In this document: piece after piece, positions 1 through 64,000 of the stretch | Numbering within the stretch: position 1 is the first letter of the stretch | Layout of the letters: every line of letters starts with the position of its first letter | DNA from: Escherichia phage vB_EcoP_PE007 | Length of the DNA: 64,000 bases | Strand: one strand, 5' to 3' | Sequence record: OQ938542.1 | Translations under genes and position numbers: made by a program | The notes under the pieces: generated by a model | What the model saw: only the letters and a program-made list of their open reading frames with translations | What the model was told of the DNA's origin: nothing | Databases searched by the model: none

Positions 1-1
1 T

Positions 2-559
2 ACCAAACTGCCACGTGTAGTCTCTGCTATTGAAGGTGAAGATATTAACTGGCACGTTGATGTAGCAGGTGGGAAAGCACCATTTACTTATAAATGGCAA
101 TTCAAAGCTGATACTGCTGGTGCAGCATTCGCTGATATTAGCTCCAGTACTAACCCATCTGCTGCTACTGCAACATTGACCCTTAATGATGTAACAGCTA
201 CTTCTGCTGGTACTTACAAAGTGATTGTTACTGATGCTAATGGAACCACGGTAGAGGATGGGTCACTATTAGCTGTAGGCTATTACGAAGCAAGCTCACT
301 GGTAGCTACTCCTGCTTCACTGGCTCTGTCTGTTGCTGCCGATGCTGTTGCTGGTAAGACTGTAACAATTGTTGCTATGCCCGTTGGTTCATCTGCTGGT
401 ACTTTGTCTATCAAGACTGCTCCAGATTCTGCTCGTGCTACGGCTACCATTGCTGGTAACGTACTGACAGTTAAACCAGTGGCTGCTGGTGATACTACTT
501 CTGTAGTAGTTACCAACGGTATAGTCGATGTAACCATCCCTGTTACTGTTGCAGAATAA
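2..559 (+). CDS. Ig-like domain protein, 5' partial (possible capsid decoration protein)
   Basis: Frame is open from window start to the stop at 557-559 (track start at 176 is TTG inside the frame); Thr/Val/Ala-rich beta-strand repeats such as TYKVIVTDANGTT and VVVTNGIVDVTIPVTV. Confidence 0.45.
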   Translation, partial: TKLPRVVSAIEGEDINWHVDVAGGKAPFTYKWQFKADTAGAAFADISSSTNPSAATATLTLNDVTATSAGTYKVIVTDANGTTVEDGSLLAVGYYEASSLVATPASLALSVAADAVAGKTVTIVAMPVGSSAGTLSIKTAPDSARATATIAGNVLTVKPVAAGDTTSVVVTNGIVDVTIPVTVAE

Positions 560-581
560 TAGTACTTCTTTTTGTGGTTAT

Positions 582-601
582 AGCCCTCCTTAGTGAGGGC
601 T
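582..601 (+). terminator. hairpin attenuator/terminator
   Basis: agccctc-cttagt-gagggct followed by ttcttgtat; near-identical copy at 27631-27649. Confidence 0.4.
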
Positions 602-626
602 TTCTTGTATCTATAGGAGAGTAAAA

Positions 627-935
627 ATGACACAGAAATTACGTGTATGGCACATTCCCCAAATGCCAATGAAGGCATTTCATGTAGAAACTGATAGTCT
701 TCAGGAAGCTGTTAAGATTAAGAATGCGTTAGCAGACTATGACCTATTCCAGTATGAGAACAATGTCAAAGGCGATTATGCTAATGCTAACGGTATTGAG
801 ATGTGGGATGAGTCCCTCACTGACCAAGACCTTATTGATAGGGAATTGGAGGACCGTTGGGTAGATTGGTATATTGAAACTGAAGACGATTTCTTTGATG
901 ACCCAGAAGAATATCTGAATTATCTAATCAAGTAA
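627..935 (+). CDS. small acidic hypothetical protein
   Basis: ATG at 627 preceded by aggaga RBS; strongly acidic C-terminus (ETEDDFFDDPEEY). Confidence 0.6.
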   Translation: MTQKLRVWHIPQMPMKAFHVETDSLQEAVKIKNALADYDLFQYENNVKGDYANANGIEMWDESLTDQDLIDRELEDRWVDWYIETEDDFFDDPEEYLNYLIK

Positions 936-987
936 GTATGATTGCTTTATTTGGGGTTATAAACCCTGAAATGAAACCCTCAAGTTT

Positions 988-1017
988 GACCTCCCTATTG
1001 AAGGGAGGTCTTTTTTT
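988..1017 (+). terminator. rho-independent terminator
   Basis: gacctccc-tattgaa-gggaggtc followed by T7. Confidence 0.75.
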
Positions 1018-1042
1018 GACTTAAACATCCTGGAGCCAGGAA

Positions 1043-1231
1043 ATGTACAAAGAGATTGCGTTTTTCTCATTCTTACTAGGTGGTTTGATAGGTGCAGGAT
1101 TTGTAGCTATTTCTAATACCTACTTTGGTTCTACTCCAAACTCTGTAACACAAACCCTCAAGCATGAATGTGAATTGAATATCCCTCGTAATCAAAACTG
1201 TGTAATGCAGTTCGTACCGGAGAAGAAATGA
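1043..1231 (+). CDS. small membrane protein
   Basis: ATG with ggagccagg RBS; hydrophobic N-terminal segment FFSFLLGGLIGAGFVAI. Confidence 0.5.
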   Translation: MYKEIAFFSFLLGGLIGAGFVAISNTYFGSTPNSVTQTLKHECELNIPRNQNCVMQFVPEKK

Positions 1232-1488
1232 ATATTCATAATCTACATTTGGTTGAAAAACTGTATGAAGAATACAACGACAACCGACAGCAATTAGCTA
1301 GTTTGAAGAAAGCTCCACATATGGTGAAAGTATCCTTTTACGATAAGGATTTAGGACCGCAAGCTCGTACAAGAATACTACCTGAGCTACTGTCATTTTA
1401 TCAAAATAAGGTAGATGACTTAGAGAAACGCCTGAAGCATTTAGGTGTAGATTTATCAACGCTACCGGATGAAGGAGAAGATGAGTGA
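1228..1488 (+). CDS. hypothetical protein
   Basis: ATG overlapping upstream stop (ATGA), operon-style coupling. Confidence 0.5.
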   Translation: MNIHNLHLVEKLYEEYNDNRQQLASLKKAPHMVKVSFYDKDLGPQARTRILPELLSFYQNKVDDLEKRLKHLGVDLSTLPDEGEDE

Positions 1489-1694
1489 AAGTAACAAATC
1501 GTTCTGAGAACAATGAGGTAACTTTCGGTGATGTGGAGCCTGCTAATGGTTTTATTTATAACCAGACAGTGTGTTTAAAGATTCACTTACCTGATGGTAA
1601 ACCTGCTGCTGTTGCTGTAGAAACTGGTAAATCATTCTGTCTATCTGCAAGTACATTCGTAACACCAATAAACCTGGAAGGATATTACCTTTGA
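1485..1694 (+). CDS. hypothetical protein (GTG start)
   Basis: GTG at 1485 with gaaggag RBS 5 nt upstream; no internal Met. Confidence 0.4.
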   Translation: MKVTNRSENNEVTFGDVEPANGFIYNQTVCLKIHLPDGKPAAVAVETGKSFCLSASTFVTPINLEGYYL

Positions 1695-1876
1695 AATTAA
1701 CACAGTCCCAAGCAATCTTCCTTCGTATGGTTCAAGGTGGCTCTGCCACCAGCAACCGTAATAACAAAACCGCACAGTCTCTTAAAAAGCTGGGCTTAGT
1801 TCAGTTCAATACTGGTCTTGGGTGGTCATTAACCCCTATCGGTGTACTTCAACTCAACGAAATGAAAGGTAACTAA
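1691..1876 (+). CDS. hypothetical protein (TTG start)
   Basis: TTG at 1691 with ggaagga RBS; alternative ATG at 1727. Confidence 0.35.
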   Translation: MKLTQSQAIFLRMVQGGSATSNRNNKTAQSLKKLGLVQFNTGLGWSLTPIGVLQLNEMKGN

Positions 1877-2206
1877 ATGAAAACTTTACTTAAAGGTATT
1901 GCAGTAGCTGCACTGATAGCTTTGGCCCCAAGTGCACAGGCAATTGAACCAGAACCAATTCTGGAAGGTGCTCAGGCTTACCTGGATGACACCCGTGATG
2001 TGTTCGGGCAAGGGTTCTTCATGGGCAGCATGGTTGCTTACATTGAGAACACAAATAACTGTGTTCCTGATGGTATTAAGTATTCAAGCATTCTGCCTAA
2101 GATTGCCAAAGTAGTTATTTATGACTCTGCGATCCTTAAGATGAAGAATACATCTCAAATTATTGCGTACTCAGTGCACAAGGCATATCCCTGCACCAAA
2201 TCTTAA
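1877..2206 (+). CDS. secreted/periplasmic small protein
   Basis: N-terminal signal peptide MKTLLKGIAVAALIALAPSAQA with AQA-I cleavage-type site; two Cys. Confidence 0.55.
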   Translation: MKTLLKGIAVAALIALAPSAQAIEPEPILEGAQAYLDDTRDVFGQGFFMGSMVAYIENTNNCVPDGIKYSSILPKIAKVVIYDSAILKMKNTSQIIAYSVHKAYPCTKS

Positions 2207-2240
2207 TTAGTAATTCCATTAGCTTTAGGAGAGTAAGTAA

Positions 2241-3293
2241 ATGGCAAGCATTGACTCCTTGACCGTATGTAATTCACGTCAAGCCCGTAACTTTATTATC
2301 CGTGCCTTGAAAGCAGGTAACGTACCGTTCCTGACTTCATCCCCGGGTATGGGTAAATCTGCAATCATTCGTTCTATTGCAGAAGAATTTGGTATGAAGC
2401 TGATAGATCATCGTCTGTCTACTTCTGCCCCAGAAGACCTGTCTGGCTTACCATTCCGTAATGGTGACCGTGCAGAGTTTATTCCATTCGCTGACTTATT
2501 CCCCATTGAAGGGGATGAAGTACCAGAAGGGTATAATGGCTGGCTCCTGTTCCTTGATGAGTTCAACTCAGCTAAGAAAGAGGTAGTGGCTGCTGCATAC
2601 AAACTAATTCTCGACCGTATGACTGGTCAGAAAAAACTTCATCCTAATGTGATGATTGTATGCGCTGGTAACAAAGCTACTGACCGTGCCATTGTTAACC
2701 CATTAGGTACTGCAATGCAGTCCCGTGTGGTTCACTTTGAAATGGAACTTAACTTCGACATCTTTGTTGAAGACGTAATGATTCCTCAGCAATGGGATGA
2801 ACGTCTGGTTGCATTCTTACATGCTAATCCAGGCTATCTGCATGACTTCGACCCAGCTCATAAGAACAAAACGTTCTGTTGTCCTCGTACTTGGGACTTT
2901 GTTAATAAAGACCTCAAGAACCTGCCAGAAGGTGCTCTTCCTGATGAAGATTCTATCTACTATGCAGGTCACGTTACTGCTGGTAAGGCTACAGAGTTTG
3001 TTCAGTTTACTCAGGTATATAATCGTATCATTACGATTGAGAAGGTAGTCAAAGACCCACTGGGCTGTGCACTACCGGAAGATAACAACCTGTGTTGGGC
3101 TACCGTTAACCATCTGGCTAACAAGACTACTGAAGAGAACTTTGTTGATGTTCTTCAGTACATTGAACGCTTTAAAACGTTCACCCATAAGATTCTGTAC
3201 TTCCGCACAGTAGGCAAGGCTTTACCAGAAATTCAGGCTACACCTGAATGGCGTAAGGCTGCTGCTAACGTCTCTCGTTACATTCACGGATAA
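2241..3293 (+). CDS. MoxR-like AAA+ ATPase
   Basis: Walker A SSPGMGKSAI, Walker B LFLDEFNS; aggagag RBS. Confidence 0.75.
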   Translation: MASIDSLTVCNSRQARNFIIRALKAGNVPFLTSSPGMGKSAIIRSIAEEFGMKLIDHRLSTSAPEDLSGLPFRNGDRAEFIPFADLFPIEGDEVPEGYNGWLLFLDEFNSAKKEVVAAAYKLILDRMTGQKKLHPNVMIVCAGNKATDRAIVNPLGTAMQSRVVHFEMELNFDIFVEDVMIPQQWDERLVAFLHANPGYLHDFDPAHKNKTFCCPRTWDFVNKDLKNLPEGALPDEDSIYYAGHVTAGKATEFVQFTQVYNRIITIEKVVKDPLGCALPEDNNLCWATVNHLANKTTEENFVDVLQYIERFKTFTHKILYFRTVGKALPEIQATPEWRKAAANVSRYIHG

Positions 3294-3300
3294 TCACAAC

Positions 3301-4476
3301 ATGAACCAATTTCCTCAGCACACACTTAGTGATGAACAACTCATGCGTGAGTATGACCGTATTCAGGCTCAAGCCTTCCTGGGTAAGTCTGCTGCGTTCT
3401 TTGGTTCATTGCTGTGTAGTCTTAAATTCTCATGGAAACGCGAGGATTGCCCCACTGCATGTACTGATGGGATAGAACTCCATTTCAACCCAGACTTCTT
3501 TATCTGGATGTGTCCAGATGCAAGAGAAACAGTATTAATGCACGAGTTATGGCATGTGGCATATCTACATGACATTCGTCGTGGAAGCCGTGACCCGGAA
3601 GTCTGGAACCAGGCTTGTGACCACTTCATTAACCTTCAGTTAGAAGAGGATGGTTACAAGTTCACTGGTATTGACAAAGGCATTTGCAAAGACCCTCAAT
3701 ATAAGGATTGGGTCGAAGAAGACATCTACGATGACCTGATGAAGAACCCTCAGAAAAGGCAGAAGCCGTCAGGGGGTGCTGGAGCAGGTCTTGCTGGCGA
3801 CATAAAATCCCCCACTTCGGGGCAGTCCCAGGGTGCTGTTGTCAACAACGTAGTTCGTGCAATGCAGAGCCAGAAAATGGCTGGTGGACAGATGCCTGGT
3901 AAGGGTGCTGGACGTATGGAAGAGGTTATTACCCAATTCCTTAAACCAGTGGTTCCTTGGCAGGAAGTTCTGATGAACTTCTTTACCGACATTGATGACA
4001 CTCACTATACGTGGGCCAGACCAAACCGTCGTTATACTGACACCTATCTACCTTCACTGGAAGATGATGAAGGACGCCTACGACACTTAGCTTATTTTGA
4101 GGATGTATCCGGTTCTATTAGTAGTGCTGACTCTCTGCGTTTTAACTCAGAGGTTGCCTACGTTAAGAGCCAGTTCAATCCTAAGAAGATGTCCCTAATT
4201 ACCTTCGACGATATTATCCAGGAAGAAATAGACATCACTGAAGAAGATACTTTCGAAGAAATTAAAATTACTGGTCGTGGTGGTACAAGCCTCGTGCCTG
4301 TACGAGATTGGATTATTAAGAATAAGCCAACCGCTGCAATCATATTCTCCGATATGTATGTTCGTCCAATGGAAGAATTGCCATTTGATATCCCTATCAT
4401 CTGGTGTGTTCTGAATAATCCCAATGCTACCGTACCTTTTGGGGAGGTAGTTCATATCCCTAAAGGAATGAAATAA
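3301..4476 (+). CDS. VWA-like domain protein with HExxH metallopeptidase-like N-domain (DUF2201-type)
   Basis: HELWH motif; C-terminal half resembles a VWA-like fold; immediately follows the MoxR ATPase as in bacterial MoxR-VWA pairs. Confidence 0.55.
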   Translation: MNQFPQHTLSDEQLMREYDRIQAQAFLGKSAAFFGSLLCSLKFSWKREDCPTACTDGIELHFNPDFFIWMCPDARETVLMHELWHVAYLHDIRRGSRDPEVWNQACDHFINLQLEEDGYKFTGIDKGICKDPQYKDWVEEDIYDDLMKNPQKRQKPSGGAGAGLAGDIKSPTSGQSQGAVVNNVVRAMQSQKMAGGQMPGKGAGRMEEVITQFLKPVVPWQEVLMNFFTDIDDTHYTWARPNRRYTDTYLPSLEDDEGRLRHLAYFEDVSGSISSADSLRFNSEVAYVKSQFNPKKMSLITFDDIIQEEIDITEEDTFEEIKITGRGGTSLVPVRDWIIKNKPTAAIIFSDMYVRPMEELPFDIPIIWCVLNNPNATVPFGEVVHIPKGMK

Positions 4477-4982
4477 TGGTTGTTAATGGTAATTCTCTAT
4501 ATCGTTCATCTCAGTTGCTGGATGTCCCAGACCGTAAGATATCCGAACATGGTGTAAGCTATGGATTGGGTGAAGCTGGTTACGATATTCGTATCAAACA
4601 AGATATTACCTTCTATCGCTTATTTGGGTTGATTCCAATGGTGAAAGTCGTTGATGGAAACAAAGTATCACGCCATCTCGGTAAATTCACATTGGCTTCA
4701 GCAATTGAGAAGTTCAACATGTCCCCATCCTGTGTAGCTATCGTTCACGATAAGTCTACGTGGGCAAGACGTGCATTATCAGTGTTCAATACCGTAATAG
4801 AACCAGGATGGAAAGGGTATCTCACCCTTGAACTGGTCTATCATGGTCGTAAGAAATTGCATATCCCAGCTGGTGCTGGGATAGCTCAAGTATTATTTCA
4901 TCTGGTTCAAGAACCTGCTAATTACAATGGCAAGTATATGAACCAGGAAAACAAACCAGTAGCTGCAAGAAGCAGTAAATAA
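4476..4982 (+). CDS. dCTP deaminase / dUTPase-family protein
   Basis: GYDIRI motif and C-terminal VIEPGWKGYLTLELV resembling the dCTP deaminase signature. Confidence 0.6.
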   Translation: MVVNGNSLYRSSQLLDVPDRKISEHGVSYGLGEAGYDIRIKQDITFYRLFGLIPMVKVVDGNKVSRHLGKFTLASAIEKFNMSPSCVAIVHDKSTWARRALSVFNTVIEPGWKGYLTLELVYHGRKKLHIPAGAGIAQVLFHLVQEPANYNGKYMNQENKPVAARSSK

Positions 4983-4991
4983 GGAAACAAC

Positions 4992-5201
4992 ATGTCAATA
5001 TTTCAAGTAACTCATGCAACCTCAGATGTACGTGTAACCATTAATGCTGCAAATGTAGTAGGAGTGGAACAAATTCCACTGTCTGATTGTGCACGTATCA
5101 CATTCGTAAATGATAGTACTATGGACACCAAAGAAACCTATCGTTCGGTACGTAATTACCTGAAGAAAGCTCTTGCTCCTACAAGCAAAGACGCTGAGTA
5201 A
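4992..5201 (+). CDS. hypothetical protein
   Basis: ATG with aaggaaa RBS. Confidence 0.45.
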   Translation: MSIFQVTHATSDVRVTINAANVVGVEQIPLSDCARITFVNDSTMDTKETYRSVRNYLKKALAPTSKDAE

Positions 5202-5274
5202 GTAACTGCCTAAATAGCCCAGCATAGTTGGGCTATTTGTGAAGAAACTAACTCAACCCCACATAGGAACCATC

Positions 5275-5517
5275 ATGGAATCTTTAGCAGCAATCCTTGT
5301 TATGTTGTTTGTATTAGCTGTATACCTTATCCCTACTATCATTGCTTTCTCACGAGGCCATGCCTCTAAGTGGGGTATTGGTGTGCTTAATATCGTATTA
5401 GGCTGGTCTTTAGTCTTCTGGGTAGTAGCACTGATTTGGTCGCTGTCCAACAAAGGACAGAACCAAGTTACAAATGTAACTGTTGTCCAAACCAATGGTG
5501 GCAGTAAAGCAGAGTAA
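5275..5517 (+). CDS. superinfection immunity (Imm-family) membrane protein
   Basis: YLIPTIIAFSRGHASKWGIGVLNIVLGWSLVFWVVALIWSL matches the Imm_superinfect pattern; ATG 5275 with aggaa RBS (track start 5239 is GTG). Confidence 0.55.
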   Translation: MESLAAILVMLFVLAVYLIPTIIAFSRGHASKWGIGVLNIVLGWSLVFWVVALIWSLSNKGQNQVTNVTVVQTNGGSKAE

Positions 5518-5591
5518 CTAATCGTAATAGTCTCATGAGGCTATTACTGGAAGTTACTTCCAGCTCATTGCTTATCCATCTCCTAATCCAA

Positions 5592-5616
5592 GCCCACCTA
5601 ACCCGTGGGCTTTTTT
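5592..5616 (+). terminator. rho-independent terminator
   Basis: gcccac-ctaaccc-gtgggc followed by T6. Confidence 0.7.
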
Positions 5617-5632
5617 AATTACAGGTACTCTT

Positions 5633-6013
5633 ATGTCAAACAGACGAAATGGTAAGTCTATCTTTCAAGGGATGGACTTCGGTAAGCTGGAACAAACTGC
5701 AATGCTTGCTTTGGGTAAAACTGTCCATGACCAAGTGGAGAGTAAAATTGAATTAGATCTTTATGCAACAATGCAGACTCTTATTCAGAAAAAATGGATT
5801 ACTAGCAGACCTTTTCCTTCATACATTCCCCCAGAACCACATCTGAAATCTAAGGTAGACCGTATCATAGATAAGTTCTGGCTTAGCCCGTGTTATGACG
5901 AAATGCATCTTTACTTGGCTCAAATACAAAAGAATCCTTATACCAAAGATGTATTTAAGGGCAAGAGCACTACCCATCACTACCCCTGGTATAGAAGAGG
6001 TAGTAAATACTAA
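5633..6013 (+). CDS. hypothetical protein
   Basis: ATG ORF following terminator 5592-5616. Confidence 0.45.
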   Translation: MSNRRNGKSIFQGMDFGKLEQTAMLALGKTVHDQVESKIELDLYATMQTLIQKKWITSRPFPSYIPPEPHLKSKVDRIIDKFWLSPCYDEMHLYLAQIQKNPYTKDVFKGKSTTHHYPWYRRGSKY

Positions 6014-6456
6014 TGCGTATCCCATTCCTAAGAAAAAGAGAACGAAATCCTGTTCTTTATAATAAAGGCATAGAGGATGAGTATGAACTCAACCGTAAAG
6101 CCCGTTCCTACATAACAAAATTATTCATGGGGACTAAAAACCCTGATAGATTATTAGACTTTGTTTTTGAACAAGTCTTTATCATATACAGCTTAGCTAT
6201 GTCTGCTGGTTCACAAGAAGTAAGTGATAAGGCAAGAAATGCTCTCTGTATGCTCCGTAAAGAGTATGAAGCTCTCATGTATGGAGACTTGTACTCATTT
6301 AAGGAAGAAACCGCTGTAGCGTGTTCTGTGGCTCTTACTGAAGGTGTAGCAGTATTACAGGAACTACCTCGTAGTGAGTTTAAACTGGTATATGTTCAGG
6401 TTAAGAGAATCACAGAAACGAGAAGTGGTATCACTAACTATCTAAGGTCATTCTAA
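6013..6456 (+). CDS. hypothetical protein
   Basis: ATG overlapping upstream stop. Confidence 0.45.
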   Translation: MRIPFLRKRERNPVLYNKGIEDEYELNRKARSYITKLFMGTKNPDRLLDFVFEQVFIIYSLAMSAGSQEVSDKARNALCMLRKEYEALMYGDLYSFKEETAVACSVALTEGVAVLQELPRSEFKLVYVQVKRITETRSGITNYLRSF

Positions 6457-7400
6457 TGATTAAGGCATCAGTAATTGCAGATTCCGTTCATCCAGAAACA
6501 GGAACCCGTATCACAACCTTTGAATTGGTTTATCCCCGATTCATTCACAGTGAGTTTATGACTCACCGTGTATTCAACCGCAATGCTTCAAGTAGCCGTG
6601 CTATTCCTACCTCTAAGTTAATCGAACAGGTTCGCAATGAACCAGTGATGCCAAGTCACTGGGGCAAGAACCAGAAAGGTATGCAAGCAGATGAAGAACT
6701 CACTCCTATGGAGATTGAGGATGCTAAGTTTATCTGGGATAACGCTGCATCTGCTGCTGCTGTGTATGCTGAACAGCTACGTCGTGGGCAAGTACATAAG
6801 CAGATTGTTAACCGCATTCTGGAACCATTCACTCATATCCGTGTAGTAGTAACTTCAACTAGCTGGGCTAATTTCTATGGACTGCGTGACCACAAAGATG
6901 CACAGCCAGAGATTCGTGAACTGGCTCAAGCAATGCGTATGGCACATGAAGAAAGTACACCAAGGGCATTACCATATGGACAATGGCATCTGCCATATGT
7001 TGCTCATATTGATCGTGTTGGGGCTTACAATTTCTGCAAACGCAATCGAATTACACGCGATGAACCAAGTGATGCAGAAGTGCATGGACTACTCCTCAAA
7101 GTAAGTGCTGCACGCTGTGCCCGTGCCTCATATAACAACTTTGAGGGACGCCCTTCTACTATCGAAGAAGATCTTGGCTTATTCGCTAAGTTAGTAGAAA
7201 ACCAACCTATTCATGCTTCTCCAACGGAACATCAGGCTACACCTATGAACCTTGGTGAGAAGTATGTGAATAACATGAACCCAGTTACCTGGGAACAAGG
7301 TGTTACATCCATGGATAAAGAAGGGAATCTGTACTCAGGTAACCTGCTCCACTTTATCCAATTCCGTAAATTAATTCCTGGTGAGACTATTACTGAATGA
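6456..7400 (+). CDS. ThyX-like FAD-dependent thymidylate synthase
   Basis: THRVFNRNASSSRAI resembles the ThyX RHRxxSxNxxSxR signature, with Thr in place of the first Arg. Confidence 0.5.
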   Translation: MIKASVIADSVHPETGTRITTFELVYPRFIHSEFMTHRVFNRNASSSRAIPTSKLIEQVRNEPVMPSHWGKNQKGMQADEELTPMEIEDAKFIWDNAASAAAVYAEQLRRGQVHKQIVNRILEPFTHIRVVVTSTSWANFYGLRDHKDAQPEIRELAQAMRMAHEESTPRALPYGQWHLPYVAHIDRVGAYNFCKRNRITRDEPSDAEVHGLLLKVSAARCARASYNNFEGRPSTIEEDLGLFAKLVENQPIHASPTEHQATPMNLGEKYVNNMNPVTWEQGVTSMDKEGNLYSGNLLHFIQFRKLIPGETITE

Positions 7401-7636
7401 AAAAACTAGCTCTATACGCAATGCTAATTAGTACCCTACTAACACTGACCTACGCATACAAAGTTGCCTTTGTCGTAGAAACAGATATGCAGTTCATTCG
7501 AGCTAGTATTCTGTTCTTTGTAAGCGAGATTGGTTTATGGTGTGTTTACTACTTTGCTCGTGACTACGAAGCAATTCGTGAGCAAGAAGAAGTGAAAAAA
7601 CAAATGATACGATTTGTAGAACAAAATCGTAAGTAA
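7397..7636 (+). CDS. small membrane protein
   Basis: Two hydrophobic segments; followed by terminator 7643-7667. Confidence 0.5.
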   Translation: MKKLALYAMLISTLLTLTYAYKVAFVVETDMQFIRASILFFVSEIGLWCVYYFARDYEAIREQEEVKKQMIRFVEQNRK

Positions 7637-7642
7637 ACCTAA

Positions 7643-7667
7643 GACCTCCTCCGGGAGGTCTTTTTTT
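7643..7667 (+). terminator. rho-independent terminator
   Basis: gacctcc-tccg-ggaggtc followed by T7. Confidence 0.75.
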
Positions 7668-7696
7668 GGTTTCAATTAACTCTTTTAGGAGGGCAT

Positions 7697-7909
7697 ATGC
7701 CTGCTAAATACCGTATCAAAGACACACCCGTAATGTGTGAGGGTGAGAAGGGCGACATTGTATATGCCTGTATCCAGGATGATTTCAATGCTGCTCAGAT
7801 GCTAACCCAAATGACAAATACACTGCATGTGTCAGTAACACTGGACCCTACCGGTGACTATCCATGCTTCCCTATTCCTGCCCATAACCTGGAGCAAATT
7901 CATGATTAA
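7697..7909 (+). CDS. hypothetical protein
   Basis: ATG with aggaggg RBS. Confidence 0.5.
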   Translation: MPAKYRIKDTPVMCEGEKGDIVYACIQDDFNAAQMLTQMTNTLHVSVTLDPTGDYPCFPIPAHNLEQIHD

Positions 7910-8216
7910 CCCTGAAGTAATTCATAGTAAAACCGGTAAGGCTGTCCCACTCAGTGAGATTGCAGTAACTGGTGATATTGCTGCTTGTCCAGCAAACATT
8001 GCCTCTCTATGTATGTGCATTGCTGCACTGGCAGAGGAACGTAAGTTATGGCTGGAGCCAAGCAAGGAAATGGTACTAGCTGGTATGGCTGAACTGAATG
8101 CACTTCTGAAAGAAATGTATGACGAGAATGGTCAATTAGTTGAACCTACTGATGACCAAATTTCAGACGCTGTAGTATTTGTCCTTCAAGCAATGGCAGG
8201 TAAACGCAATGGTTAA
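7902..8216 (+). CDS. hypothetical protein
   Basis: ATG at 7902 with ggag RBS, ATGA overlap with upstream stop; track start 7854 is further upstream in frame. Confidence 0.45.
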   Translation: MINPEVIHSKTGKAVPLSEIAVTGDIAACPANIASLCMCIAALAEERKLWLEPSKEMVLAGMAELNALLKEMYDENGQLVEPTDDQISDAVVFVLQAMAGKRNG

Positions 8217-8400
8217 TGTAAATATCGCCTCAGAGAAAACGTATAGCATTCAGATTAATGGCTTAACTGAGTATCAAGTCTTATTCCTAATGAATGCTTT
8301 TCAAAATAGTCCAGTGGGTCACCATCCTAATGATGAACCACGAGAAGAAGCTGAACTTCGTAAAGCTATTTTTGATAAGTGTAAACAAGTTCTAATGTAA
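8209..8400 (+). CDS. hypothetical protein
   Basis: ATG at 8209 in frame with the TTG track start at 8179. Confidence 0.35.
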   Translation: MVNVNIASEKTYSIQINGLTEYQVLFLMNAFQNSPVGHHPNDEPREEAELRKAIFDKCKQVLM

Positions 8401-8427
8401 GCAACATTTAATCTGGAGAGTAAATAA

Positions 8428-10995
8428 ATGTTAGTTGCAGATACCAACGAAATAGCTACCTCAGCGACACTGGGTAGCAAAGAAACAATTGCCTTTGGCA
8501 TCTCTGATGACCCGGCATTCTTTCATGTATTAAGTACTTCCCTGTATAACAATCCTACTCTGGCAGTAGTCCGTGAGACTATCTGTAACAGTTGGGATGC
8601 TCATATTGAAGCAGGTAAGACTGATACCCCTATTCGTATCACTATTGATACAGACAACTTTATTACCTTCCGAGACTACGGTAACGGCATTCCAGATGAA
8701 CTCATTGGTTCCATTTATGGTGTCTATGGTGCATCTACTAAGAAGGCCAACAGTAGCGTTACTGGTGGCTTTGGCCTGGGATGTAAATCTCCATTCGCTT
8801 ATACAGATAGCTTCCAGGTTACTTCATGGAACCAGGGAAAGATGTCGGTATATAACGTAGCTAAGGCTGCGATTGAGAATGATGGTAAGCCCGGTATTGT
8901 TCCTATTGTTACTGGTATTCCTACTGAGGAATCTGGCCTGGAAGTTAAATTCCAGTTAGGCAAACATGACGTAAATACCTTCGTGCATTACATCACATCA
9001 ATCGTATTTAACGGTGAGATTAAAGCTGAGCTTAGTATCCCTAAACTAGTTAAAACAGAAGCAGGCAATAGTATTCAACAGGGTGATTACACTTTATTGA
9101 ATACGCTGGGTATGTCATTTGAACCTGGTTCATATGATATGTCTGATAGATGGTATCAAGGCTATATGGGTAGCAGTAACATATACGTTCGCTACGGTAA
9201 TGTAATGTACCCAATTGTATCCAGCCCAGCTAGTGAAGAAGCTGTAGACCTTATCCTCAACTTCATGAATATTATTGGTGCTTCTAATCTAGTAGTTCAG
9301 GCTGCACCAGACACTTTAGCTATTGCTCCTAGTCGTGAAACGCTGTCTAACCAGAAGTTAACCGACGATGGTATTACTACTCTATGTGTAGATTTAGTAG
9401 ACCGTATGGAGAAAGAGATTAAGGCTAAGATTCCTGAAGCTATTAAGCAAGTTGAAGAATATGCCTCTAAATCCTCTACTCGCTTTTGGGAATATCCATC
9501 TTTCCTACTTGCTGTTACAGACAGAACCGTCCAACGTTATATGTCCTCTAGCTTATGGGCTAAGCAACGTAAGCATCACATCAAACACTGGCGTAATCTA
9601 TCCAATAAGGCTTTGTTAGCTCGCCCTGAGTATGCAGGTCTTAAGAAACTGTATGGCAAGGCTATGTGTGCTCTTAAGGATACTCGTGAAGAAAGTACAT
9701 ACTCTCCGTTCCAGGAATTAGTATATCGCCATCTACACTTACCACAGCTTGCTGCTTTGAAAACCTCTGGTATTAAGTGGTCTGGTTACATAATGAACCA
9801 AGGTAATCGTGTTGACCTGGTGAAGGGTAGACTTACTGACTACTTTAAGATGTATCATAACTCCCATCAGGGTATTGGCATATTTACTACCAAGAACGTT
9901 GTAGTTACTCGCCGTTTATCTGATTGTGCAGACTCTTTTTCATACTTCCCTGAGTACAATCGAGGTGATCTGGAGCGTACAGCTTTTGTTCACGTCGTTG
10001 GTCCTAAGAAGGGTGCAGCAGAAGAAGCTGTAACTAAGTTCACTGCTATGGGTTATCGGGTAATTGACCTTACTCAATATAATGAGTGGGACAAACCAAC
10101 TAACTTCCGCAGAGAACAAGCTAAGATAGCTGCCGAGAAACGGGCTAAGACAATAGCTGCCAATAAAACCAAAGCAACTAGTAAAACCAATGCTCTGATT
10201 TCATTGAATGCAGTTCTTGGTGCTACCCAGGTGCGGAATAAAAATGGAGATTGGGAACCCAAGCCGTATATTCAGAAAGAATTTGCTGACCCAAGTCGCC
10301 ATGAAAAGTACGGTTTCGTTGAAGTAGAACAGCCTAAGTACTACGTACTAGCCAATCAGGTTGGTTCAGGTAACCCAGTAACTGCCAGTATTGGAACCAT
10401 GTGGAAATGGTATGAGTTATCCGATGAGATGAAAGCAGAGACTGTTGTCTGTCGTAATCAAATTGAAGCTAACAAGGCCAAACGACGTGGTGCTATCCAC
10501 ATTGATGATGTTCGCTTTAGTGAACTGATGTCTGTTATTACCAGTAAAGGATTCAAGAAATATGTTACTGAACATCGTATAGGTATTCTGGAATACGTAG
10601 GACTGGATGACAGAGAGTATTGGGAAATCCTAGACATACTGGGTCTAACCTTCAAACCATTACAGAATCTGATTTTTAAACCAGAATATGAATGGGCATA
10701 TGACTTTCTACGGAATCGACCACACGACAACAAAGAAAAACTTGTTGAAATGGGTTGTATTAAGTCAGTGGATGACTTAGAGCCATATGCAATAATGACT
10801 AATCCGCGTAATCATAAGTACTTTAAAATACTTAATGATTACAAAGAATTATTCAGTTATAGCTGGAATAAAAATGACATCCTACAGACGCTGGACTTAG
10901 GTAGTTTGGTCAAACACCTTAAGAAGAATCCAGAGGATATTCCTGGGTTTAAGTCCCTCTACCGTAATCGTCTAAATAAACTGAAAGGTAACTAA
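8428..10995 (+). CDS. rIIA: rIIA-like protein (GHKL ATPase domain)
   Basis: N-terminal GHKL boxes: RETICNSWDAH, DYGNGIP, GGFGLGCKSPFAYTDS; paired with a downstream large partner as in rIIA/rIIB. Confidence 0.6.
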   Translation: MLVADTNEIATSATLGSKETIAFGISDDPAFFHVLSTSLYNNPTLAVVRETICNSWDAHIEAGKTDTPIRITIDTDNFITFRDYGNGIPDELIGSIYGVYGASTKKANSSVTGGFGLGCKSPFAYTDSFQVTSWNQGKMSVYNVAKAAIENDGKPGIVPIVTGIPTEESGLEVKFQLGKHDVNTFVHYITSIVFNGEIKAELSIPKLVKTEAGNSIQQGDYTLLNTLGMSFEPGSYDMSDRWYQGYMGSSNIYVRYGNVMYPIVSSPASEEAVDLILNFMNIIGASNLVVQAAPDTLAIAPSRETLSNQKLTDDGITTLCVDLVDRMEKEIKAKIPEAIKQVEEYASKSSTRFWEYPSFLLAVTDRTVQRYMSSSLWAKQRKHHIKHWRNLSNKALLARPEYAGLKKLYGKAMCALKDTREESTYSPFQELVYRHLHLPQLAALKTSGIKWSGYIMNQGNRVDLVKGRLTDYFKMYHNSHQGIGIFTTKNVVVTRRLSDCADSFSYFPEYNRGDLERTAFVHVVGPKKGAAEEAVTKFTAMGYRVIDLTQYNEWDKPTNFRREQAKIAAEKRAKTIAANKTKATSKTNALISLNAVLGATQVRNKNGDWEPKPYIQKEFADPSRHEKYGFVEVEQPKYYVLANQVGSGNPVTASIGTMWKWYELSDEMKAETVVCRNQIEANKAKRRGAIHIDDVRFSELMSVITSKGFKKYVTEHRIGILEYVGLDDREYWEILDILGLTFKPLQNLIFKPEYEWAYDFLRNRPHDNKEKLVEMGCIKSVDDLEPYAIMTNPRNHKYFKILNDYKELFSYSWNKNDILQTLDLGSLVKHLKKNPEDIPGFKSLYRNRLNKLKGN

Positions 10996-10999
10996 TCTG

Positions 11000-13048
11000 A
11001 TGAAAATCGAACTGATTTCTATCATCGCACTGGCAGTTGACAGTCGTAACCTTACATTGTGGAAGCCTGATGGCTCCACGATTGTATATCCTCAGAGCGA
11101 CCCACGGGTTGCTCGTATTGTATCTGAAGCACAAACCAAGGGTCTGGGAACTACCAAAGACCAAATAGAAGTAAACATTGCACCGGAAGTAAACCTGCGT
11201 ACTGAATATCTGGAAGCAGAGAAGAACACTAACGGATTCGTCCGTTTCTTCAAGGTAGCCAAAGCTAAGCTTAAAGATTTCTTCCAAGATGGTACGGGTA
11301 CTCAACCTGACCGTATCATTTCTGATATTAAGCTAGGCAATCCAACCAAAACATTAGTGTCTAAAGCTATGGATACATTCCTGGCTGTACAAGCTAATGA
11401 ACCAGAAGTAACAGTATCTGACGGTTTCTACGACAGACGTGACAACCTAATGTGGGTTACTGGCTGGGATAAGGACCATAACCATCCTGCATTGGTTCGT
11501 TTTATTAACGATGTATTGTGTTGGGGCTATGCTCATACCGACCGTACTCTTGCACAGGAATGGCCTATTGCAATTCGTGCAGTATCCGATGATGAAATGT
11601 GTGAGTTTGCTAAACAAGCTAAACACATCAAAGGGGTACACATTGTATTCACCAGTCGTGATGTAACACCATTTCCTTACGTAGAAGTAGCTAAAACTAC
11701 GAACCAGGACAAACTGGCTGCTGCTTCTGAAAAGTTAGCTGCATTGGGAGCTATCAGTACCGATGATGCTAACTTCCACACTGAAGTGAAGGAGGATGAA
11801 GTGGTTGTTGCTGTTACCAACAATGGGGTTATCCCTGGAGTTGAGAACCTGCATCGTCACTTACGTCAGTCTGCCAAGCTGAAAGACTACAAGGGCTTTA
11901 CTAAGTTCCTTGAACGCCTGGCTCCGGTTATTAAAGACCGTCTGCACTCAGTAGAAGACCTGATGAAGTTCATGGAAACTGCTGAATTACCTATTGCCGA
12001 TGATGGTTCAATCCTGTTCCTTAAACGCCTTAAGTCTAGTGGTATAGAAAATGGTAAACGTGTATTCGTTGACTGTCACTCAGGTAACATTCGTCAATGG
12101 GTAGGCTGTAAAGTGCAGGTACGTGAAGACCTGGTAGACCCTGACCGTCGTCAGGATTGTTCTAACGGTCTGCACGTAGCATCCATGAGCTATCTACGTG
12201 GCTTCGGTGGTAACGTAACTATCCTTGGTAAAGTAGCACCGGAAGATGTATTTGCTGTTCCTGAGTACAGCACTAATAAGATGCGTGTATCTGCGTATCA
12301 CATTATTGCTGAACTACCGGAAGAGGAACGTAATAACGTTAACAATGGTATCTACCTGTCTAAGACAGAAGTAGGTAAGAAGTTGCTTAATGATGCCATC
12401 GTTGGGAACCATAGCTCACCTACCACACTTATTATGGTTGGGGGTCATTATGGTACTAACCTCAAATACACTAATCTCACATCTGGTTCTGTAGAACAAT
12501 TCCGTACAGTTGCTAGCAAAGAAGCACTGAACATGGAAGAGTCACTGAATGAAGCTGTAGCTGCTGAACCAGTGAAGGCTACTGACCTTAAACCTGTTAT
12601 TAAGAAGGCTCCTACTGTGAAAGAACAAATCCAGGAACTGGTCAAAGAGTTCCTTACTGCAACAACCCCAGAAGATAAGTTAGCTGCTGCTGACCTTCTG
12701 GTAGAACTGCGTGGTAAAGCTCGTAAGCCTTGGGCTGCATTCGATGTGGGTAATGATGTAGTAGCTAAGATTGCTGATGTACGTGCTACCTATACAGCTA
12801 AGCCTATTGGTAAACCTAAAGCTGTTAAGCAGGATAAGACAGTTAAACCTACTAAATCTAAGCCTGCTATTAATAGTACTAATGCCAACATCATCAGAGG
12901 TTATCTAGCAGATAGTGGTATGTCTGATTATCAGAAAGCCCACTCCATTCATGACCTGAAACGTGCAGCTAAGAAGTCTTATGCTGCTATGGGTCTTACT
13001 GAAGAAGAGTGCAAAGCCATTGATAAGCTGAAGCACCACCTTAAGTAA
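11000..13048 (+). CDS. rIIB: rIIB-like protein
   Basis: Large ORF immediately downstream of the rIIA-like gene; call is by synteny only. Confidence 0.4.
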   Translation: MKIELISIIALAVDSRNLTLWKPDGSTIVYPQSDPRVARIVSEAQTKGLGTTKDQIEVNIAPEVNLRTEYLEAEKNTNGFVRFFKVAKAKLKDFFQDGTGTQPDRIISDIKLGNPTKTLVSKAMDTFLAVQANEPEVTVSDGFYDRRDNLMWVTGWDKDHNHPALVRFINDVLCWGYAHTDRTLAQEWPIAIRAVSDDEMCEFAKQAKHIKGVHIVFTSRDVTPFPYVEVAKTTNQDKLAAASEKLAALGAISTDDANFHTEVKEDEVVVAVTNNGVIPGVENLHRHLRQSAKLKDYKGFTKFLERLAPVIKDRLHSVEDLMKFMETAELPIADDGSILFLKRLKSSGIENGKRVFVDCHSGNIRQWVGCKVQVREDLVDPDRRQDCSNGLHVASMSYLRGFGGNVTILGKVAPEDVFAVPEYSTNKMRVSAYHIIAELPEEERNNVNNGIYLSKTEVGKKLLNDAIVGNHSSPTTLIMVGGHYGTNLKYTNLTSGSVEQFRTVASKEALNMEESLNEAVAAEPVKATDLKPVIKKAPTVKEQIQELVKEFLTATTPEDKLAAADLLVELRGKARKPWAAFDVGNDVVAKIADVRATYTAKPIGKPKAVKQDKTVKPTKSKPAINSTNANIIRGYLADSGMSDYQKAHSIHDLKRAAKKSYAAMGLTEEECKAIDKLKHHLK

Positions 13049-13110
13049 TAGCCTGTTCAAATAGCCTCACTTATAATAAAGTGAGGCTATCTTTGAAGAG
13101 GAAATAAGCT

Positions 13111-13506
13111 ATGTCTAAAATATTCAGAAGTAATCGCAAAGCAACTGATGAAGACATCATTCGTATGAATGCTGTTGGTCTGTCCCTCGCAACTATCGCT
13201 AAGACGTTGGGGGTTCACCCCACTACGGTTACTTTGCGATTGCGTTCTCTAAACATTGAACCAGCCGACACACGTCGGACGTTCATGGAAAACGTATTAC
13301 GACCTTTACCAACCCATGTGGCTGATTGGCTGTCAGAACAAGTTGGTCCTGCTTATGAGATTCGCTCATATGTAAGAGACTTGATTCTGGAAGCGTATAA
13401 TAATCGCCACCTTAACCAAGAGAGTGAGCATGACAAGTTCATCCGTTTGTACGCTGGCAAATACGGAAGCCTGGTTCCGGAAAGCAGTACCAAATCCGAC
13501 AAGTAA
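13111..13506 (+). CDS. HTH DNA-binding protein
   Basis: N-terminal helix-turn-helix GLSLATIAKTLGVHPTTVTLRL. Confidence 0.5.
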   Translation: MSKIFRSNRKATDEDIIRMNAVGLSLATIAKTLGVHPTTVTLRLRSLNIEPADTRRTFMENVLRPLPTHVADWLSEQVGPAYEIRSYVRDLILEAYNNRHLNQESEHDKFIRLYAGKYGSLVPESSTKSDK

Positions 13507-13522
13507 GAACATTAGTACCCAG

Positions 13523-13885
13523 ATGGGTTGCCATCTGGAAGAAGTAGAAGAAATGCTTCAGACCATTTATCCAAATGGTAGTTACGATGCAGAATTACTG
13601 CAACGTGCACAGGATGCTCTTACAAACCTGGCAAACCATATGAAACGTAATGACGATGCTTATCGCATTGATGCTAGTACCAACCTGCTGGATGCACTGG
13701 CAGACCAGATTGTTACAGCAACTGGCGTCGGTACTTTCCTTGGGATGAATGTCCCTGGAGCATTGGCTGAAGTCAATCGCTCAAACTATTCTAAGTTTGA
13801 AGATGGTGAACCTGTCTTCAATGAGAATAAGAAAGTTATGAAAGGGAAAGACTACACTCCCCCGGATTTAAGCCCTTACATCTAA
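13523..13885 (+). CDS. MazG-like nucleotide pyrophosphohydrolase (putative)
   Basis: ATG at 13523 (track start 13424 overlaps the upstream gene); all-alpha NTP-PPase-like pattern EEVEEML ... LDALADQIV ... EVNRSNYSKF. Confidence 0.4.
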   Translation: MGCHLEEVEEMLQTIYPNGSYDAELLQRAQDALTNLANHMKRNDDAYRIDASTNLLDALADQIVTATGVGTFLGMNVPGALAEVNRSNYSKFEDGEPVFNENKKVMKGKDYTPPDLSPYI

Positions 13886-13905
13886 CCCTCTACGGAGGGT
13901 TTTTT
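13884..13905 (+). terminator. rho-independent terminator
   Basis: aaccctc-tacg-gagggtt followed by T-run. Confidence 0.7.
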
Positions 13906-13918
13906 ACTGGAGATTTTA

Positions 13919-15229
13919 ATGTTTTCCAAACCTACCAAAGCCCCACTGAACAAGGGGCAAGAAGCGGTTGCGAAGGAGTTCTTCGACTTCCTGCTCAACC
14001 CTAATGCTACCGAATTCAATATTAGTGGCCCTGGGGGAACTGGCAAGACATTCCTGATGTCGCACCTCATTGATGACACTATGCCTGCATATATGGAAAC
14101 TTGCTCCCTTATGGGAACCAAGCCCCTGTATAACGAAGTTGTTATGACTGCGACCACGAACAAGGCTGCTGAAGTTCTGGCTCAGGCTACTGGACGTCCA
14201 ACATCTACCTATCATTCCTTCCAGGGACTGATTGTTAAGAATGACTTTAAGACCGGTGAGGCTAATGTCGTACCGTCTAAATCATTCAATATTAAGAAGA
14301 ACAAAATCATCTTCGTAGATGAAGCATCCATGATTGACCGTCAGTTACTTAAATATGCTCGTGAAGGTACTCACCAGTGCAAACTGGTATTCGTAGGCGA
14401 TGCTTCTCAGCTTCTGCCTGTTAAAGAGAATAAGTCTCCCGTGTATGCAGGTAATATCCCAACACACTATCTGACTGAACAGATGCGTACCGATGCACCG
14501 GAACTAAAAGCATTGCACCAGCAATTGCGTGATACGGTAGAAGGTAAGACAGGTTTCCTGCCTATTAAGTGTATTCCAGGCATTATTGACTGGGTACAGG
14601 GAGAAGAGATGGAGAAACTGGTTCTCAGTCACTTCACTCAACCCACCAACAGCCGTATTGTTGCTTACACAAATGACCAGGTTATTAATTACAATAACTA
14701 CATTCGTGAAGCCAATGGTTACGTGGGTGAGTACTCCATCGGTGAACAGTTAGTTTCTAACTCTGCTGTTCGCTTAGGTGTGGAAGACCGTCTGTCTATC
14801 GAGCAAGACGTAAAACTCATCGACCAGGATAGCAGTACTCGCATGATTCAGGTTACAGGTGACCTGGAACTGGAAGTCCGTGATAGTACTCTGGACCTTG
14901 GCTATGGTGGTATTGTAAGTGAAGTCCCAGTACCTACCGACCCAGAATACTTCAACCGTTTGGTTAAGTGGCTAGGTAAGGAGAAGAACTGGGAACCTTA
15001 CTTCCGTCTTAAAGAAACCATTCCAGACCTACGTGCTACTCATGCATGTACTGTCCATAAATCACAAGGCTCTACTTACGACACAATCTTCATTGATGCA
15101 GATGACCTCTCAAGCTGTCGCCAACCGGATATGGTTGCTCGTCTGCTTTACGTCGCTGTGTCTCGTGCCCGTAAGCGAGTAGTGTTTTATGGCAATCTTG
15201 CCAGTAAGTATGGTGGTCTAACTTTCTAA
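13919..15229 (+). CDS. Dda/RecD-like SF1 DNA helicase
   Basis: Walker A GPGGTGKT, Walker B FVDEASM, motif TVHKSQGSTYD. Confidence 0.85.
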   Translation: MFSKPTKAPLNKGQEAVAKEFFDFLLNPNATEFNISGPGGTGKTFLMSHLIDDTMPAYMETCSLMGTKPLYNEVVMTATTNKAAEVLAQATGRPTSTYHSFQGLIVKNDFKTGEANVVPSKSFNIKKNKIIFVDEASMIDRQLLKYAREGTHQCKLVFVGDASQLLPVKENKSPVYAGNIPTHYLTEQMRTDAPELKALHQQLRDTVEGKTGFLPIKCIPGIIDWVQGEEMEKLVLSHFTQPTNSRIVAYTNDQVINYNNYIREANGYVGEYSIGEQLVSNSAVRLGVEDRLSIEQDVKLIDQDSSTRMIQVTGDLELEVRDSTLDLGYGGIVSEVPVPTDPEYFNRLVKWLGKEKNWEPYFRLKETIPDLRATHACTVHKSQGSTYDTIFIDADDLSSCRQPDMVARLLYVAVSRARKRVVFYGNLASKYGGLTF

Positions 15230-15239
15230 GGGAGGATAT

Positions 15240-15770
15240 ATGCCTCAGATTGGTTCAGCGACTATTGGTCAGGTTGCCAATAGCAGTGAGATAGTCAAAC
15301 ACCTGTTCTTAGCAGAACTGGTTCGTCTTGATAATGTGTTAAACGGTATCATTGATAAGAACGACCGTATCAATGGTATTGATGTATCGGCTGGATTCCT
15401 TTATCAAGGGGAGTTCTATCAGCGTTCTAATGCTTCCAGACCTCCGACCTACGGTGAGCGATTAACGCTTAATCCAGAACTTTGGCCTGCAATGGACAAG
15501 TATCTGAAAGCCTCCAGTCGTCTGATTATGGAAGTACACCTAGTGAACCAGACTGTTTATCGCCTGGTTCGTGGTTGTATGTCTTATCAGGATGTACGTG
15601 ATGCTTTGCCTGAATGCCTGGTAGCCCAGGACCAGACTGGTAAGTACAAGGAACTACCACGTACTCGTGAAGCAGCCTGGACACTTGCTGGTGATCCTAT
15701 GGCAATAAAACAGTATGAGAAGATTCTTCCCTCTATTGAGTACTATGCAGCTTCTCATCTGATTTTCTAG
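15240..15770 (+). CDS. hypothetical protein
   Basis: ATG with gggagga RBS. Confidence 0.5.
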   Translation: MPQIGSATIGQVANSSEIVKHLFLAELVRLDNVLNGIIDKNDRINGIDVSAGFLYQGEFYQRSNASRPPTYGERLTLNPELWPAMDKYLKASSRLIMEVHLVNQTVYRLVRGCMSYQDVRDALPECLVAQDQTGKYKELPRTREAAWTLAGDPMAIKQYEKILPSIEYYAASHLIF

Positions 15771-15779
15771 GGTAAAGCT

Positions 15780-18359
15780 ATGCGTTACATCACCTCTCAA
15801 GATACGGGTAAGTATCCTATTGCTATCCTCGGTCATCAAATCCGAAGGGAGGAGATGATTAAAACCTACCTGCTGCCTAATGACCTAAGCATGGAAGATT
15901 TTATCTTCATTGAACTTCATTCTGCCCCTGGCAAGAAGAAGACTCCTGCAAGGGAAATTAAAGAGTTCATACAGCAGGAACTGCAACAGGTACTGGATGA
16001 TGCAGAAACTCAATACATTATCTGTACCGATTCTGATTACTTCAAAATACTGACTAAAGAAGCTAAAGCAGAGGCTAATCTCGGCTATGTTTGTGATTCA
16101 GTATGGGGTAAGCAGAAGGTTATCTATGCACCTAGCTACAGGCAGGTCTTTTACGATCCTCCTGTAGTGAAAGCCAAGATTGCTCAGGGTATGGATGCAT
16201 TACTTAACCACATACGTGGACAGTATGCTGAACCAGGACAAGGAATTATTGAATTTGAAGCCTATCCAGATACTCCAGAGAAGATTAAAGCCTGGCTAGA
16301 CCAGTTGCTTGAGATGAATAAGCCACTGGCTATAGACATCGAAGCATTCGGTTTAAAGCACTATAACGCCGGTATAGGGACAATTACATTCTGTTGGAGT
16401 AAGACACAAGGCATAGCCTTTAATGTGGACTACGAGCCAATTCCTGGGGCTACTGAAGCACCTTACGGGCGTATCAACAGAAATGGTGTTGTTCGAAATC
16501 TTCTGCGTGAGTTCTTCATTAAGTACACTCAACGGCAGATGTATCACAACATTAGCTATGACGTGTATGTGCTTATCTATCAGTTATTCATGGATAACCT
16601 GATTGATACAGAAGGCTTACTGCATGGCATGGAAATCATGCTACGTAACTGGGATTGCACTAAGTTAATCACCTACTTAGCTACTAACAGTTGTGCAGGT
16701 AATCACCTTAGTCTGAAAGACCAGGCTCAGGAATATGCTGGTAACTATGCTCAGGATGACATTAAAGACATTCGTCTTATTCCTAATGAGCAATTGTTAC
16801 GCTACAACCTCATTGATGGTTTGTGTACGTGGTACACCTACGAGAAGCACTGGGATACTCTTATTGCTGATGACCAACTGGATGTTTACAACAACATCTT
16901 TAAGCCAGCCTGTGAAGATATTATTCAGATGCAGTTAACCGGTATGCCCATAAATATGGAAACCGTTAACCAGGTAGCTAAGGAGATGGAAACTGACAGG
17001 AACCAGGCTCTGAAAACTATTCGTGAGTCCAAGCTCATGAAGAATTTCACCATGATGCTTCGTCAGGAATGGGTAGATGATAAGAATGCTAAGCTCAAGA
17101 AGAAACAAGTAACACTTGCTGATTGTGACATCGAGTTTAACCCTAACTCAGGTCCACAATTACAGAAGCTGTTATTTGATTATATTGGCTTACCGGTACT
17201 TGGTCTTACTAAGAGCAAGCAACCTGCTACTGATGGTGACACCATTAAAGCACTGCGTACGCATACGCAGAGTGAAGATGTTAAGGAACTGCTCAATGCA
17301 CTTATCGACTATAAGCTCGTGGATAAGATTATCACTTCATTCATCCCGGATTTCCGTAATGCACAACCTGGGCCAGATGGATGGCACTACCTATTCGGCA
17401 ACCTCAATCTGGGGGGAACGGTTTCTGGTAGATTATCTGCCTCTGAGCCAAACCTGCAAACCATTCCGTCTGGTTCCAAATACGCCAAGAAGATTAAGAA
17501 ATGCTTCGAAGCACCACCGGGTTGGATCTTTTGTGGACTGGACTTTGCAAGCCTTGAAGACCGTATCTCAGCTTTAACTACCAAAGACCCTCAGAAGCTT
17601 AAGGTATATACCGATGGCTATGATGGTCATAGTCTCCGTGCATATGCTTACTTCGGTGAGCAGATGCCAGACATAGAAGACACAGTAGAATCTATTAACT
17701 CCATTCAGCATAAGTACAAATCATTGCGTAGTGACTCGAAGGCTCCAACCTTCTTGCTTACCTATGGTGGTACGTATATGGGCTTAATGAAAAACTGTGG
17801 CTTCTCAGAAGAAAAGGCTAAGACTACAGAGAAACGTTATCACGACCTCTATGTAGTTAGCGATATGTGGGTTCAGGCTAAACTAGACGAAGCTGCCAAA
17901 ACTGGTTATGTTACTGCCGCATTCGGTTTGAGAGTGCGTACTCCTTTACTGGCTCAAGTATTACGTGGGACATGTAAGACTCCGTATGAAGCAGAAGCAG
18001 AAGGCAGAACTGCTGGTAATGCTTTAGGGCAAAGCTGGTGTCTACTGAATAACCGTGCTGGTTCAGAATTTATGCGTAAAGTCAGAGCCAGTGAGTTCAG
18101 GTTAGATATTCGTCCTAGTATTCATATTCATGATGCTCAGTACTTCATGATTCGTGACAACATGGATACCTTGCAATTCACGAACAAGCACTTGGTTGAA
18201 GCCGTTAACTGGCAAGACCATCCTGATATTGCTCATCCAGAAGTTGGTTTGGGTGGGGAACTATCCTTGTTTTACCCAACGTGGGCTAACGAGATTGAAA
18301 TTCCAAATCACGCTACCCCAGAAGAAGTTCATCAAATAATTCAAAAGGCATTCGCATGA
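15780..18359 (+). CDS. family A DNA polymerase with 3'-5' exonuclease domain
   Basis: Exo I LAIDIEAFG; motif A DFASLEDR; motif B RSDSKAPTFLLTYGG; motif C IHIHDAQ. Confidence 0.9.
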   Translation: MRYITSQDTGKYPIAILGHQIRREEMIKTYLLPNDLSMEDFIFIELHSAPGKKKTPAREIKEFIQQELQQVLDDAETQYIICTDSDYFKILTKEAKAEANLGYVCDSVWGKQKVIYAPSYRQVFYDPPVVKAKIAQGMDALLNHIRGQYAEPGQGIIEFEAYPDTPEKIKAWLDQLLEMNKPLAIDIEAFGLKHYNAGIGTITFCWSKTQGIAFNVDYEPIPGATEAPYGRINRNGVVRNLLREFFIKYTQRQMYHNISYDVYVLIYQLFMDNLIDTEGLLHGMEIMLRNWDCTKLITYLATNSCAGNHLSLKDQAQEYAGNYAQDDIKDIRLIPNEQLLRYNLIDGLCTWYTYEKHWDTLIADDQLDVYNNIFKPACEDIIQMQLTGMPINMETVNQVAKEMETDRNQALKTIRESKLMKNFTMMLRQEWVDDKNAKLKKKQVTLADCDIEFNPNSGPQLQKLLFDYIGLPVLGLTKSKQPATDGDTIKALRTHTQSEDVKELLNALIDYKLVDKIITSFIPDFRNAQPGPDGWHYLFGNLNLGGTVSGRLSASEPNLQTIPSGSKYAKKIKKCFEAPPGWIFCGLDFASLEDRISALTTKDPQKLKVYTDGYDGHSLRAYAYFGEQMPDIEDTVESINSIQHKYKSLRSDSKAPTFLLTYGGTYMGLMKNCGFSEEKAKTTEKRYHDLYVVSDMWVQAKLDEAAKTGYVTAAFGLRVRTPLLAQVLRGTCKTPYEAEAEGRTAGNALGQSWCLLNNRAGSEFMRKVRASEFRLDIRPSIHIHDAQYFMIRDNMDTLQFTNKHLVEAVNWQDHPDIAHPEVGLGGELSLFYPTWANEIEIPNHATPEEVHQIIQKAFA

Positions 18360-18661
18360 CAAAAAGTACTAAAGAAACCGTAGTCAGAAAATATCATTGG
18401 ATGGTAGCAGCACAGGTAGTCTTCCAGCTTCCTAAAGTGGATGATGGTTCCCTGCTTACCATGAACACAATGTTGCTCACTGATGAACCTTATGTGACCT
18501 ATAAAGATTTGGCTCGTGCCAATCATTCCCTGAAGATTAGTCTGGACCAGCGTTTCGACACTTCGGTTGACTTGAAGGACATTGTTTACCTGTCTCTTAG
18601 CAATCTGGGTCTGATGTCTGAACCAGAGTTCCAGGCAAACATGATTCCTAAGGAGAAATAA
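18356..18661 (+). CDS. hypothetical protein
   Basis: ATG overlapping polymerase stop. Confidence 0.45.
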   Translation: MTKSTKETVVRKYHWMVAAQVVFQLPKVDDGSLLTMNTMLLTDEPYVTYKDLARANHSLKISLDQRFDTSVDLKDIVYLSLSNLGLMSEPEFQANMIPKEK

Positions 18662-19137
18662 TGGCTAAGCTCTCCGGTGGATTGAATAACTGGTATGTAG
18701 TACCAGTTAAGAACCCTCAACGGAAAGAGCAAGAGCCATATCAAGCAGAGTGTGAGGATATTATCCAAGCACTGGGCATGACCTTCGATGAGGGTTGTGC
18801 CTTTAAAGCTCTGTGGCGAAATGCTGCTGCCCGTATGGGTAATGGTAAACCTGGAAACACTGCTGTTTACGATGCAGAGAAGCTGGTTCATTATGCTAAT
18901 CGTATTCTTGCTAAGGAGAAGTTAGCTAGTGAGTTATTTCCGGATCCTGCTACGAATGTAAATACCGTTGGTAGTTATTGGCACCATACAAACAATGGTA
19001 AACCTCACTTCACTAAAGAATTTTCATTCATTGAGATTGTTTATAAAGATGAACGAGATGAAATTTACTCGTATAACTTCAATCAGCTAAGTGAAATTAA
19101 GTGGAACTGGGTTCACAGATACAGGATTACTTACTAA
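18661..19137 (+). CDS. hypothetical protein
   Basis: ATG with aggag RBS. Confidence 0.45.
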   Translation: MAKLSGGLNNWYVVPVKNPQRKEQEPYQAECEDIIQALGMTFDEGCAFKALWRNAAARMGNGKPGNTAVYDAEKLVHYANRILAKEKLASELFPDPATNVNTVGSYWHHTNNGKPHFTKEFSFIEIVYKDERDEIYSYNFNQLSEIKWNWVHRYRITY

Positions 19138-20117
19138 TGAAGATAACCAACAACCATGATGTATCACTGGCCCTGGCTGTATGGCTATTACATGATGAGT
19201 ATGATTACGTAGACAATCCTAAGTATCTGTCTGTTACCACATTGCTTAAGCCCATTAAGCAAATCGTCATGAAGCATCGTGTAGATTTAAGTGACCAGTC
19301 AATTGATGTTATGGATTTCGTCTCTACATCAATGGGTACCGGTTTACATGATTCTATCGAGAAAGCCTGGAAGCTAGGTCATAAGACTGCATTGAAGAAG
19401 TTGGGTTATCCTCAACGAGTAATTGATGCAGTAGTCATTAACCCAACCAAAGCAGACTTTGATGCTAACCCTGACCTTATCCCAATCTACATTGAACAAC
19501 GTGGAACCAGGGTAGTTAAGGGTTGGACTATCGGTGGTAAGTTCGACATCGTAACAGAAGGTCTGTTGCAGGACTTTAAGTCTACCTCAACCTATTCCTG
19601 GGTTGCTGGTTCCCGTGATGATGAACACAAGATGCAAGGCAGCTTGTACCGTTGGATTCACAACGACATCATTACTGAGGATGTAATTCGCATTAACTAC
19701 ATCTTCACTGACTTCATGAAACACATGGCTAATAGCAATCCGAACTATCCTGCTAATCGTATTATGCATAAGGACATTCCGTTGCTATCTGTCGAGAAGA
19801 CTGAACGTTGGGTAGAAGAAAAGATTCACCTCATTGAGAAGTACTGGAATGCACCTGAAGAGGAAATTCCTGAATGTACTGACGAGGAGTTGTGGCGAAC
19901 AGAGCCACAGTTCAAGTACTTCTCTGATGCTTCTAAGGTAGATGTACCTGGAGCCAGAAGTACCAAAAACTTTGACGATATGGCATCTGCTCGTATCTTC
20001 ATGGCTGAAAAAGGTGGCAAAGGTGCTATCAAGGTCGTGGAGGGGCAGGTTAAGCGTTGTCTGTACTGCCCTGTCGCGTCCATTTGCAAACAAAGAGAGA
20101 GATATTTTCCATCATGA
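19138..20117 (+). CDS. PD-(D/E)xK Cas4/RecB-like nuclease
   Basis: GKFDIV ... QDFK nuclease-core pattern and C-terminal CLYCPVASIC (Cx2Cx5C); ATG 19138 abuts the upstream stop. Confidence 0.5.
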
Positions 20118-22267
20118 GTATTGACCTGACCGGAGTCACTCACCACCCTGCAATTGAAGAAATTGTAGATGTGCTGTGTAACAAGACACAAAACAACGAC
20201 AGAGGATTCTTCCGTGTCGAAGTAGCCTACTTCCTGGCTAAAATGGCATCCTGTATGGGTGCAACCATTGTCACTAAAGACCGTGGTGACTTACCAGTCA
20301 ACATTTACGCTATGGCATTAGCAACGTCTGGCTTCGGTAAAGGTCACTCGGTAAATATTATTGAAGACGGATTCATGACTGGCTTCCGTAAACGCTTTAT
20401 GGAAGACACCATGCCCGTCATTGCAAATGACCGTCTATGGAAGATTGCTAACGAACGTGCTGCTCGACAAGGTACAGACCAGAATGATGAGTTTGATAAA
20501 GTTGAAGCAGAATATAAACGTGCTGGAGCATATCCGTTTACGTTTGACTCTGGTACTCCACCAGCAGTTAAACAACTACGTCATAAACTGTTAATGGCTG
20601 GGTGTGGTTCAATCAACCTTCAGATTGATGAAATTGGTTCTAACCTGCTGGCTAACACAGATGTATTAACTCTGTTCCTGGAACTGTATGACCAGGGTAA
20701 GGTTAAGCAGAAGTTAACCAAGAATACTGCTGAAAGTGTTCGTGGTGAAGAACTGGATGGTAAGACTCCAGCTAACCTGTTGCTGTTTGGTACACCCAGT
20801 AAGCTACTGGATGGTGGTCAGACCGAAGATCAGTTCTATGACTTCCTTGATACAGGGTATGCACGTCGTTGTCTGTTTGCCATTGGGCATTTAGACAAAC
20901 GAGCACATGCAACGCTAACTCCAGAGGAAATCTACCGTAACCTGATTAAGCAGGATAACGTACAGTCCCTTGGTAAGTGGGCTAATCACTTCCATAGTCT
21001 GGCTGACCCAAACCTGTTTGGTTTTAAGATGGTTGTGGAAGATGCTGTGGGTATTGCTCTGATTACTTACAAGATTGATTGCGAGAAACAAGCAGAAGCT
21101 ATGGCTGACCACGAAGAAATTCGTAAAGCTGAAATTTCCCACCGTTACTTCAAAGCTCTTAAGCTGGCTGGAGCACTGGCGTTTGTTGACCAGAGTTCAT
21201 TCATTGAAATGTCTCACCTTAAACAAGCAATCCTGCTCGTAGAGGAATCTGGGGCAGCATTCCAGGGTATTCTCAATCGTGAGAAAGCTTATGTGAAGCT
21301 GGCTAAGTATATCGCTTCTGTAGGTAAAGAAGTGACTCATGCTGACTTACTGGAGTCATTGCCGTTCTATAAGAGTGGCAATGCAGCTCGTAATGAGATG
21401 ATGACTCTTGCTACAGCATGGGGCTACAAACAGCACATCATCATTAAGAAAACCTTCAATGAAGGTATTGAGTTCTTCCGTGGGGAAACTCTGAAAGAGA
21501 CTGACATCAATGAGATGATAGTGGCATATAGTGATAGCTTTGCTTATGACTACATTGGTGAACGTGTACCGTTCGACCAGTTGCATGTATTAACTCAAGC
21601 TCCCGGTATGCACTGGGTAAACCATCACATGAAGAATGGACATCGTTCCGAAGAGAACGTTATTCCAGGATTTAACATGATTGTTATTGACTGTGATGGT
21701 GGAGTACCACTGCATACGTGCCATGAACTGATGAAGGAATATAAGTTCATGACCTATACCACTAAGCGTCATTCTGATGAAGAGAACCGCTTCCGGCTGA
21801 TTATTCCAATGAACTATGAGTTACACCTCGATACTGAGGAGTACAAAGAGTTCATGAATAACGTTATGTCTTGGCTACCGTTCGAAACGGATGAATCTGC
21901 TAACCAACGAGCCAAGAAGTGGATGTCCTGCGAGACTGGTTCCTATCATTACAATCTTGAAGCAAATCTGTTGGACGTGCGTGACTTTATTCCTCGTACT
22001 AGTAAGAACGAGCAGTTCCAGAACCAGATGAAGGAAGTACAGTCGTTGGATAATCTGGAGCGTTGGTTCGCTAGTCGTATTGCTACCGGTAATCGTAATA
22101 ATCAAATGATTAAGTACGCACTGGCATTGGTTGACAGTGGTTGGGATTTTGCCCAAGTACAGCAAGCCGTCCACTCATTCAATAAGAAACTGGCTAATCC
22201 ATTACCAGATGATGAATTGAATGCAACCGTAATGGTCACCGTGGCTAAACGCTTCGCTGGCAAATAA
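20114..22267 (+). CDS. putative DNA primase (prim-pol-like C-terminal region)
   Basis: ATG 20114 (ATGA overlap); IVIDCDGG Asp motif; N-terminal P-loop-like GFGKGHS and QIDEIG; sits in the replication module. Confidence 0.45.
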   Translation: MSIDLTGVTHHPAIEEIVDVLCNKTQNNDRGFFRVEVAYFLAKMASCMGATIVTKDRGDLPVNIYAMALATSGFGKGHSVNIIEDGFMTGFRKRFMEDTMPVIANDRLWKIANERAARQGTDQNDEFDKVEAEYKRAGAYPFTFDSGTPPAVKQLRHKLLMAGCGSINLQIDEIGSNLLANTDVLTLFLELYDQGKVKQKLTKNTAESVRGEELDGKTPANLLLFGTPSKLLDGGQTEDQFYDFLDTGYARRCLFAIGHLDKRAHATLTPEEIYRNLIKQDNVQSLGKWANHFHSLADPNLFGFKMVVEDAVGIALITYKIDCEKQAEAMADHEEIRKAEISHRYFKALKLAGALAFVDQSSFIEMSHLKQAILLVEESGAAFQGILNREKAYVKLAKYIASVGKEVTHADLLESLPFYKSGNAARNEMMTLATAWGYKQHIIIKKTFNEGIEFFRGETLKETDINEMIVAYSDSFAYDYIGERVPFDQLHVLTQAPGMHWVNHHMKNGHRSEENVIPGFNMIVIDCDGGVPLHTCHELMKEYKFMTYTTKRHSDEENRFRLIIPMNYELHLDTEEYKEFMNNVMSWLPFETDESANQRAKKWMSCETGSYHYNLEANLLDVRDFIPRTSKNEQFQNQMKEVQSLDNLERWFASRIATGNRNNQMIKYALALVDSGWDFAQVQQAVHSFNKKLANPLPDDELNATVMVTVAKRFAGK

Positions 22268-22323
22268 GCAAACAGGAGTCTTTCTTTGGTTTGAAGGACT
22301 CCTAAATTAAATGAGGAAAAATA

Positions 22324-23076
22324 ATGTCCGAAGTAATTCCCAATGATATGAACACTCAGCTAATCCTGATTGCAGGATTCTCAGCGAGTGGTAAATCAGC
22401 ATCACTGCGTAACATCAGGAACCAGGAACGCTGGCTCTATCTGAATACTGAAGCAGGTAAACGTCTGCCTTTCCGTAACAAGTTCAATACTTACAACATC
22501 GAAGACCCGTACCAAATCTGGGAAGCATTTGATGTTGCATCTCCGGGTGGAGAAATGGCAGACGATGTTGATGGTATCATCATTGACTCAGCAACCTTTA
22601 TGATGGATATGCTGGAATCTCAGTACGTATTGCCTTCTGCAAATACGCAAAAGGCATGGGGAGATTTTGCACAGTTCTTTAAGATACTGCTGCAACAGAA
22701 AGTCGTTAAGTTTGGTAAGCCAGTAATTATTACTGCTCATGCTAAAGACGAACTTGATGAAGCTGCTGGTGTAATGAAAACATTCATCCCAGTGAAAGGC
22801 TCTCTGAAGAATAACGGGCTTGAAGCCTACTTCTCTACAGTGGTTTACGCAGAACGTGTAGACATTAAAGAACTGGAGAAGTATGGAAACAAGATGCTTG
22901 AAATTACGGAGGAAGAACGTGATTTAGGCTATAAACATGTATTCCAGACCCGTCCAACCAAGAAGTCTGTTGGTAAACGACTTCGTTCTCCTATGGGTAT
23001 GTTCGATAAGTCCGAGACTTACATTGATAACGATGCCCAGAAACTCTTAGACCACCTGGCTGAATACTACGCTTAA
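22324..23076 (+). CDS. P-loop NTPase (RecA-like/Sak4-like ATPase candidate)
   Basis: Walker A GFSASGKS; gaggaaa RBS. Confidence 0.5.
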   Translation: MSEVIPNDMNTQLILIAGFSASGKSASLRNIRNQERWLYLNTEAGKRLPFRNKFNTYNIEDPYQIWEAFDVASPGGEMADDVDGIIIDSATFMMDMLESQYVLPSANTQKAWGDFAQFFKILLQQKVVKFGKPVIITAHAKDELDEAAGVMKTFIPVKGSLKNNGLEAYFSTVVYAERVDIKELEKYGNKMLEITEEERDLGYKHVFQTRPTKKSVGKRLRSPMGMFDKSETYIDNDAQKLLDHLAEYYA

Positions 23077-23115
23077 GCGTTTGTCTGGTTGTTAATCACT
23101 TATTAGGAAAATCAT

Positions 23116-23919
23116 ATGTCATTGTTCAGTAATCTGAAAGAAAAAACCAAAAACGTTGAAGCTGCTAAAGACTCTCTGGGTGGTGGTGGCTTCGGTGCAA
23201 AAGAAACCGATATCTACACTGGTACTGTAAAAGTAGCTTACGTAGGCAAAGCTGATTCTGGTGCAGACTGGATGCAGTTAATTATTGAAGACCTGAAAAA
23301 CTCTGATGGCGTGCCTGCTGGCGAGTTCCGTGCTCAGGTGTACTTCACTTCTGGTAATGCTAAAGGCAACAAGCCGACTTACGAGAAAAATGGTAAAGAG
23401 TACTTCCTGCCTGGCTACACTGTCATTAACGACATGATGCTGATGGCTACTGGTACTGAACTGCCTGAAGCAGACTTCGAAGAGAAGATTGTTAAAGTCT
23501 ACGACTACGACGCTAAAGCAGAAGTTAATAAATCTGTCATGGTTCCAGTTGACCTGGTAGGCCAGACTGTTACCTTCGCTCTGGAAAAAGTTCTGGAAAA
23601 CAAGCAGGTTAAAGGCGACAACGGTTATGTAGACTCTGACGAAACTCGTGAAGTAAACGAGATTCAGAAAGTGTTTCACCCAGAACTGCTGGTCACAGTC
23701 GTCGAGGCTCAGGAAGCAGAGAAGGCTGAAAAAGAACTAACCCCAGAACTGGCTGTATTCTATGCAGCATGGCTGGAAAAGAACAAAGGCAAAACTCGTG
23801 ACAAGACTAAGAGTTCTGCTGGTGGTAATGGTAAAGGTGGCTTGCCTCCTAAACCAGGTGCGGGTGCTGGCACGGGTACTGCTCCTGCTGGTGGTAAATC
23901 ACTGTTTGGTAAACGTTAA
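23116..23919 (+). CDS. SSB-like protein (N4 gp45-like by size and position)
   Basis: 267 aa, Gly-rich termini, position between replication genes and resolvase; no motif-level proof. Confidence 0.45.
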   Translation: MSLFSNLKEKTKNVEAAKDSLGGGGFGAKETDIYTGTVKVAYVGKADSGADWMQLIIEDLKNSDGVPAGEFRAQVYFTSGNAKGNKPTYEKNGKEYFLPGYTVINDMMLMATGTELPEADFEEKIVKVYDYDAKAEVNKSVMVPVDLVGQTVTFALEKVLENKQVKGDNGYVDSDETREVNEIQKVFHPELLVTVVEAQEAEKAEKELTPELAVFYAAWLEKNKGKTRDKTKSSAGGNGKGGLPPKPGAGAGTGTAPAGGKSLFGKR

Positions 23920-24473
23920 TGAAAATCCCAATTGTCGGTGCAGACATTAGTCTCCGCAATTGGGGTTTAGCTCGTGGGATGCTGGACATTGAGTCCGGCG
24001 TCTTCGAGCAGGTCGAACTTAAACTGGTTCAAACTGAAGTTGACCACAACAAACAAGTTCGAACCAACTCCAAAGATATACAAGCCGCTCACGATTTGTT
24101 TCTTGGTTGTGAGGAATGGTTACGGTCTGCTAAAGCAGTATTCGTAGAAGTACCAGTAGGCTCTCAGTCTGCTAACGGTATGAAATCCTATGGCGTATGC
24201 GTAGGATTAATAGGTGCATTTCGTGCATTGGGTTGTCCAATCTTTGAAGTATCCCCAATTGAAAACAAACTTGCACTGGTCGGTGATAAAACTGCATCTA
24301 AGGACACGATGATTCGTGCTGCTCATGCCATCTATCCTGAAGCCAACTGGCTCACAGATAAGAAGGGCAAACTTATGAATAAGAATGAGCACTTAGCTGA
24401 TGCAATCGGTGCAATCCATGCTGGTGTAAATCTCCCAGCTTTCCAAAACCTCCTTAATTTAATAAAGGCGTAA
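23919..24473 (+). CDS. RuvC-like Holliday junction resolvase
   Basis: N-terminal IVGADISLRNWGLA, central FVEVPVGS, C-terminal DAIGAIHAG resembling RuvC catalytic regions. Confidence 0.5.
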   Translation: MKIPIVGADISLRNWGLARGMLDIESGVFEQVELKLVQTEVDHNKQVRTNSKDIQAAHDLFLGCEEWLRSAKAVFVEVPVGSQSANGMKSYGVCVGLIGAFRALGCPIFEVSPIENKLALVGDKTASKDTMIRAAHAIYPEANWLTDKKGKLMNKNEHLADAIGAIHAGVNLPAFQNLLNLIKA

Positions 24474-24474
24474 C

Positions 24475-24915
24475 ATGCAAATCATTTTGAACCAGTCCGA
24501 AGTAGAAGCTGCTGTACAGGCTTATGTCGATGATCAAATCAATCTTGCTGGTGACATCAATATTGTCATCAATGCAGACGGTACAGCTTCCGTTGGTATC
24601 AACGAAGAGGTTCATGAAGATACTCCACCCGTGGGAGTAGAGAAGAAAACTCGTCGTTCTCGTAAGAACCCACAGGAAGCTAAACATCGTCCGGTAGAAC
24701 CAGAGCCGGAAGAAGTAGTTGAAGAGGTAAAGGTAGAAGAAACCCAGACCTCTACTGGTGGTCAGAACGAGAGTTCTACGCCGGAACCTGAAGAAGAAGC
24801 AGTAGCTGAACCAGAAGCACAAGAAGAAGTTGTGCAGGAAGAAGTTAAGGCTGAAGAACCAGCAGAGAAACCTGCTACTAAGCCTTCACTGTTCGCTGGC
24901 CTTAAACGTAGTTAA
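24475..24915 (+). CDS. highly acidic hypothetical protein
   Basis: C-terminal half rich in Glu (EPEPEEVVEEVKVEE ... PEPEEEAVAEPEAQEEVVQEE). Confidence 0.5.
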   Translation: MQIILNQSEVEAAVQAYVDDQINLAGDINIVINADGTASVGINEEVHEDTPPVGVEKKTRRSRKNPQEAKHRPVEPEPEEVVEEVKVEETQTSTGGQNESSTPEPEEEAVAEPEAQEEVVQEEVKAEEPAEKPATKPSLFAGLKRS

Positions 24916-25149
24916 TCTGGTAGGTGGCTCAGAAGCTGCTGCTATTTGTGGTAGTGTTCGTAATTCTGATGCTATTGCTTATCAGGATTCTGGACGTGTC
25001 GGCTCCATACATAGCATTTATCATCACTGTGCTTATACTTTGGAAACTCAGTGATAAAAACGGTGGTGACAAGCCGCCAGAGTAACAACAACAACCGAAC
25101 CAGTGTGCAGGAATACTCTCCCCTGTGCATTGGTTCAACTGAGGCTAAT

Positions 25150-25320
25150 ATGAACAAATTTACTATTCACTGGCTCAATGGGAAGGTTAGTTCTTTCATG
25201 GGTGGAGAACCCGTTGAAGGAAAGAAAGCATTTCACATTGAATCGGAAGGCTGCAAAATCTTAGTACCATATGCTTGGTATAAAGAGGGTGAAGTAGAAG
25301 CATTAAAAAAGAGTAGTTAA
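25150..25320 (+). CDS. small hypothetical protein
   Basis: ATG 25150 with gagg RBS; last ORF before the ORF-poor locus. Confidence 0.4.
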   Translation: MNKFTIHWLNGKVSSFMGGEPVEGKKAFHIESEGCKILVPYAWYKEGEVEALKKSS

Positions 25321-26267
25321 TATCGTGAAGGGTTCTGTTAGAATCCTTTGAGATAGGAACTCCTATCATAACCTTTCTTATCTTAATCTTTGCCGTATGG
25401 CACTGACGCTAGGGTTGATGCCCATCCGTCAGGTAGACTATTTTAAGAATGGGTTATCACAGAAAATGTAAAGCAACATTCGGGTTAATCAATGGCCTCT
25501 CCCTATAGGGGCCATTTCTGAATCTTAGGCTATATCCCAAAGGTTAGTATCTTTAGGATAAGGCTTCAGATCCCTTATCAACTAACGCTCATGTTGAGCA
25601 CAACATTAACCAATAATGTCGGATAGTTCGTTATACTATTCATCCAGCATTGAGATGTTAGGTCTTACATGTAAACTAAATCATAGGGTAAAGAGGGACT
25701 CGTCATCCCTCCCCTATTATGACATCCTATCAATGAGTACATTAAGCTAACGTGCGGAGGTTTACACTGTAGCCGGTGTAGGTGGAGAAGACGGCAGGGT
25801 AGCTACCTGTGCTTAGTGTACTCTTTGATAGTTTTCGTAAGCGATTATGCGGTTTTTTAGAAATGAACCAATAACATAAATGCAAACGATGATGTTGTTC
25901 TGATGGCGGCGTAATAGCCTGTAAGTCAGCAAGGTCTTCCGACTCCTTGTAAGCAAATTCGGCGCAGTGGCCCGCTGTGATTAATAATGGGCACACAACA
26001 GGTAAGAGCATTTAGGCTACTGAGAAATCATCCGAGGCAATCAGACCTATCTTCTGTTAAGTGCTCTTTCCGTTGTGGTGAATGTGCAGGCTGATGCGCA
26101 GTGGGACGTGGCTGACTCACGAGGATGGCTCAAGCGAATAAGCAAGCTCGACGCCGCCGAATAAGCGCCTTATGCCGGAGATCAGTACCGGCCACCACAA
26201 CAAGTCCAGACGATATCTGAGTGACTATAAAAACAGATGGAGCCAGGTGGAATCCCTGGCAATTAAT

Positions 26268-26334
26268 TCCGGTGTAGGTACTAGCGTTGTGCACAAACGT
26301 GAGTGTTCTGGTTCGAGTCCAGACGCCGGAACCA
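26268..26334 (+). ncRNA. tRNA-like element (degenerate or D-arm-less tRNA with encoded CCA)
   Basis: 7-bp acceptor tccggtg/cgccgga (one GU), T-arm tctgg-TTCGAGT-ccaga, anticodon-like arm gcgtt-gtgcaca-aacgt, discriminator A plus CCA; no D-arm, so only about 64-67 nt. Confidence 0.3.
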
Positions 26335-26405
26335 ATTCAAAGTAGCATTGCACTAATCCATCCCGGAGTTCAAAGGCCAAACATGGAGCAGTGCTACTTT
26401 GAATT
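26334..26405. repeat. long inverted repeat (14 bp perfect, about 18 bp with one mismatch)
   Basis: aattcaaagtagca at 26334-26347 pairs with tgctactttgaatt at 26392-26405; left arm overlaps the CCA end of the tRNA-like element. Confidence 0.6.
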
Positions 26406-26779
26406 AGAAAGATTATGGGGGTAAGTCGTAACCATACGACGGCGTAAGTACCAGATGAGACTTCTGGACGCCCCTACCAGATTTGGGGTGTAACAGTTAA
26501 ATCCAGTTGCCGGAAGTGCTATTCTAGATACGCTGCCAATGTGTGAACGGTAAGGCTGTACAGGACTCGGACTCCCGCCTCAAACCAAAGTCGCCAGGTA
26601 CTTATGGCAAACGGGTAGTAACGAACTAGTCATTCGTCAAACGCCCACCCTATTATGAGTCAGCAAGAACGCCTTCACTTAAACTTAAACAATATAAGCT
26701 TAACGCAATAATTATGTAGGGGTATGTAAGGATTGCGAAGAAGGAGCCAGTTAAAGTCTGGCATGACTCACTCATTTAT

Positions 26780-26853
26780 GCCCACTTAGCTTAGACGGGG
26801 AAAGCAACCGACTAATAATCGGAAGGTCACTGGTTCAAATCCAGTAGTGGGTA
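26780..26853 (+). tRNA. tRNA (hand-folded anticodon AAU; identity uncertain)
   Basis: Acceptor gcccact/agtgggt (7 bp, one GU), D-arm gctt/aagc, anticodon arm accga-ctaataa-tcgga, 5-nt variable loop, T-arm actgg-TTCAAAT-ccagt, discriminator A; 74 nt. Confidence 0.65.
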
Positions 26854-27080
26854 CTTATTAATAGAGAACATAGTCCTGATTGCATTGCACTCTAAAGACA
26901 ATGCCGGTGAGACAGTCCGGCACTCTAATTATTGAAAACATACCTAACGGTGTGAGTATGAGCAGACTATAATGCTCAATTACAGTTAACTATTATCGGA
27001 CTATCAATCCTGTTTGCTGGTACAAGCACCGGTGGTAATAGTTAACTGGCCTAGCCTCGTTAGCTGCGTTAAAGCTACTA

Positions 27081-27105
27081 AGTCCCTCTTCGGAGGGACT
27101 TTTTT
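27081..27105 (+). terminator. rho-independent terminator closing the tRNA/structured-RNA locus
   Basis: agtccctc-ttcg-gagggact followed by T5. Confidence 0.75.
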
Positions 27106-27169
27106 ATTTGAGTATTGATGAACGCAATCATGCTTAAGTACAAATTCAAACCACTCTATGAGGCTAATA

Positions 27170-27550
27170 ATGGCAACAGTAAGTAAAGAAGCAATCGAAG
27201 CTAAGATTAAGAGCATTTACTTTTTCAATGGTGCAGATGCAGTGAAGTCTGCATTCGTTGACCCTTCTGCACTACCGGCAGATGATTTGGCTAACCTGGG
27301 TCTGACAACCCATTGTGTAATCATTCTGGAAAATGGATTTAAAGTTGAAGGTGTATCTGCTTGCGTAGACCCAACTATCTATGATGAGCAGTTAGGTCGC
27401 CAGTATGCATATGAAAATGCATTCAATAAGATTTGGGAATTAGAGGGCTACCTACTACGTCAGGCACTGCATGAGAAGGAAGAGACTGCTAAAGCTTTGG
27501 CTTCCTTTGCAGAAAACAATACCTGTGATGGTGGTGGTTGTACAATTTGA
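27170..27550 (+). CDS. hypothetical protein
   Basis: ATG 27170 with gagg RBS; first gene after terminator 27081-27105. Confidence 0.5.
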   Translation: MATVSKEAIEAKIKSIYFFNGADAVKSAFVDPSALPADDLANLGLTTHCVIILENGFKVEGVSACVDPTIYDEQLGRQYAYENAFNKIWELEGYLLRQALHEKEETAKALASFAENNTCDGGGCTI

Positions 27551-27630
27551 TTCAAAGGTGTATGGTAGTTTTTACCGAAAGGTACTGAACTACCCGACAT
27601 GTGGTAAGGCTCATGAAGCCAAAACAAAAC

Positions 27631-27655
27631 AAGCCCTCCTAGTGAGGGCTTTCTC
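27631..27655 (+). terminator. hairpin terminator/attenuator
   Basis: agccctc-ctagt-gagggct followed by ttctcattt. Confidence 0.45.
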
Positions 27656-27668
27656 ATTTGAGGTAGTT

Positions 27669-28184
27669 ATGTCAGAAGAAATTAAAGTCCATTTCACCAA
27701 CTACATTGGAACCAAGTGTGTAAATGGTTTCCGAATGAACAAAGAAACATACTGCAAACTTCGAGGCTGGGATGTACCAGCAGATGAAGATCCACTAGAA
27801 GAAGGTTACTTAGTCGAGTACCCAGACTCTAAGTCCAACCAACCTCAATTTCGTGGTTATCCTCAGTTCCGTGGCTATATTAGCTGGTCACCTAAAGCTG
27901 CATTTGAAGCTGCATACCATGACGTAGAAAAAGGTTGTACCTTTGGTCATGCAGTAGAGCTTCTCAAATCAGGCTTCAAACTAGCCCGTAAAGGCTGGAA
28001 TGGCAAAGAGATGTATATTTCCTATGTTGACCCAAAAGAGTGGAATAGTAGTGAACTGGAGCGTCCATGGGATGAAGACCTTAAGCCACGCCCGTGGATT
28101 GGTATCAAAACCGTCGATAATGAGTATATGCCTTGGGTTCCATCCCAATCGGATGTATTAGCAGAAGACTGGGTAATTCTATAG
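27669..28184 (+). CDS. protein with possible DUF2829/Tad2-like C-terminal domain
   Basis: ATG 27669 with gagg RBS; C-terminal FGHAVELLKSGFKLARKGWNGKEMYISYV ... PWVPSQSDVLAEDWVIL; assignment is from recalled family motif, not a search. Confidence 0.45.
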   Translation: MSEEIKVHFTNYIGTKCVNGFRMNKETYCKLRGWDVPADEDPLEEGYLVEYPDSKSNQPQFRGYPQFRGYISWSPKAAFEAAYHDVEKGCTFGHAVELLKSGFKLARKGWNGKEMYISYVDPKEWNSSELERPWDEDLKPRPWIGIKTVDNEYMPWVPSQSDVLAEDWVIL

Positions 28185-28192
28185 GAAACTAT

Positions 28193-28486
28193 ATGGAACT
28201 CTTTAAGAAAGGGCAGCTTATACCTAAGCGTATTGGTGGATTGCATGTTCATCGTAAAACAAGACACCGTTTAACCTTTGGTTGTGATGTACAAATTGAC
28301 GGTAACAATTGGATTGCTGTGCCAGATACTGGAAATTCAATGGTTCATTGTAAGAAGTTAGGTATTCGCAGAAACAACGGTACTTACCAAAAGGTACATG
28401 CTGATTTTGTAGATATTTACTTTAATGCCAACAAGATTGATTATGTAATCAAAACTGACCGAAAAGCTCTTGTAGTTAAGAAATAA
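28193..28486 (+). CDS. hypothetical basic protein
   Basis: ATG 28193 with aggaaa RBS; followed by hairpin terminator 28493-28517. Confidence 0.45.
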   Translation: MELFKKGQLIPKRIGGLHVHRKTRHRLTFGCDVQIDGNNWIAVPDTGNSMVHCKKLGIRRNNGTYQKVHADFVDIYFNANKIDYVIKTDRKALVVKK

Positions 28487-28492
28487 AATAGA

Positions 28493-28517
28493 AGCCCCTC
28501 ATTAGAGGGGCTTTTTC
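28493..28517. terminator. bidirectional terminator between convergent genes
   Basis: agcccctc-atta-gaggggct with T-rich flanks on both strands; lies between the + strand gene ending 28486 and the vRNAP stop at 28520. Confidence 0.65.
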
Positions 28518-28519
28518 AT

Positions 28520-31500
28520 TTAGTTAGTAAGATTGAGCCACGGGTTCAGGGTATGAGCACGTAAGCCTTGACCGAAACCGAAGGAGTAACCAAGATTGCC
28601 CTGTGCAGCAATACTAAAGATGTTGTCCTGAATAGGCAGACCAACGTTACCAAACATGGTAGGGGTTGGAGCCAACATAGCTATAGCAGCATGCACCGGG
28701 TTATTACGAATCATGGACACTGCAACTTTTGCAGAACGAATCTTAAAGTTATAGAACCACATTAAACCAACACTTTCCATATACCCACGGAAGCGACCCG
28801 GTAGACGGTCATAGTTAATAAACTCTTCCGTTACACGTCCTAGTGCTTCTTCACGGGTCTTACCTTTACGCTGAGTCAGTTCATCATAAATGATTGCTTT
28901 AGCGATAAAGTCAGAGTACTCAACCGTCTTCTGGATACCCTGGAACAGAGCAGTATCCTTAGTGATAAGTGCATAACGACCTGCGTTACGTACAGACTTA
29001 GGCAGCTTATCAGCCAGCTTATCCATGTATTCGTGAAGTTTGCCTTCAGTAATAAGGATATCATCACGACCAATACCAGCATCTGCAATTGAGGAGAACT
29101 CACCAGCTTCCAGCAGAGGCCAGATACTCAAACGTTTATGGCTATCAGAGATGGACTGAATCTCAGCCTTAAGTTTACGAATCTGGTTCGGGTTAGTAGC
29201 TGCACGTAATTCTGCTTCTGCATCTACCTGACGCAGACGAGATTTCAGGTACTGGTTAATCTCAGCAGTCTTCTGTGGAATGCTCTTAGCAATGTTCTTA
29301 ACCGGTACACCACGAGCAATCATCTGATAAAGGTTAGCCAGGAAGTTAACAGCAGGTACGACTACTGACTTAACCACAATCAGAGTCTTAGCTTCTTTAA
29401 CTAAGTTCTGAACCAGGTTCTCACCACCCATTACATACTTATAGGCACGGTTGCCAAAGACACCCAGCATAGCTTTCTTGAAGGTATCCAGTGTTTCTGG
29501 TGACCAACGGGAATTACCAGACCAGGCATCACCTACAGAAGCTGCACGATAACCCAGAGCATCGTTGAGCATGTCACGACGTACCCATAATTCACCCGGA
29601 CCAAACAAACTTTCTGCTTTCTGACGGGTTTCACTGTTCATCAGCTTAAGTGCATCGGCAGTTACTGGGTCCAGTTTAGAACCAAGAAGGTTAACGTACT
29701 GGGACTTATTAGAAGCAGACATCTTAATGTCGTTCTCATACATGCTATGCAGGTTCTCAATCAGCATATCATTGAAACGCTGAGCCTTAGCTTCTTCCAC
29801 CTGACGACCACGCCATACACCGATTGCACGAGCAAGATGGTTCTCACCTTCAATGTGCTTCAGCATATTAGGGTCAATGGATTGCTCATAAGCAACCACA
29901 TTACCATTGGCATCATATACAGGCAGCAGTGGTTCATTACCACGTTCACCACGAGCCAGTGCTTTAGTGATACGGTCTACGGAAGGCTTGTCAGTGATAC
30001 GACCAGCTACCATGGTTCCCATAGTAAAGCCCGTACCGAGATCTACACCACCAGCAGTATTACGAACGTTCTGTAAGATACCTTGCGAGAAAGGAGCCTG
30101 TGCCTGTACTGGTGCAAAGTAGTAGCTACGTGCTGGTCCACGATTAGCAGAGCTACCCTGATAAGTACCAAGACGTACATAGGATTTCTCAATCAAATCA
30201 GCAAACTGACTATCTTCAGCAACAATCAGGTTAACACCCTGTTTGTTCTCAGTTGGGATGTATCCTTTGTACTGATTCAGGGTTGCACGAGTATCAGACT
30301 TAGCTTTAGCCATTTCATCTTTACGCTGACCAACCAGGTAAGAAGTAGCAAAGTCCATGCCTTCAATTTCTGTCTGAGCCAGTGAAGATAACATCTCACG
30401 GTCAGTCTTATTCATTGCTTCCAGTGCATACAAAGTAATCAGTTTATCCAACTGAGCTACATCTACAACAGAACGTGTAGTCTTACGTTCACCCAGTAAA
30501 CGAGAAATTGCAGTAGCATTACGTAGCAGGTTGTTACCAACCGTACCATTAATCATGTATTGAGCCAGTTGCTTAGATTTACGATTAATCAGAGGCCAGT
30601 TACGTCCTGCTTGTTTCTGTAAATCTGCTTCCAGTTTATTAACCTCACGGTCAACAATCTTCTGGTCAGTCAGCAGGTCACGGATTTCAGCCAGAGACAT
30701 AGTGTCGCGAAGAACAGCTAAGTCAGTTTTACCCATACCAGTATGCATTGCTTTCCACTCATCGTTAGTCAGCTTACGGCTGAACTTAGATGCGATAGTA
30801 GTAGGCAAATGCTCACGGAACTGCTGACGGTCAGCCTGTACCTGTGCACGTACTGCTTTAATCAAATCATATACAGAAGCATTGCTCTTAGTACGACCAG
30901 TTAAGTCATTAACCAGGTCATGGAAAGGTTGCCATACTTTACCCTGGTTCATTGCAGCCATAACACCTTCAGCTACGATTGCACCATTCTTCTCTGTAGC
31001 AATAGCAGCTATCAATTGTGCAGCATGAGCAGCACCTTTAACCAGTGGGTTCTTGGTATTAGCTGCAACTTCACGAGCACCTTCCAAAGCACGGGTAGAC
31101 AGTACATCAATAGAGTCCACCAGATACTGGTTAGCACGGTCAATAGCATTACCGGTAGGAGTAGCAACGGAATCATAGAAGGACTCTGCATTAAGACTGG
31201 TCTGCATAATTGTCTGAGCCAGTGCATCCATACCTTCCTGTACGTTAGTGGCTTTAGTATCACCTGCTACACGAGCATTCAGGCTAGCCATTGCAGCAGT
31301 ACCGATGTTAGTCAGCATTGCATCAACGGTATTGCCTGATTTCTTATCTGCTTTCATAACAGGAATATCAGCCAGTACCTTACGTACCTCTTCGCTTACC
31401 ATTGCCAGACCAACAAAGGTAGGCAGTAAGGAAGAACGACCTTGTGCATCAAATTCAATGTTGTTAGCACCCATGATGGTATCGAACTTCTGCTGTGCAT

Positions 31501-34500
31501 AGTAACGGTCAGCAGGGTTAGTACTATCCGGGTCAGCCATGAATGATTCGACGGTCAGATTCTTAGTAACATGCGTGTAGTATTCCTGTGCACGAGCCAT
31601 AGCAGCAGGGTTAATAGCAGCCTCGGTAGCCAGTGCAGCAACAATGTTAGTAAAGAGACGCTGTTCCTGCATATTCATGGTGAAGCCATGTGCCTGAACA
31701 TCACGAGTTACTTTAGTTGCATTTACTACTGCATCAGAGAACTTACCTTTACGAATTACTTGCTGTACTGGTTCTGAACCAATGTAGTTAGTAATCAGCT
31801 TATCGAAGGTTTTCCCTAGCTCTTCCAGACGAGTATTGTCACCGTATGCTTTGTTATGGAACAAGGTAGTATCTTTAGCTACAGCAGTAGTAGGGGCCTG
31901 CCCACGCATTACTACAGCAGAGTTAAACAGTAAGCCAGAGAACATATCATCTGCATTAGCAGGAGCTTTCTTACGTCCGAATACCAGACGTTTGATTGCT
32001 TCATATACAGCCTGAACCATAGTTTTAAGTGCAGTGGTTTTCTTCTGCTTACTTATAAGTTCACGGTTGGTTAAACCCCAAGCCATGTACTCATTCAGTG
32101 CAGCAGCTTTAGCCATCGCTGGTTCAATAAAGCCATTAGACAAGTGACCATTAATGGTATTCAGTGCATTAGCATATGCTTCACGTACTGCCGGAGATTC
32201 ATCCTTAACATCCAGAGCACGGAACTGATTCATCAGGTCTTCAATATTCTGTACTGCTTCATTAGGAGTACCTTCATAGTGAGCCAGTACAGATTCAAAA
32301 GTAGAAGCATGTACTAATTCATGAACCAGAGTCTCTAAGGAAGGAGTAACTAAGTAGATGGTTTTATCTTCAAAGTTAGTCCAGCCATATGCATTACCAG
32401 CCTCAGCAGCTTCAATATCTTCTGGTGCTGGGCGAGTAATATTCTTCTCAATAGCGTAGGCATCCAGTTGAGAAGGCGTACCGTAAACAACCTTATAGTC
32501 TTTAGCAGCAAGAGATTTCTGTATTTCTTTCAGTACTGCTTGTTGTTCAGGGGACATCTCTTTAGCCAGTTTAGTAATGGCAGCATTAGACAGCAGACGT
32601 ACACCAGACTTCAGTACACGACCGACCTGTTCCATTGCTGGCACTTCTTTCACTGGTTCTGCTTTAGCAGCACGTACTGCATCACGACGCTTGTTTAATT
32701 CAGCATCAAACAGTTCGTTCAGCTTAGCTACTTGCTGGTCTACAGTCAGACCTTCCAGAGAGATTTTACCGTTGTTCACATAAGGAGCACCAACAGCAGC
32801 CATCTGGTCAACAGTGACTTGTACCTGGTCCATTACCTTGTGGCGAATATCTACACCCAGAGCAATATTACGCAGATTACGTTCAATCTGTTCAGCACCA
32901 ACACGTAACAGGTCATCAGTAGCACCCTCACGTTGGTCGTATTCCAGTGCAGATTTAGCGATAGCTTGTTTGGTTTCATCAGACAGTTTGCTGAAGTCTA
33001 CGTTCTTCATGAACTTAGCAAAGGAGTCATAAACATTCTTGATAGGGTTACCCTGCCAGGAAGTATATACAGCCTCATTAGCTTTACGGCTTGCATCAGT
33101 AATGTCATTAATACCAATGTTCATACCATCAAAGATTTTCAGGGTATTCTTCGGAGCACCTTTCATAGTAGAAAGGGTCTGCATCATCATGCCATCACCT
33201 GTACCGATGGTCATAAATGGAATACCTGCTACACCTGCCTGTGAAGGAGCATAGATGATCATTGGCACACGCATACGGTCATCTAAGTTGGTAGCCAATA
33301 CTTGGTTAGCAACATCAGTATTCTCACTACCAGCAATGTAGAAAGTCTGTGAACCAGTCTCAATCATTGGAGCCAGTGGAGACAATGAAGCCTGGATTTC
33401 ATTCAGTTCTTTCTGTGTTAAGAAATCACCTTTCTTCCATGTTGGGTCTTTTTCTTTTTCTGCCAGCTTAGCCTGTACAGCTTGTTGGAACATATCCTGC
33501 AATACCAGAGATTGAATCTGAGTAGCCTTCTGTAAGTTCTCAGTAGAATACATCAGACCCTCACCAACAGTATTTCGGATACCAGTACGCATTGGTTCAA
33601 CGAACAGATGAAGCATGTTCTCTTGTAAGTTCTTCAGAGCATTACCGGATACAGTAAACTTCTGAGGGTCTAACTTACCAGTCAGAGCACCATCTACCTG
33701 CTGAATAGACAACTCACCTTTACGCATAACCGGAACATTACCAGTTAGTGCTTCCATAGAAGTAAGGAAAGTATCCAGCATAGCCTGAGCATCAGCCTCA
33801 GACGCAGCCTCCTTACCAAACATAGCCATAGCTGGGGAAATGCTAGGGTCAGCAGCACGGGCTTGTAGAACGTCACTGAAGCGTTCGTAGATGGTATCAG
33901 TAATTGCACTAACCATCTTGCCAGCAATACCACGAGCACCAGAACCATAGATGGTAATGGTCAGTGGGTTTTTAGCGATACCACGTTTCAGGTCCAGAGT
34001 ACCATCTTCATTAAGATTGAAGTCTTTAATGAACAGGTCCATTAACTTCTGAAGATGCTTCATCTGGTTCGTAACAGGAACGTTGTTACGGTAAGTATTG
34101 CGTAATTCATTCAGTGCCTGTTGCAGACTATTAGTAGATGCTTCATACAGGTCAACACTGTCATCATGCGAATGATGCTCGTTCATAGTCTTGCCAGCTT
34201 TACCGAAGAACAAGCCACCCTTAGCAGTATTCTTAATCCAGTCTGAAGTGAACTTACCACCAGTCATTAATACCATTGCGTTGATTGGTCCGTTGGTTAC
34301 ACCATCGGCTTCAACGTACAGTGGGGTATTAAAGTTAGCACGGTCATCACTGTTAAGGTAACGGGCATATTCCATAAGAGCCATGAGAGCTACGAATGAT
34401 TTATCATTCCCCAAGGAAGTCTTCAGAATATCCACTGCATTAGCAGGTAAGTGACCAGACTTATCAAACTCAACCATCATATCAACAGCAGGTTTCAGTT

Positions 34501-37500
34501 TACCTTCCAGAGCTTTAGTCAGCTCATCTGACATAACTTCACGGGACATTTTATGAACTTTAATGCCTAATGCCTGAGCCAGTCCAAGCTGGAAGTCAGA
34601 GAACGTTTGACTGTTTTCATTACTTAAGTCGATGGTAGAGAAGGTTGGAAGGATTGCTTCACGAACCAGCTTACTGGATTGTGGGTTGTTCTTACCAAGC
34701 ATCTGCATACGACCTACACGGGTCATGTTGTAGCCGTAGTGAATAGGTGTATCCAGTCCATTCTCCTGTTCCTTAATTTGATTGATTACACCAAACAAAG
34801 AATCATATGCCATGGACACGGACAGGTTCTTACCTTCCAGTGATTTAGCAGTATTCACATTAAGCAACTCTGGGGTAAGAGCACCAGCACCCATTAATTC
34901 CAGAATGTTGTCACGACCCAATGCTTCATAGAAGTTAACCATAGGCATATGTACACGAAACTCAGTAGCTTGTTCTGCTTTGAGAGCAGCTTTCTGTTCC
35001 GGGGTATTATTAACAGCAGGGTTACGTAACTGAGTTTGAGCCACGGAAGGAATGTCATCACCCAGATACAATTTCTCTACTGGTTCTAAAAGGACAGTTT
35101 CCTCAATAGCAGTAGGGAATTTATTAATGGCATCGTTATCATCCAGCTTCTCAATGGTATACAGACCAACAGTCTTATTAGATTCTGGGTCAATCTCAGA
35201 CACATCTAACATGGACTCTTTAACTTCACCCATCTCAATAAGGGAAGACAGAATCTCTGTAGCCATTGCCATTGGGATACCCTTGGTATACCCCAAAGGT
35301 GCATTAGGATTACGATTCAAACCCCAATAGGATTCAATCTTTTGAGCTAGTGAGTTAGTAGCTTCAACCAGGGTCTGAGCATTCTCGAAGTCAGCCAGAA
35401 TACCTTCTGGTAGCAGAGATGCTTCCACACCAGTAATAGCAGCTACGTCTTTCATGTCTTTAACAGCAGCATTCTGTGTAGCAGTCAATCGCCATTGCAG
35501 ACCAGCAAGTACAGCAGTTTCTAATAGCTGGTCATTGAACTTAAAGGTGTCACCATCTTTCTCTACGATGTTAAGTAACTTACCACCTACCCAACGGTTA
35601 GCCTCAGTACCTTCCGCAAAACGTTTACCAACGTTCTTGTTAGCAAGGAACTTAGCCAGACGGTCAGACAGAGTAGTCTTCAGAGTTTCACCAAACTCAA
35701 ATAAGTCCTGGTAACGCTTAATCACATCACTTGTGAGAGCGTTATTTTCTTTTTGAGTAAATGCTTCAAAGCGAGCAGCAGAAGACAGTGCTTTCTTAAC
35801 ATCAGTCAAAGGAGACTCAGAGCCAATGGTACGAGACTTAGGTTCTTCTGGAAGACTAAATGCTTTAAGGAACTGGTTCGGTGTCTTGTCATTGTTGTAG
35901 ACAGGGAACACTGTTTCCATTTGAGATAAAGGTTTACCACCAACGGTATAGTCTGCTTTCAACTGAGCCAGTGATACTTCTTCCTTCTCTACATTATTGG
36001 TATTACGCCCAGACGTATCTACACCAATCTGAATCAGTGCATTGTTTGCTTCTACGAATGATTGAACAGTATTGAATTGTTCAGGAGTCAGCTTCTGATT
36101 ATCAAACAGTTGTAATGATACAAATGGTTGCTCACTTCCTTTGTAGAAAGTGGAGCGTACAGCACCAGTATCCAGAGACATATCACGGTAACCATCATGA
36201 CCAAATACATCAGACAGACTGATATGGTCACCATTGGAACCAACAACAGTACCATCATCAAAGAGCCAAGGACTCTCCTTACGGTCACCATACTTATTAA
36301 GAGTATCCTGTGAAATAGTATTCTCTTTCACATAAGAATCTCTTTCAGATTCAGTAGGCTGTTCAACGGTATCCTGTTTTTCAGATTGGTTCTCAGGTTC
36401 TTTTACAGTCTGTGGTTTAGACTCTTTAATAGTAGGTTCTGTTTTAACAGCTTCACTAACAGAGGGTTTAGTCTGTACAGTAGGGGTAACTGGTTCCTGT
36501 TTTGTAACAGGAGTTTCATCAACCTGATTCACTGGTTCATTGGTCTGTTGGGATTGAGCAGCATCAAGATTGCCCTGACGGAACTCTTTAACTACCTGGG
36601 CGGCAGGCTTGTCCAAACGTGAATCCAATGGGGTAACTTTCACATGAGAAACATTAAGCTCCGGGTAAGCCGTAGCAAGTGCGTTAGCAATATCAGCTAC
36701 GGTCTTGGCTTCCAGTCCTACTTGCTGGGCAAACTTAACAGACTTGGTATCATACGGATTGACACCGAGGCCAGTACGACTACGTACCCATTCACGCGAG
36801 GGAGTAAGAGCCTGATAATGGACAGACTTATTCTTATCCGCATTCCCAGAAATCAAATGCTCATTCAACGCTCCGACCTTATTCTGCATGTGCTGGGCGA
36901 ACTTCATAAAATCGCTCAGATAAGCGGAGGCCAAATCGAAGTTACCAGAGTTATACGCAGAACGAATGCGTTTCGCATGTTGCAACGCAGAGTACTGTCC
37001 TTCATTAGAACGAGACTCATCGGTTTTAATCTGTTTACTAACAATATCTTGAGGACGTAAGCCTAGTTCTTCTGCTTTAGCGTCGAACTCTCGTGCACCC
37101 TGTAATAAGGCAGCAGCAGATTGCAGGGCAGCACGTTGACGATTCCCCAGTGTAATCTTACCTTCACTTGCATGTTTCAGAACCATGTTCACTGAATCTG
37201 CATCCAGCACTTCTGGAGATACATCAGCAGCCATAGCAATGTTGTTTGCTTGGGCTTGGTTAGCTTCTTCAGTAGCTTTCAGTTTACCTGCTTCAGCCTG
37301 TTCCTGAATCATGGAATGGATGGCACGGAATGCACGAAGTACCTTCGGTGTATTCTGAACGTTAGCCATCAGGCCGGAGAATTGGTCTACGATTGCAGCA
37401 GCAGGGGAACCTTGTTCCAGATTAGCCAAAGCACCCGGGTCACGGTTAATGAAGCTATCCATAGACATGATATTGTCATACATCTGGATTGCAGCTTCCA

Positions 37501-39274
37501 TTTGAACGTTAGGGTCTTCGGCAGTATTAACCAAGTCAGCCATCTTCTGAATAGCTTCTACACGGTTAGTGGAACCAGAAACAGCTTCACGGATTGCTGG
37601 GTTAGTTTGTTCCAATTCTACCGGGTCAAACTTCATTGCCTGAGTTAAGTCAGCAGCATACTGGGTAGCAGCAGCTTTCTCTTCTGGAGAAATATCCATT
37701 GCATCCACTGCTTCCTGAACAGTTGCTTGAGCTTGTTCTGCCTGAGCAGTAGCTTCTTGTGCAGCAGCGTTAACCGTAGCATCAGATACGGGGGATGCTT
37801 GTTCATTACGCTTAGCAACTTCTTCCCCACGTTGAACCAGGATGTTAGTAATAGGTGAAGCTACTTTTGCTAGTGCCTTACCAGCCAAAGAAGCACCAGC
37901 CAGGGTAGTACGTACAGCAGGACCAACGGCAGCACCAGCAGCCTTAACAGTTGCACCAGGAGCTTGAGCAACTCCAGCAGAACCGAAGCCATACAATGCA
38001 CCCAGACCAGTTTGTTCACCCACACCTTTAAGCAAATCACGCTCAGCATCTACATTGCCATGAATTGCCTTGTTTTGTGCAAACTGACTTGTACCAGACT
38101 GGATACCTTCTTCTACAGTCTCACGCAGCATGTTAGAACCAGCACCAGCCAGTGAACCTACCTTAAGTGGGTTAAGTTCAAACTTGGATACCAGTGGAGC
38201 AGTAAGAGCAGCAACTGGAGCAGTTAAGCCAGCAGCAGTGATACCTGTTTCAGATGCAGTCTGGCGACGTGCTTCTTCAGGAGACAGACCGTCTTTAATA
38301 TGCTGTTGGTATACAGGAGATTTAGCAGCCAGTTCACTGAATGGCATTTCCATAATTTCATTAGCAGTCTGTTGGTATGCACCACCAGCTTCCATACCAC
38401 CAATTGCTATAGCAGGTGCAGCAACACGACCAGCAGTCTGTGCAATACGTGCAGGACGATAACCTAATTCAGCAGCTAGGGTAATACCCTTAACAGCTTT
38501 ATCACCACCTACCATTACTTTACCAAGTGCAGATACACCACGGATAAGTGGACCACCTGTAAAGAGGGAACCAACACCTTCACTCAGTCCGTCAGAAGCA
38601 GCCATACCATTATCAAGTGTGTTAGCAACAGAATCAAAAGCGTCACGACCAATACGAGACAAGGAGGCAACCAAATCGCTCCCCCCATTTTTGATATCTT
38701 GTTCATAGAGCTTCTGGTTCTTCCGTGCAGAAATCTGGTTCTGATTCTGAACAACTTTACGTGTAGCATTCAGTGCATCAGACTGTAGATTGTGTACACC
38801 CTCATTCAACCAATCCATCCCGGAAGCAATGGTTGCCCCGGCATTATTATTGACCAAACCTGCGCCAAGAGCAGCAATGCCCCCAAGGGTATTAGCAACA
38901 CCAAGACCAACACCAGAAAGAGTATCGCCAAATGCTTCTGCGTTAGTACGTTGTTTAGATAAGTCCTGACGTACAACATCAGCAGCATTAGCTCGGCTAT
39001 TAAGAATCTGTAAACCTTGCTCATTACCGTACTTATTAATGATTTCTAATGGGGAGGCTTGAGTGAAATCTGCCTGAAGTGAACCTGGTTCGAATGCACC
39101 GATTCCAAGATTACCTACTCGTCCAGTCTGGAGATTGTAAGCATTCTCTGGGGTTAATTGGAAAGGGCTTTGCCCTTGTGCAGCTTGCTTCTGAGAGGTT
39201 GCAGTAGAGACATCGACTTGCTTAGCATTAGTGATGCTGTCTGCGAAACCTGCCAGACGGTCAAATGTTGACAT
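28520..39274 (-). CDS. virion-encapsidated RNA polymerase (vRNAP, N4 gp50-like)
   Basis: Single uninterrupted ~3584-aa ORF, a size characteristic of N4-like vRNAP; ATG at 39274 with aggaaa RBS (track start 39292 is TTG). Confidence 0.85.
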   Translation of the reverse strand: MSTFDRLAGFADSITNAKQVDVSTATSQKQAAQGQSPFQLTPENAYNLQTGRVGNLGIGAFEPGSLQADFTQASPLEIINKYGNEQGLQILNSRANAADVVRQDLSKQRTNAEAFGDTLSGVGLGVANTLGGIAALGAGLVNNNAGATIASGMDWLNEGVHNLQSDALNATRKVVQNQNQISARKNQKLYEQDIKNGGSDLVASLSRIGRDAFDSVANTLDNGMAASDGLSEGVGSLFTGGPLIRGVSALGKVMVGGDKAVKGITLAAELGYRPARIAQTAGRVAAPAIAIGGMEAGGAYQQTANEIMEMPFSELAAKSPVYQQHIKDGLSPEEARRQTASETGITAAGLTAPVAALTAPLVSKFELNPLKVGSLAGAGSNMLRETVEEGIQSGTSQFAQNKAIHGNVDAERDLLKGVGEQTGLGALYGFGSAGVAQAPGATVKAAGAAVGPAVRTTLAGASLAGKALAKVASPITNILVQRGEEVAKRNEQASPVSDATVNAAAQEATAQAEQAQATVQEAVDAMDISPEEKAAATQYAADLTQAMKFDPVELEQTNPAIREAVSGSTNRVEAIQKMADLVNTAEDPNVQMEAAIQMYDNIMSMDSFINRDPGALANLEQGSPAAAIVDQFSGLMANVQNTPKVLRAFRAIHSMIQEQAEAGKLKATEEANQAQANNIAMAADVSPEVLDADSVNMVLKHASEGKITLGNRQRAALQSAAALLQGAREFDAKAEELGLRPQDIVSKQIKTDESRSNEGQYSALQHAKRIRSAYNSGNFDLASAYLSDFMKFAQHMQNKVGALNEHLISGNADKNKSVHYQALTPSREWVRSRTGLGVNPYDTKSVKFAQQVGLEAKTVADIANALATAYPELNVSHVKVTPLDSRLDKPAAQVVKEFRQGNLDAAQSQQTNEPVNQVDETPVTKQEPVTPTVQTKPSVSEAVKTEPTIKESKPQTVKEPENQSEKQDTVEQPTESERDSYVKENTISQDTLNKYGDRKESPWLFDDGTVVGSNGDHISLSDVFGHDGYRDMSLDTGAVRSTFYKGSEQPFVSLQLFDNQKLTPEQFNTVQSFVEANNALIQIGVDTSGRNTNNVEKEEVSLAQLKADYTVGGKPLSQMETVFPVYNNDKTPNQFLKAFSLPEEPKSRTIGSESPLTDVKKALSSAARFEAFTQKENNALTSDVIKRYQDLFEFGETLKTTLSDRLAKFLANKNVGKRFAEGTEANRWVGGKLLNIVEKDGDTFKFNDQLLETAVLAGLQWRLTATQNAAVKDMKDVAAITGVEASLLPEGILADFENAQTLVEATNSLAQKIESYWGLNRNPNAPLGYTKGIPMAMATEILSSLIEMGEVKESMLDVSEIDPESNKTVGLYTIEKLDDNDAINKFPTAIEETVLLEPVEKLYLGDDIPSVAQTQLRNPAVNNTPEQKAALKAEQATEFRVHMPMVNFYEALGRDNILELMGAGALTPELLNVNTAKSLEGKNLSVSMAYDSLFGVINQIKEQENGLDTPIHYGYNMTRVGRMQMLGKNNPQSSKLVREAILPTFSTIDLSNENSQTFSDFQLGLAQALGIKVHKMSREVMSDELTKALEGKLKPAVDMMVEFDKSGHLPANAVDILKTSLGNDKSFVALMALMEYARYLNSDDRANFNTPLYVEADGVTNGPINAMVLMTGGKFTSDWIKNTAKGGLFFGKAGKTMNEHHSHDDSVDLYEASTNSLQQALNELRNTYRNNVPVTNQMKHLQKLMDLFIKDFNLNEDGTLDLKRGIAKNPLTITIYGSGARGIAGKMVSAITDTIYERFSDVLQARAADPSISPAMAMFGKEAASEADAQAMLDTFLTSMEALTGNVPVMRKGELSIQQVDGALTGKLDPQKFTVSGNALKNLQENMLHLFVEPMRTGIRNTVGEGLMYSTENLQKATQIQSLVLQDMFQQAVQAKLAEKEKDPTWKKGDFLTQKELNEIQASLSPLAPMIETGSQTFYIAGSENTDVANQVLATNLDDRMRVPMIIYAPSQAGVAGIPFMTIGTGDGMMMQTLSTMKGAPKNTLKIFDGMNIGINDITDASRKANEAVYTSWQGNPIKNVYDSFAKFMKNVDFSKLSDETKQAIAKSALEYDQREGATDDLLRVGAEQIERNLRNIALGVDIRHKVMDQVQVTVDQMAAVGAPYVNNGKISLEGLTVDQQVAKLNELFDAELNKRRDAVRAAKAEPVKEVPAMEQVGRVLKSGVRLLSNAAITKLAKEMSPEQQAVLKEIQKSLAAKDYKVVYGTPSQLDAYAIEKNITRPAPEDIEAAEAGNAYGWTNFEDKTIYLVTPSLETLVHELVHASTFESVLAHYEGTPNEAVQNIEDLMNQFRALDVKDESPAVREAYANALNTINGHLSNGFIEPAMAKAAALNEYMAWGLTNRELISKQKKTTALKTMVQAVYEAIKRLVFGRKKAPANADDMFSGLLFNSAVVMRGQAPTTAVAKDTTLFHNKAYGDNTRLEELGKTFDKLITNYIGSEPVQQVIRKGKFSDAVVNATKVTRDVQAHGFTMNMQEQRLFTNIVAALATEAAINPAAMARAQEYYTHVTKNLTVESFMADPDSTNPADRYYAQQKFDTIMGANNIEFDAQGRSSLLPTFVGLAMVSEEVRKVLADIPVMKADKKSGNTVDAMLTNIGTAAMASLNARVAGDTKATNVQEGMDALAQTIMQTSLNAESFYDSVATPTGNAIDRANQYLVDSIDVLSTRALEGAREVAANTKNPLVKGAAHAAQLIAAIATEKNGAIVAEGVMAAMNQGKVWQPFHDLVNDLTGRTKSNASVYDLIKAVRAQVQADRQQFREHLPTTIASKFSRKLTNDEWKAMHTGMGKTDLAVLRDTMSLAEIRDLLTDQKIVDREVNKLEADLQKQAGRNWPLINRKSKQLAQYMINGTVGNNLLRNATAISRLLGERKTTRSVVDVAQLDKLITLYALEAMNKTDREMLSSLAQTEIEGMDFATSYLVGQRKDEMAKAKSDTRATLNQYKGYIPTENKQGVNLIVAEDSQFADLIEKSYVRLGTYQGSSANRGPARSYYFAPVQAQAPFSQGILQNVRNTAGGVDLGTGFTMGTMVAGRITDKPSVDRITKALARGERGNEPLLPVYDANGNVVAYEQSIDPNMLKHIEGENHLARAIGVWRGRQVEEAKAQRFNDMLIENLHSMYENDIKMSASNKSQYVNLLGSKLDPVTADALKLMNSETRQKAESLFGPGELWVRRDMLNDALGYRAASVGDAWSGNSRWSPETLDTFKKAMLGVFGNRAYKYVMGGENLVQNLVKEAKTLIVVKSVVVPAVNFLANLYQMIARGVPVKNIAKSIPQKTAEINQYLKSRLRQVDAEAELRAATNPNQIRKLKAEIQSISDSHKRLSIWPLLEAGEFSSIADAGIGRDDILITEGKLHEYMDKLADKLPKSVRNAGRYALITKDTALFQGIQKTVEYSDFIAKAIIYDELTQRKGKTREEALGRVTEEFINYDRLPGRFRGYMESVGLMWFYNFKIRSAKVAVSMIRNNPVHAAIAMLAPTPTMFGNVGLPIQDNIFSIAAQGNLGYSFGFGQGLRAHTLNPWLNLTN

Positions 39275-39344
39275 AGCATGTTTCCTGTTCAAACTTATAT
39301 CGTATATAGGTAACTTACTCTACAGTAAGCCAGTTAAAGAAAAA

Positions 39345-39358
39345 AGCCCCGTAGGGCT
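39345..39358 (-). terminator. terminator/attenuator upstream of vRNAP
   Basis: agccc-cgta-gggct; on the minus strand followed by a T-run (complement of aaagaaaaa). Confidence 0.5.
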
Positions 39359-39368
39359 TTTATTAGTA

Positions 39369-41333
39369 TTACCGATTTTGTCTGGGTTGCATATACTCAG
39401 GCAGTCCTTGTGCCTGACGTAAGTACCGTGCAGCACGTTCTTCATCTTCCTTGGCTCGTGCTCTATCCACACTAGCCTGTGACTGGAAACCTCTTGGAGC
39501 CAGGTTAGCTGGGTCAGCCTGTACTTGTGCCTGTGCAGCTTGGAGCATTGCAGCAGCTTTAGTAACAGCCTCCTGACGTGCAGGTAAAAGAGCAGTAAGA
39601 CCGCTTTGTCCGGTGTTAATCTTATTCTGGGTATTTGCCAGTGCAGCTACAGCAGCATCATATGCAGTCTGTGCCGCCTGAATATTCTGCATAGCTTGAG
39701 CACGACCAAGGTTACGAACACTACCTTCCAGTGGTTCACCCCGTTTCACACCCTCGATTAACTGTTCTACCTGACGGTCATTAAGACGCATACCATTACC
39801 TGCTTCATTGGTAATGAATGGGTTAACTGCATCAATAGCACGACTAATATAACCCTCTGGTACACCAGTCTGTGCACGTTGCATAACAGCAGCAGCCATA
39901 GCAGGTGACATATTCCCACGTTGAGAAATATCGTTCAGTCGATTCAGTACCCAGTTACGGTCAGCACCTTTAAAATCACCCTCCAGCAAACGATTAGCAA
40001 TCTCACCTACTGGGGTATTATCAGTGACAGTACCAAGGAAGTCTGTGTTAAGACTACCAGTGTTATCCTGCATAGAACGAGTACCAATCATACCCTGAGC
40101 CAGAGTAGATACTGCCTGATTACCTTGATTATTCTGAACCATAGCAAGTGGGTCAGCCCCTACTTCAGCTTGAGCAATAACAGGTTTAATCTGTTCCCAA
40201 GTCATATCCTTATAAGCACCTGGGGTAGAGTTAGGCAGAGCAGCCCAAGTATCTTTAAGGTTACCGTTCTTACGAGACTCGAAGATAGCCTTACCAATCT
40301 TATCCTGGTTCTCAGGAGAAAGAGGCTGGCTTTGCCAATCTGAACCAAGAACTTTGGGAGCGAAGTCTTTCAGAGTAGCTTGGTTAATCTGGAATGCACC
40401 AACAGGTGAAGCACCTTGATTCGACTTCATACCATCCTGGTGTTTAATTACATCACCAATACTCATTTGAGTAATAGGGGTAGATGTACCGGCAAACTGG
40501 TAAGTAACATCGTAAGGGGAACCCTGACGAGTACCAGCAGTGCCAGGAGCAGACGCAGCACCTACGCCATTGCCGTATACACCCGGGTAAGTACTAGCCA
40601 GTAAACTCTGTAAACGTGCCTGTGCAACTGGGGACAAGTTCTTACTGTATGCTTCTGCCAACAGACGGGCATCATTAGGGTTCTCAGCACCACGGGTAAT
40701 CTGTGACATTACACCCATAGCTGCCTGACTGTCAGCATCATTACGTTGAGCAACACCTAAATCAAAACGATTCTGTGCCTGATTAATAGCCTGACCACCC
40801 TGACCTTGTAGACGACCCATCATCTCCAGTTGTTGGTCAGCAGGGAGTGCAGACAGTGCATCACGGGTCTGACTTAATGCAGCATTAATACGGTTCTGGT
40901 CACCGGACTGATAAGCCTCAGACAGTAAACGAATAGCCGGGGAAGCATTATCTAATGCAGTGTTAGTATCCTGTAAACGACCAAAGCGATAAGCAATGTA
41001 GTCATTGGTTCCCTGCTGTCCTTGTTGTGTCAGTAATGTACCTGCTCGTTCATCCAGGTTTTGGAGGGTACGTTGATTTACCAGTGAAGGATCAACCCCC
41101 TGAAACAGTGCACCAGATGCCAAAGCATTACGGTACTCATTCGGGTCTTGGTACTGCATAGCATTCATCATGACGGCATTGCCAGCCTCCTGCTTGGCAG
41201 CGTTCTGGAAATTACCCAGTGCATCACTTAAGCCGGAGGTGGCGTTACCAATCATGCTACCAAATGTGCGAATGCTGTCACCAACTCCAGAGAAGTTAGG
41301 TGCATCAACATTTCTCCACGTTATCTGAGCCAT
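39369..41333 (-). CDS. virion protein (N4 gp51-like position)
   Basis: ATG 41333; Gln/Ala-rich; a weak SLT-like GAFQI motif. Confidence 0.5.
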   Translation of the reverse strand: MAQITWRNVDAPNFSGVGDSIRTFGSMIGNATSGLSDALGNFQNAAKQEAGNAVMMNAMQYQDPNEYRNALASGALFQGVDPSLVNQRTLQNLDERAGTLLTQQGQQGTNDYIAYRFGRLQDTNTALDNASPAIRLLSEAYQSGDQNRINAALSQTRDALSALPADQQLEMMGRLQGQGGQAINQAQNRFDLGVAQRNDADSQAAMGVMSQITRGAENPNDARLLAEAYSKNLSPVAQARLQSLLASTYPGVYGNGVGAASAPGTAGTRQGSPYDVTYQFAGTSTPITQMSIGDVIKHQDGMKSNQGASPVGAFQINQATLKDFAPKVLGSDWQSQPLSPENQDKIGKAIFESRKNGNLKDTWAALPNSTPGAYKDMTWEQIKPVIAQAEVGADPLAMVQNNQGNQAVSTLAQGMIGTRSMQDNTGSLNTDFLGTVTDNTPVGEIANRLLEGDFKGADRNWVLNRLNDISQRGNMSPAMAAAVMQRAQTGVPEGYISRAIDAVNPFITNEAGNGMRLNDRQVEQLIEGVKRGEPLEGSVRNLGRAQAMQNIQAAQTAYDAAVAALANTQNKINTGQSGLTALLPARQEAVTKAAAMLQAAQAQVQADPANLAPRGFQSQASVDRARAKEDEERAARYLRQAQGLPEYMQPRQNR

Positions 41334-41345
41334 GGTGGTTTCCTA

Positions 41346-41789
41346 TTAACGGGTTAGTTTATTGGCTGCAATATAAGCATCAGCCGAAGACTGGTCACGA
41401 TTTTCTGCTGTAGCACGGCTACGAGCACGGTCTTCCAGTGCAGTGTTATAAGACTTAATCTGGTTATTCAGGTTAGTGTTAGTAACACTCTTAGTAAAGT
41501 TCAGCTGGTCTTTGGCTAACTTGTTAGCCTGGAAACCACTATAGATACCAGCTAAGGAACCAAGTGCACCGAGTCCTAGTTGGAAGGTGGGTACATTCAT
41601 ACCCAACTGATTAGCTGAACCAGACAAGAAGGAAGTAGGGGAGGCTACTCCTGTACCTGCATTCATACCAATAGCTGCACCCGGATTGTAGTTCATAGCT
41701 GGGGTATTAAAATTCTGATTGTTATTAGACATCCAAGACATAGCAGCTGGCTGTGGGGTTTGGTTGCCTGTTAAGAATGACAAATCCAT
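41346..41789 (-). CDS. virion protein (gp52-like position)
   Basis: ATG 41789 with aggaga RBS (track start 41810 is TTG). Confidence 0.45.
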   Translation of the reverse strand: MDLSFLTGNQTPQPAAMSWMSNNNQNFNTPAMNYNPGAAIGMNAGTGVASPTSFLSGSANQLGMNVPTFQLGLGALGSLAGIYSGFQANKLAKDQLNFTKSVTNTNLNNQIKSYNTALEDRARSRATAENRDQSSADAYIAANKLTR

Positions 41790-41802
41790 AGGGATTCTCC
41801 TG

Positions 41803-44457
41803 TTAAACAAGGTCAGTATTAAGAGTCATATCAGAGTAGCTTCCAATCATGTTTAAAGACATGTCAGCTATATCCGAACCAGTCATGAGAGTACGTGAGA
41901 GGAAAGAATCCATCGACTCCATTGACACAAATTGCATAGGGTCAATTACACCCTGCCCAGCAGTACCAAACATCTCTTCATACTGCTTATTGATTGCCAT
42001 CATATCAGTATTGTACTGCTGCATTACTTTCTCTGCTTTCTGAATAGTAGCAGCCGTAGATGCATTAATATACTGGCTAATACCATTACCTACTGAACTG
42101 GTAAGCTGCATGATGTTCTGAGCATTCATCATTTCACTGGCTAAGGTAGATAAGGATGAACCAGTAGATAGAGCAGTACCAACATTCATAGCTACCATTG
42201 AAGCAACAGCAGCAATGATAAAACCTAGCTTATCACCAAAGAGTGAAGTGGATACTTTAGTGATAATAGATACCAGAATCATTGCAGCAATGGCGTTTGC
42301 TACAGCACCTACTATTACAGCAGCTAATCCAACAAAACCGAGTGACGCCCCAACTGCTCCATATGCCCCAAGTATACCTGCACCACCAGTACCCATAGTG
42401 AATACGGATACAACGACAGCAACCACAACAACCACAATCTTAAAGGCAGATGTTTGATACCACTTCTGCTTAACCTTCTTATATGAGTTCATCACCAAGT
42501 AAGAACAGGCAGTAGATAACTGAGTACTACGAACCAGTGACATTGAACGGTAGATGTTAGTATGTAGTGGAATAATGAACCCACTCTCCTCTGCATCACC
42601 CATTGCTTCGGCAACATCAATATGCACTGACTTATTCTTATATACCCTGTTATTGTGATTTAGACCCAGTACTCTAAGTTTACGATAAGTGTTATTACCA
42701 TCCTGCCAAAGCAGTTCATACTCCTGCATAGAATAGAATGTAGTGGTAACCTCTAACTTCTTAGCTGAACCGGAGTTACTAGCAGTTCGTATGTTCTTGC
42801 GAGTAAGAGTTATATCCCCTGCATACCTGGCTCGAAGTTGTCCTTGCTTAGCACCAGACCATGCTTGCCCTGAGTGGGTAGTTTCAGATACGTAATTCCA
42901 ACCAATGGTCATGTCATACTTGTAATGCTTATTACTATGTACCCTAAATTCTCTCTTAGGTATGACTGGGTATTCTGGCAGTGGTGGAGGAGTTCCAATA
43001 GTGTGCCCTTCAGTCCTATTCCACCATTCTACATATGCATCAACTGCATCATTAGCTGCCTGATAACCTGCAATCACTGCCTCCAAGGTTGGATAGGTTG
43101 GGTCAGGTGGGAATGCTTCAGTAGCCATCTGAAAGAAACGGTAGATGTATTCCTTAGCAGTATCTTCAGGAGTATTAAGAGATACGCCAAATGTGCCATA
43201 AATGTACTGAATATCACCTATATCATCATTCTTCTTAAGCTCTGTTACTACCTTATCAATTTTTCCACCGGTAGCTTTATAAAGAGCTTTCTTACAGTAT
43301 GGATAGATTGGGTCATTCTCTACCCATTGTTTATCGTTCCTGATTGGAATAAATGGATAGAATCGATTATCGGTAGCCTCAGTATCGAACAGTGAGTCTA
43401 GTGCAACGTTACCAGAGTTCTGCTTATAGATAAGCATCTTAGGTGTACCAACAGCAGTCATCTCTGTATCTGTACGAGTAGTCTGGGAGGAATACTTACG
43501 AACCAGTGTCTCTGTGGTTGTAGTGATTGTATCGGTACGAGTAACACCACCACCTATATCAACTACATTGGTAGTTACAGAAGTACTGGATTGAATCTCA
43601 CCAAACTTTTTATGAGTCATTACCCTGTCAGATACAACTACAGTTACGTCATCAGGTTTTTCAGTGAATCCTCTACGGTAAACCTTAATGTAAGAGTTCC
43701 AGTTATCTACACTTGGTTCGGTGACAGTACTGTCTTCATCTGGTCTACCATCAGAATAAACAGAATGAGTCTGTATAGTCTTAGTGAGATTAGTTGTATT
43801 AGCTGTTGTATCACTTGAAACAGTAGTCCATAACAAAGTAGAAGGTAAGTCATCCTCATCATCATAGACAGTAGTCGGTCCCTCTACCGGTGGATTGATA
43901 GACGGGGACTTATAGAATGAGTAATCAGCATAGAGATACAAAGCACCTGGTTCAAAGTTAGTAGGTGTGAATTTAATAGTAGAACCACCATCCAGGGAGA
44001 TCATAGTAATTTCATTAGTATCTTCATTGATGTCTATGTCGAATCGTTCCATGATTCGACTAGGAGCATTTTCATAAAGATATTGGTCACACCATTGCTC
44101 AAAGTCAGCAAAGCCAATTTCTGCTGCCTGAACATAGACAGACTCTCCAGCAGGTGGTGTAATTTGACCCTCTATAACAGTAGGGTCAATCTTAGCCAAT
44201 ACACCCAACGAAGAACCAGCCATACCAACTTCTGAATCATAGTGGTTCTTACTCCAGCTGGAGAACAATCGCATACGAATACCAGGTCCATTCAGATAAC
44301 TATCAGAGATAGTGTCTGCCATAGTGAATCCTGTATTGGAAACAATGTTACCGATGACTACAGTCTTCATATAGTTAGGACGTTTGTGTATATCCCCTGC
44401 CATGTTATAGACAGAGGATGCTACGTATACTTTAGTCTTCCCACTGAATAAGCCCAT
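41803..44457 (-). CDS. large virion protein with hydrophobic Gly/Ala/Val-rich C-terminal region
   Basis: ATG 44457; C-terminal VVVVVAVVVSVFTMGTGGAGILGAYGAVGASLGFVGLAAVIVGAVANAIAAMILVSII. Confidence 0.55.
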   Translation of the reverse strand: MGLFSGKTKVYVASSVYNMAGDIHKRPNYMKTVVIGNIVSNTGFTMADTISDSYLNGPGIRMRLFSSWSKNHYDSEVGMAGSSLGVLAKIDPTVIEGQITPPAGESVYVQAAEIGFADFEQWCDQYLYENAPSRIMERFDIDINEDTNEITMISLDGGSTIKFTPTNFEPGALYLYADYSFYKSPSINPPVEGPTTVYDDEDDLPSTLLWTTVSSDTTANTTNLTKTIQTHSVYSDGRPDEDSTVTEPSVDNWNSYIKVYRRGFTEKPDDVTVVVSDRVMTHKKFGEIQSSTSVTTNVVDIGGGVTRTDTITTTTETLVRKYSSQTTRTDTEMTAVGTPKMLIYKQNSGNVALDSLFDTEATDNRFYPFIPIRNDKQWVENDPIYPYCKKALYKATGGKIDKVVTELKKNDDIGDIQYIYGTFGVSLNTPEDTAKEYIYRFFQMATEAFPPDPTYPTLEAVIAGYQAANDAVDAYVEWWNRTEGHTIGTPPPLPEYPVIPKREFRVHSNKHYKYDMTIGWNYVSETTHSGQAWSGAKQGQLRARYAGDITLTRKNIRTASNSGSAKKLEVTTTFYSMQEYELLWQDGNNTYRKLRVLGLNHNNRVYKNKSVHIDVAEAMGDAEESGFIIPLHTNIYRSMSLVRSTQLSTACSYLVMNSYKKVKQKWYQTSAFKIVVVVVAVVVSVFTMGTGGAGILGAYGAVGASLGFVGLAAVIVGAVANAIAAMILVSIITKVSTSLFGDKLGFIIAAVASMVAMNVGTALSTGSSLSTLASEMMNAQNIMQLTSSVGNGISQYINASTAATIQKAEKVMQQYNTDMMAINKQYEEMFGTAGQGVIDPMQFVSMESMDSFLSRTLMTGSDIADMSLNMIGSYSDMTLNTDLV

Positions 44458-44458
44458 A

Positions 44459-45301
44459 TTAGTTCAGCCCGTTGTTAGTCTTCAGCTTGGTCAAAATGGT
44501 ATCAATACTTGCGTTAGTGAAACCATTAGGAGGATTCAAGCCTTCATCAATAGTCTTCTGTGTAATCCATGCATCAGTAAACAACTTAGATGCTTTGACT
44601 TCTGCATCACGTTGGTAAGAAGTAATCTGTTGAGAGTACAACTCTTTCTGTTTACCTACAGAACCAGTAACAGTAGCACCATCACTACGAGTATCCAGTG
44701 TCTGTGCACGTTGTGCTTCTGTCTGCTCAGTAAGCAATTTAAGCTGTTGAGGTAGCATCTGATTAGCATTAAACAATGCAGCACAATACGTCTCAGACTC
44801 AGTAGCAATCTTCATCTTAGTAAGAGCGTATTCACTCTTAGCAGACAATGCCTGAATCTTAGCCAGTACAAACTGAGCCTTAGAAGTAGCCAGTTGAACA
44901 CGAGCAGTAACTGCCTGAATCTGTGCCATAGCAGCAGCCCAGTATGCCTGGTCACGTCCAAGTAAGAACTGAACAGCATTACTCATGCATGATTCCATCA
45001 TAGCAATGTATGCTTTGGTATATTCACCACCAGTAATACGGTTAGCTTTAAACTCAGCTTTAAGGTGATTGTGAGCAGATTCCATTAATGCATCAAACGT
45101 ACCACTGCCTCCTACTTCACGGGTAGTAAGAGATTCATTGGTTATTTTAGTAATAGCCCCAAAGATTGTAGAATCATCTCCACCAGGGATATCCCATTCA
45201 GGACCAGACATATCAATATCAGGAAGGGTAAAGTCATCACCCTTAGTTAACTCTTCTAGGAGTCGGTTAGCTTCTACCTCAGCAGAACAAGACATAATCA
45301 T
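44459..45301 (-). CDS. virion protein (gp54-like position)
   Basis: ATG 45301; synteny within the structural module. Confidence 0.45.
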
Positions 45302-45371
45302 TCCTCTTGGTTCAAAAAGAAACGGCCCACGGAGTTACCCCAGTGAGCCGTGTTGAACTGTAGCTTATACG

Positions 45372-46013
45372 TTAATCGTTAAGGCTACCAGCAGCAATCT
45401 GTGCTTGAGCCAGTTGAGCTAATTCAGCTTCAGTCAACGGAGGCAGTACTTCAATGGAGAACTCACGTGCTTCTGTTGCACGGATGTCCGGTAAGCCATT
45501 CTTACCTTTACGAGTCGTAATGTTGATGAACTTGCGTTCTTTAAGGAACTCGTAGATACAGTACGGAATATGATAACCATTGTCGGTTACTTCACCGAAT
45601 GGAACAAACTTACGTACAGTACCCATATATTCGTTAGCTACGGTGATAATTTCACCCGGCAGGTCTTTCTTCTTAGGGTCAAGGTTCTGGATACGTACAC
45701 GAATCAGTCGAGTCTGTTCTGCACGAATCTTCTGACCCAGGGTCATCTTCTTAACGCCAGCTTCTTGTTTTTCGCCAAGTGGGTTAACAGCAGCTTCTTC
45801 AACTACTGGTTCATCTTTTACTTGTGCAGCTTCAATCTTCTCACGAAGCTTCTCAACGGAAATGTTGTTAGAGAACTTGATATTCATCAACGTTGCACGT
45901 TGCTTAAGAACTTCAAGTTCGCTAGGCATTGCAATATCGTTAACGGTATCTTCGTTGCCCTGTACGTTCACTTCTACGTCAGTGGTCGGTTTATCGTTAA
46001 TGCTCATGTTCAT
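45372..46013 (-). CDS. structural-module protein (gp55-like position)
   Basis: ATG 46013; immediately upstream of the capsid gene. Confidence 0.45.
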   Translation of the reverse strand: MNMSINDKPTTDVEVNVQGNEDTVNDIAMPSELEVLKQRATLMNIKFSNNISVEKLREKIEAAQVKDEPVVEEAAVNPLGEKQEAGVKKMTLGQKIRAEQTRLIRVRIQNLDPKKKDLPGEIITVANEYMGTVRKFVPFGEVTDNGYHIPYCIYEFLKERKFINITTRKGKNGLPDIRATEAREFSIEVLPPLTEAELAQLAQAQIAAGSLND

Positions 46014-46080
46014 ATTTCCTGTGGTTCATTTAGTTTTATTAAGAGGGGGACTTATGTCCCCCTTGTTTTATTTCGGACTA

Positions 46081-47283
46081 TTACAGAGGAGCAACAGTCT
46101 TAATCAGAGCCAGACGTTCTGGGCGTTTAACCAGGATACCATAGTACCACTTGATAGAACTGAAGCCAGTTTCACCATACGGGTCGTTACGGTCAGCAGT
46201 TTCTTTACCAGGCATCTTAGTCATGATGGTGAACTTAACAGACTTACCATCAGTCTGGAAGCCAATGGTAGAGAAGGAGTCGTCACCAACTACCAGCATC
46301 GGGAATACGTCGTAGTGTTCCTGACCAGATACCATAGAAGTACGATAACCCGGGTTAGTAGTAACCTGAGCACCAGCACCTGCCCAATGAAGCATCTCAG
46401 GAACCTGGATAATACGGAACTTATCAATACAACCGATTTCACCATTCATCAGAGTACCAGCATCAGCATAGTGCTGAACTTCGATGAATGCTTTATTACC
46501 AAACAGGTCTTTCATCGCTTTCAGTTCTGGAACCAGTTCAGAACCAACGTACATTACACGAGTACCACCAAGTACTTTGGTATCTGTCAGTTTAGAACCA
46601 GTGATGATAGTAGTCTGGGTCGGAGTACGGTTCTCAGTAAGAATCTGGTCAAGACGCATCAGGTTCTTATAAGAAACTACAGACGGGGTAGAACCTTCAC
46701 CAGTGATGGTTGCATCAGAGACAGCAGCACCTGCATACAGTACAGTACCAGCAGCAGCCAGCAAGTCTTTCTGGAGAACAGCTTCAGTCAACTGTACAGC
46801 ACCGTTCATCAGTTCACGAGACAGGTGTTCTTTCAGCTGGTCATCGGAATCAAAGTCCAGAGACTCTTGGGTAAATTCGTAGAAGAAGCCGAACTTATGA
46901 ATGGAACCTTCACGAGCCAGACGAGTGAAGCCTACACGGTTAACACGACCACCATTCTCTGACAGCAGAGGCAGTTTAGAGGTGATGTTACCAACGTCTT
47001 TGGAAGAACCGTACAGGTTACCGTTAACGATGGTAGCACCATTAGCATCAATACCCTGGTCGTTAATGTTCTTATCATCGAGCAGAGGAACGTACTCGTA
47101 CACCTTAACAGTCTTGCCGTAGTTCTTCGGCATGTTAACGGTGTTAGCCAGAGGCATAAAATACTGGTCTTTACGAGACTGAATAATAGCCTTCTTCAGC
47201 CAGTAATAGGTATTCATCTGGTCGGAACCAGCACCATCAATGCTAGATTTCTGACCGTCAATTGGAGCGTTATAGTTTAACAT
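46081..47283 (-). CDS. major capsid protein (N4 gp56-like)
   Basis: 400 aa, between scaffold-like and gp55-like genes and near portal; by size and synteny. Confidence 0.6.
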
Positions 47284-47299
47284 ATCATCTCATTCCTGT

Positions 47300-48520
47300 T
47301 TAAAGACTACCCGGTACTGGGAGTTTAGCGAAATCTTCATCACTCATAGCGAGTGGGTTTACAATAGGTGTTGCTTTACGTGTAGCAGCCCGATTAAGGG
47401 AAGCTGCTTTAGCTTGCTCATTGTTAGCCAGAGTCTGCTTAGGTTGTGCTACACGCACTACCGGCTGAACTGCTGGTTTAACTGCTTGTACTGGTTCAGG
47501 CTTAGCTACTTGGTTAAATGCTCCTTGTTGTGCAAGAAGGTTACCAACGTAGTTATAAGCCTGAATAAACGGAGTACCTACCGGAATCTGACCTAACACC
47601 TGAAGACGATTCACTTCATTAGCAATGGTGTCATAAATACCATTCTCACGCTGTTCGTGAATGGTGTGGAGTAAGCCACGATTCTGATAAAGAGCATCTT
47701 TACTGGCAGCATCCCATGTCGAGCTAATAACACCTAATGTAGCTTGTCCTTCTTGAGTAGACTTTAAGTCGTCAATTTCGGTTGCAAAATCTGCTTCGGT
47801 GTCTGTAACACGGTGTTTGCCACCCTGGTAGTTAATTTCCTCTTCTGGATTAAAGTCCAGAGGATCTGTACCAGAGTCTTTCAACAACTTTTTAATGGCT
47901 TCAGGATTCTTCTTATCCAGGTCAATCAGGAAAGAAAGTTTTTCCTCATCCATTAAACCGTTGTTCTGTAGCATCAGCATTACCTTACGGTACGGCTGAA
48001 GTTCTTGCATCTTACGAGTATAGTTAGCACCCATCTGCATCAGGCTAATGGCCTCCTCCGGAGAACGGGGAGTAATCATTTTGCCGTTAGCTTTAAAAGG
48101 AGCCATCAACTTCTCATAACCTTCCTTATAGTTGAAGTCAGCAGGCAGACCTTCAGACTGTTTGCCTTCTTCTTTCTGTTCCTGGCCTGGTTCAGCAGTA
48201 GAAGGTTCAGCTTCAGTAATCGGCTTACCGTTACTATCAACTTCTGTGTCAACAACTTTATCATCAACTTTATCAGAAGTTAAAGAATTTGCTGAATCAT
48301 CTTCATCTGCGTCAGTTTCGGGGGAGGTTTCTTCGGTTGGTAGTTCTTCAACAGCAGGGGTGTCAACTTCTTCATCAGGAGTCTGTACGCCGTTGGTTTC
48401 TGGGTTGTTCTGAGTGGAAGTATCTTCCTCAGCAATAATAGCTGGGGCTTCCATATTCAGAATCTCATCATCCGACATTGCGAGAATGTCGGAAGCTGTG
48501 GTTGCAGCTTCCGTAGTCAT
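47300..48520 (-). CDS. acidic scaffolding-like protein
   Basis: Acidic low-complexity N-terminus, placed between portal and capsid genes. Confidence 0.4.
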   Translation of the reverse strand: MTTEAATTASDILAMSDDEILNMEAPAIIAEEDTSTQNNPETNGVQTPDEEVDTPAVEELPTEETSPETDADEDDSANSLTSDKVDDKVVDTEVDSNGKPITEAEPSTAEPGQEQKEEGKQSEGLPADFNYKEGYEKLMAPFKANGKMITPRSPEEAISLMQMGANYTRKMQELQPYRKVMLMLQNNGLMDEEKLSFLIDLDKKNPEAIKKLLKDSGTDPLDFNPEEEINYQGGKHRVTDTEADFATEIDDLKSTQEGQATLGVISSTWDAASKDALYQNRGLLHTIHEQRENGIYDTIANEVNRLQVLGQIPVGTPFIQAYNYVGNLLAQQGAFNQVAKPEPVQAVKPAVQPVVRVAQPKQTLANNEQAKAASLNRAATRKATPIVNPLAMSDEDFAKLPVPGSL

Positions 48521-48539
48521 AGGAAATATCTCCGGTTAA

Positions 48540-48884
48540 TTATTCGTCTTCAGGTTCAGCACGAACTACATCGAGTTCTTCTTCTACCTGTAGAATAACG
48601 TCAGCTTCACGTTCGCCCATACGAATGGCGAGGTCGAGCCAACGACGTAAGTGACCAGCAGCTTGAGCCATGTTGAGTGCATCTGCACGATTGTTAGCTT
48701 CAAGCAGTGGGTCACCAGACTCTTGCACGTAACGTGCACAATCTTCTACACAGAACTGGCGAAGGATTACTTTACGGAACAGTGGATTCTCCAGAAGTTT
48801 ACGTACATCCTCTGCGTGTGCAACTGCACCTTTAGCAGCTTCCAGTCGATGTTCCAGTCCTGCGATTGTTGATTCTTTACTCAT
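48540..48884 (-). CDS. hypothetical structural-module protein
   Basis: ATG 48884; between portal and scaffold-like genes. Confidence 0.45.
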   Translation of the reverse strand: MSKESTIAGLEHRLEAAKGAVAHAEDVRKLLENPLFRKVILRQFCVEDCARYVQESGDPLLEANNRADALNMAQAAGHLRRWLDLAIRMGEREADVILQVEEELDVVRAEPEDE

Positions 48885-48897
48885 GTGAAGGTCTGCC

Positions 48898-51168
48898 TTA
48901 TAAGTTCATACCAAGAGCCGATGCTGGGTCTTGGCTAGGGTCATAATGTTGGGAACTAAGTGAATAAGTCGGGTCTTGCTGTGCAGCTAAGTCACGTTCC
49001 TGTAAAGAGTTCCCGTTAGTCAAAGCGTTATATCCGACAGCAGCAGATATGTTGGGGGTAGTTTCACCTTCTTTAGTAGGTGTTGTCAACGCCTTAGTTA
49101 TTTGAAGGTTCTGGTTTCCTTGAGATTGTGCTTTTTGTTTTTCCATATCACGAGCATGTTTAGTACCAGATTCCTGTTCCAGATAATCCAGGTCTTTAAG
49201 GTCACCACTAGAAATAGCTTCTTTAGCCTTAGCATTATTGAGTGCAATCTTACTTTTCAACTCTTCATTCTCAAGCTGTGCTTTTTGAATTGCCAATTGC
49301 TTAAGCTGTTCTTCCATAGGGTCTGGTTGTGGTCGCCAGGTACGTAATTCATGAGCAAGGTCTGGCATACGCTTAAGTTCTGCAATTTTAGCTACGAGAG
49401 ATAATGTAATAGTCTGGTCAACTGTATTACCTAACGTTTGAACCATGAAGCTCAAGTCCTGAGATTTCTGGTTATCAATTTCAGCAGTATTAATATCAAC
49501 CTCAATATCGAAATTACCTTTAAGGTCTTCACGGTTAATTTCTACGTACTGTTCATTGGTAATACGTACTACTTCCTTCTCAGATAAGAATACGGCATTC
49601 ATTGCACAAATCTTAGTACCAATGTCTGCCATACCCTTAGCTAATCGACGAAGGATTGCCATCTCACGTTTGGATGCTGCATCGAGTGCACCACGAATAC
49701 CAGCAGCCACATCTCCATAAGCTGCACCAGTTACACCTCCAGAGAATGCTTTAACACCAGTTAGTGCTTCTGCTTCCTGGTTCTGCATCTGAGTCATAAC
49801 TATTGCCGACTGAGGTAACTCAGGGAACTTATGTTCCATAATGGCCTGACTAGGGTTGCCCTGCATTGGGTTATACTCATAGTCTTGTCCGTCATCATAT
49901 CGACGTCGGTTCAGAGTATCTAACATCCCTTTAGGATAACCACGTTGCCCGTTTGCACTTCGACCTAACAGGTCAATCATCCCACGCATAGTTGCACCAA
50001 GAATTGCTTGGTTATCCCCCAACAGTTCAGCATCAGCTTCACCAAAGAGTTCACGTTTACGGGGCATGTAAGGAACAACTACCAGAGGTAACTTACCATC
50101 TGGGAACGGGTTCTTCTCCATACGAATAAGAGTAGAACCAATCCAGGTAGCAACAATTGGTTCCAGTGAACCGTCATCATTAATGTCGTAAAATCCCCAG
50201 TATTCATAAGCAATGACTTTCTTACGAAGTGCATCCTTAAACTGGAAATCACCAGGAGTTTTACTTTCATGGTCTGGGTCTGTCATAGGACTAGAACTTT
50301 CCCAGTCAATCTTATCCAGGTTGTGGTAACGGTCCTTGTTCTTCATGAGGTCTGCTTTGCAAGTCTCAAATGAGATAACTGCATAAAGAGCCTTATCCAA
50401 ATCACCATTACAGCTTGGGTCAATAACTACGTTGTTTGGGTTAAGCATTTCAACAGTAGGTCTGTTAACCAGTGCTTTCTCTACTTCAACTTCAGTAACA
50501 CCTGTCTGGATTGCATAAGTAGCTTCCCCAGTTTCATTGAAGTAATTAACAGCTTCCTTAATATCTTCTGGCATTGTTTCGTCGTACTCACGGGGATTCT
50601 CTGCCTGAAGCTGTAGTGCCTGCTGAAGAATATCTGCTTGTTCTTGGTTCTCAATTGGATACAACTGAAAGACTGGTGTTTCTGTTTTAATCTTAACAGT
50701 CTTACGTTCCCAACCAATACGAGCAATACCAGTACCGTCATCTACGACACTATGTACGTAATCATCCACCAGTTTTACTTTATTAAGCTGGGTACGGAAT
50801 TGGTAGTTAAGAACTAATTCATTCTGACGTGCAGCTAACTCATCTTCAAAAGTAACGGGAGTTACCTTAAAGAGTTTATTAGATGAGAGGAATGGTTCAG
50901 ACAATGGTGCATAACGCCATTCTGCCTGACGGCGAACCAGTCTAGGTTGGACTTGGGAACGCCCCTTCACCTTTGGAGGTTTAGCCTTACCCTTAACTTC
51001 CATCAAGTCATTCCACTCACGAATCTGGGCCATGATTGCATCGTGAGCAGGTTTAGCTGATTCCAAATCACCTTTCAGTAATTGGATACTTGGTTCCTTC
51101 TTCCAGTCCGTTAACTTCTCTGATTGAGCCGGGTCTGGTAAAGGCTTAAAAGTGTCTTGGTGTTCCAT
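48898..51168 (-). CDS. portal protein (N4 gp59-like)
   Basis: 756 aa, position upstream of capsid assembly genes; by size and synteny. Confidence 0.6.
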
Positions 51169-51170
51169 AG

Positions 51171-51698
51171 TTATTCCTGTTCAAAAAGTTTACGGTCAGC
51201 CTGGATCTGTTTACCCAACTCAATTAGTTGGCTGTCACGGAGTCTAACAGTTGCCCTGAGTTCTTCAACCAAACGTCTGCCTTCTTCAAGATTGTTGTCG
51301 AGTCTGGCTGCATGGCTTGCAAGACTTCTGCACTCAAAGGTTCCGGTTTCGGCTTGACGTTTATATACCGATGCTCGTCTTTCAGACTGTTGCATCCGGC
51401 TGTCATAATCACTGCTAACGCGAGCAAGCTCGCTTGCGTAATTACTCTCAGCCGTCTGCAACCGGGAAGTGAGTAACCCGACTTCATAACTATGGTTTCT
51501 TTGGAGAGCATTGTATTTGTCCTGTAATTTTTGTGTTGCCTTTTGGTCTTCAACCTTTTGGGCATCCCACTTCTTTTGAACAGTAGACTGTCCGTTGGAA
51601 TTACCCCAAAAGTAAATGGTGGCCCCGAGGACCACCACTAGAAGATAAGGCCAACCTTTAGAGATTAGCATCTTCATTACATGCCTCCAGTGGCACAT
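51171..51698 (-). CDS. i-spanin (Rz-like)
   Basis: N-terminal TM segment [22 protein letters not shown] followed by a charged coiled-coil-like region; contains an embedded lipoprotein ORF in another frame. Confidence 0.6.
51224..51565 (-). CDS. o-spanin (Rz1-like), embedded within the i-spanin gene
   Basis: Alternative frame wholly inside 51171-51698; signal peptide plus lipobox-like [12 protein letters not shown]; Pro-rich mature region; likely start at an internal ATG (51511 or 51487). Confidence 0.55.
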   Translation of the reverse strand: MPKRLKTKRQHKNYRTNTMLSKETIVMKSGYSLPGCRRLRVITQASLLALAVIMTAGCNSLKDEHRYINVKPKPEPLSAEVLQAMQPDSTTILKKADVWLKNSGQLLDSVTAN

Positions 51699-52293
51699 TG
51701 CCTATTCGGTTAGCTATCCAACCATACGTAAAGTCTGGCATGTTTAATGAGGTGTAGTGGTTCAGTTGTTTAGCATCTAGTAACTTAATCATTACCCGAC
51801 ATGCTGCAACTTTGCCTCGTTTTTTCTGTAATGCTTTATATGCATTAACAGTACTTACACCGACTTTACCATCAACCTGTATTTTAGGGTAGTCTTTGCC
51901 ATCACGGGACATTTCATTAAGAGATTGCTGTAACCACTTAGCCGGACGAGTTACACCAGTGTTAACACCGGCATCTACCAGCTTGTGTGTTACAGCAGGA
52001 GATATATCAGCGAAGGCTACGAAGTTAGGCTTAAGTACGTAGTCATCGATGTATATCTCAGCAGCCATCTCTTTAGATAAACCCTTCATAGAACCATCCC
52101 AGCCGTACTCAGTAGCCAGAACTTCTTTATGGGATTTAGCTACAGATTGGGTAATTCCATGATTAGTTTCCCCACCTGGGTCACGAGGATTATTTACATA
52201 ACCCCCTTCCATATAAAACACTGCCCCCAGGATAGCAGCGACAACTCCTCCCACTGCACCACCTTTCGCAGCAAGTTTCTGTTTAGCTTTCAT
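51658..52293 (-). CDS. N-acetylmuramidase endolysin (GH108-like) with N-terminal signal-anchor
   Basis: EGGYVNNPRDPGGETNHGIT signature; N-terminal hydrophobic Gly/Ala-rich segment GGAVGGVVAAILGAVFY suggests SAR-type export. Confidence 0.75.
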   Translation of the reverse strand: MKAKQKLAAKGGAVGGVVAAILGAVFYMEGGYVNNPRDPGGETNHGITQSVAKSHKEVLATEYGWDGSMKGLSKEMAAEIYIDDYVLKPNFVAFADISPAVTHKLVDAGVNTGVTRPAKWLQQSLNEMSRDGKDYPKIQVDGKVGVSTVNAYKALQKKRGKVAACRVMIKLLDAKQLNHYTSLNMPDFTYGWIANRIGNVPLEACNEDANL

Positions 52294-52543
52294 GTGAATC
52301 TTCCTTTGGTCGGAATCGTATTAATCTGCCTATGATGTTTAAGGCAAACAGTGCGATTACAATATTGGAGCCATGGGGAATATCTTCCAGGATGTGACGA
52401 GGTAATCCTGTCAGCATTGGTTGAATGATATCTATGGCAGAAAACATAATTAACCCGAGCGTACTAATCTGGATGGATGCCCACTTCCAGCATCTTTTCC
52501 AGTTAGGTACTAGCTCTACCTTTCTTTTTAGCCTGCGAACCAT
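52283..52543 (-). CDS. holin candidate (two TM segments)
   Basis: ATG 52543 with gggaga RBS (track start 52609 is GTG); two hydrophobic segments; adjacent to endolysin. Confidence 0.5.
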   Translation of the reverse strand: MVRRLKRKVELVPNWKRCWKWASIQISTLGLIMFSAIDIIQPMLTGLPRHILEDIPHGSNIVIALFALNIIGRLIRFRPKEDSHES

Positions 52544-52857
52544 GCGAATATCTCCCGTCTTGCAGCAGCCAATACACCAATAATTGCACCTGCCCCAGCC
52601 CACACCCACTTACCAAAAATTCCAGCACCAACAACTTTATGCTTAATGGTGATGAACTCTTCAATAGTAGGTTCATTCTTAGCTAAGCTATCCTCCACAT
52701 TCTTTAGTCTATTGCCTATGTCATTTATTGAATCCCGTAGTTCTACCAGAGTTTCCTCCAGTTTCTCACGGTCCTGCCTGTCCCTTGTCTGGTTCTCAAA
52801 CAGAGTCTTCAATCGTTCCTCCAGTCTGACTAGAAGCAGTTCGCCTGATTCGTTCAT
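52528..52857 (-). CDS. lysis-cassette membrane protein (holin/antiholin candidate)
   Basis: Charged coiled-coil-like N-terminus and C-terminal TM GAGIFGKWVWAGAGAIIGVLAAA; first gene of the lysis cluster. Confidence 0.45.
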   Translation of the reverse strand: MNESGELLLVRLEERLKTLFENQTRDRQDREKLEETLVELRDSINDIGNRLKNVEDSLAKNEPTIEEFITIKHKVVGAGIFGKWVWAGAGAIIGVLAAARREIFAWFAG

Positions 52858-53077
52858 AGTATTACCGTAGTTGTGTAGTTAGAATCCCCAATAGGGTCGT
52901 ATCATAAGATGACTCTTAGATAATACTTAGTATGATGGGGTACATCCAGACATAGTGTCTGGTAGCAACCCATGGTGGATGGTATTTAGTTAGGTATGTT
53001 TAACATATCCGGGCAAGTAATTACCCTAACAGCAGTATCGGTTAGGGTAATGCAAACAGTAAACTCTATATGAGAAA

Positions 53078-53094
53078 AGGCCCAAACTGGGCCT
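53078..53094 (-). terminator. terminator after tail fibre gene
   Basis: aggccc-aaact-gggcct directly after the stop at 53104; T-rich on the minus strand. Confidence 0.5.
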
Positions 53095-53103
53095 TAGTTT
53101 TAA

Positions 53104-55218
53104 TTAAATCAATCCATAAACTGCATTGTGTATTACGACACCCCCAACAACTGAAGAAACATTAAAATTAATTTCAGCTTTGTAGGCTCCTTGTGGAACG
53201 CAATCCACCAAAGCATAAAAGTTGAACGTGTTTACCACTGGGATGATATATCCTATGGAATCCGCAACAGTATTTCCTTGCTGGTCCAGGAATCTAATTG
53301 ACGCCAGGGTGGTTGTTGTATTTTTAGCCCAAAAACCAAGCTGAAAATAACGACCCGGTTCACAATCAATGATTGTTTGGGTGAAGTTAGCTGCTGCATC
53401 TGCTGATGGTACAGATAAAACAAAAGAAGTTGTAAACATTAAATTGTTAGGAACATCGTTTGCTGTAGTAGCAGTGACAACGCCTGTTCCAGTTTGCGAG
53501 AGTGTCCAGTTAGATGTGTTTTCAAACTGTCCTGAGCCATTGCTAATGCTATTAATATAAGGGCTTACAATGCTTCCTAGATTCCAGTTAGTTGTAATAA
53601 ACCCTGCACGAGGGAAGCACCCTCTGGACATTACTTTTTTGCTAGCGCCACCTATCAACTGTCTTGTAGCAAATCCAGTAGCAATCGTTGTGTTACCGTA
53701 GAGGGGCAATGAGCAGTTATTTAAACTAACTACCCCGTCACCATTACTAACAATAGGCACTGTACTGTAGCCTTCCGGAAGCAGAATAGTAGAATCTTTA
53801 ATACTGAGGCGTGAGCTTCCACTCACAGTAAAGCCTACAAAACTCTGCCCAGGTTGATACTCAATATTACCGTTAGCAAATACTAAGGTAGCATTACCAC
53901 TTAATGCCACTACTGGATCGAAGTAGCCTGCCTTTTTACCTGCTGGTAATGAGCATGAATCAAAGATGAACTGCCCATTCTCAAATGTAAATGGACCCCC
54001 ATTATCAACCATCCAGCAGTGGTTGAATTTTATAACCTCACCAGCATTAGCCGGGGAATTAAAGATTACAGAGTTAGTAAAACTGCGAGAAATGGTGCAC
54101 TTATCAAACAGGATACGGTATGCATTATCTTTAAACTCAATACCTGCGGTAGATATAAACCCGCAGTTAGATATACGTAATTCTGCTATCTCCCCTCCAG
54201 TACTACTGCCCAAGCACATCTTTCGAGTACCTTTACCTACAAAGGAAATACCTGTTAATAGGGCAGTAGCATTAATGGCATCACGGGCTGTGTAATCTGT
54301 ATTAGAATTGATTACGGTTAAGTAATACTCTCCTGTTACACCTTCCACTTCCGTAAGGGTACACTTATTGGCTCCTACTAAAGCCCCCTTAGATACATCC
54401 AGTACGATAGGTGTACTAATAGTCCCTGATGTAGGTACAAGACAATCGTAACCGGCAGAGTTTACCTTGTTAATGAACGGAGCAATGTCCCCAGTACCAG
54501 TATAGCCTGCATCGTATACCGTAGCAGTACCTTCAAAGAACTTACGCTTCCAGACCACACCTGCACCGGTGAAAGTTACAACTTCATCTACAGGAGTAGT
54601 ATTAGGAACCGCAATCATAATACCCCCACCAACGGAAGAACCTGAGTATGAATCTAGCATTACACTAGACCCTACTGTTGCTCCGACAGAGGCCAGGGCA
54701 GTTACGTCGGGTACACTACCAATTAAAGTCATACCATCCTGAGATGCCAACTGAGCACGCAAATTAGGATCCGTTTGGGACTTCCAATCCGTGTTGCCAA
54801 CAGGGTTGGCCCCTTCAACAATAGTTACGGGTAGAGAACCTAAGTAGGTATAACCAATACCATTATGCATCAAAAGCTCATTTCGAGTATTTACTACTAA
54901 GCCCGTAGTAAATGAATCAGATAAGCATACAAACTCTCTACGTGCAGCAGCCAGTTCGCCTAAATCAATAGTACCAGCTGAATGAACCAGGACTGCGTGT
55001 TCGTTAAGACTAACAGCAGTAGTTCCTACCGGAAGTACAGGTAATGAGTAAGCACGTTGGGTAGCCTTATCATAAATTACTTTGTATCCACCCAAGTCCA
55101 CACCTACAGAAAAATAAACCACCTCATTCTGCTTAACACCAAACTTACGGGCAATGGCTTGCTTATTGGTAAGAATACCAGTGGAGCCTTTACCACCTTG
55201 GGAGAACATCTCGTTCAT
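53104..55218 (-). CDS. tail fibre / tailspike protein
   Basis: 704 aa, Gly/Thr/Ser/Asn-rich beta-rich composition, adjacent to the second spike gene, followed by terminator. Confidence 0.5.
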   Translation of the reverse strand: MNEMFSQGGKGSTGILTNKQAIARKFGVKQNEVVYFSVGVDLGGYKVIYDKATQRAYSLPVLPVGTTAVSLNEHAVLVHSAGTIDLGELAAARREFVCLSDSFTTGLVVNTRNELLMHNGIGYTYLGSLPVTIVEGANPVGNTDWKSQTDPNLRAQLASQDGMTLIGSVPDVTALASVGATVGSSVMLDSYSGSSVGGGIMIAVPNTTPVDEVVTFTGAGVVWKRKFFEGTATVYDAGYTGTGDIAPFINKVNSAGYDCLVPTSGTISTPIVLDVSKGALVGANKCTLTEVEGVTGEYYLTVINSNTDYTARDAINATALLTGISFVGKGTRKMCLGSSTGGEIAELRISNCGFISTAGIEFKDNAYRILFDKCTISRSFTNSVIFNSPANAGEVIKFNHCWMVDNGGPFTFENGQFIFDSCSLPAGKKAGYFDPVVALSGNATLVFANGNIEYQPGQSFVGFTVSGSSRLSIKDSTILLPEGYSTVPIVSNGDGVVSLNNCSLPLYGNTTIATGFATRQLIGGASKKVMSRGCFPRAGFITTNWNLGSIVSPYINSISNGSGQFENTSNWTLSQTGTGVVTATTANDVPNNLMFTTSFVLSVPSADAAANFTQTIIDCEPGRYFQLGFWAKNTTTTLASIRFLDQQGNTVADSIGYIIPVVNTFNFYALVDCVPQGAYKAEINFNVSSVVGGVVIHNAVYGLI

Positions 55219-55269
55219 AACGACCTCTTTGTTTTTCTAGTAAACCCCTCCGAAGAGAGGGGTATAGAT

Positions 55270-58125
55270 TTAACTAATTTGGTACATAGTTGCTGTACCA
55301 TCATCAATGCATCGCCACAGGGTATGATGATACTGCGGTATAGTGAAGTCCACAGAACCCTTAGGAATAATATTGTTTGCTGCATATTTAACAACACCGT
55401 CTGTGGTATTAGATGCAATCATCAAATCTCTTCCGTAAGGTGCTCCATAGATATGGAATATATTAACAGCAGCACCGGTAATGCGTAGGTTAGCAGCCGG
55501 ATGTATTTTAGTAAGGTCAATATCACCAGAATCAGTAACATCAACAAAGAATGGTTTACCCCCATCATACCCATTCATAGTAAGACCTGAATCGGCATAG
55601 ATGTTAATACGAGCATCAATAGGCAACTCATTGCCAGAGCAGTGTGCACCACCAACAAGTAAACCACCTTCAGTACGACGTCCATTAGAGTCTGATTCGT
55701 AGAAACCAAATTTAGTATTGTTAATGTTGCCACTAACTACCTTAATTCCACACAGGCTTACTGAGTCAGCAGTGGCATCAATGCCGTAACTACAGTTGAC
55801 TACCTTACCATTTCCAACAAACAATCCATAATCTGATGGGTCACATCTAATGAACTTAACCCCATTAAAGTCAATATCTGTACCTGACAGATAAGCTGGT
55901 TTAATAGTACCCTCTGGAGCCATAAAGGTATCGCCAGTAAAGCTAATTACACTACCAGAACCAGTAATGAAATAGGGCACATTCTTACGAGGTACAGATA
56001 ACTTCGTAGCAAGATATCCAACATCTGTTGGAATAAATACGTTATTACAGAAAAAGACTCTGTAACTAGTACCTAAATCAATAGGAGCTTTAACATATGC
56101 AAAACGGTCATCAAGAGTAGAACCTGTACTAACTGGTTGAGCTACCTCAAAGTGGCAATGATTAAAGAACACAAACCATGGGTTACCGAATTTAATCATG
56201 TAAGGGGTAAGCTCAAAATGACAACCAGTGAAGTATACGTAGTTACTTTCCTGAATCATGGTCACAGCAGGTTTATCAACGCTACCACTTTGCAAGAATG
56301 AGCAATTGGTAAAGTATGTATCCTGAATATACCCAATTTCCAATGCTTGGTTCGGGAAGAACTGGATATTAATACCTTCAACTATACCCATCCAACCTAT
56401 GGCATTAAGATACAATCCTACATCACACTGACCATCTACACCCCAGATAGCAAAGTCACGTAAAGTCATACCAAAGCAATAAGCACTACCCGAATCTACG
56501 GATAGCATACGACCAGTAGCAACATGCGAATTAAATACAGTACCTCGCACAGGTGATGGTGAATGCATATTAGTATCTACAGTACGTAGACCTTGAGCGC
56601 CTTCCCCATACATACAGAGTGCATAATCAGCCACCAACGGACTATTGATAGCGTATTTACCGGATGGAGCAAATACAGCATACCCGACCTTGGCTGCATT
56701 AATTGCTGCTTGCGTACCTGCATAGTCCTGGCTTTGTGACAGGCTAGTCACAAAAGGATAAACCATCTGAGCAGCGGTGAGTGTACTAAACTTCTCACTC
56801 AGTGGATGTAGCTGTCCATCCCCAATTGCACCAAAATCTTTGATATTGATAGTGTCAGCTAACTTCAACTGAAGACTACGTTCAATAGAAGCTGCCATTG
56901 GGGACTTGTGCCCAATTCTGGAAGTACCTTGCTCAGATGCAAGAGAATCCTGGTACTGTTTGAGTGCAGTAAGTGCAGGATATGGTGCAGCAAGTAAATC
57001 CACTTCAATGTTACCTGGTGCGTAAACAAGTTTACCAGCAGCAACACTCACGATGTAAACGTTAGATGGTAATGCAGGTAATCCGTAGGAAGTCTGCTCT
57101 GCTACCGAATAAACAACCTTCTTGCCATTCAGAGTCTGAGTAGTATCAGTACTCAGGATTACATCTGAGTCTTTTACATTAAGGGTACGAGCAACTTCCT
57201 GAAGAGTATGGTCTGATGTTTCCAGTACCTGCGTCTCTCCACCAATCTGTACAATCAGACGGTCATTGGTTGTCAGTGGTTCAGTAAGAAGTATACGTTG
57301 GTTATCCGGGTCAGCAGTATAGGACTCAGTAGTTAATCCTTTATACAAACGAAGTCCATTCTTATACACGGCAGGAATAGACTGGAAGGTATAAGGAATA
57401 GCAATAACCTGCTCACCACCTACAGCAGCACCATTGTTGTATAACCAGTTAATCTGAACCCAGTCATTAACATTGGGGTTGTCCGGTACAGCAGGAACCC
57501 CAGTCAGAAGGAATACTACTTCATCACCCTCTTCCAGAGGCTGAGCCAGAGTTACGGACAGGTTATCTGCGTTAAACTCAAAGCCTCGCCCTACATACTG
57601 CATGTCACCATTAATAATGATAAAAGGTACACCCACAGTACCGTCAGGTACGTTAATTGTGGTTTCACCACCAGTAGCGGAACCATTGCTGTATACCCAA
57701 GGAATATAAGCACCTTCACTGGAAGAAGTACCACCACCACCAGTAGAGCCAGAAGTAGCAACAGTAATCCATGAACCGGTTGCAGTAGTGTCATCGGGTA
57801 AAATACCTGTACGGTCACCCTCTACGTATAAGTAGTCAGTTACCTGATGGTCACCTGTACGAGAGAAGCCGTAGATACGTGCATACTTAGCTTTAGTAGT
57901 TAATGCTTTAAGTTCTGCTTCAGACTGTACACCAAGTACCATTCCATACTGGTTAAGGAAGTCATAAATGAGTTTAAGATTACCCAAGTTACAGTAGACA
58001 GTTCGAACCACATGGTAAGCATTACCAAGTAATGCATCTACCATTGGGTCATTGGAACTGTTTTGGCAGTAAGGATTGGTCCAATCCTGCTTTGCATCAA
58101 AGGGGGTATGTGCGTTCATCGCCAT
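55270..58125 (-). CDS. tailspike with pectate-lyase-like beta-helix domain
   Basis: DFGAIGDGQ motif typical of the pectate lyase superfamily; N-terminal tandem duplicated ~85-aa domains. Confidence 0.6.
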   Translation of the reverse strand: MAMNAHTPFDAKQDWTNPYCQNSSNDPMVDALLGNAYHVVRTVYCNLGNLKLIYDFLNQYGMVLGVQSEAELKALTTKAKYARIYGFSRTGDHQVTDYLYVEGDRTGILPDDTTATGSWITVATSGSTGGGGTSSSEGAYIPWVYSNGSATGGETTINVPDGTVGVPFIIINGDMQYVGRGFEFNADNLSVTLAQPLEEGDEVVFLLTGVPAVPDNPNVNDWVQINWLYNNGAAVGGEQVIAIPYTFQSIPAVYKNGLRLYKGLTTESYTADPDNQRILLTEPLTTNDRLIVQIGGETQVLETSDHTLQEVARTLNVKDSDVILSTDTTQTLNGKKVVYSVAEQTSYGLPALPSNVYIVSVAAGKLVYAPGNIEVDLLAAPYPALTALKQYQDSLASEQGTSRIGHKSPMAASIERSLQLKLADTINIKDFGAIGDGQLHPLSEKFSTLTAAQMVYPFVTSLSQSQDYAGTQAAINAAKVGYAVFAPSGKYAINSPLVADYALCMYGEGAQGLRTVDTNMHSPSPVRGTVFNSHVATGRMLSVDSGSAYCFGMTLRDFAIWGVDGQCDVGLYLNAIGWMGIVEGINIQFFPNQALEIGYIQDTYFTNCSFLQSGSVDKPAVTMIQESNYVYFTGCHFELTPYMIKFGNPWFVFFNHCHFEVAQPVSTGSTLDDRFAYVKAPIDLGTSYRVFFCNNVFIPTDVGYLATKLSVPRKNVPYFITGSGSVISFTGDTFMAPEGTIKPAYLSGTDIDFNGVKFIRCDPSDYGLFVGNGKVVNCSYGIDATADSVSLCGIKVVSGNINNTKFGFYESDSNGRRTEGGLLVGGAHCSGNELPIDARINIYADSGLTMNGYDGGKPFFVDVTDSGDIDLTKIHPAANLRITGAAVNIFHIYGAPYGRDLMIASNTTDGVVKYAANNIIPKGSVDFTIPQYHHTLWRCIDDGTATMYQIS

Positions 58126-58826
58126 CCTCGTTGTTCAAATTTAGTTTCGGTAATTGAAATACTTCCATTAGCCAGGTCGTAATCAACAACCTCACCACAG
58201 ATGCTTTCATACGTTTGCAGATACTCTGCTGCCTTAGCGTTAGCTTCCGGAGTATTCAAACCAGTGTGGTAACGATAACCCACCCAGTTATGAAGTGCTG
58301 TCATTAGTGTGTCTGCTAAGTCAACTTCCTGTTCTTCATCACCCGTGAGTACTGGGTGCTTAGCTTGATAAGTTACGTTAAGTGCCTCGAAGTGTCGAGG
58401 TCGCATACACTGAATAGTATCAGGCCGAGGAGTGAAGATTGCATGGGGGTCTGAATCGTCGTTAAGTCTACGTCGATTCCCTGAGTTATCAAACACATTT
58501 AAAATTTTAATAACATCATCCTGGAAAGGTTTCATGAACCCATCCATGATGTATGGATATTGAATCTCAAGCGTAGGCTTAGTAAATCTGGAGTAAGCAT
58601 ATCTGGATTGAAGAGGATAATCAGTACGACCTTCCTTCATCTCCACAATGCAGCTATTAGTCCTCAAAGGAAAACGACTATGTAATCGTACCAGCCCCTC
58701 ATTAATAGCAGCCAGTATCTCAGGCTTACTATCTGGTTCAATACCCAATCTGTCATCCGTGACTGCACCAGTACCCTTCAAGGTACTTAATGCCAAGCCA
58801 CGGTATACTTCCGATAATTTCTGCAT
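58116..58826 (-). CDS. hypothetical virion/packaging-module protein (gp67-like position)
   Basis: ATG 58826; between terminase large subunit and tailspike. Confidence 0.45.
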   Translation of the reverse strand: MQKLSEVYRGLALSTLKGTGAVTDDRLGIEPDSKPEILAAINEGLVRLHSRFPLRTNSCIVEMKEGRTDYPLQSRYAYSRFTKPTLEIQYPYIMDGFMKPFQDDVIKILNVFDNSGNRRRLNDDSDPHAIFTPRPDTIQCMRPRHFEALNVTYQAKHPVLTGDEEQEVDLADTLMTALHNWVGYRYHTGLNTPEANAKAAEYLQTYESICGEVVDYDLANGSISITETKFEQRGWR

Positions 58827-58832
58827 GGTTCC

Positions 58833-60422
58833 TCACACAATGTATGAACGTAGTGGGTTAACACTATCTTCTTCTTCATCATCCCACATAGGGTCACCCT
58901 TGTTATCCACCATAGTCATACCTGCCTGTGGTTTCCAAGGATTGAGATAACCCAGCATGGAGATAGTATCAATACAGTCATCCTTACCTTTGATTCCATT
59001 AATGGTAGCTAGTTTAATCTGGCCCATGAACAGACCCATAATAGTTGAATCTCTCAACTCTTCCGGGAAGTACATCTTACCAGCTTTGAACCATGGAACT
59101 ACCAGGTTAAATCGTGACAGCTTAGAGGTTACAGGACGTATACCCGGCTTACCACCTTCAGAAGATGCAAAGTTAAAGAAGACATTACGGTTAATCATTT
59201 CTTTCTGAAGGAGCGAAATGAATCCACCTTGCTGCCCTGTGATTTCGACACCAACGTTTTGTGGTTGGTATTCTTGAACCAGACGGAACAGGTCATCAAA
59301 GTTTTTATCCATAAGCTGACGATTAGCCACACCATCAACCCAGAACCAATCTCCATTAGAACTATAAGCCCAAACTGATATGACACTATAGTCACTGGTC
59401 TGTTTCTCCGATGTAGCAAAGTCAGTTGTAATATAATAGTTGTAGCAGGACTTCATCCTTAATAGTTGCTGTCTGCTATACCATCTAATTTCACTATCCT
59501 GAACCAGTCTCTCATCTTCAGAGCTAATACGGAGCATAAGTTCCTGATAGAAGCCTGCCAGCTTACCCGTCTTAACTGCCATGTCATATTGGGCTTTGAT
59601 GTAGTCGTAGGAGAAACGGTCATCCCATGCACCTTGAAATTCTTCCCTACTACAAGGGAACTTCTCACACACAGGCCATACGTTGACATCCCATGCACCA
59701 GACTCTACTGCTTCAATGATAATATCTTCCTTATTAAAGGGAGTACCATTGAAGATTACTTTACGACGTGTAGGGTCAAGAGCATGGTTCACACCTTTAT
59801 AAACGGTGTCTTTAATAGCTTCCATGCTAGTCTTGGAGTTAGCATCACCATCACTAATCAAGTCATCTAGTACACAGAGTGTTGGACGCTTACCATATAT
59901 CTTCGTACCACGAAGACCTGTCTTAGCACCAAACAGCTTAACACCAAGACGATGCCCTTCTACATTACGGAACTCCAGAAGGTTATCCGTAAAGGTAGCT
60001 TCTGGTATCCATTGCTGGAGGAACTCACTATTTTTGTAACGGAACTCAATATTCTTACGTGCAGACTTAGCACCGTTATCCATTGAGTCAGATACGTAAA
60101 TCATTCCTTCTACTTTACCCAGACTAGGTAAGTGACCAAACACTGCCAGGAACAAAGTAAAGTATTCCATGAACACAGCAGTCTTACCTGCACCACGGAA
60201 GCACAGGTTAACTACATACTGGTTCGGGCTAATCATCTTATCCAGCATCTTCAAGTGAACTGGGGGTGTTTTGTTGGATTCACCTTCTTTGCCATTAACC
60301 AACTTAATAAAGTTGGCAAAGGTAAGAGCAAACTGACTGGGAACATAGTTGGAAGAGTTTAGGTGGGAGTAATCCACCTGGTCTAGCCATTCATCCAGTT
60401 CCTGTTTAATTAACTCAGACAT
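58833..60422 (-). CDS. terminase large subunit
   Basis: Walker A-like CFRGAGKT, Asp-rich nuclease region CVLDDLISDGD; ATG 60422 with gagga RBS (track start 60443 is GTG). Confidence 0.75.
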   Translation of the reverse strand: MSELIKQELDEWLDQVDYSHLNSSNYVPSQFALTFANFIKLVNGKEGESNKTPPVHLKMLDKMISPNQYVVNLCFRGAGKTAVFMEYFTLFLAVFGHLPSLGKVEGMIYVSDSMDNGAKSARKNIEFRYKNSEFLQQWIPEATFTDNLLEFRNVEGHRLGVKLFGAKTGLRGTKIYGKRPTLCVLDDLISDGDANSKTSMEAIKDTVYKGVNHALDPTRRKVIFNGTPFNKEDIIIEAVESGAWDVNVWPVCEKFPCSREEFQGAWDDRFSYDYIKAQYDMAVKTGKLAGFYQELMLRISSEDERLVQDSEIRWYSRQQLLRMKSCYNYYITTDFATSEKQTSDYSVISVWAYSSNGDWFWVDGVANRQLMDKNFDDLFRLVQEYQPQNVGVEITGQQGGFISLLQKEMINRNVFFNFASSEGGKPGIRPVTSKLSRFNLVVPWFKAGKMYFPEELRDSTIMGLFMGQIKLATINGIKGKDDCIDTISMLGYLNPWKPQAGMTMVDNKGDPMWDDEEEDSVNPLRSYIV

Positions 60423-61104
60423 CTGTAATGTCCTCATCTGCACGTACTAGTTTAGAACCAGCAACCTCTTTGGTGGGTACACCACTATTGATTGCATTAA
60501 TTTGCTGCTCAGCCAATGCAGCAAGTGTTGCCTTGAGGTCAGTTAATCCGGAGTTCTCTCTCAAGTCCAGATTGATATTCGTTACCTGATCTTTCGGTTT
60601 AGCTAAGTGAGTAAGGATAGAGTTAGCTGCATCACATCTTACCTTCTCACTTGCTGCTGTAGTCATCAGTTCGACCTGAACGTTGATTGCCTTCTGATAG
60701 TTGTCCTGGTTCACAATCCACACTGGAACCAAACTTTGTTCCATGATGAGGTTAACTAACTTACCTCTGTGATATGCAGATACATAAGCACTAATATCTT
60801 TCTCGCTGGTTCCTCGTGCAACAAGTTCTGCTTGTCGGTTAGGGAATGTCTTGAAGTAGGCTTCCTTATTGGAATAACCCATGTGTTTATAAGTCACATA
60901 CTGAACTGCATTCATGTAGTCCTGTGTCTTAAACTTACCTTCCTTCATTACACCAGAGTAGGAGATAAAGTTTTCACGGAAGGACTCAGCAACCAGTTGG
61001 TCTTGGGTTATGTTGTTGATCGTGTCTACCAACTCCTGGGTCACACTGTTTTTGAAGTTAGCAGGTAAGGCATTAACAATCTGCTGCTTAGTTAGTTCAC
61101 TCAT
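60415..61104 (-). CDS. putative terminase small subunit (gp69-like position)
   Basis: First gene of the leftward late operon, directly upstream of the large terminase; by position only. Confidence 0.35.
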   Translation of the reverse strand: MSELTKQQIVNALPANFKNSVTQELVDTINNITQDQLVAESFRENFISYSGVMKEGKFKTQDYMNAVQYVTYKHMGYSNKEAYFKTFPNRQAELVARGTSEKDISAYVSAYHRGKLVNLIMEQSLVPVWIVNQDNYQKAINVQVELMTTAASEKVRCDAANSILTHLAKPKDQVTNINLDLRENSGLTDLKATLAALAEQQINAINSGVPTKEVAGSKLVRADEDITDV

Positions 61105-61166
61105 ACTTATCTCGCTACAAAGTTATGTCTATTAAAGAAGATTCTTTTCTTGGGGTGAGTTACCCC

Positions 61167-61195
61167 TTGAAGAAACGATACCATACAGTTACACT
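61167..61195 (+). promoter_or_regulatory. candidate sigma70-like promoter for the right-end array
   Basis: TTGAAG, 17-bp spacer, TACACT in the divergent intergenic region; weak match. Confidence 0.2.
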
Positions 61196-61275
61196 TTAGT
61201 CATGATATAGAAAAAGTTCATGATACTAAATAGTATGTAATGTTCCGATGACCCTATTCCCAAAAGGAGTAACCT

Positions 61276-61566
61276 TTGAGAATCTATATGAGAGTCCAAG
61301 ACTCTAAAGATGAATACAAAGAGCTAGACCACACCAAGGCTGGTATTCTTTCAGATGATATCATCATTACACATGATGAAGACACCTACCATGAATTAGC
61401 TGGGATGATGTTGTTAGAGAATCGTCCGGGCATTAAGATCTTAGAACCAAGAGAAACTTACTCTTTAGAAAAGAGACTTTCAGCTCTTGTGTTCTTCACA
61501 AAATTACCTCATAGTGTCTCCGTCAGGCGAAGCAAAGACAGTGTTCGGATGACGGTGACGATGTGA
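61276..61566 (+). CDS. paralog-family small protein 1
   Basis: TTG start with aaggag RBS 6 nt upstream; motif IIITHDEDTYHELAGMMLLEN shared with downstream genes. Confidence 0.5.
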   Translation: MRIYMRVQDSKDEYKELDHTKAGILSDDIIITHDEDTYHELAGMMLLENRPGIKILEPRETYSLEKRLSALVFFTKLPHSVSVRRSKDSVRMTVTM

Positions 61567-61714
61567 TTAGTCATGCCGCCTAGTAGACAGTGGCGGTACT
61601 CGTAAAGAGTTAATAACTTCTACAGTCAGGGTTGCCCGGCTCCTTTCCTACCTAGTAGGCTAACGATACACATGTATCTAGGGTGATGAACTGACCCGTG
61701 ATAGAAAACGGTAA

Positions 61715-61750
61715 GGGGTAGAGTCGAGAGGCTCTACCCCATTTCTTTTT
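61715..61750 (+). terminator. rho-independent terminator
   Basis: ggggtagag-tcgagagg-ctctacccc followed by atttcttttt. Confidence 0.65.
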
Positions 61751-61766
61751 CAGGAGGTATGCAAAT

Positions 61767-62156
61767 ATGAGCATCTACTGTTTTGATATTGATATTACCG
61801 GAGTACTACTTAAACAGGAACCTTATTACCTTGGGGAACCAGAAGTAGTAAGTAAGTTCATTACCCCGTGGCAAACAGTATTCTTACCTGACTGCGAAGA
61901 GTCCCATGAGGTTATTGGTTCTCTTTTCCTATCCAACCTGCAACTCAATACTAAGATACTTACTGAACCAAAGGTGTATGATCTTTCCTTTTACAGCGAC
62001 TTTCAAATGATCTTCCCTGGTGTACGTTTCTATAAGATAGATGGTTGGGAATTGATAGCTGACCATAATGTTTTTAATAAAACACTTTCCATTTACTTCA
62101 GACCTATTCCTAAAGGAAGGAAAATCAATCATGAAATTCATAATGACCATCCCTAG
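61767..62156 (+). CDS. paralog-family small protein 2
   Basis: ATG with aggagg RBS; motif VFLPDCEESHEVIGSLFLSN. Confidence 0.5.
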   Translation: MSIYCFDIDITGVLLKQEPYYLGEPEVVSKFITPWQTVFLPDCEESHEVIGSLFLSNLQLNTKILTEPKVYDLSFYSDFQMIFPGVRFYKIDGWELIADHNVFNKTLSIYFRPIPKGRKINHEIHNDHP

Positions 62157-62445
62157 TTTTACTGGAAGGGGGGCTATGTATGCAGGAGACTTCACTTTAG
62201 AAGAAGTCATGGACAGCAACCCCCAGCAAGTAATCCTGGTTCCTACTTTAGAGGACTACCATGAGGTAAGGGGTCAACTCTTCTTAGCAGGTAATGACCG
62301 TAAGGTTGTATGTATTGTTCCTCCATCTGTCTATACCAACTTTAACTCCGGGGAACCTATCCCATACATGATGGTGTCTGATGATTACCAATGGGATTGT
62401 CGCTATGAGGATGGTGAATCCCGTTACTACTATGTAAGGAAGTAA
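62131..62445 (+). CDS. paralog-family small protein 3
   Basis: ATG 62131 with aaggaagg RBS; motif ILVPTLEDYHEVRGQLFLAGN. Confidence 0.5.
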   Translation: MKFIMTIPSFTGRGAMYAGDFTLEEVMDSNPQQVILVPTLEDYHEVRGQLFLAGNDRKVVCIVPPSVYTNFNSGEPIPYMMVSDDYQWDCRYEDGESRYYYVRK

Positions 62446-62448
62446 GGT

Positions 62449-62766
62449 ATGCGCTTCTATGGTTTGAGTTATCGTAGTACCAGTCCCCTTAATCTGGGGG
62501 TAGGTAAATCTCACTGGATTAGAATAAGCACGCCTATGACCATGTACTACGAACAATGCGAAAAAGCAGATGAGTTCATCGGAACCTGCCTCATGTTGGG
62601 TGTACCTATTACCTTTATTAAAATAGATACCTCCATTGAAGTTCCAGAGAATGTAGTTGTGTATATCTATTCCTCCAGTGAACCTATGGTAGTTACTACC
62701 CTTACAGGTAGACTTATTACCCTCTATCCTTCTACCTCATATTTATCTAGCGACGAGAGCTGCTAA
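62449..62766 (+). CDS. small protein (possible divergent family member)
   Basis: ATG with aggaag RBS; weak similarity ADEFIGTCLMLG. Confidence 0.4.
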   Translation: MRFYGLSYRSTSPLNLGVGKSHWIRISTPMTMYYEQCEKADEFIGTCLMLGVPITFIKIDTSIEVPENVVVYIYSSSEPMVVTTLTGRLITLYPSTSYLSSDESC

Positions 62767-63050
62767 TGGTTATCAGTAAAATTTATTCAGAAATACCTTG
62801 GGATGAATACATCCACCATAAAAAAGTAGCTAACCTAGATGCTGATATACTTATCCTGGTTCCAGACGAACAGTCCTTGCATGAACTACAAGGATTGCTT
62901 TTCTTACACAATAAGAAAGCAGAAGTACATCTACTTGAACCAGGTACACCAATGTCCTGGCAGGGTAGATTCAGTCCATGGCATCTCAATACAGACAAGT
63001 ACATCCTATCCTTCGAGGATAACACCCCAATCTATAAGGAAAGACAATGA
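62766..63050 (+). CDS. paralog-family small protein 5
   Basis: ATG overlapping upstream stop; motif ILILVPDEQSLHELQGLLFLHN. Confidence 0.5.
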   Translation: MVISKIYSEIPWDEYIHHKKVANLDADILILVPDEQSLHELQGLLFLHNKKAEVHLLEPGTPMSWQGRFSPWHLNTDKYILSFEDNTPIYKERQ

Positions 63051-63089
63051 AACTAAACATCTCCTTCTATCTGGTACAGGTACTGAAGT

Positions 63090-63428
63090 ATGAACGTTAA
63101 GCTATTGGGTATGAGTGGTACAGACTTGCTGTACTACTCCTCTGAACCAGAGAAAGCAATCATTCACACTATGACCTATGGAACCTCAACACTAATAATG
63201 GAACCGGGAGAGTTAGCAGACTTTGCACAAGGGCATAAACTCCTTACTAACAGTAATGCGGAGATAGTTATCCTGCAAAATGGTGAGTCAGTATTCATAC
63301 CATTGGGGGATTATGCTCATGTGTTTATCAAAGATGCTACCGTAAGGAATAGTAGTGGTAATCCTAACCATCCGGACTATTACTCAGGTATAGCTCGTAT
63401 CATCACCAGAGAACTTTCTCCTATTTAA
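63090..63428 (+). CDS. small hypothetical protein
   Basis: ATG ORF at the end of the array; family membership unclear. Confidence 0.4.
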   Translation: MNVKLLGMSGTDLLYYSSEPEKAIIHTMTYGTSTLIMEPGELADFAQGHKLLTNSNAEIVILQNGESVFIPLGDYAHVFIKDATVRNSSGNPNHPDYYSGIARIITRELSPI

Positions 63429-63608
63429 CTGCTTATAAGGATTAACATGTGGTATGTAACAGTCAAGGGCTTACCTGAACCAGTGATAATGCACAGCCTT
63501 GCTTTCGTAGAAGTAGGTGGACCATTACTTGTAAATGGTAAGCTCTATGAGGTTTTAAGTATCAAACGCTATGATGAATAGGGGATAGATAGTTATCCCC
63601 CATAGTAT

Positions 63609-63734
63609 TTACAGATAAGGTAGAACCAGTGACAAGAGTACAATACCTATGAATCCTACAGCACAGGCACAGGCAATAAAGTGTAACCAGTTCTCAGGGT
63701 CTGTAGGATTGTATTTACCCCAACCATCTTTCAT
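63609..63734 (-). CDS. possible 41-aa membrane protein (not in the ORF track)
   Basis: ATG with gaggt RBS; hydrophobic FIACACAVGFIGIVLLSLVL; stop abuts hairpin 63583-63602. Confidence 0.25.
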   Translation of the reverse strand: MKDGWGKYNPTDPENWLHFIACACAVGFIGIVLLSLVLPYL

Positions 63735-63833
63735 GTTAGTACCTCAAAGTTATCTGCTTATAGAGATAGTGCCTATAATATTTTTGCATGTCAAAATTGT
63801 GATAGCTATGTATGACTGTAGTGGTGTGGCTGG

Positions 63834-63889
63834 GGCTACACCCTTACACTCAACTAGCCCCCCCCCCCCGGTATGTTGACGGTGTAGCC
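63834..63889. repeat. C12 homopolymer flanked by a 9-bp inverted repeat
   Basis: ggctacacc at 63834-63842 and ggtgtagcc at 63881-63889 flank a run of 12 C at 63858-63869. Confidence 0.5.
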
Positions 63890-64000
63890 ACTACCCTACC
63901 CCACCTTACACGTTACACATGCTTGACTCACTTCGTTCGTCAGCGATGCTCCGCATGTTATGGACATGTCGTCCTATCATCAACTATTGGAGCTATCATC

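Follow-up and report, generated by a model that had tools for sequence, protein, structure and literature searches.

An N4-type virion RNA polymerase gene with flanking terminator-like hairpins in Escherichia phage vB_EcoP_PE007

RESULTS

Gene content of the locus

The window, as we call the whole 64,000-nt stretch of phage DNA analyzed here, carries on its minus strand a single giant open reading frame that spans positions 28520 to 39292 when counted from its first possible start, a TTG. Counted from the ATG at 39274, its translation comprises exactly 3584 codons and a stop, in agreement with the ~3584 aa of the first-pass annotation, and this start Met is common to all relatives (MSTFDRLAGFADS; MSVFDRLAGFADS in N4). 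The relatives' proteins are between 3450 and 3748 aa long, and the ORF belongs to the same class of about 3400-3800 aa. The gene order is that of N4 (gp49, gp50, gp51-53), with gp51 to gp53 upstream of the giant gene and a convergent gp49-like gene downstream of it. The gene and its immediate surroundings contain the following features:

28490-28515, no strand assigned: bidirectional terminator-like hairpin between the convergent virion RNA polymerase gene (minus strand) and the last rightward gene (plus strand)
28520-39274, minus strand: coding sequence of the virion RNA polymerase (vRNAP), gp50 ortholog, 3584 aa, with its stop codon at 28520-28522
39282-39286, minus strand: Shine-Dalgarno sequence AGGAA, 7 nt 5′ of the vRNAP ATG
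39342-39361, minus strand: intrinsic-terminator-like hairpin directly 3′ of the gp51-like stop codon
39369-41333, minus strand: upstream neighbor, gp51 ortholog (virion/ejection protein; phrog_6126)

The ORF is an N4-type vRNAP, the gp50 ortholog of a Gamaleyavirus (Schitoviridae), and this is proven as far as sequence allows, because DNA identity, phmmer and Pfam searches, phrog_2206, conserved residues and synteny with N4 all agree. The gene's DNA is 95.9-96.0% identical to the annotated vRNAP genes of phages PD38 and Bp4 over 99% of the gene, and 57 records in a DNA comparison reach a coverage of at least 80%. Using phmmer, the ORF matches both the full-length N4 gp50 structures (9PNQ/9PNR/11GP) and the N4 mini-vRNAP structures (2PO4, 3C2P, 3Q0A) with E = 0; aa 1-990 align to N4 residues 1-1004 and aa 1132-3583 to N4 residues 1028-3499, and the part that does not align is a diverged, expanded linker (aa ~991-1131). 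The family phrog_2206 (‘virion RNA polymerase’) matches aa 25-3583, and the gathering cut-off of 27 bits is greatly exceeded by four Pfam domains specific to vRNAPs (PF21894, 337 bits; PF21867, 195 bits; PF21769, 190 bits; PF21624, 94 bits). The earlier identification of the gene as an N4-type vRNAP is thus borne out.

Domain layout and catalytic motifs

The N4 capsid contains a few copies of vRNAP, which are ejected before the DNA; the central T7-like single-subunit domain of the enzyme then uses DNA-hairpin promoters to transcribe the early genes. By analogy, virion packaging, injection and early transcription from hairpin promoters probably apply here too. As judged by alignment, the protein retains an intact N-terminal domain, flexible linker, polymerase domain and C-terminal domain, the last with its HExxH motif:

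36560-39274, minus strand: N-terminal domain, aa 1-905, collinear with that of N4 gp50 at 44-88% identity per 100-aa block
36296-36559, minus strand: low-complexity P/T/Q/E/K-rich linker, aa 906-993
35930-36322, minus strand: inserted globular module, aa ~985-1115, core SPWL..DG..GDH..TGAIR..Q
32663-35926, minus strand: central single-subunit RNAP domain (mini-vRNAP equivalent), aa ~1117-2204, from phmmer and Pfam; within it the Pfam domains vRNAP_dom_2 (aa 1426-1541), plug (aa 1558-1639), N4_RNAP_helical (aa 1717-1933) and vRNAP_dom (aa 2015-2159)
33128-34711, minus strand: catalytic-motif span, aligned to N4 mini-vRNAP
34709-34711, minus strand: R1522 of TxxGR (N4 mini-vRNAP R424)
34304-34306, minus strand: D1657 of motif A (N4 mini-vRNAP D559)
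33971-33973 and 33947-33949, minus strand: K1768 and Y1776 of motif B, which reads R1764/K1768/Y1776 (N4 mini-vRNAP R666/K670/Y678)
33128-33130, minus strand: D2049 of motif C (N4 mini-vRNAP D951)
28523-32662, minus strand: C-terminal domain, aa 2205-3584, collinear with N4 gp50
32309-32323, minus strand: zincin-type HExxH motif HELVH, aa 2318-2322, in the C-terminal domain

The alignment with N4 gp50 that the first-pass annotation had proposed therefore locates TxxGR and motifs A, B and C, each of them intact. The N4 mini-vRNAP numbers, which we take to be those of the motif residues, fall on the expected residues in the N4 sequence. Three contacts to the promoter hairpin are likewise conserved in the alignment (W1228, K1213 and R1218, equivalent to N4 mini-vRNAP W129, K114 and R119). 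[quoted passage not shown]

A probable recombination patch in the linker and an inserted module

Within the linker, the nucleotides coding for aa ~915-969 match N4 at 90.8% identity and yet cannot be aligned to PD38, otherwise the nearest relative, which indicates a recombination patch. Between the linker and the polymerase domain lies a module of about 110-120 aa that is present in only 28 phage records and has no counterpart in the vRNAPs of N4, PhAPEC7, Moo19 and KP8. The number of modules in the linker varies, from none in PhAPEC7 to one in the window and in PD38 and two in G7C. Giant polyvalent proteins contain homologs of the module carried in the window, as does one distant N4-like vRNAP; the residues S-P-W-L, D-G, D-H, R and Q are invariant, and the polyvalent proteins bearing the module carry LPD38, LPD39, LPD22, SLT, SNF2-helicase and methyltransferase domains. 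An alignment-based homolog search with the module returned one protein only, located near a ParB-like neighbor and a prokaryotic ubiquitin-like cluster, a context that was uninformative.

A single-sequence AlphaFold model of the module was poor (pLDDT 54) and was superseded by an alignment-based model, according to which the module is a confidently folded, uncharacterized domain. Searches with it gave no Pfam match at E ≤ 10, LPD families included, no defence or anti-defence assignment of the window copy by PADLOC, an unrelated protein as the best match in a PDB profile search (E = 0.039) and no significant Foldseek fold match in the PDB (best E = 0.18) or BFVD. A PD-(D/E)XK-like fold (Hjc, tRNA-splicing endonuclease, YqaJ) was considered and rejected, the Foldseek matches to it being recurrent but weak (E > 0.08, TM < 0.31). 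Since it is carried by the flexible linker of a protein that is injected, and is shared with polyvalent proteins, the module is a candidate early-acting effector.

Hairpins on both sides of the gene

Both hairpins that had been placed beside the gene were recovered with slightly shifted limits. The bidirectional hairpin closing the gene, formerly put at 28493-28517, is found at 28490-28515, and the one put at 39345-39358 is the GC core of 39342-39361, between the gp51-like stop codon (39369-39371) and the vRNAP ATG. The downstream hairpin (GCCCCTC-TAAT-GAGGGGC) has T-rich tails on both strands and a stem of 9-11 bp (6 G-C), and its U-tract on the sense strand is interrupted (UUCUAUUUU). It folds at -20.1 kcal/mol (z = -5.5) on one strand and at -18.6 kcal/mol (z = -4.4) on the other, and none of 200 shuffled sequences was as stable. 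The hairpin is nearly identical in N4, and it is annotated as a terminator on both strands in PhAPEC5, PhAPEC7 and G7C.

The upstream hairpin reads AAAAGCCC-TACG-GGGCTTTT as DNA and, as RNA, AAAAGCCC-UACG-GGGCUUUU followed by UUCUUU. It combines an 8-bp stem (4 G-C), a loop and a U-run (UUUUUUCUUU) with a position just after a stop codon, as a terminator would, and the reverse strand also contains a hairpin and a T-run. With 4 G-C pairs and a z-score of about -3 (-12.0 kcal/mol and z = -2.9 on the sense strand; z = -3.0 on the other), it is modest in strength. The stem is kept in 13 of 13 distinct intergenic sequences from four genera, N4 included, among which the loop varies freely (TACG, TTCG, TCCG, ACTA, ATAC, ATCC). 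Annotators of PhAPEC5, PhAPEC7 and AL25 have independently marked it as a terminator.

Both flanking hairpins are predicted to be rho-independent terminators. The rho-independent terminators of PhAPEC5, PhAPEC7 and G7C (ARNold; G7C authors) have the same positions and near-identical sequences, and are likewise predictions. Our literature search found no N4 or G7C transcript maps. Across positions 27000-42000, a terminator scan counts 16 terminator-like sites, compared with 10.6 ± 4.0 in shuffled sequences (about 1.3 sd above), and by itself the scan is indecisive because the count is near the shuffled expectation.

A second hairpin and an invariant box precede the start codon

Two further elements occupy the 94-nt spacer between the gp51 ortholog and the vRNAP gene:

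39314-39329, minus strand: second hairpin or inverted repeat CTTACT-GTAG-AGTAAG, between the upstream terminator-like hairpin and the vRNAP start codon
39290-39301, minus strand: invariant box GATATAAGTTTG with a -10-like TATAAG, 3′ of the second hairpin

The second hairpin forms a perfect stem of 6-7 bp in all 13 sequences, through 7 different stem sequences, where the chance per sequence is about 3-4%. Compensatory changes maintain the stem across Gamaleya-, Moo-, Kaypocta- and Enquatrovirus, the loop is 4, 6 or 8 nt long, and G-U pairs can extend the stem on the sense strand only. Unlike both flanking hairpins, this repeat has no T-run. An IMG/VR pattern scan yielded 22 loci and contributed only a few additional intergenic variants; five of the loci (four distinct sequences) were dropped as unrelated matches in coding DNA. 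Rfam at its gathering threshold reported tRNA only.

The box is identical in every Enquatrovirinae sequence examined, and genera that share only ~70% identity in coding DNA have in common a contiguous invariant run of 20+ nt reaching from the box to the Shine-Dalgarno sequence. Such invariance would suit an element acting in RNA no less than a promoter. The 12-mer is unique in the window at 0-1 mismatch, and at two mismatches the number of further copies in the window is not above chance. A wider fuzzy search found a related box, TAATAGACATAACTTTG, at 61118-61134, upstream of the gp69 ortholog, with which the late genes begin; because its N4 counterpart is less similar, a general late-promoter motif is not established.

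N4 late promoters were reportedly mapped by Cho et al. in 1995. A sigma-70 consensus scan found no -35/-10 site at consensus spacing in the spacer, the stretch 39275-39341 included, and TATAAG is without the usual final T, but the null result is compatible with promoter function because N4 late promoters are weakly sigma-70-like (PMC9163698). The ONT-cappable-seq data for LUZ7 (PMC9163698) are not transferable here because that phage is too distant. The second hairpin and the box could be vRNAP's own weak late promoter or a 5′ UTR element. Separately regulated transcription of vRNAP is plausible, and gains support because a covarying hairpin and an invariant -10-like box precede the start codon.

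DISCUSSION

A proposed mechanism for the locus and its alternatives

The locus is very probably the vRNAP gene of a G7C/Bp4-type N4-like coliphage, equipped with terminators and with a control element of its own. The gene would be the last in a leftward late transcription unit, and the hairpin and U-run after gp51 would act as an intrinsic terminator or attenuator that lowers read-through into the 10.7-kb vRNAP gene. Studies of N4 late transcription and virion copy numbers report about 4 copies of vRNAP per virion versus 12 of gp51 and of gp52 (PMC4496689, PMC13434306), a need to which reduced read-through would be suited. Positioned 5′ of the ribosome-binding site, the second hairpin and the box may provide either a weak N4SSB/sigma-70-type late promoter or 5′ UTR control. 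At the other end, the strong bidirectional hairpin would end transcription arriving from either side, that of the late unit and that of the convergent rightward genes, and so prevent antisense read-through.

Alternatively, the late region may be one long transcript on which the hairpins mainly stabilize RNA 3′ ends or signal processing; the second hairpin and the AU-rich UUACCUAUAUACGAUAUAAGUUUG would then be an RNase E-type processing site or a translational operator, controlling vRNAP post-transcriptionally. The 20+ invariant nucleotides from box to Shine-Dalgarno sequence exceed the needs of a -10 hexamer, the G-U extension is confined to the sense strand, covarying arms around loops of 4 to 8 nt are what a nucleic-acid hairpin should show, and the sigma-70 scan of the spacer was negative. 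Against this, the upstream hairpin has the U-run of a canonical intrinsic terminator, and a related box heads the late region, a place that must have a promoter. We consider this RNA-level account possible but unlikely.

It is far less probable that the inverted repeats are sites recognized as DNA, either the operator of a dimeric phage regulator or a hairpin promoter of the vRNAP type, even though the second repeat is centered near -35 relative to TATAAG and N4 early promoters are extruded DNA hairpins (PMC4496689). A protein operator would not be expected to vary its half-site spacing (4, 6 or 8 nt here) or to have arms that differ by compensatory changes; the promoters used by N4 vRNAP are early-region sites with 3-nt loops (PMC4496689, PMC9163698), whereas the hairpins here are on the late strand and the two flanking ones carry T-runs. 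For the second hairpin, loop size, variable spacing and arm covariation rule out both a vRNAP early promoter and a protein operator.

That the flanking hairpins are functionless, chance GC-rich palindromes is scarcely credible, for although the terminator-like count exceeds its shuffled expectation by only about 1.3 sd, conservation already contradicts it (four genera, with N4 represented, have the hairpins at matching intergenic sites, their stems kept and their loops varying) and folding z-scores reach -5.5. The two hairpins are more than chance, as indicated by their being among the strongest sites, intergenic and conserved out to N4.

Significance

The vRNAP gene is a correct landmark for classing the window as a Gamaleyavirus genome. 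The gene and its flanking hairpins are already known, and the observation is correct but ordinary, because the gene is 96% identical to those of published E. coli phages and the hairpins are annotated in relatives; it re-identifies a textbook gene and its terminators. To our knowledge, the sequence determinants of N4-like late promoters have been poorly described so far, and the hairpin and box could help to define the late transcription or translation setting of a very low-copy, very long N4-like gene. More speculatively, and doubtful when taken jointly, the Gamaleyavirus vRNAP linker may be an exchangeable cargo slot whose module is an injected, possibly enzymatic effector acting on the host (e.g. 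in anti-defence) in the first seconds of infection, and, separately, the hairpin and box upstream of the gene may represent an undescribed N4-type late promoter or operator architecture.

Comparison with known systems

PD38 and Bp4 (Gamaleyavirus Bp4) share with the window the length class (3570 aa), the inserted module and the flanking intergenic sequences, and the upstream spacer is 100% identical. Relative to PD38, a stretch of ~50 aa in the linker (aa ~915-969) is unalignable and 91% DNA-identical to N4 instead; relative to both phages, the window has gained or kept one more small ORF, at 28193-28486, which separates the gp49-like gene from the shared terminator. N4 gp50 (2PO4, 3C2P, 9PNQ/9PNR, 11GP) shares collinearity, the catalytic motifs, the plug and helical domains and the HExxH motif, at about 44-94% identity per 100-aa block, but is without the globular module of ~110-120 aa between linker and polymerase domain. 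N4 also shares the gene order, both flanking hairpins and the box, and the stem of its second hairpin is ACACTA/TAGTGT in place of CTTACT/AGTAAG. More broadly, Iyer et al. (2017, PMC5512222) count N4-like vRNAPs among the polyvalent proteins, with an RNAP module joined to an MPTase and to a variable set of accessory domains that are delivered together with the DNA; the accessory domains of vRNAPs described there are ART, lysozyme and PBECR, whereas the module in the window matches no Pfam family.

The virion RNA polymerase gene

28520-39292, minus strand: open reading frame of the virion RNA polymerase (vRNAP), counted from its first possible start

Reading from the ATG at 39274, the start methionine common to every relative, yields 3584 codons and a stop, exactly the reading frame proposed in the first-pass annotation, with a ribosome-binding site (AGGAA) 7 nt 5′ of this ATG. 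By megablast, the gene matched 88 phage records, led by Escherichia phages PD38 and Bp4 (96% identity over 99% of the gene; Gamaleyavirus, Enquatrovirinae, Schitoviridae), where it is annotated as 'virion RNA polymerase'. A phmmer search of PDB sequences returned E = 0 for both the full-length N4 gp50 cryo-EM entries (9PNQ, 9PNR and 11GP) and the mini-vRNAP crystal structures (2PO4, 3C2P and 3Q0A). Four vRNAP-specific Pfam families scored 94-337 bits against cut-offs of 27, PHROG 2206 ('virion RNA polymerase') spans aa 25-3583, and the gene order is that of N4, with gp50 flanked by the gp51, gp52 and gp53 orthologs upstream and a convergent gp49-like gene downstream. The N4-like identity claimed at first pass is thus borne out by nucleotide, protein, family and synteny comparisons alike and, by every sequence comparison that could be made, the gene belongs to the N4-type vRNAP family; its product is presumably packaged and injected. 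The gene is a known one, with annotations in near-identical genomes, which makes this finding ordinary.

Alignment with N4 gp50, which the first-pass annotation had proposed for locating the polymerase motifs, found all T7-like active-site residues to be identical: R1522 of TxxGR, D1657 of motif A, R1764, K1768 and Y1776 of motif B, and D2049 of motif C, a motif set described in PMC4496689. The promoter-hairpin contacts W129, K114 and R119 of mini-vRNAP correspond to W1228, K1213 and R1218 here, again identical, and the C-terminal domain retains a zincin-type HExxH (HELVH at aa 2318), also noted for N4 (PMC5512222, PMC13434306). Outside aa ~991-1116, which are gaps in N4, blocks of 100 aa are 44-94% identical to N4 gp50.

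Terminator-like hairpins flanking the gene

39342-39361: upstream hairpin, AAAAGCCC-TACG-GGGCTTTT, after the upstream gene's stop codon (39369-39371) and before the vRNAP start
28490-28515: downstream hairpin, GCCCCTC-TAAT-GAGGGGC, with T-rich tails on both strands

Both hairpins were found where the first-pass annotation had placed them. The upstream hairpin has RNA folding energies of -12.0/-10.7 kcal/mol (z about -3), while the downstream hairpin, which is longer and lies between two stop codons, that of vRNAP and that of a convergent plus-strand ORF, has -20.1/-18.6 kcal/mol (z = -5.5/-4.4), with none of 200 shuffles equally stable. The region contains 16 terminator-like sites, compared with 10.6 ± 4.0 expected, a count that is unremarkable by itself; the case for both hairpins is their position and conservation. 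We compared 13 distinct gp51-gp50 spacers from Gamaleyavirus, Moovirus, Kaypoctavirus, Enquatrovirus (N4 itself) and IMG/VR contigs. In all 13, the upstream hairpin and its T-run directly follow the gp51 stop, and a GCCC/GGGC or GCCCC/GGGGC stem is kept while the loop varies freely (TACG, TTCG, TCCG, ACTA, ATAC or ATCC). The downstream hairpin is near-identical in PhAPEC5, PD38 and N4. Rho-independent terminators are already annotated at both sites in PhAPEC5, PhAPEC7, G7C and AL25, on both strands at the downstream site; the flanking terminators are real but on record, and remain predicted features here as in the relatives.

The downstream hairpin marks the point where two transcription units described for N4 meet, the rightward one (early/middle) and the leftward one (late; PMC4496689). 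The upstream hairpin would act as an attenuator ahead of the 10.7-kb vRNAP gene, a role that fits the low number of vRNAP copies per virion (4 ± 1) compared with gp51 and gp52 (12 each; PMC13434306).

Several features lie beyond the shared terminator. The gp49-like gene (27669-28184, plus strand), one gene upstream of it, encodes a Pfam Tad2-like domain (Thoeris anti-defence 2, formerly DUF2829; E = 3e-24). Between the two lies an extra 97-aa ORFan (28193-28486, plus strand; phrog_29107), apparently present in E20 and F22 and absent from PD38, Bp4 and ECBP1; the matches of the latter three leave about one-quarter of the 26700-28520 query uncovered. The sole tRNA gene (26780-26854, plus strand) is called tRNA-Ile with an unusual anticodon, AAT, and is annotated in relatives as tRNA-Ile, tRNA-Xle or tRNA-Val.

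A covarying hairpin and an invariant box before vRNAP

The gp51-gp50 spacer has a mean column identity of 84% across nine lineages, higher than the ~70% DNA identity between N4 and the window in the coding flanks, and holds two further elements:

39314-39329, minus strand: second inverted repeat, CTTACT-GTAG-AGTAAG
39290-39301, minus strand: invariant box, GATATAAGTTTG, in all spacer sequences

The second repeat forms a perfect 6-7 bp stem in 13 of 13 spacers, using seven different stem sequences (CTTACT/AGTAAG, GCTTACT/AGTAAGC, (A)CTCACT/AGTGAG(T), ATTCACT/AGTGAAT, TCACTA/TAGTGA, CACACT/AGTGTG and ACACTA/TAGTGT), with several two-sided compensatory changes across four genera and loops of 4, 6 or 8 nt. 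Such a stem has a 3-4% chance of occurrence in mononucleotide shuffles of one spacer, and the single-sequence fold is unremarkable (z = -1.3); the evidence for this hairpin is covariation.

The box lies 10-12 nt downstream of the second hairpin; (A/T)A(C/T)AGGAA and then the start codon come after it, and no second copy with one mismatch or fewer occurs in the window. It contains TATAAG, similar to a -10 element, and the late promoters of N4 reportedly bear only a weak resemblance to sigma-70 promoters (PMC9163698); a consensus promoter scan found none at the box or in the spacer before vRNAP. A related box, TAATAGACATAACTTTG, occurs at 61118-61134 (minus strand) behind a conserved GGGGT-N5-ACCCC hairpin. 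It lies upstream of the first late gene, the gp69 ortholog (60415-61104), which heads the late region, and could be a late promoter of similar type; the N4 counterpart of this box is more diverged.

We tentatively read the second hairpin and the box as the vRNAP gene's own weak late promoter, a proposal to which we give slightly less than an even chance. They could instead form an RNA-level element of the 5′ UTR, acting in processing or translation, which we consider possible but rather doubtful. With arms that covary and differ in spacing, the second repeat looks like a nucleic-acid hairpin and not a protein operator, and its loop size and location speak against a vRNAP-type early promoter. 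The earlier hint that the vRNAP gene is separately regulated is strengthened by these spacer elements, which stop short of proving it. The covarying hairpin and invariant box are a small new observation.

A probably recombinant linker and its inserted module

N4 residues 907-1006 form a linker of low complexity, by which the N-terminal and polymerase domains are left disconnected (PMC13434306). Here, the linker DNA for aa ~915-969 (~36368-36530, minus strand) is 90.8% identical to N4, compared with ~70% for the rest of the gene, and is unalignable to the nearest relative, PD38. This pairing of nearness to N4 with divergence from PD38 suggests inter-genus recombination from an Enquatrovirus-like donor. 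After the linker comes an insertion:

35930-36322, minus strand: globular, non-repetitive module of ~120 aa (aa ~985-1115)

By tblastn, only 28 phage records carry the module, all of them Gamaleyavirus-type coliphages or Shigella phages. It has no Pfam match even at E ≤ 10, and PDB-sequence profile searches and PADLOC were negative. HMMER, run exhaustively against 1.84 billion representatives, found 19 homologous proteins, mostly 1100-3700 aa long with the domain at varied positions, including one distant N4-like vRNAP and one stand-alone protein of 166 aa. Some of these proteins also carry LPD38, LPD39, LPD22, SLT, SNF2-type helicase or methyltransferase domains and are of the 'polyvalent protein' class. 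The stand-alone homolog (7294-7794 of L039, a phage-like metagenomic contig) neighbors a 585-aa ParB_N/HTH_ParB protein and a prokaryotic ubiquitin-like cluster (Prok_Ub/E2/JAB/ThiF). The homolog alignment has invariant S, P, L, G, D-H, R and Q positions and gave a confident alpha/beta AlphaFold model (pLDDT 88.6, pTM 0.80), for which Foldseek returned nothing significant in the PDB (best E 0.18) and only the pSb-1 vRNAP fragment itself in BFVD.

The vRNAPs of PhAPEC7 (3450 aa), Moo19, KP8 and N4 are without the module, whereas that of G7C (HQ259105; 3748 aa) has it together with a second, unrelated insertion of ~150 aa in the same linker (alignment columns 971-1091). Given this second insertion and the empty linker of PhAPEC7, the linker would appear to act as a variable cargo slot for zero, one or two modules. 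The most interesting reading of the module is as a putative injected early effector; that it is common to polyvalent proteins is a small new observation. Iyer et al. (2017) described N4-like vRNAPs as polyvalent proteins whose accessory domains (ART, lysozyme and PBECR) are variable and are delivered with the DNA, and the module looks like a further, undescribed accessory domain of this class.

Follow-up and report, generated by a model that had tools for sequence, protein, structure and literature searches.

A predicted embedded spanin pair of the N4 gp60/gp60a family in the lysis cassette of a Gamaleyavirus coliphage

We report that a locus on the minus strand of Escherichia phage vB_EcoP_PE007 (sequence record OQ938542.1) very probably codes for a two-component spanin that belongs to the N4 gp60/gp60a family, with one gene embedded in the other, and that it forms the last pair of the gp63-gp62-gp61-gp60 lysis cassette of a Gamaleyavirus coliphage. 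The window, i.e. the whole stretch of DNA that was analysed, covers 64,000 nucleotides. Frame 0 of the locus is predicted to give a 168-aa product, the i-spanin, and frame +1 of the same mRNA stretch a lipoprotein precursor of 87-95 aa, the o-spanin. Conservation across related phages is the decisive evidence for the predicted inner gene. An embedded spanin pair of this kind is already known: it has been catalogued in near-identical phages and it is functional in N4. By megablast of 51100-52900, which matched 87 phage records, the phage of the window is a Gamaleyavirus, a G7C-like member of the Schitoviridae and a relative of N4; the best matches, with 95-97% nucleotide identity, were the Gamaleyavirus phages Bp4, PD38, ECBP1, St11Ph5 and pSb-1.

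The original prediction, made from the letters and a list of open reading frames, had placed a lipoprotein ORF (51224-51565) inside an i-spanin ORF (51171-51698) in a different frame. The ORF listing contains both as given (113 and 175 aa, respectively) and the inner one lies wholly within the outer one, in the +1 frame since (51698-51565) mod 3 = 1 (start offset 133 nt). Both are on the minus strand, which the prediction had left out. Its coordinates are correct for the maximal ORFs but not as gene limits, as the likely starts lie further in. With the starts preferred here, the o-spanin gene at 51224-51511 is still contained in the i-spanin gene at 51171-51677 in the +1 frame, i.e. in the embedded two-component architecture as defined by Summer 2007 and Kongari 2018. 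The features of the pair are:

51171..51677, minus strand: i-spanin gene, N4 gp60 homologue (168 aa plus stop; start of the maximal ORF at ATG 51698)
51684..51688, minus strand: i-spanin Shine-Dalgarno sequence GGAGG (6 nt 5' of ATG 51677; upstream sequence TGTGCCACTGGAGGCATGTA-ATG)
51603..51656, minus strand: i-spanin N-terminal transmembrane segment (residues 8-25, approximately; the only 19-residue Kyte-Doolittle window >1.6)
51224..51511, minus strand: embedded o-spanin gene, N4 gp60a homologue (95-aa precursor plus stop)
51520..51523, minus strand: candidate o-spanin Shine-Dalgarno sequence AGGA (8 nt 5' of ATG 51511; ACAGGACAAATACA-ATG; consensus match only)
51392..51403, minus strand: lipobox T-A-G-C (Cys codon 51392-51394, predicted lipid-modified residue 1 of the mature protein)
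51227..51394, minus strand: mature o-spanin (56 aa; continues NSLKDEHRY after the Cys region)

The outer ORF matched the Rz-like spanin family PHROG 6197 (E=3e-77), with the alignment beginning at residue 8 of the long ORF. For the i-spanin the most likely start codon is ATG 51677 (MKMLISKGW...), in preference to ATG 51698 of the maximal ORF. The GGAGG that precedes ATG 51677 falls within the 3' end of the endolysin gene, and the same ATG is used in St11Ph5 gp60.2 and in the SpaninDB entries for Bp4 and ECBP1, for which the supplement of Kongari 2018 records an identical Shine-Dalgarno sequence.

For the start of the o-spanin 14 distinct Gamaleyavirus-like sequences were compared; a scan of IMG/VR for relatives gave only nine further loci, mostly copies from isolate genomes. 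ATG 51565, the start of the maximal inner ORF, is not the conserved start because of intervening stops in six of the 14 relatives, which have a stop before the signal peptide or lack the ATG as well as having a stop. The case for ATG 51487 (MKSG, common to N4) as the only start is weakened: two of the 14 (ECBP1 and one metagenomic relative) have ACG there, and the Shine-Dalgarno sequence preceding it is poor. ATG 51511 is kept in all 14, and since the other two are not, 51224-51511 is the best-supported o-spanin gene; at the position of its candidate AGGA, Moo19 and L032 have AAGGG. St11Ph5 gp60.1 is annotated identically to 51224..51511. The SpaninDB offsets of 190 nt for Bp4 and 166 nt for ECBP1 correspond exactly to 51487 and 51511, respectively, and ATG 51487, which would give an 87-aa precursor, is possible as an additional start. 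Counted from ATG 51511 the lipobox Cys is residue 40, so that the signal peptide would be a long one for a lipoprotein.

The signal peptide and the lipobox-like TAGC that had been read from the inner ORF are both present, as a hydrophobic stretch followed by TAGC. The n-region has a net charge of +4, the uncharged h-region comprises 14-17 residues, and the -1 and -2 residues of the box are small (Gly and Ala), as expected of a lipoprotein signal; Thr at -3 is off the strict consensus. The TAGC box also presumably passes the PROSITE PS51257 pattern. A second lipobox-like motif in the n-region, SLPGC, was rejected, there being no hydrophobic stretch ahead of it.

We compared the pair in 24 Schitoviridae sequences, namely the window and 23 annotated loci of phages infecting Escherichia, Shigella, Klebsiella, Pseudomonas, Achromobacter, Burkholderia, Stenotrophomonas, Xanthomonas, Erwinia, Delftia and Alcaligenes. 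The lipobox Cys is found in all 24, as are small residues and an uncharged stretch before it. TAGC itself is restricted to the Gamaleyavirus/Moovirus clade; at the aligned position the other genera have the canonical boxes LAGC, LTGC, LSGC, ISGC and IVGC, and the Cys is therefore the feature that is conserved. The +2 residue is Asn in the window and N, S, G or A across the homologues, and the Asp that would lead to Lol avoidance occurs at +2 in none of the 24, as predicted for a lipoprotein sorted to the outer membrane. The mature o-spanin has no Cys other than the lipidated one, so a disulfide-linked dimer could involve the i-spanin only.

The non-consensus lipobox and the long signal peptide with its two starts most likely represent neutral variation of the signal sequence. 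It is also conceivable, if improbable, that the three features which set the Gamaleyavirus o-spanin apart from its relatives, namely the TAGC box, the long signal peptide (31-39 residues) and the two in-frame starts, are functional and not the product of neutral drift. Two precursor isoforms, or deliberately slow processing of the lipoprotein, could then tune the timing of spanin competence, on the model of the dual starts of lambda S.

The Thr at -3 and the unusual length of the signal peptide would also be compatible with a conserved secreted protein that is not an outer-membrane lipoprotein: it would be cleaved by signal peptidase I, or TAGC would be a poor Lgt/LspA substrate so that the protein is retained in the inner membrane, and its role would be that of a partner or regulator of gp60 in the periplasm or the inner membrane, and not that of a classical o-spanin. 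We consider this very unlikely. The strict lipobox consensus according to Kongari 2018, [LVI][ASTVI][GAS]C, is departed from by Thr at -3, and other deviant spanin lipoboxes are reported as functional in the same study. Moreover, Gly at -1 and Ala at -2 are preceded by uncharged residues at -5 to -10, and the canonical boxes in the other genera and the lack of Asp at +2 in every homologue likewise argue for the lipoprotein reading.

The open +1 frame was dropped as the chief argument for an inner gene because its significance in shuffles is only marginal. In the window this frame is open for 137 codons, compared with a mean of 76 and up to 167 in synonymous-codon shuffles (P=0.017); codon-permutation shuffles gave P=0.001. 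Open lengths like those of several relatives arise readily in the synonymous shuffles (P = 0.13-0.46). Figures of this kind leave room for the inner ORF to be a chance open frame with a coincidental 'lipobox', such that the i-spanin alone is expressed and the outer membrane is disrupted otherwise; the composition of a coiled-coil gene rich in Q/E/R/K/L/A would account for the few +1 stops. Likewise in keeping with chance, the inner product is matched by no profile database: searches of the o-spanin against the Pfam, PHROG and NCBIfam profiles gave nothing above threshold, the only match being Omp28 (E=0.075) over the signal peptide. A lipoprotein-like ORF, defined as Met, K/R, an uncharged stretch, a lipobox and at least 30 aa downstream, arose in 0.1-2% of the shuffles.

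What distinguishes a gene from a chance frame is found in the comparison of relatives. Each of the 24 sequences has 77-146 open codons in the +1 frame as well as the conserved core of the o-spanin including LLDSVT, and the mature protein is 56 aa in 17 of them (N4 included) and 54-63 aa in the whole set. By tblastn the o-spanin was present in 158 phage records and the i-spanin in the same number, with the same counts per organism name. The measures of dual coding were made on 18 diverse non-redundant sequences. Diversity at codon position 3 of Rz was 0.68 in the N-terminal non-overlapping part, 0.56 in the signal-peptide overlap, 0.32 in the mature overlap and 0.66 in the C-terminal non-overlapping part, and the corresponding values for a different synonymous codon at identical Rz residues were 0.59, 0.51, 0.26 and 0.59. 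Within the mature overlap the diversity at position 3 is lower than that at position 1 (0.39), and constraint is weaker in the signal peptide than in the mature o-spanin. In an ungapped block of 162 nt the mean pairwise amino-acid identity was 0.58 in each of the two coding frames and 0.47 in the third frame. The pattern is the one expected where two genes overlap and purifying selection acts on each, as it does on both frames here.

Both findings on which the original prediction hinged, a lipoprotein signal and a conserved inner frame, are borne out by the Cys shared by all homologues and by this selection. We regard a chance frame as the least credible reading, to be given almost no weight, because the lipobox Cys is kept and the mature length stays within 54-63 aa even in homologues with no more than 35-45% i-spanin identity, the drop of synonymous variation in the Rz frame to less than half coincides precisely with the mature o-spanin, which contradicts chance, the +1 translation is conserved as much as the Rz frame and above the third frame, and one cloned fragment with N4 gp60 and its embedded gp60a gives spanin function.

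One locus in the comparison deserves separate mention. In Burkholderia phage vB_BpP_HN02 (locus 545-1309) the i-spanin frame is open for 254 codons, into the portal region, and the embedded ORF alone is annotated, as a 'hypothetical protein'; the C-terminus of its o-spanin is extended and carries two additional Cys. A frameshift, an error in sequencing or a truly extended variant could account for this.

Only one segment of the i-spanin is hydrophobic (residues about 3-25); the segment is helical in the AlphaFold2 (AF2) model, and the predicted topology is that of a type II inner-membrane protein. After the transmembrane domain 33% of the residues are charged (D/E/K/R). In the single-sequence AF2 model (mean pLDDT 77) a helix at 9-111 is followed by a break at 112-115, which adjoins the only Cys, and a second helix at 116-167; as modelled, this two-helix layout is the one described for i-spanins. 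For the Bp4 i-spanin, which is 97.6% identical, the supplement of Kongari 2018 gives 93% helicity by Jpred and two coiled-coil segments. A search of PDB sequences with the i-spanin gave no match at E<=1.

Most members of the family have the lone periplasmic Cys of the i-spanin (near 51333-51335, minus strand), but six of the 24 lack it. Two of these six, Delftia phage RG-2014 and Erwinia phage S6, have gained a Cys in the mature o-spanin (NVCPKP and VQCPKP, respectively), and in JWAlpha, Axy12, QDWS595 and Zuri neither partner has a periplasmic Cys. Such gains and losses bear on the general role that has been proposed for intermolecular disulfides of spanins.

Within the codons for the i-spanin transmembrane segment we also noted a terminator-like hairpin (51615-51639, minus strand) with an 11-bp stem including six GC pairs, followed by TACTTTTGGG. 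The records of PhAPEC7 and SP5M carry an annotated 'terminator' beneath the spanin match. The hairpin could be due to chance, or could act in transcription attenuation or affect spanin translation.

The gene context had been described as an N4-like lysis cassette, and indeed the spanin pair lies directly 3' of a GH108 endolysin and of gp62 and gp63 homologues; the order portal gp59, gp60, gp61, gp62, gp63 is that of N4 and of annotated relatives. The neighbouring genes are:

48898-51168, minus strand: portal gene gp59
51658..52293, minus strand: endolysin, N4 gp61 homologue (overlaps the i-spanin start by 20 nt)
52283..52543, minus strand: gp62 homologue (86 aa, two transmembrane domains; start taken from St11Ph5 and Bp4 gp62)
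52528..52857, minus strand: gp63 homologue (109 aa, helical in its N-terminal part and with a hydrophobic segment at the C-terminal end)

The endolysin matched Pfam Glyco_hydro_108 (E=6e-20) and PG_binding_3 (E=1.5e-7) as well as the endolysin family PHROG 315. It is an N-acetylmuramidase with a Gly/Ala-rich N-terminal SAR-like segment, is named gp61 in the annotation of relatives, and corresponds to N4 gp61, which was shown to be a SAR endolysin (2025 N4 preprint). The gp62 homologue matched Pfam DUF7940 (E=2e-13) and PHROG 1356, a holin family, and the gp63 homologue, which is called gp63 in relatives, matched PHROG 5211 (E=3e-50; function unknown in PHROGs). According to the same preprint gp63 is the pinholin and gp62 a non-essential lysis regulator. 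The label 'holin' given to the gp62 homologue by PHROG 1356 and most GenBank records, and the label 'tail length tape-measure protein' given to the gp63 homologue in Bp4 and others, are in conflict with these roles.

Past gp63 the module at 52858-55218 varies among relatives that are otherwise 95-97% identical. Bp4 has there a plus-strand CDS of 654 nt, orf14 (locus 3356-4009), followed by a tail spike, St11Ph5 has the tail fibre gene gp63.1, and the window has a 704-aa ORF (53104-55218, minus strand) with a GC-rich hairpin and T-run preceding it (53077-53095, plus strand). This suggests mosaic exchange of receptor-binding genes beside the lysis cassette.

By analogy with what the literature describes for lambda Rz/Rz1 and N4 gp60/gp60a, the o-spanin would be lipidated, cleaved by signal peptidase II and Lol-sorted to the outer membrane, and its C-terminus would bind the C-terminus of the i-spanin to form a complex across the periplasm through the peptidoglycan mesh. 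Release of the gp61 SAR endolysin by the gp63 pinholin would destroy the mesh and leave the spanin complexes free to change conformation; the freed complexes would fuse the inner and outer membranes, and the last barrier to progeny release would be gone. For the pair of the window, we infer lipidation, outer-membrane sorting and complex formation from this analogy. In N4, gp60 together with the embedded gp60a complements a lambda Rz-am Rz1-am lysogen (2025 preprint).

With respect to annotation, the embedded gene is already present in the records of the type species G7C (gp60', 'embedded within ORF60'), St11Ph5 (gp60.1), Mimir124 (as a manual misc_feature), AlfredRasser, Pokken and Paxi. Kongari et al. 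2018 place both i- and o-spanins in an embedded family, 'N4 (12)', which has N4 gp60/gp60a as its type members and includes Bp4, EC1-UPM, ECBP1, pSb-1, G7C and PhAPEC5/7. In many other records (e.g. those of Bp4, ECBP1 and PD38) the embedded gene is missing or the i-spanin is cut short, and the annotated o-spanin start varies with the Gamaleyavirus record, being the equivalent of 51487, 51511, 51565 or a position further upstream. Annotation is inconsistent even among near-identical genomes, ECBP1, PD38 and PD205 included; the o-spanin is left out of many records, or the genes are listed as hypothetical. The Bp4 record (KJ135004.2) contains no more than a truncated 'Rz/Rzl spanin' CDS of 225 nt (locus 1572-1796), and in a record of one Klebsiella phage the region is called 'RIIA lysis inhibitor'. 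The inconsistency for the o-spanin is probably due to the fact that no Pfam, PHROG or NCBIfam profile detects it. The practical value of the present data lies in the annotation of therapeutic-candidate coliphages in GenBank/RefSeq and to little extent in discovery: our comparative analysis indicates ATG 51511 as the genus-wide conserved o-spanin start, and the dual-coding signature is a worked example that could serve for automatic flagging of embedded genes.

Compared with known spanins, the pair of the window is closest to its Gamaleyavirus relatives (G7C, St11Ph5, Mimir124, Bp4, ECBP1, pSb-1 and PhAPEC5/7), with 95-99% identity for the i-spanin and 93-99% for the o-spanin; these are annotated as an embedded pair of Rz/Rz1-like genes and differ from the window by no more than point substitutions, e.g. 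Met or Thr at lipobox position -4. In N4 the i-spanin gp60 is 57% identical (tblastn, E=2e-38), and gp60a is 77-78% identical over the mature o-spanin (tblastn E=1e-22; 78% over 54 codons), with the same mature length of 56 residues (2025 preprint). N4 and the window share the +1 embedding, the single periplasmic Cys of the i-spanin and the location between the gp61 endolysin gene and the portal gene. They differ in the signal-peptide region, where the lipobox is IVGC in N4 and TAGC in the window and where N4 has a nearer Met, giving MKSLLILLLTSTIVGC, and in the divergent N-terminal half of the i-spanin. With both proteins homologous and the embedded frame under purifying selection, the pair of the window is, as judged from sequence, a member of the N4 gp60/gp60a family.

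The likeness to lambda that the original prediction had pointed out holds for the gene arrangement: as in Rz/Rz1, the i-spanin gene contains the entire o-spanin gene, which is read in the +1 frame. Lambda Rz/Rz1 and the N4 homologues are functionally interchangeable (2025 preprint). The pair of the window also has in common with Rz/Rz1 a predicted type II inner-membrane protein with a two-segment helical periplasmic domain, a small Pro-containing putative outer-membrane lipoprotein, and the location at the distal end of the lysis cassette. Neither spanin of the window matched the Pfam Rz (PF03245) or Rz1 families above the gathering score, and the only sub-threshold match was to DUF2514 (15 bits, cut-off 26); the likeness to lambda is one of architecture and mechanism, without detectable sequence homology. 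The mature o-spanin of lambda is 40 aa, unlike the 56 aa of the window, and lambda Rz1 forms a homodimer disulfide through a periplasmic Cys that the o-spanin of the window lacks. Finally, the N4-type pair works together with a SAR endolysin and a pinholin, whereas that of lambda works with a canonical holin.

Follow-up and report, generated by a model that had tools for sequence, protein, structure and literature searches.

A probable G7C-type two-branched tailspike module with an exchanged primary head in a Bp4-like Gamaleyavirus

The two adjacent spike genes of Escherichia phage vB_EcoP_PE007 (record OQ938542.1; the window is the whole 64,000-nt stretch analysed) very probably encode a two-branched tailspike host-recognition module of the G7C type (gp66 + gp63.1) in a Bp4-like Gamaleyavirus, with a secondary spike of predicted O78 type (RBP2) and a primary, branching spike (RBP1) whose head has been swapped. 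RBP1 would form a trimer fixed to the tail by its N-terminal anchor of ~80 aa, the only part still common with the N4 gp66 appendage, and would then display two branching domains, XD2 and XD3. RBP2 would dock onto XD3 through its conserved N-terminal ~160 aa, and the beta-helix domain at the end of each spike would bind a surface polysaccharide and most likely cleave it. This order of assembly is taken from related phages; a physical complex of the RBP1-RBP2 type has been shown for G7C (PMC8825819; the branched gp66/gp63.1 complex is described by Prokhorov et al. 2017, Mol Microbiol 105:385, as cited in PMC8825819) and for gp48/gp49 of Shigella phage B2 (the Moo19/B2 paper). Both proteins have homologues at E=0 or near 0, including solved structures, and chance is not an issue.

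Genomic setting and relation to N4

The window belongs to a Bp4/PD38-like Gamaleyavirus (Schitoviridae), with a backbone 97% identical at the nucleotide level to PD38 and Bp4. On one strand, the genes run gp63, the 704-aa spike, the 951-aa spike, gp67, and TerL, which is the order in phage G7C, where gp63.1 and gp66 are the spike genes. The gp67-like adaptor is 98% identical to G7C gp67 and 51% identical to N4 gp67, and lies with TerL on the high-coordinate side. The low-coordinate side carries a GH108 endolysin and a DUF7940 protein at the same position as a Bp4 gene annotated as a holin (N4 gp62-like). A preliminary description, made from the sequence alone, had placed two tailspike genes where N4 carries its sheath and appendage genes; the N4 genes of this slot are gp64, gp65 (sheath), and gp66 (appendage). 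Both open reading frames are present at the lengths it gave, their close homologues identify both as tailspikes, and the gene order agrees with the proposed position. Searched with tblastn against the whole window at E<=1e-3, N4 gp64 and gp65 gave no homologue.

In N4, gp64 is a tail assembly protein, gp65 the non-contractile sheath and NfrA-binding protein, and gp66 forms the appendages; the receptor is the NfrA protein. The phage studied here shares with N4 the slot between gp63 and gp67 and an RBP1 N-terminus of ~75 aa homologous to that of gp66 (36% identity), whereas branching domains and a beta-helix stand in place of the remainder of gp66, and the predicted receptor is a polysaccharide instead of NfrA. 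This difference from N4 is found throughout the genus, has already been characterised in G7C-like phages, and is not special to this genome. Published work describes the O78 subtype as well as the architecture and its branching domains, and knowledge of Schitoviridae adsorption is unchanged.

A hairpin follows each spike gene (Table 1), as in G7C, where a repeated hairpin of the equivalent kind is annotated behind both gp66 and gp63.1. The RBP2 start codon has an AAGAGG ribosome-binding site 6 nt upstream. A sigma-70 promoter scan of the region returned 11 sites compared to 15.4 in shuffled controls, and we claim no promoter. Antisense open reading frames of 63-143 aa within the spike genes were rejected as genes, since the coding sequence around them is strongly conserved and there is no evidence in their favour.

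Table 1. Features of the spike region (positions in the window; -, complementary strand;., strand not applicable)
Feature	Position	Strand	Remarks
gp63-like ORF	52528-52857		Low-coordinate side of the spike genes
Terminator-like hairpin	53077..53095	-	AAGGCCCA-GTT-TGGGCCTT then TTCTC; 9 nt past the RBP2 stop codon
RBP2, secondary tailspike at the gp63.1 position	53104..55218	-	ORF, 704 aa
RBP2 N-terminal docking peptide and TD1/TD2 head domains	54739..55218	-	aa 1-160; predicted attachment to RBP1
Hairpin	55245..55262	-	CCCCTC-TCTTCG-GAGGGG then TTT; in the 51-nt spacer between the spike genes; read from the sequence
Exchanged receptor-binding cassette	55245..57115	.	RBP1 codons ~337-951 and about 25 nt of spacer; no similarity to Bp4 or EC1-UPM DNA
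RBP1, gp66-like primary (branching) tailspike	55270..58125	-	ORF, 951 aa from the first ATG
RBP1 head	55273..56940	-	aa 396-951; neck, right-handed parallel beta-helix receptor-binding/depolymerase domain (predicted), C-terminal beta domain
DFGAIGDGQ cap motif	56812-56838		RBP1 aa 430-438
RBP1 TD1-type domain	56986..57213	-	aa ~305-380; recombination junction within
RBP1 XD3, second gp10-like domain	57226..57480	-	aa ~216-300; second copy of the duplication
RBP1 XD2, first T4 gp10-like beta-jellyroll branching domain	57481..57720	-	aa ~136-215; first copy of the duplication
RBP1 virion (tail) anchor	57886..58125	-	aa 1-80; homologous to the N-terminus of the N4 gp66 appendage
gp67-like adaptor	58116..58826	-	236 aa; Pfam SU10_adaptor; stop codon overlaps the RBP1 start

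Anchor and branching domains of the primary spike

RBP1 is probably 949 aa long, with translation starting at M3 (third codon, position 58119). This ATG overlaps the gp67 stop codon (ATGA) and stands 6 nt after a GAGG, the alignment to N4 gp66 begins at M3, and the identical NCBI protein (P0001) has 949 aa. RBP1 matches PHROG 12242 ('tail protein') at E=6e-280. Its first 80 residues are 100% identical to Bp4 and 92% to G7C gp66, and they align with N4 gp66 aa 1-72 at 36% identity (E=1.5e-8); residues 1-73 are also matched by 9LC0 ('60 kDa protein'), and the anchor by PHROG 29955 ('appendage'). Because the first ~75 aa of RBP1, to which the likeness is confined, still resemble N4 gp66, this gene has been remodelled rather than replaced relative to N4.

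Beyond the anchor, residues 3-420 share 68% identity with G7C gp66, in which XD2, XD3, and TD1 are likewise present, and residues 1-405 match two proteins with solved structures, Shigella phage Moo19 gp82 (9D80, E=5e-155) and B2 gp49 (9D83). Primer sequences and gene names in the Moo19/B2 paper served to assign the entries 9D80, 9D83, and 9D84. The tandem N-terminal duplication of ~85 aa announced in the preliminary description is real (residues ~139-214 against ~224-299, 32% identity, E=5e-12 by pairwise BLASTP), and can be refined: judged by homology, it corresponds to two known branching domains of the T4 gp10-like type, XD2 and XD3 (defined in PMC8825819), at aa ~136-300. XD2 matches the N-terminal part of CBA120 TSP4 (7REJ, aa 123-211, E=7e-13) and TSP2 (6W4Q), and the matches to these two entries together span RBP1 aa 123-380. 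The TD1-type domain that follows is paralogous to RBP2 aa 20-91 (34% identity to RBP2 aa 20-100, E=2e-7).

By analogy with G7C gp66, XD3 is the predicted docking site for RBP2. The same docking logic, in which gp10-like domains bind the N-termini of partner spikes, operates in CBA120, whose TSP2 and TSP4 are homologous to RBP1 across XD2, XD3, and TD1, and its presence here is suggested by that homology. CBA120 differs in being a myovirus with four spikes and another baseplate anchor (AD + XD1). In the phage studied here, moreover, the TSP4-type head sits on a short N-terminus of the TSP1/TSP3 type and not on the anchoring spike.

The exchanged head of the primary spike and its target

The preliminary description had suggested a swapped receptor-binding module. 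A swap is indeed seen, but relative to Bp4, the closest relative, it is local: only the C-terminal ~610 aa of RBP1 differ, in what reads from the alignments as a clean exchange of the receptor-binding domain. Mapping the breakpoints against related phages, as that description had proposed, we found that blastn identity to Bp4 (96%) stops at 55239 and restarts at 57116, while FSL SP-076 (76%, 54910-57840) and SS9 (79.5%, 54902-57203) continue across the gap. At the protein level, residues 1-300 are 98-100% identical to Bp4 (95-100% to Bp4 and EC1-UPM), and from about residue 340 the identity is 78-95% to FSL SP-076 RBP1 and Kuttervirus SS9 TSP2. Over successive blocks of aa 216-440, identity to Bp4 drops through 98%, 78%, 47%, and 16%, whereas that to FSL SP-076 stays at 78-84%. 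Relative to the nearest genome, Bp4, recombination has exchanged the head, with one junction inside the conserved TD1 region and the other in the spacer, immediately past the RBP1 stop codon. Bp4 has another head from about aa 340 and a split RBP1 gene (600 + 304 aa), EC1-UPM a different RBP1 of 928 aa, and ECBP1 an RBP1 truncated to 375 aa. At 16-24% identity, the head of G7C gp66 bears no relation to the SS9/FSL SP-076-type head found here.

The same head, at 86-88% amino acid and 76-83% nucleotide identity, is carried by RBP1 of the Salmonella Ithacavirus phages FSL SP-076, SP154, and S5 and by TSP2 of the Kuttervirus phages SS3, SS9, and SeKF_64. RBP1 of FSL SP-076 is 80% identical over aa 16-951, and in FSL SP-076-type and SS9-type phages a second spike gene likewise follows the head. 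These phages nonetheless belong to another subfamily or family and have Salmonella hosts; the FSL SP-076 anchor is only 41% identical, SS9 TSP2 lacks the anchor and starts at XD2, and the partner spike in FSL SP-076 is a Det7/P22 endorhamnosidase. Identity of the head is 88% to SS9 TSP2, 86% to FSL SP-076, and 82% to coliphage Jgk1, which bears it on apparently its only spike (the record is 'UNVERIFIED' and the gene frameshifted). More distant versions are used by P22-like and T7-like phages and prophages.

The pectate-lyase-type DFGAIGDGQ motif was found in this head as the preliminary description had reported, and structure prediction, which it had named as a check, returned a high-confidence beta-helix domain of enzymatic type (AF2 mean pLDDT 90.4, pTM 0.87; right-handed and parallel). 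Homologues share conserved columns, including a near-invariant DFGAxGDG, an RDF, and D/E/H/R positions (alignment A1). Pfam PF12708 scores 17.6 bits in RBP1, below its gathering cut-off of 27, and is precomputed in many homologues at 50-75% identity. The contrary picture, in which the proteins have no beta-helix or enzymatic domain and the same genes recur in sheath-bearing N4 relatives, does not fit a predicted beta-helix in RBP1 and a homologue of RBP2 that is reported to cleave O78 O-antigen. By analogy with its homologues, the RBP1 head would bind, and most likely cleave, a surface polysaccharide, which we infer to be an O-antigen.

Which glycan this might be is approached through the phages that share the head. 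The Salmonella hosts are uninformative, as a Det7/P22-type RBP2 accounts for those of both FSL SP-076 (Dublin) and SP154 (Enteritidis). Since the endorhamnosidase of FSL SP-076 is by itself enough to account for infection of Dublin, the RBP1 head that it shares with the phage studied here must recognise another target. Homologues in complete genomes, at only ~67% nucleotide identity, occur in an O114:H49 strain, three other strains, and a clone of pig isolates. These E. coli prophage homologues are too distant and too poorly serotyped for a serogroup to be assigned and serve as a lead. A 75%-identical prophage spike (the P0008 cluster) is carried by genomes of E. coli and E. fergusonii. Tentatively, the SS9/FSL SP-076-type head may see an O-antigen or other glycan common to, or cross-reacting between, certain serogroups of Salmonella and E. 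coli. If so, a Bp4-like coliphage would have gained a second, cross-genus host range, and the head would be a cassette moving among Enquatrovirinae, Humphriesvirinae, and Ackermannviridae via the TD1 region and the downstream spacer.

A capsule (K-antigen) depolymerase that strips the capsule, for example K80 of O78:K80, before RBP2 cuts O78 is an unlikely role for the RBP1 head, though it has precedents in other Gamaleyaviruses, where an endosialidase and a K5 lyase occupy these two positions (UE-S5a, UE-M3), and the host of EC1-UPM is O78:K80. EC1-UPM and Bp4, however, infect their hosts with quite different RBP1 heads, and the closest head homologues are in Salmonella phages, followed more distantly by P22-like prophage tailspikes with head-binding domains, classically directed at O-antigen; the beta-helix fold itself does not separate O from K substrates. 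More doubtful still is that RBP1 acts mainly as a structural adaptor for RBP2 with a dispensable or inactive head as cargo. ECBP1 (375 aa) and B2 gp49 (410 aa) do retain only anchor, XD, and TD1, yet these phages carry RBP2, and the Bp4 gene is split into 600-aa and 304-aa ORFs. The RBP1 head, in contrast, is an intact ORF of 556 aa with a high-confidence fold and the same columns conserved as in its homologues, and it is kept at 82-88% amino acid identity over three phage groups, which argues for selection on function.

The O78-type secondary spike and predicted host range

RBP2 is 97-98% identical to the spikes of Bp4, PD38, ECBP1, and EC1-UPM, and about 73% identical to the Kuttervirus TSP4-2 spikes (TSP4 of BSP101, S8, and PhaxI). 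Unlike the phage studied here, Bp4 has orf14 between gp63 and RBP2, on a 536-bp insertion. The alignment of RBP2 to the catalytic portion of CBA120 TSP4 (5W6H / 7REJ) runs from end to end, residues 20-704 matching 5W6H residues 7-697 at 1138 bits. Its N-terminal docking region is homologous to that of G7C gp63.1 (residues 1-229, 4QNL, E=1.3e-54) and also matches CBA120 TSP1 (4OJ5), CBA120 TSP3 (5W6F), and B2 gp48 (9D84). Beyond this region the two phages part, G7C having an SGNH O-antigen deacetylase (gp63.1, 4s/O22) and the phage studied here a TSP4-like spike of O78 type (RBP2).

TSP4 is reported to cleave the O78 O-antigen, and its homologues in G7C-like phages reportedly bind the same receptor (PMC8825819, PMC8432352, PMC10408124). 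By this homology, RBP2 is predicted to be an O78 O-antigen glycosidase of the CBA120 TSP4 subtype. The preliminary description had left the target as a capsule or an O-antigen; for RBP2, the TSP4 homologue makes the O-antigen much better supported than a capsule. Drift of RBP2 far enough from TSP4 to recognise a serogroup other than O78 is very improbable: the ~73% identity to Kuttervirus TSP4-2 falls just under the subtype cut-off of at least 75% amino acid identity (Sorensen et al., PMC8432352), but RBP2 is 97% identical to the spike of EC1-UPM, isolated on O78:K80, at least 8 phages with a recorded O78 host carry homologues of 60-75% identity, and G7C-like homologues at 74-79% identity are stated to share the TSP4 receptor (PMC8432352).

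With RBP2 assigned to the CBA120-TSP4/O78 glycosidase subtype, O78 E. coli is therefore a predicted host of the phage. The practical use of the module lies in host-range prediction and engineering: it points to O78 (APEC-type) E. coli as one host and, through RBP1, to a second polysaccharide target, and the breakpoints of the natural head swap, at TD1 and in the spacer, are the junctions used in building chimeric spikes.

Architecture of the host-recognition module

The best-supported reading of the host-recognition module is a G7C-type branched tailspike complex. A trimer of the gp66-like primary tailspike (RBP1) would be fixed to the tail through aa 1-80, the secondary tailspike at the gp63.1 position (RBP2) would dock onto the XD3 domain of RBP1, and two unlike beta-helix heads would provide two polysaccharide specificities. 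The window backbone shares 97% DNA identity with Escherichia phages PD38 and Bp4 (Schitoviridae, Enquatrovirinae, Gamaleyavirus). Both spike ORFs are as the preliminary description gave them, and its placement of two spikes in the slot of the N4 sheath and appendage genes agrees with the gene orders. The G7C order gp67, gp66, gp63.1, gp63 is the same as in the window, whereas N4 carries gp67, gp66 (appendage), gp65 (sheath and receptor-binding protein), gp64 and gp63; homologues of N4 gp64 and gp65 were found nowhere in the 64-kb window, and the match to N4 gp66 is limited to its first 72 residues (36% identity). This replacement of the sheath slot by spikes is a trait of the whole genus and is not peculiar to the PE007 genome.

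Features of the spike region (window positions) and of RBP1 (aa), with matches
Feature	Position	Strand	Order, match or identity
TerL	58833-60443	minus	first in transcription order listed
gp67-like adaptor	58116-58826	minus	between TerL and RBP1
RBP1 (951 aa)	55270..58125	minus	after gp67-like adaptor
Stem-loop after RBP1 gene	55245-55262		small
RBP2 (704 aa)	53104..55218	minus	after RBP1, then terminator-like hairpin
Stem-loop after RBP2 gene, terminator-like	53077-53095		small
gp63-like ORF	52528-52857	minus	after RBP2 and hairpin
DUF7940 protein		minus	after gp63-like ORF; position of gene annotated holin in Bp4
GH108 endolysin, then spanin, then portal		minus	after DUF7940 protein
RBP1	1-405		Shigella phage Moo19 gp82 (9D80), E=5e-155
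RBP1	16-378		Shigella phage B2 gp49 (9D83), E=1e-137
RBP1	140-380		CBA120 TSP2 (6W4Q), E=2e-29
RBP1	123-211		CBA120 TSP4 N-terminal fragment (7REJ), E=7e-13
RBP1	3-79		"60 kDa protein" of 9LC0, E=4e-5
RBP1	421-509		beta-helix start of Pseudomonas phage tailspikes 4RU5, 4RU4, E=3e-17, 2e-14
RBP1	1-300		Bp4, 98-100% protein identity
RBP1	301-340		Bp4, 78% protein identity
RBP1	341-395		Bp4, 47% protein identity
RBP1	396-440		Bp4, 16% protein identity
RBP1	from 341		FSL SP-076 RBP1, 78-95% protein identity
RBP1	from 441		SS9 TSP2, 88-94% protein identity

Stem and exchanged head of the primary spike

The true start of RBP1 is probably the third codon (58119), because the ATG forms an ATGA overlap with the stop of the upstream gene and follows GAGG by 6 nt, the alignment to N4 gp66 starts at this codon, and an identical protein in the database has 949 aa. 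Domains were assigned by sequence searches against solved structures; the N4 record annotates gp66 as '60 kD VP' (compare the 9LC0 match). The tandem ~85-aa duplication noticed earlier is real (~139-214 versus ~224-299, 32% identity, E=5e-12). In G7C gp66, the repeated domains are XD2 and XD3, beta-jellyrolls resembling T4 gp10, and gp63.1 binding requires XD3, not XD2 (PMC8825819). A TD1-type domain (aa ~305-380) follows XD3 in RBP1 and is paralogous to RBP2 aa 20-91 (34% identity, E=2e-7).

The DFGAIGDGQ motif is present at aa 430-438, and Pfam PF12708 scores a sub-threshold 17.6 bits (cut-off 27). AlphaFold2, run on the C-terminal 556 residues with a 52-sequence alignment, gave a model (mean pLDDT 90.4, pTM 0.87) in which short strands succeed one another without a break, the pattern typical of parallel beta-helices, together with a beta domain at the C-terminus; Foldseek concurred (probability 1.00). 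A head of the enzymatic beta-helix type is thus predicted, which may be a hydrolase, a lyase or a binder only. A role of RBP1 as a capsule depolymerase is not favoured.

DNA identity to Bp4 (96%) stops at 55239 and restarts at 57116, while identity to EC1-UPM restarts at 57052 and to ECBP1 at 57868. The gap region is 76% identical in DNA to Salmonella phage FSL SP-076 (Ithacavirus, in a different subfamily) and 79.5% to Salmonella Kuttervirus SS9 (Ackermannviridae). Together with the blockwise protein identities, these breakpoints place the exchanged cassette, relative to Bp4, at about 55245-57115, with one junction within or just after TD1 and the other in the spacer that follows the RBP1 stop codon. 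Since no phage record in the collection searched spans at least 80% of the spike region, the chimera joining a Bp4-type stem to an SS9/FSL SP-076-type head is a new combination, and the RBP1 protein itself is already in NCBI. The overall early reading was correct, and the module is ordinary and well understood: the architecture, gp10-like duplication, Kuttervirus spike kinship, O78 subtype and Gamaleyavirus head swapping (eleven RBP1 and seven RBP2 subtypes among sixteen genomes) are already published or deposited.

RBP1 heads seem to have been lost or split repeatedly within the genus, because the gp66-like gene of Bp4 (locus 4503-7225) is annotated as two ORFs (600 and 304 aa) and the ECBP1 protein is a 375-aa stem only, as in Shigella phage B2 gp49. 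A dispensable RBP1 head, which such losses might suggest, is nevertheless not favoured.

Specificity of the two heads

RBP2 is predicted to be an O78-specific glycosidase spike, from homology, host association and published TSP4 activity. Over the first ~160-230 residues, RBP2 matches the N-terminal parts of G7C gp63.1 (4QNL), CBA120 TSP1 and TSP3, and B2 gp48 (E=1e-44 to 1e-57), and the stretch 20-704 aligns over its whole length to the CBA120 TSP4 crystal structure without its N-terminus (5W6H, 1138 bits). In tblastn, RBP2 shares 97-98% identity with its counterparts in Bp4, PD38, ECBP1 and EC1-UPM (host O78:K80) and 79% with those in PhAPEC5 and PhAPEC7; identity is about 73% to Kuttervirus TSP4-2 spikes and 55-75% to spikes of unrelated siphoviruses, myoviruses and podoviruses, at least eight of which have an O78 strain as recorded host. 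TSP4 is reported to cleave the O78 O-antigen, and G7C-like homologues are reported to share this receptor (PMC8825819, PMC8432352, PMC10408124). A specificity other than O78 is not favoured.

Four groups of Salmonella Ithacavirus or Kuttervirus phages carry the RBP1 head at 82-88% identity, and an E. coli/E. fergusonii prophage protein is 75% identical to the head. At ~50-57% identity, the head is joined either to a P22-type head-binding domain (PF09008) or to a T7-type fibre N-terminus (PF18668). The N4-like coliphage Jgk1 (PV292302.1, locus 2316-6162; an UNVERIFIED record, with the spike gene frameshifted near locus position 4355) shares the head at about 81-82% aa identity and lacks an RBP2 homologue in the gp67-gp63 interval, where the RBP1-type spike appears to be the sole spike. 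That the apparently lone spike of a coliphage bears this head argues that it recognises something on E. coli. Salmonella isolation hosts (Dublin for FSL SP-076, Enteritidis for SP154) were rejected as a guide to the RBP1 target: the second spikes of both phages are Det7/P22-type endorhamnosidases, which already explain these hosts, so the hosts give no assignment for the RBP1 head.

The partner spike 3' of the shared head varies by lineage (FSL SP-076, locus 3044-5173; SS9, locus 3974-6217), with its first ~105 codons conserved with the window in DNA in both phages. The SS9 partner (747 aa) has a C-terminus resembling endosialidase-type or L-shaped-fibre-type intramolecular chaperone domains. 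Prophage tailspikes distantly akin to the RBP1 head (~67% nt identity across a portion of the query) occur in E. coli chromosomes, including O114:H49 strain 90-9280 (NZ_CP024240.1), ETEC-2264 (NZ_CP023349.1) and others; the carriers comprise one O114:H49 strain, three other strains and one clone of pig isolates. The protein search returned homologues from E. coli, of 49-54% aa identity, that have P22-type head-binding domains. These prophage homologues may be a lead to the RBP1 receptor rather than a test of it.

Spacer elements and a tRNA call

The stem-loops behind both spike genes resemble the repeated hairpins that the G7C record annotates. The non-coding spacer that separates RBP2 from the gp63-like ORF (52858-53103, about 250 nt) contains, in addition to the terminator-like hairpin, a perfect 11-bp inverted repeat, ATTACCCTAAC...GTTAGGGTAAT (about 53020-53051, minus strand), as well as another palindrome, CCAGACA...TGTCTGG. 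At exactly this position, Bp4 carries a 536-bp insertion, absent from the window, that encodes the plus-strand hypothetical protein orf14 (217 aa). Elsewhere, ARAGORN called a tRNA-Ile whose anticodon, AAT, is unusual; it lies at 26780-26854 (+), within a gap (26381-27003) lacking ORFs of at least 50 aa; the homologous stretch of the related phage PD205 is annotated 'tRNA-Pseudo/OTHER'.

Follow-up and report, generated by a model that had tools for sequence, protein, structure and literature searches.

At the right end of the genome of Escherichia phage vB_EcoP_PE007, the gap that separates the terminase operon from the terminal repeat is filled by a rightward gene set in which a first small gene (g1) is followed by a structured RNA with a terminator and then by a tightly packed operon of further small genes (g2-g7). 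Five of the encoded proteins (g1, g2, g3, g5 and g6) are paralogs that arose by duplication of a small protein with a single domain and have since diverged, and g4 is probably a sixth, highly diverged one. Since g1 and g2 are orthologous to gp70 and gp71 of phage N4, the array is, to judge from the sequences, the product of a lineage-specific expansion within a gp70/gp71 superfamily. The DNA analysed (hereafter the window: 64,000 nt, record OQ938542.1) is a Gamaleyavirus genome (G7C/N4-like, Schitoviridae), of a genus represented in the BASEL collection by RudolfBernhard_Bas96. The N4-like phages are a classic model of transcription and a frequent component of phage therapy collections; to our knowledge, no function has been assigned to the genes of their right end, and our literature search yielded nothing relevant on N4 gp70/gp71, on right-end transcription or on the N4 origin.

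The seven small genes occupy positions 61276-63581 on the + strand, where an earlier note on this DNA had counted six; it correctly placed them at a genome end and opposite in orientation to the late operon. They run against the terminase and late genes, and the terminal repeat begins at ~63500, by comparison with the DTR annotation of Mimir124. The small terminase gene (- strand) and g1 diverge from an intergenic region (61105-61275) that is 96% identical among the Gamaleyaviruses in our alignment and identity table and has blocks in common with N4 and KP8, which include TTAsACTTTAG and a GC hairpin, GGGGT-GAGTT-ACCCC, at ~61154-61168. This region presumably carries promoters for both directions; no strong sigma-70 consensus was found on its + strand, and no promoter for the right-end + strand genes was identified. 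At the far end, a sequence scan located a terminator-like hairpin (63581-63610, + strand) that closes the g2-g7 operon.

The first gene, g1 (61276-61566, 96 aa), has a TTG start, which brings back the family's conserved N-terminal 'MRhaY' strand; it is the ortholog of N4 gp70 (YP_950548) and belongs to phrog_7213, and its counterpart in PhAPEC5 is annotated as 'similar to gp70'. Beyond the RNA lies g2 (61767-62156, 129 aa, phrog_9160), the ortholog of N4 gp71 (YP_950549), the end of which overlaps g3 (62131-62445, 104 aa, phrog_11661) by 26 nt; a longer ORF for g3 begins at 62068. There follow g4 (62449-62766, 105 aa, phrog_12099), with the core TMYYEQCEKADEFIGTCLMLG; g5 (62766-63050, 94 aa, phrog_16338), the central superfamily member, whose start overlaps the g4 stop (TAATG); and g6 (63090-63428, 112 aa, phrog_12606), of an 'EPGELAD' subtype that is present as a second copy in Mimir124 and IME11 and to which KP8 gp069 also belongs. 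The gene overlooked in the count of six is g7 (63447-63581, 44 aa, phrog_19797), the last of the operon, which is the N4 gp72 ortholog and lies outside the family.

The evidence for paralogy starts from a motif that had been reported in at least four of the proteins, and all four quoted strings are indeed found, where the earlier note had placed them, in the + strand ORFs g1, g2, g3 and g5. Its further claim that g1 and g5 align over their N-termini is borne out by blastp (35.8 bits, 38% identity over 60 aa including the N-termini), which also pairs g2 with g3 (31.6 bits) and g3 with g5 (26.2 bits). That such similarity is above chance is confirmed by PHROG cross-matches (g1 to the g5 family, 7e-5; g5 to the g1 family, 2.5e-4; g3 to the g5 family, 2.5e-3), by profile-profile comparisons in one common register (F1-F5, 90% probability; F3-F5, 83%; F2-F3, 76%) and by a jackhmmer search seeded with g5, which recovered g1, g2, g3, g5 and g6 and not a single decoy from a set of 587 ORFs that included, as decoys, all six-frame ORFs of the window. 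These same five proteins score 57-113 bits against the superfamily HMM. The figure of four was therefore an undercount, as g6 (61 bits against this HMM, 2.7e-14 in the iterated jackhmmer search) is also a member and g4 a probable one: the latter scores only 12 bits, with an hhalign P of 8e-4 in the correct register, and its ortholog in Moonfish reached 0.0015 in the jackhmmer search from g5. MAFFT brings the six proteins into register around one invariant Gly, and likewise when members from N4, KP8, inbricus and JWAlpha are included. PHROGs 7213, 9160, 11661, 12099, 16338 and 12606, which the databases hold as six unrelated families of 'unknown function', merge into one superfamily.

The superfamily domain has the predicted topology b1-b2-b3-a1-b4-b5-b6-b7, and the quoted motif maps to b3, the following loop, helix a1 and b4; this core consists of a b-strand (hhhh[P]), an acidic loop, a helix with the invariant Gly and a C-terminal Asn/Gly, and a further b-strand. 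An earlier AlphaFold run with the g5, g3, g1 and g2 families only had given a pLDDT of 62, whereas a pooled alignment of all the families produced a confident model of g5 (pLDDT 87.7, pTM 0.80) with the elements E28-32, H35-47 and E52-56 (pLDDT ~95-97 in the 31-60 blocks). That a confident model emerged only after pooling is further support for homology. The fold search, in which the pooled-alignment model alone was used and the pLDDT 62 model left out, matched no solved structure, and no nucleic-acid-binding fold was recognised. The superfamily proteins are small and mildly acidic (pI 4.6-6.4), with neither a conserved catalytic motif nor a polar residue common to all subtypes; the His-Glu of g1, g2, g3 and g5 is Ala-Asp in g4 and g6. 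The family had been described as unrecognised, and so it stands: Pfam and NCBIfam contain no match, the PHROGs are of 'unknown function' only, and the motif, which is statistically supported, corresponds to no known housekeeping domain. Relatives of characterised function were found neither by sequence nor by structure in Pfam, PHROGs, NCBIfam, PDB sequences, PDB folds and BFVD; similarly, Pfam, functional PHROGs, NCBIfam, PDB sequences and folds and the named BFVD entries gave no homolog or structural analog of a characterised anti-defence inhibitor. Two candidate identities were discarded. A cupin match of g6 (EutQ-like, PF05899) reached 11.4 bits against a Pfam gathering cut-off of 23.5 (E 0.26), and the similarity to histidine triad (HIT) proteins was not significant, the defining His-x-His-x-His-x-x catalytic motif being absent.

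The array genes are under purifying selection overall and yet evolve ~10 times faster than the neighbouring terminase: omega is 0.14 for g1, 0.21 for g2, 0.27 for g3, 0.10 for g4 and 0.14 for g6, within a range of 0.10-0.29 for the array (dS 0.3-0.6), against 0.01-0.03 for the adjacent core genes. The earlier note's portrayal of a diversifying multi-copy family is thus right as to variable copy number and rapid evolution and unsupported if taken to mean positive selection, omega being below 1 everywhere. Orthologs of the array genes are present in hundreds of contigs, and the superfamily was not detected outside the Schitoviridae in word-indexed searches, tblastn of phage records and BFVD only. 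Within the Schitoviridae its genes always run rightward, just past the terminase operon and toward the right genome end, in 1-6 copies per phage; N4 has two and vB_EcoP_PE007 five or six, and both copy number and gene content vary between close relatives, even between near-identical phages. Of the genes divergent from the small terminase gene, the gp70-like one always comes first, followed in the Enquatrovirinae and the Rothmandenesvirinae by the gp71-like gene. This fixed position of g1/gp70 and g2/gp71 across two subfamilies looks more like a lineage-wide function than that of disposable accessory genes.

In the 200 nt between g1 and g2 lies a non-coding element that surpasses the rest of the region in both conservation and structure and that the earlier note had passed over. 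Positions 61567-61750 (+ strand, ~184 nt) are a structured RNA that is kept by compensatory changes beyond what shuffled and slid controls give. Its nucleotide identity, the highest of the right end, is 97%, versus 88% for g1 and g2. Its covariation score of 0.634 compares with 0.165 in shuffles, of which 0 of 500 reached the observed value, and with 0.06-0.09 in slid controls; 94.6% of its cells are paired (63.8% in shuffles), and 34 of the 38 base pairs have changed on both sides. For most helices the alignment had been fitted to the model; the pseudoknot was left outside the model, and it nonetheless pairs in 97.4% of cells and is fully complementary in 28 of 29 sequences, with 8 different combinations. 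The many G-U pairs, of which there are 12 of 28 at the first long-range pair, 9 at one of the terminator pairs and 5 in the pseudoknot, identify the + strand as that of the RNA.

The fold opens with a P1 hairpin (61576-61580 with 61592-61596), the loop of which (GUAG, 61583-61586) forms an H-type pseudoknot with CUAC (61620-61623), just beyond a conserved AAUAAC (61612-61617). A long-range helix joins GUCAG (61625-61629) to CUGAC (61691-61695), and within it or shortly after it are a conserved single-stranded CUCCUU (61640-61645) and three hairpins (61647-61659, 61665-61678 and 61697-61710); several of the helices are 5-bp stems with 3-4-nt loops. An intrinsic terminator (61715-61740, with a U-run to 61750), whose helix (helix 8) itself covaries, ends the element directly before the ribosome-binding site of g2. 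In the Enquatrovirinae the stop codon of g1 falls within the conserved 5' flank of the RNA, UGAUUAGUC, 9-11 nt before P1, whereas in the Rothmandenesvirinae the gp70 stop is ~70 nt upstream of the fold. The covariance model matches about 40 of 77 Schitoviridae loci, all of them divergent from the small terminase gene and on one strand, in several subfamilies that include lineages without a detectable protein family. In ~20 loci the RNA is present with no detectable family member, and the next recognisable gene is gp1-like; the function of the RNA can therefore not depend on the gp70/gp71 family. At E<=1, Rfam 15 matches neither the RNA nor its N4, JWAlpha, inbricus and L201 versions. The sole match at that threshold in the scan was mir-279, outside the RNA (61172-61251, - strand, E 0.27).

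Several more specific identities for the RNA were considered and rejected. An anti-terminator formed by CUCCUU and AAGGGG of the terminator's 5' arm had seemed promising on inspection, an apparent UU-to-AA swap in N4 included; it pairs in 79.6% of cases versus 79.3% in shuffles (29 sequences) and is also not above the +1 slide. A kink-turn or C/D box read from 'UGAUGA...CUGA' is contradicted on two counts: CUGA forms one arm of the long-range helix, which covaries, and UGAUGA is not conserved even within the Gamaleyaviruses. A read-through or frameshift signal at the g1 stop would extend the protein by only 0-13 codons, and the Rothmandenesvirinae stop is far from the fold. Nor is the RNA one of the late small RNAs of LUZ7, which have a different locus and no covariance-model match. 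Matches to a loose DNA pattern for the RNA were for the most part due to chance and were left out of account.

The explanation of the whole that we favour, at slightly less than an even chance of being correct, is that of diversified binding-protein paralogs combined with a transcribed RNA that serves as a gate, as a small RNA or as both. The gp70/gp71-type proteins would be non-enzymatic binding proteins whose paralogs have diversified toward different partners or partner variants, of the host or of the phage; anti-defence or host takeover is one plausible class of partner, and a possible one here. The RNA would arise by + strand transcription, in part if not wholly as the 3' portion of the g1 transcript. 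Since the terminator stands immediately before the g2 ribosome-binding site, transcription of g2-g7 would have to read through the RNA, which may act as a gate (attenuator) for these genes and/or as a stand-alone small RNA. Counting against this proposal are the positional conservation of gp70/gp71, more in keeping with a conserved role than with an arms race, and omega values below 1 throughout; the occurrence of the RNA in lineages with no detectable family member and the lack of covariation behind the pairing of CUCCUU with the terminator, the one concrete switching mechanism that we could formulate, also weigh against it. A more ambitious form of it, which we think unlikely, would make the RNA a new class of phage regulatory RNA in much of the Schitoviridae (a gate that resembles a riboswitch or senses a protein or the ribosome, or else an sRNA that acts in trans) that in the Enquatrovirinae controls a diversifying array of gp70/gp71-type effectors of unseen fold; in the trans-acting version, the exposed anti-Shine-Dalgarno-like ACUCCUU would target ribosome-binding sites.

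The timing of the proteins can be proposed by analogy. In the N4-like Pseudomonas phage LUZ7 the rightmost ORFan cluster is transcribed from the Watson strand in the middle phase (PMC9163698), and by this comparison the proteins of vB_EcoP_PE007 would probably be made from the middle phase onward. The 29 small ORFans of that cluster (gp87-gp115) are likewise rightward and tandem, between the terminase genes and the genome end; they are nevertheless only ~65 aa and have no sequence similarity to the superfamily, and LUZ7 is of a different genus, which weakens the argument. The covariance model found no copy of the RNA in the right half of LUZ7. The late-infection small RNAs of that phage (intergenic, orf69-orf70) are also non-coding, shorter than 250 nt and end at terminators, but they are encoded elsewhere, where the middle region ends ahead of the virion RNA polymerase gene.

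From its co-transcription with middle genes, the LUZ7 authors proposed that their right-end cluster is replication-related (PMC9163698), a suggestion that favours the strongest rival, a phage-internal role at the genome end (packaging, end protection, replication or terminal-repeat recombination) in which the extra Gamaleyavirus copies would be subfunctionalised duplicates rather than host-directed proteins. The invariable place of the gp70-like gene beside the small terminase gene, the gp71-like gene next to it and the array adjoining the terminal repeat all speak for such a role. The family is however not universal, being undetectable in many Schitoviridae that retain the same terminase and the same RNA; moreover, omega values of 0.1-0.3 versus 0.01-0.03 and a variable copy number are unusual for core machinery, and the proteins are acidic with no recognised nucleic-acid-binding fold. 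We regard it on the whole as improbable.

A lower likelihood attaches to the idea that proteins and RNA form one module, either as an RNP on the pseudoknotted RNA or through gp70 feedback on read-through into g2-g7. Wherever the proteins can be detected, the order gp70, RNA, gp71 is strictly kept, and in the Enquatrovirinae the position of the g1 stop means that a terminating ribosome would touch the fold; against this must be set the RNA-bearing loci that lack the family, the more distant gp70 stop of the Rothmandenesvirinae and an acidity unfavourable for RNA binding. Less likely still is that the conserved stretch acts as DNA (an origin, a packaging signal or N4-type single-strand hairpin promoters) with the small genes merely around it. 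N4-type polymerases do use extruded DNA hairpins as promoters (PMC4496689, PMC9163698), and the stretch, with its short stems and tight loops, is close to the terminase genes and the genome end. Against this, the stretch has a pseudoknot, a helix of 65-nt range and, complete with U-run, a canonical intrinsic terminator; its frequent G-U pairs, poor in DNA, would become A-C mismatches on the opposite strand; and relative to the small terminase gene every match has the same strand. Finally, the suspicion raised by short ORFs annotated throughout as 'hypothetical', that not all are real genes and that the motif is a by-product of repeated DNA, has virtually nothing left to it, being refuted by the selection on these ORFs and their conservation, by paralog identities of 20-38% without any nucleotide repeat and by the confident fold obtained from the pooled alignment.

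Set beside known systems, the favoured arrangement of diversified paralogs behind a transcribed RNA has several partial counterparts. N4 itself likewise has its copies just past the terminase operon, with the same b3-a1-b4 core, and differs in having fewer of them. The T7 0.3-0.7 region, the T5 pre-early genes and the T4 Alt/Mod paralogs are early or accessory small-protein arrays of virulent phages whose genes are likewise small, fast-evolving, located at genome ends, often acidic and often host-directed; they have no homology to the array described here, which in addition is probably not early. In the N4 model, the genome end bearing the array enters the cell last. For the RNA, the class for comparison is that of riboswitch and attenuator leaders and of processive-antitermination RNAs such as HK022 put. 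These (put is also mentioned in PMC4496689) likewise combine a conserved pseudoknotted structure with an intrinsic terminator that follows it, right in front of an operon; the RNA differs from them in its lack of an Rfam match and of a covariation-backed anti-terminator, and in its occurrence without the array downstream.

The merged superfamily, with a confident model and no solved relative, provides a defined target for anti-defence and host-interaction screens, and its changes of copy number between near-identical phages mark this region as a hotspot of adaptation. The pseudoknotted RNA, supported by covariation, absent from Rfam and more conserved than any neighbouring gene, extends across several subfamilies. 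Should it turn out to have a regulatory or small-RNA role, it would join the few widely conserved structured RNAs known in virulent phages, and that role could be tested directly in N4.

With nucleotide identities of 80-95%, the right-end 2.9 kb of the window matched 58 phage records, nearly all of them Gamaleyaviruses (G7C-like; Schitoviridae, Enquatrovirinae) that infect Escherichia or Shigella. The large (58833-60443) and small (60415-61104) terminase genes lie on the − strand, and all the genes to their right are on the + strand, in a stretch whose equivalent in relatives extends to the direct terminal repeat. There are seven such genes: g1 (61276-61566), g2 (61767-62156), g3 (62131-62445), g4 (62449-62766), g5 (62766-63050), g6 (63090-63428) and g7 (63447-63581; 44 aa). 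From g2 to g7 they form a tight operon, with stops and starts that overlap or nearly abut, which ends in a terminator-like hairpin (63581-63610). Just past this hairpin is a 41-aa ORF on the − strand (63609-63734) whose C-terminal half is hydrophobic and membrane-like. Further right, within 63823-63870, CTGGGGCT resembles the conserved left-end sequence reported in G7C-like phages (10.1101/542787); after it comes a run of twelve C at about 63859-63870. The window's final ~500 bases are probably the terminal repeat. Far to the left, ARAGORN places a single tRNA-Ile gene (anticodon AAT) at 26780-26854 on the + strand.

In the PhAPEC5 annotation the first two genes had already been likened to N4 gp70 and gp71, and g1 and g2 indeed match these at 1e-18 and 1e-7, respectively. 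The last gene, g7, is the ortholog of N4 gp72; at ~70% identity to that protein it is better conserved than any of the paralogs. Given these three correspondences, the gap between gp71 and gp72 has gained 3-6 extra genes in the Gamaleyaviruses.

The earlier note had described six small genes here, at least four of them sharing a motif. All four of the quoted strings occur in the window's + strand ORFs and the paralogy is real, but the genes number seven, with five or six paralogs among them. Pairwise blastp supports the likeness already remarked between g1 and g5, together with g2-g3 and g3-g5, and PHROG profiles of one array gene family match the other families. Profile-profile alignment links the families built around these genes (F1-F5, F3-F5 and F2-F3) at 76-90% probability in a single register. 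An iterative search seeded with g5 recovered g1, g2, g3, g5 and g6, along with N4 gp70/71, five KP8 proteins, two or three from inbricus, two from JWAlpha and Moo19 gp86, and none of some 500 ORFs added from the window as decoys. Here g6 is of an "EPGELAD" subtype, with a bridge provided by KP8 gp069 and by a second copy found in Mimir124 and IME11, and g4 is borderline (12 bits against the superfamily; hhalign P 8e-4, in the correct register). A MAFFT alignment of all six retains one invariant glycine. The noted family is confirmed and grows to five or six paralogs, which belong to what we call the N4 gp70/gp71 superfamily.

The earlier note did not recognize the family, and searches of Pfam, NCBIfam and PDB sequences gave nothing significant. 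The best leads, to HINT1 (E 0.23) and to a cupin (E 0.26), show no defining motifs. AlphaFold2 reached a pLDDT of 62 with a two-family alignment and of 87.7 (pTM 0.80) with 132 sequences pooled across subfamilies, a rise that in its own right speaks for homology of the pooled families. The predicted topology of the latter model is b-b-b-a-b-b-b-b. Foldseek against the PDB returned no match at E <=0.001, with TM at most 0.35, and the only good BFVD matches are uncharacterized proteins of N4-like phages (Gamaleyaviruses, OLB145, KP8, Achromobacter JWAlpha/JWDelta/Axy and Pseudomonas Zuri); sequence, profile and fold searches thus found no characterized relative or solved structural analog. Since the motif's His-Glu is replaced by Ala-Asp in g4 and g6, no candidate catalytic residue is common to the whole superfamily, and we infer that its members are binding proteins rather than enzymes. 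They are all mildly acidic (pI 4.6-6.4). The results neither favour nor disfavour the anti-defence role suggested earlier, which is a candidate reading.

By tblastn, 89 phage records have g1-like genes and 68 have g2-like ones; all are N4-like phages of Escherichia, Shigella, Klebsiella, Achromobacter or Pseudomonas, and these genes are always the first rightward ones past the small terminase gene. Among 79 Schitoviridae loci collected via that gene, the superfamily was seen only where the small terminase is at least 62% identical to the window's, in 1-6 copies per locus. Array content varies even among close relatives: g5 is absent in some, others carry two g6-type copies, and unrelated inserts occur. 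One insert, missing from the window, is a ~105-aa gene with a metalloprotease-like HELNH (HExxH) motif (relatives' loci L001 3445-3759, L003 3434-3748, L005 3443-3769, L006 3505-3819 and L007 3452-3778), without Pfam or NCBIfam matches; another, also absent from the window, is the 125-aa gp74 of Shigella phage Moonfish (L007 3775-4152), which has a weak, sub-threshold likeness to DUF3440 (E 0.0014). In comparisons with six relatives, g1-g6 have omega values of 0.10-0.29 and the terminase genes 0.01-0.03, at dS of 0.3-0.6; g1-g6 are genuine genes whose constraint is relaxed or in part diversifying, with no net positive selection.

We found no expression data for the right-end genes of N4 or G7C. 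In the N4-like phage LUZ7, ONT-cappable-seq detected mid-infection Watson-strand transcripts spanning the small-ORFan cluster at the far right (PMC9163698). These 29 tandem genes of ~65 aa (L012, the LUZ7 locus, 28699-34346) occupy the equivalent slot but have no sequence relation to the superfamily, so their timing is a positional analogy only, and different Schitoviridae fill the slot with different small-gene arrays. The region between the divergent small terminase gene and g1 (61105-61275) is 96% identical among Gamaleyaviruses; its conservation reaches N4 and KP8 in a GC hairpin (GGGGT-GAGTT-ACCCC), which has a T-rich and an A-rich run on its flanks, and in a block TTAsACTTTAG. These probably serve as promoter elements in one direction or in both.

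Conservation at the Schitoviridae right end is highest between g1 and g2. This 200-nt spacer contains no ORF, yet is 97% identical among Gamaleyaviruses, more than the small terminase gene (94%) or g1 and g2 (88%), and has blocks in common with N4 and KP8. It holds a conserved pseudoknotted RNA (61567-61750, + strand), whose common plan was read from the sequences of representatives of seven lineages: a GC hairpin P1; an optional, variable hairpin; a conserved AAUAAC; a 4-bp pseudoknot of the P1 loop (A-GNNG) with CNNC-AG; a long-range helix around a conserved single-stranded (A)CUCCUU and two hairpins; a small hairpin; and an intrinsic terminator, whose U-run stops 2-15 nt ahead of the next gene's ribosome-binding site. 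R1, a covariance model based on four sequences, already matched N4, KP8, JWAlpha, inbricus and others at full length. A second, R2, gave 40 true matches in 77 loci, each running divergently from the small terminase gene; its only two reverse-strand matches are weak and fall on the palindromic terminator. Short calibration leaves the E-values of both models rough.

In a 29-sequence alignment, whose modelled helices are biased toward the model by construction, 94.6% of cells pair, where shuffles give 63.8%, and both sides vary in 34 of 38 pairs. The covariation score of 0.634 was attained by none of 500 shuffles, which score 0.165; slid partners score 0.06-0.09. Although left out of the model, the pseudoknot is fully complementary in 28 of the 29 sequences, in eight combinations (GUAG/CUAC, GUGG/CCAC, GGAG/CUUC, GCGG/CCGC, GCAG/CUGC, GGUA/UACC, GCCG/CGGC, AGCG/UCGC). 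Frequent G-U pairs identify + as the functional strand and favour RNA over DNA. The structured RNA is robustly supported. It is apparently undescribed: Rfam 15 gave no match (E<=1) over it in the window and four other lineages, and a literature search found no description.

In Enquatrovirinae the conserved 5' flank of the RNA (UGAUUAGUC) supplies the g1 stop with its UGA, 9-11 nt ahead of P1; in Rothmandenesvirinae the stop is ~70 nt upstream. With a terminator directly before the g2 ribosome-binding site, transcription can enter g2-g7 only through read-through, or else from an internal promoter not seen so far, and the simplest reading in the window phage is that the RNA is a gate (attenuator) for these genes. 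This reading is limited by a candidate anti-terminator pairing without covariation support, and by about 20 loci that have the RNA but no detectable superfamily member, where the next recognizable gene is gp1-like. Seven distant Schitoviridae contigs (L201, L207, L219, L225, L238, L248 and L254) carry the RNA without gp71-like genes after it, and the next recognizable gene resembles N4 gp1 (MxTARMTFGTVLGTV...), the first left-end gene. A stand-alone small RNA is an equally possible reading; the exposed ACUCCUU is similar to the anti-Shine-Dalgarno sequence, which is no more than a lead. In the lineages where a gp1-like gene follows, the RNA is the last element ahead of the genome end or repeat, and its presence in loci without the superfamily implies that it predates the detectable protein family and has a wider distribution.
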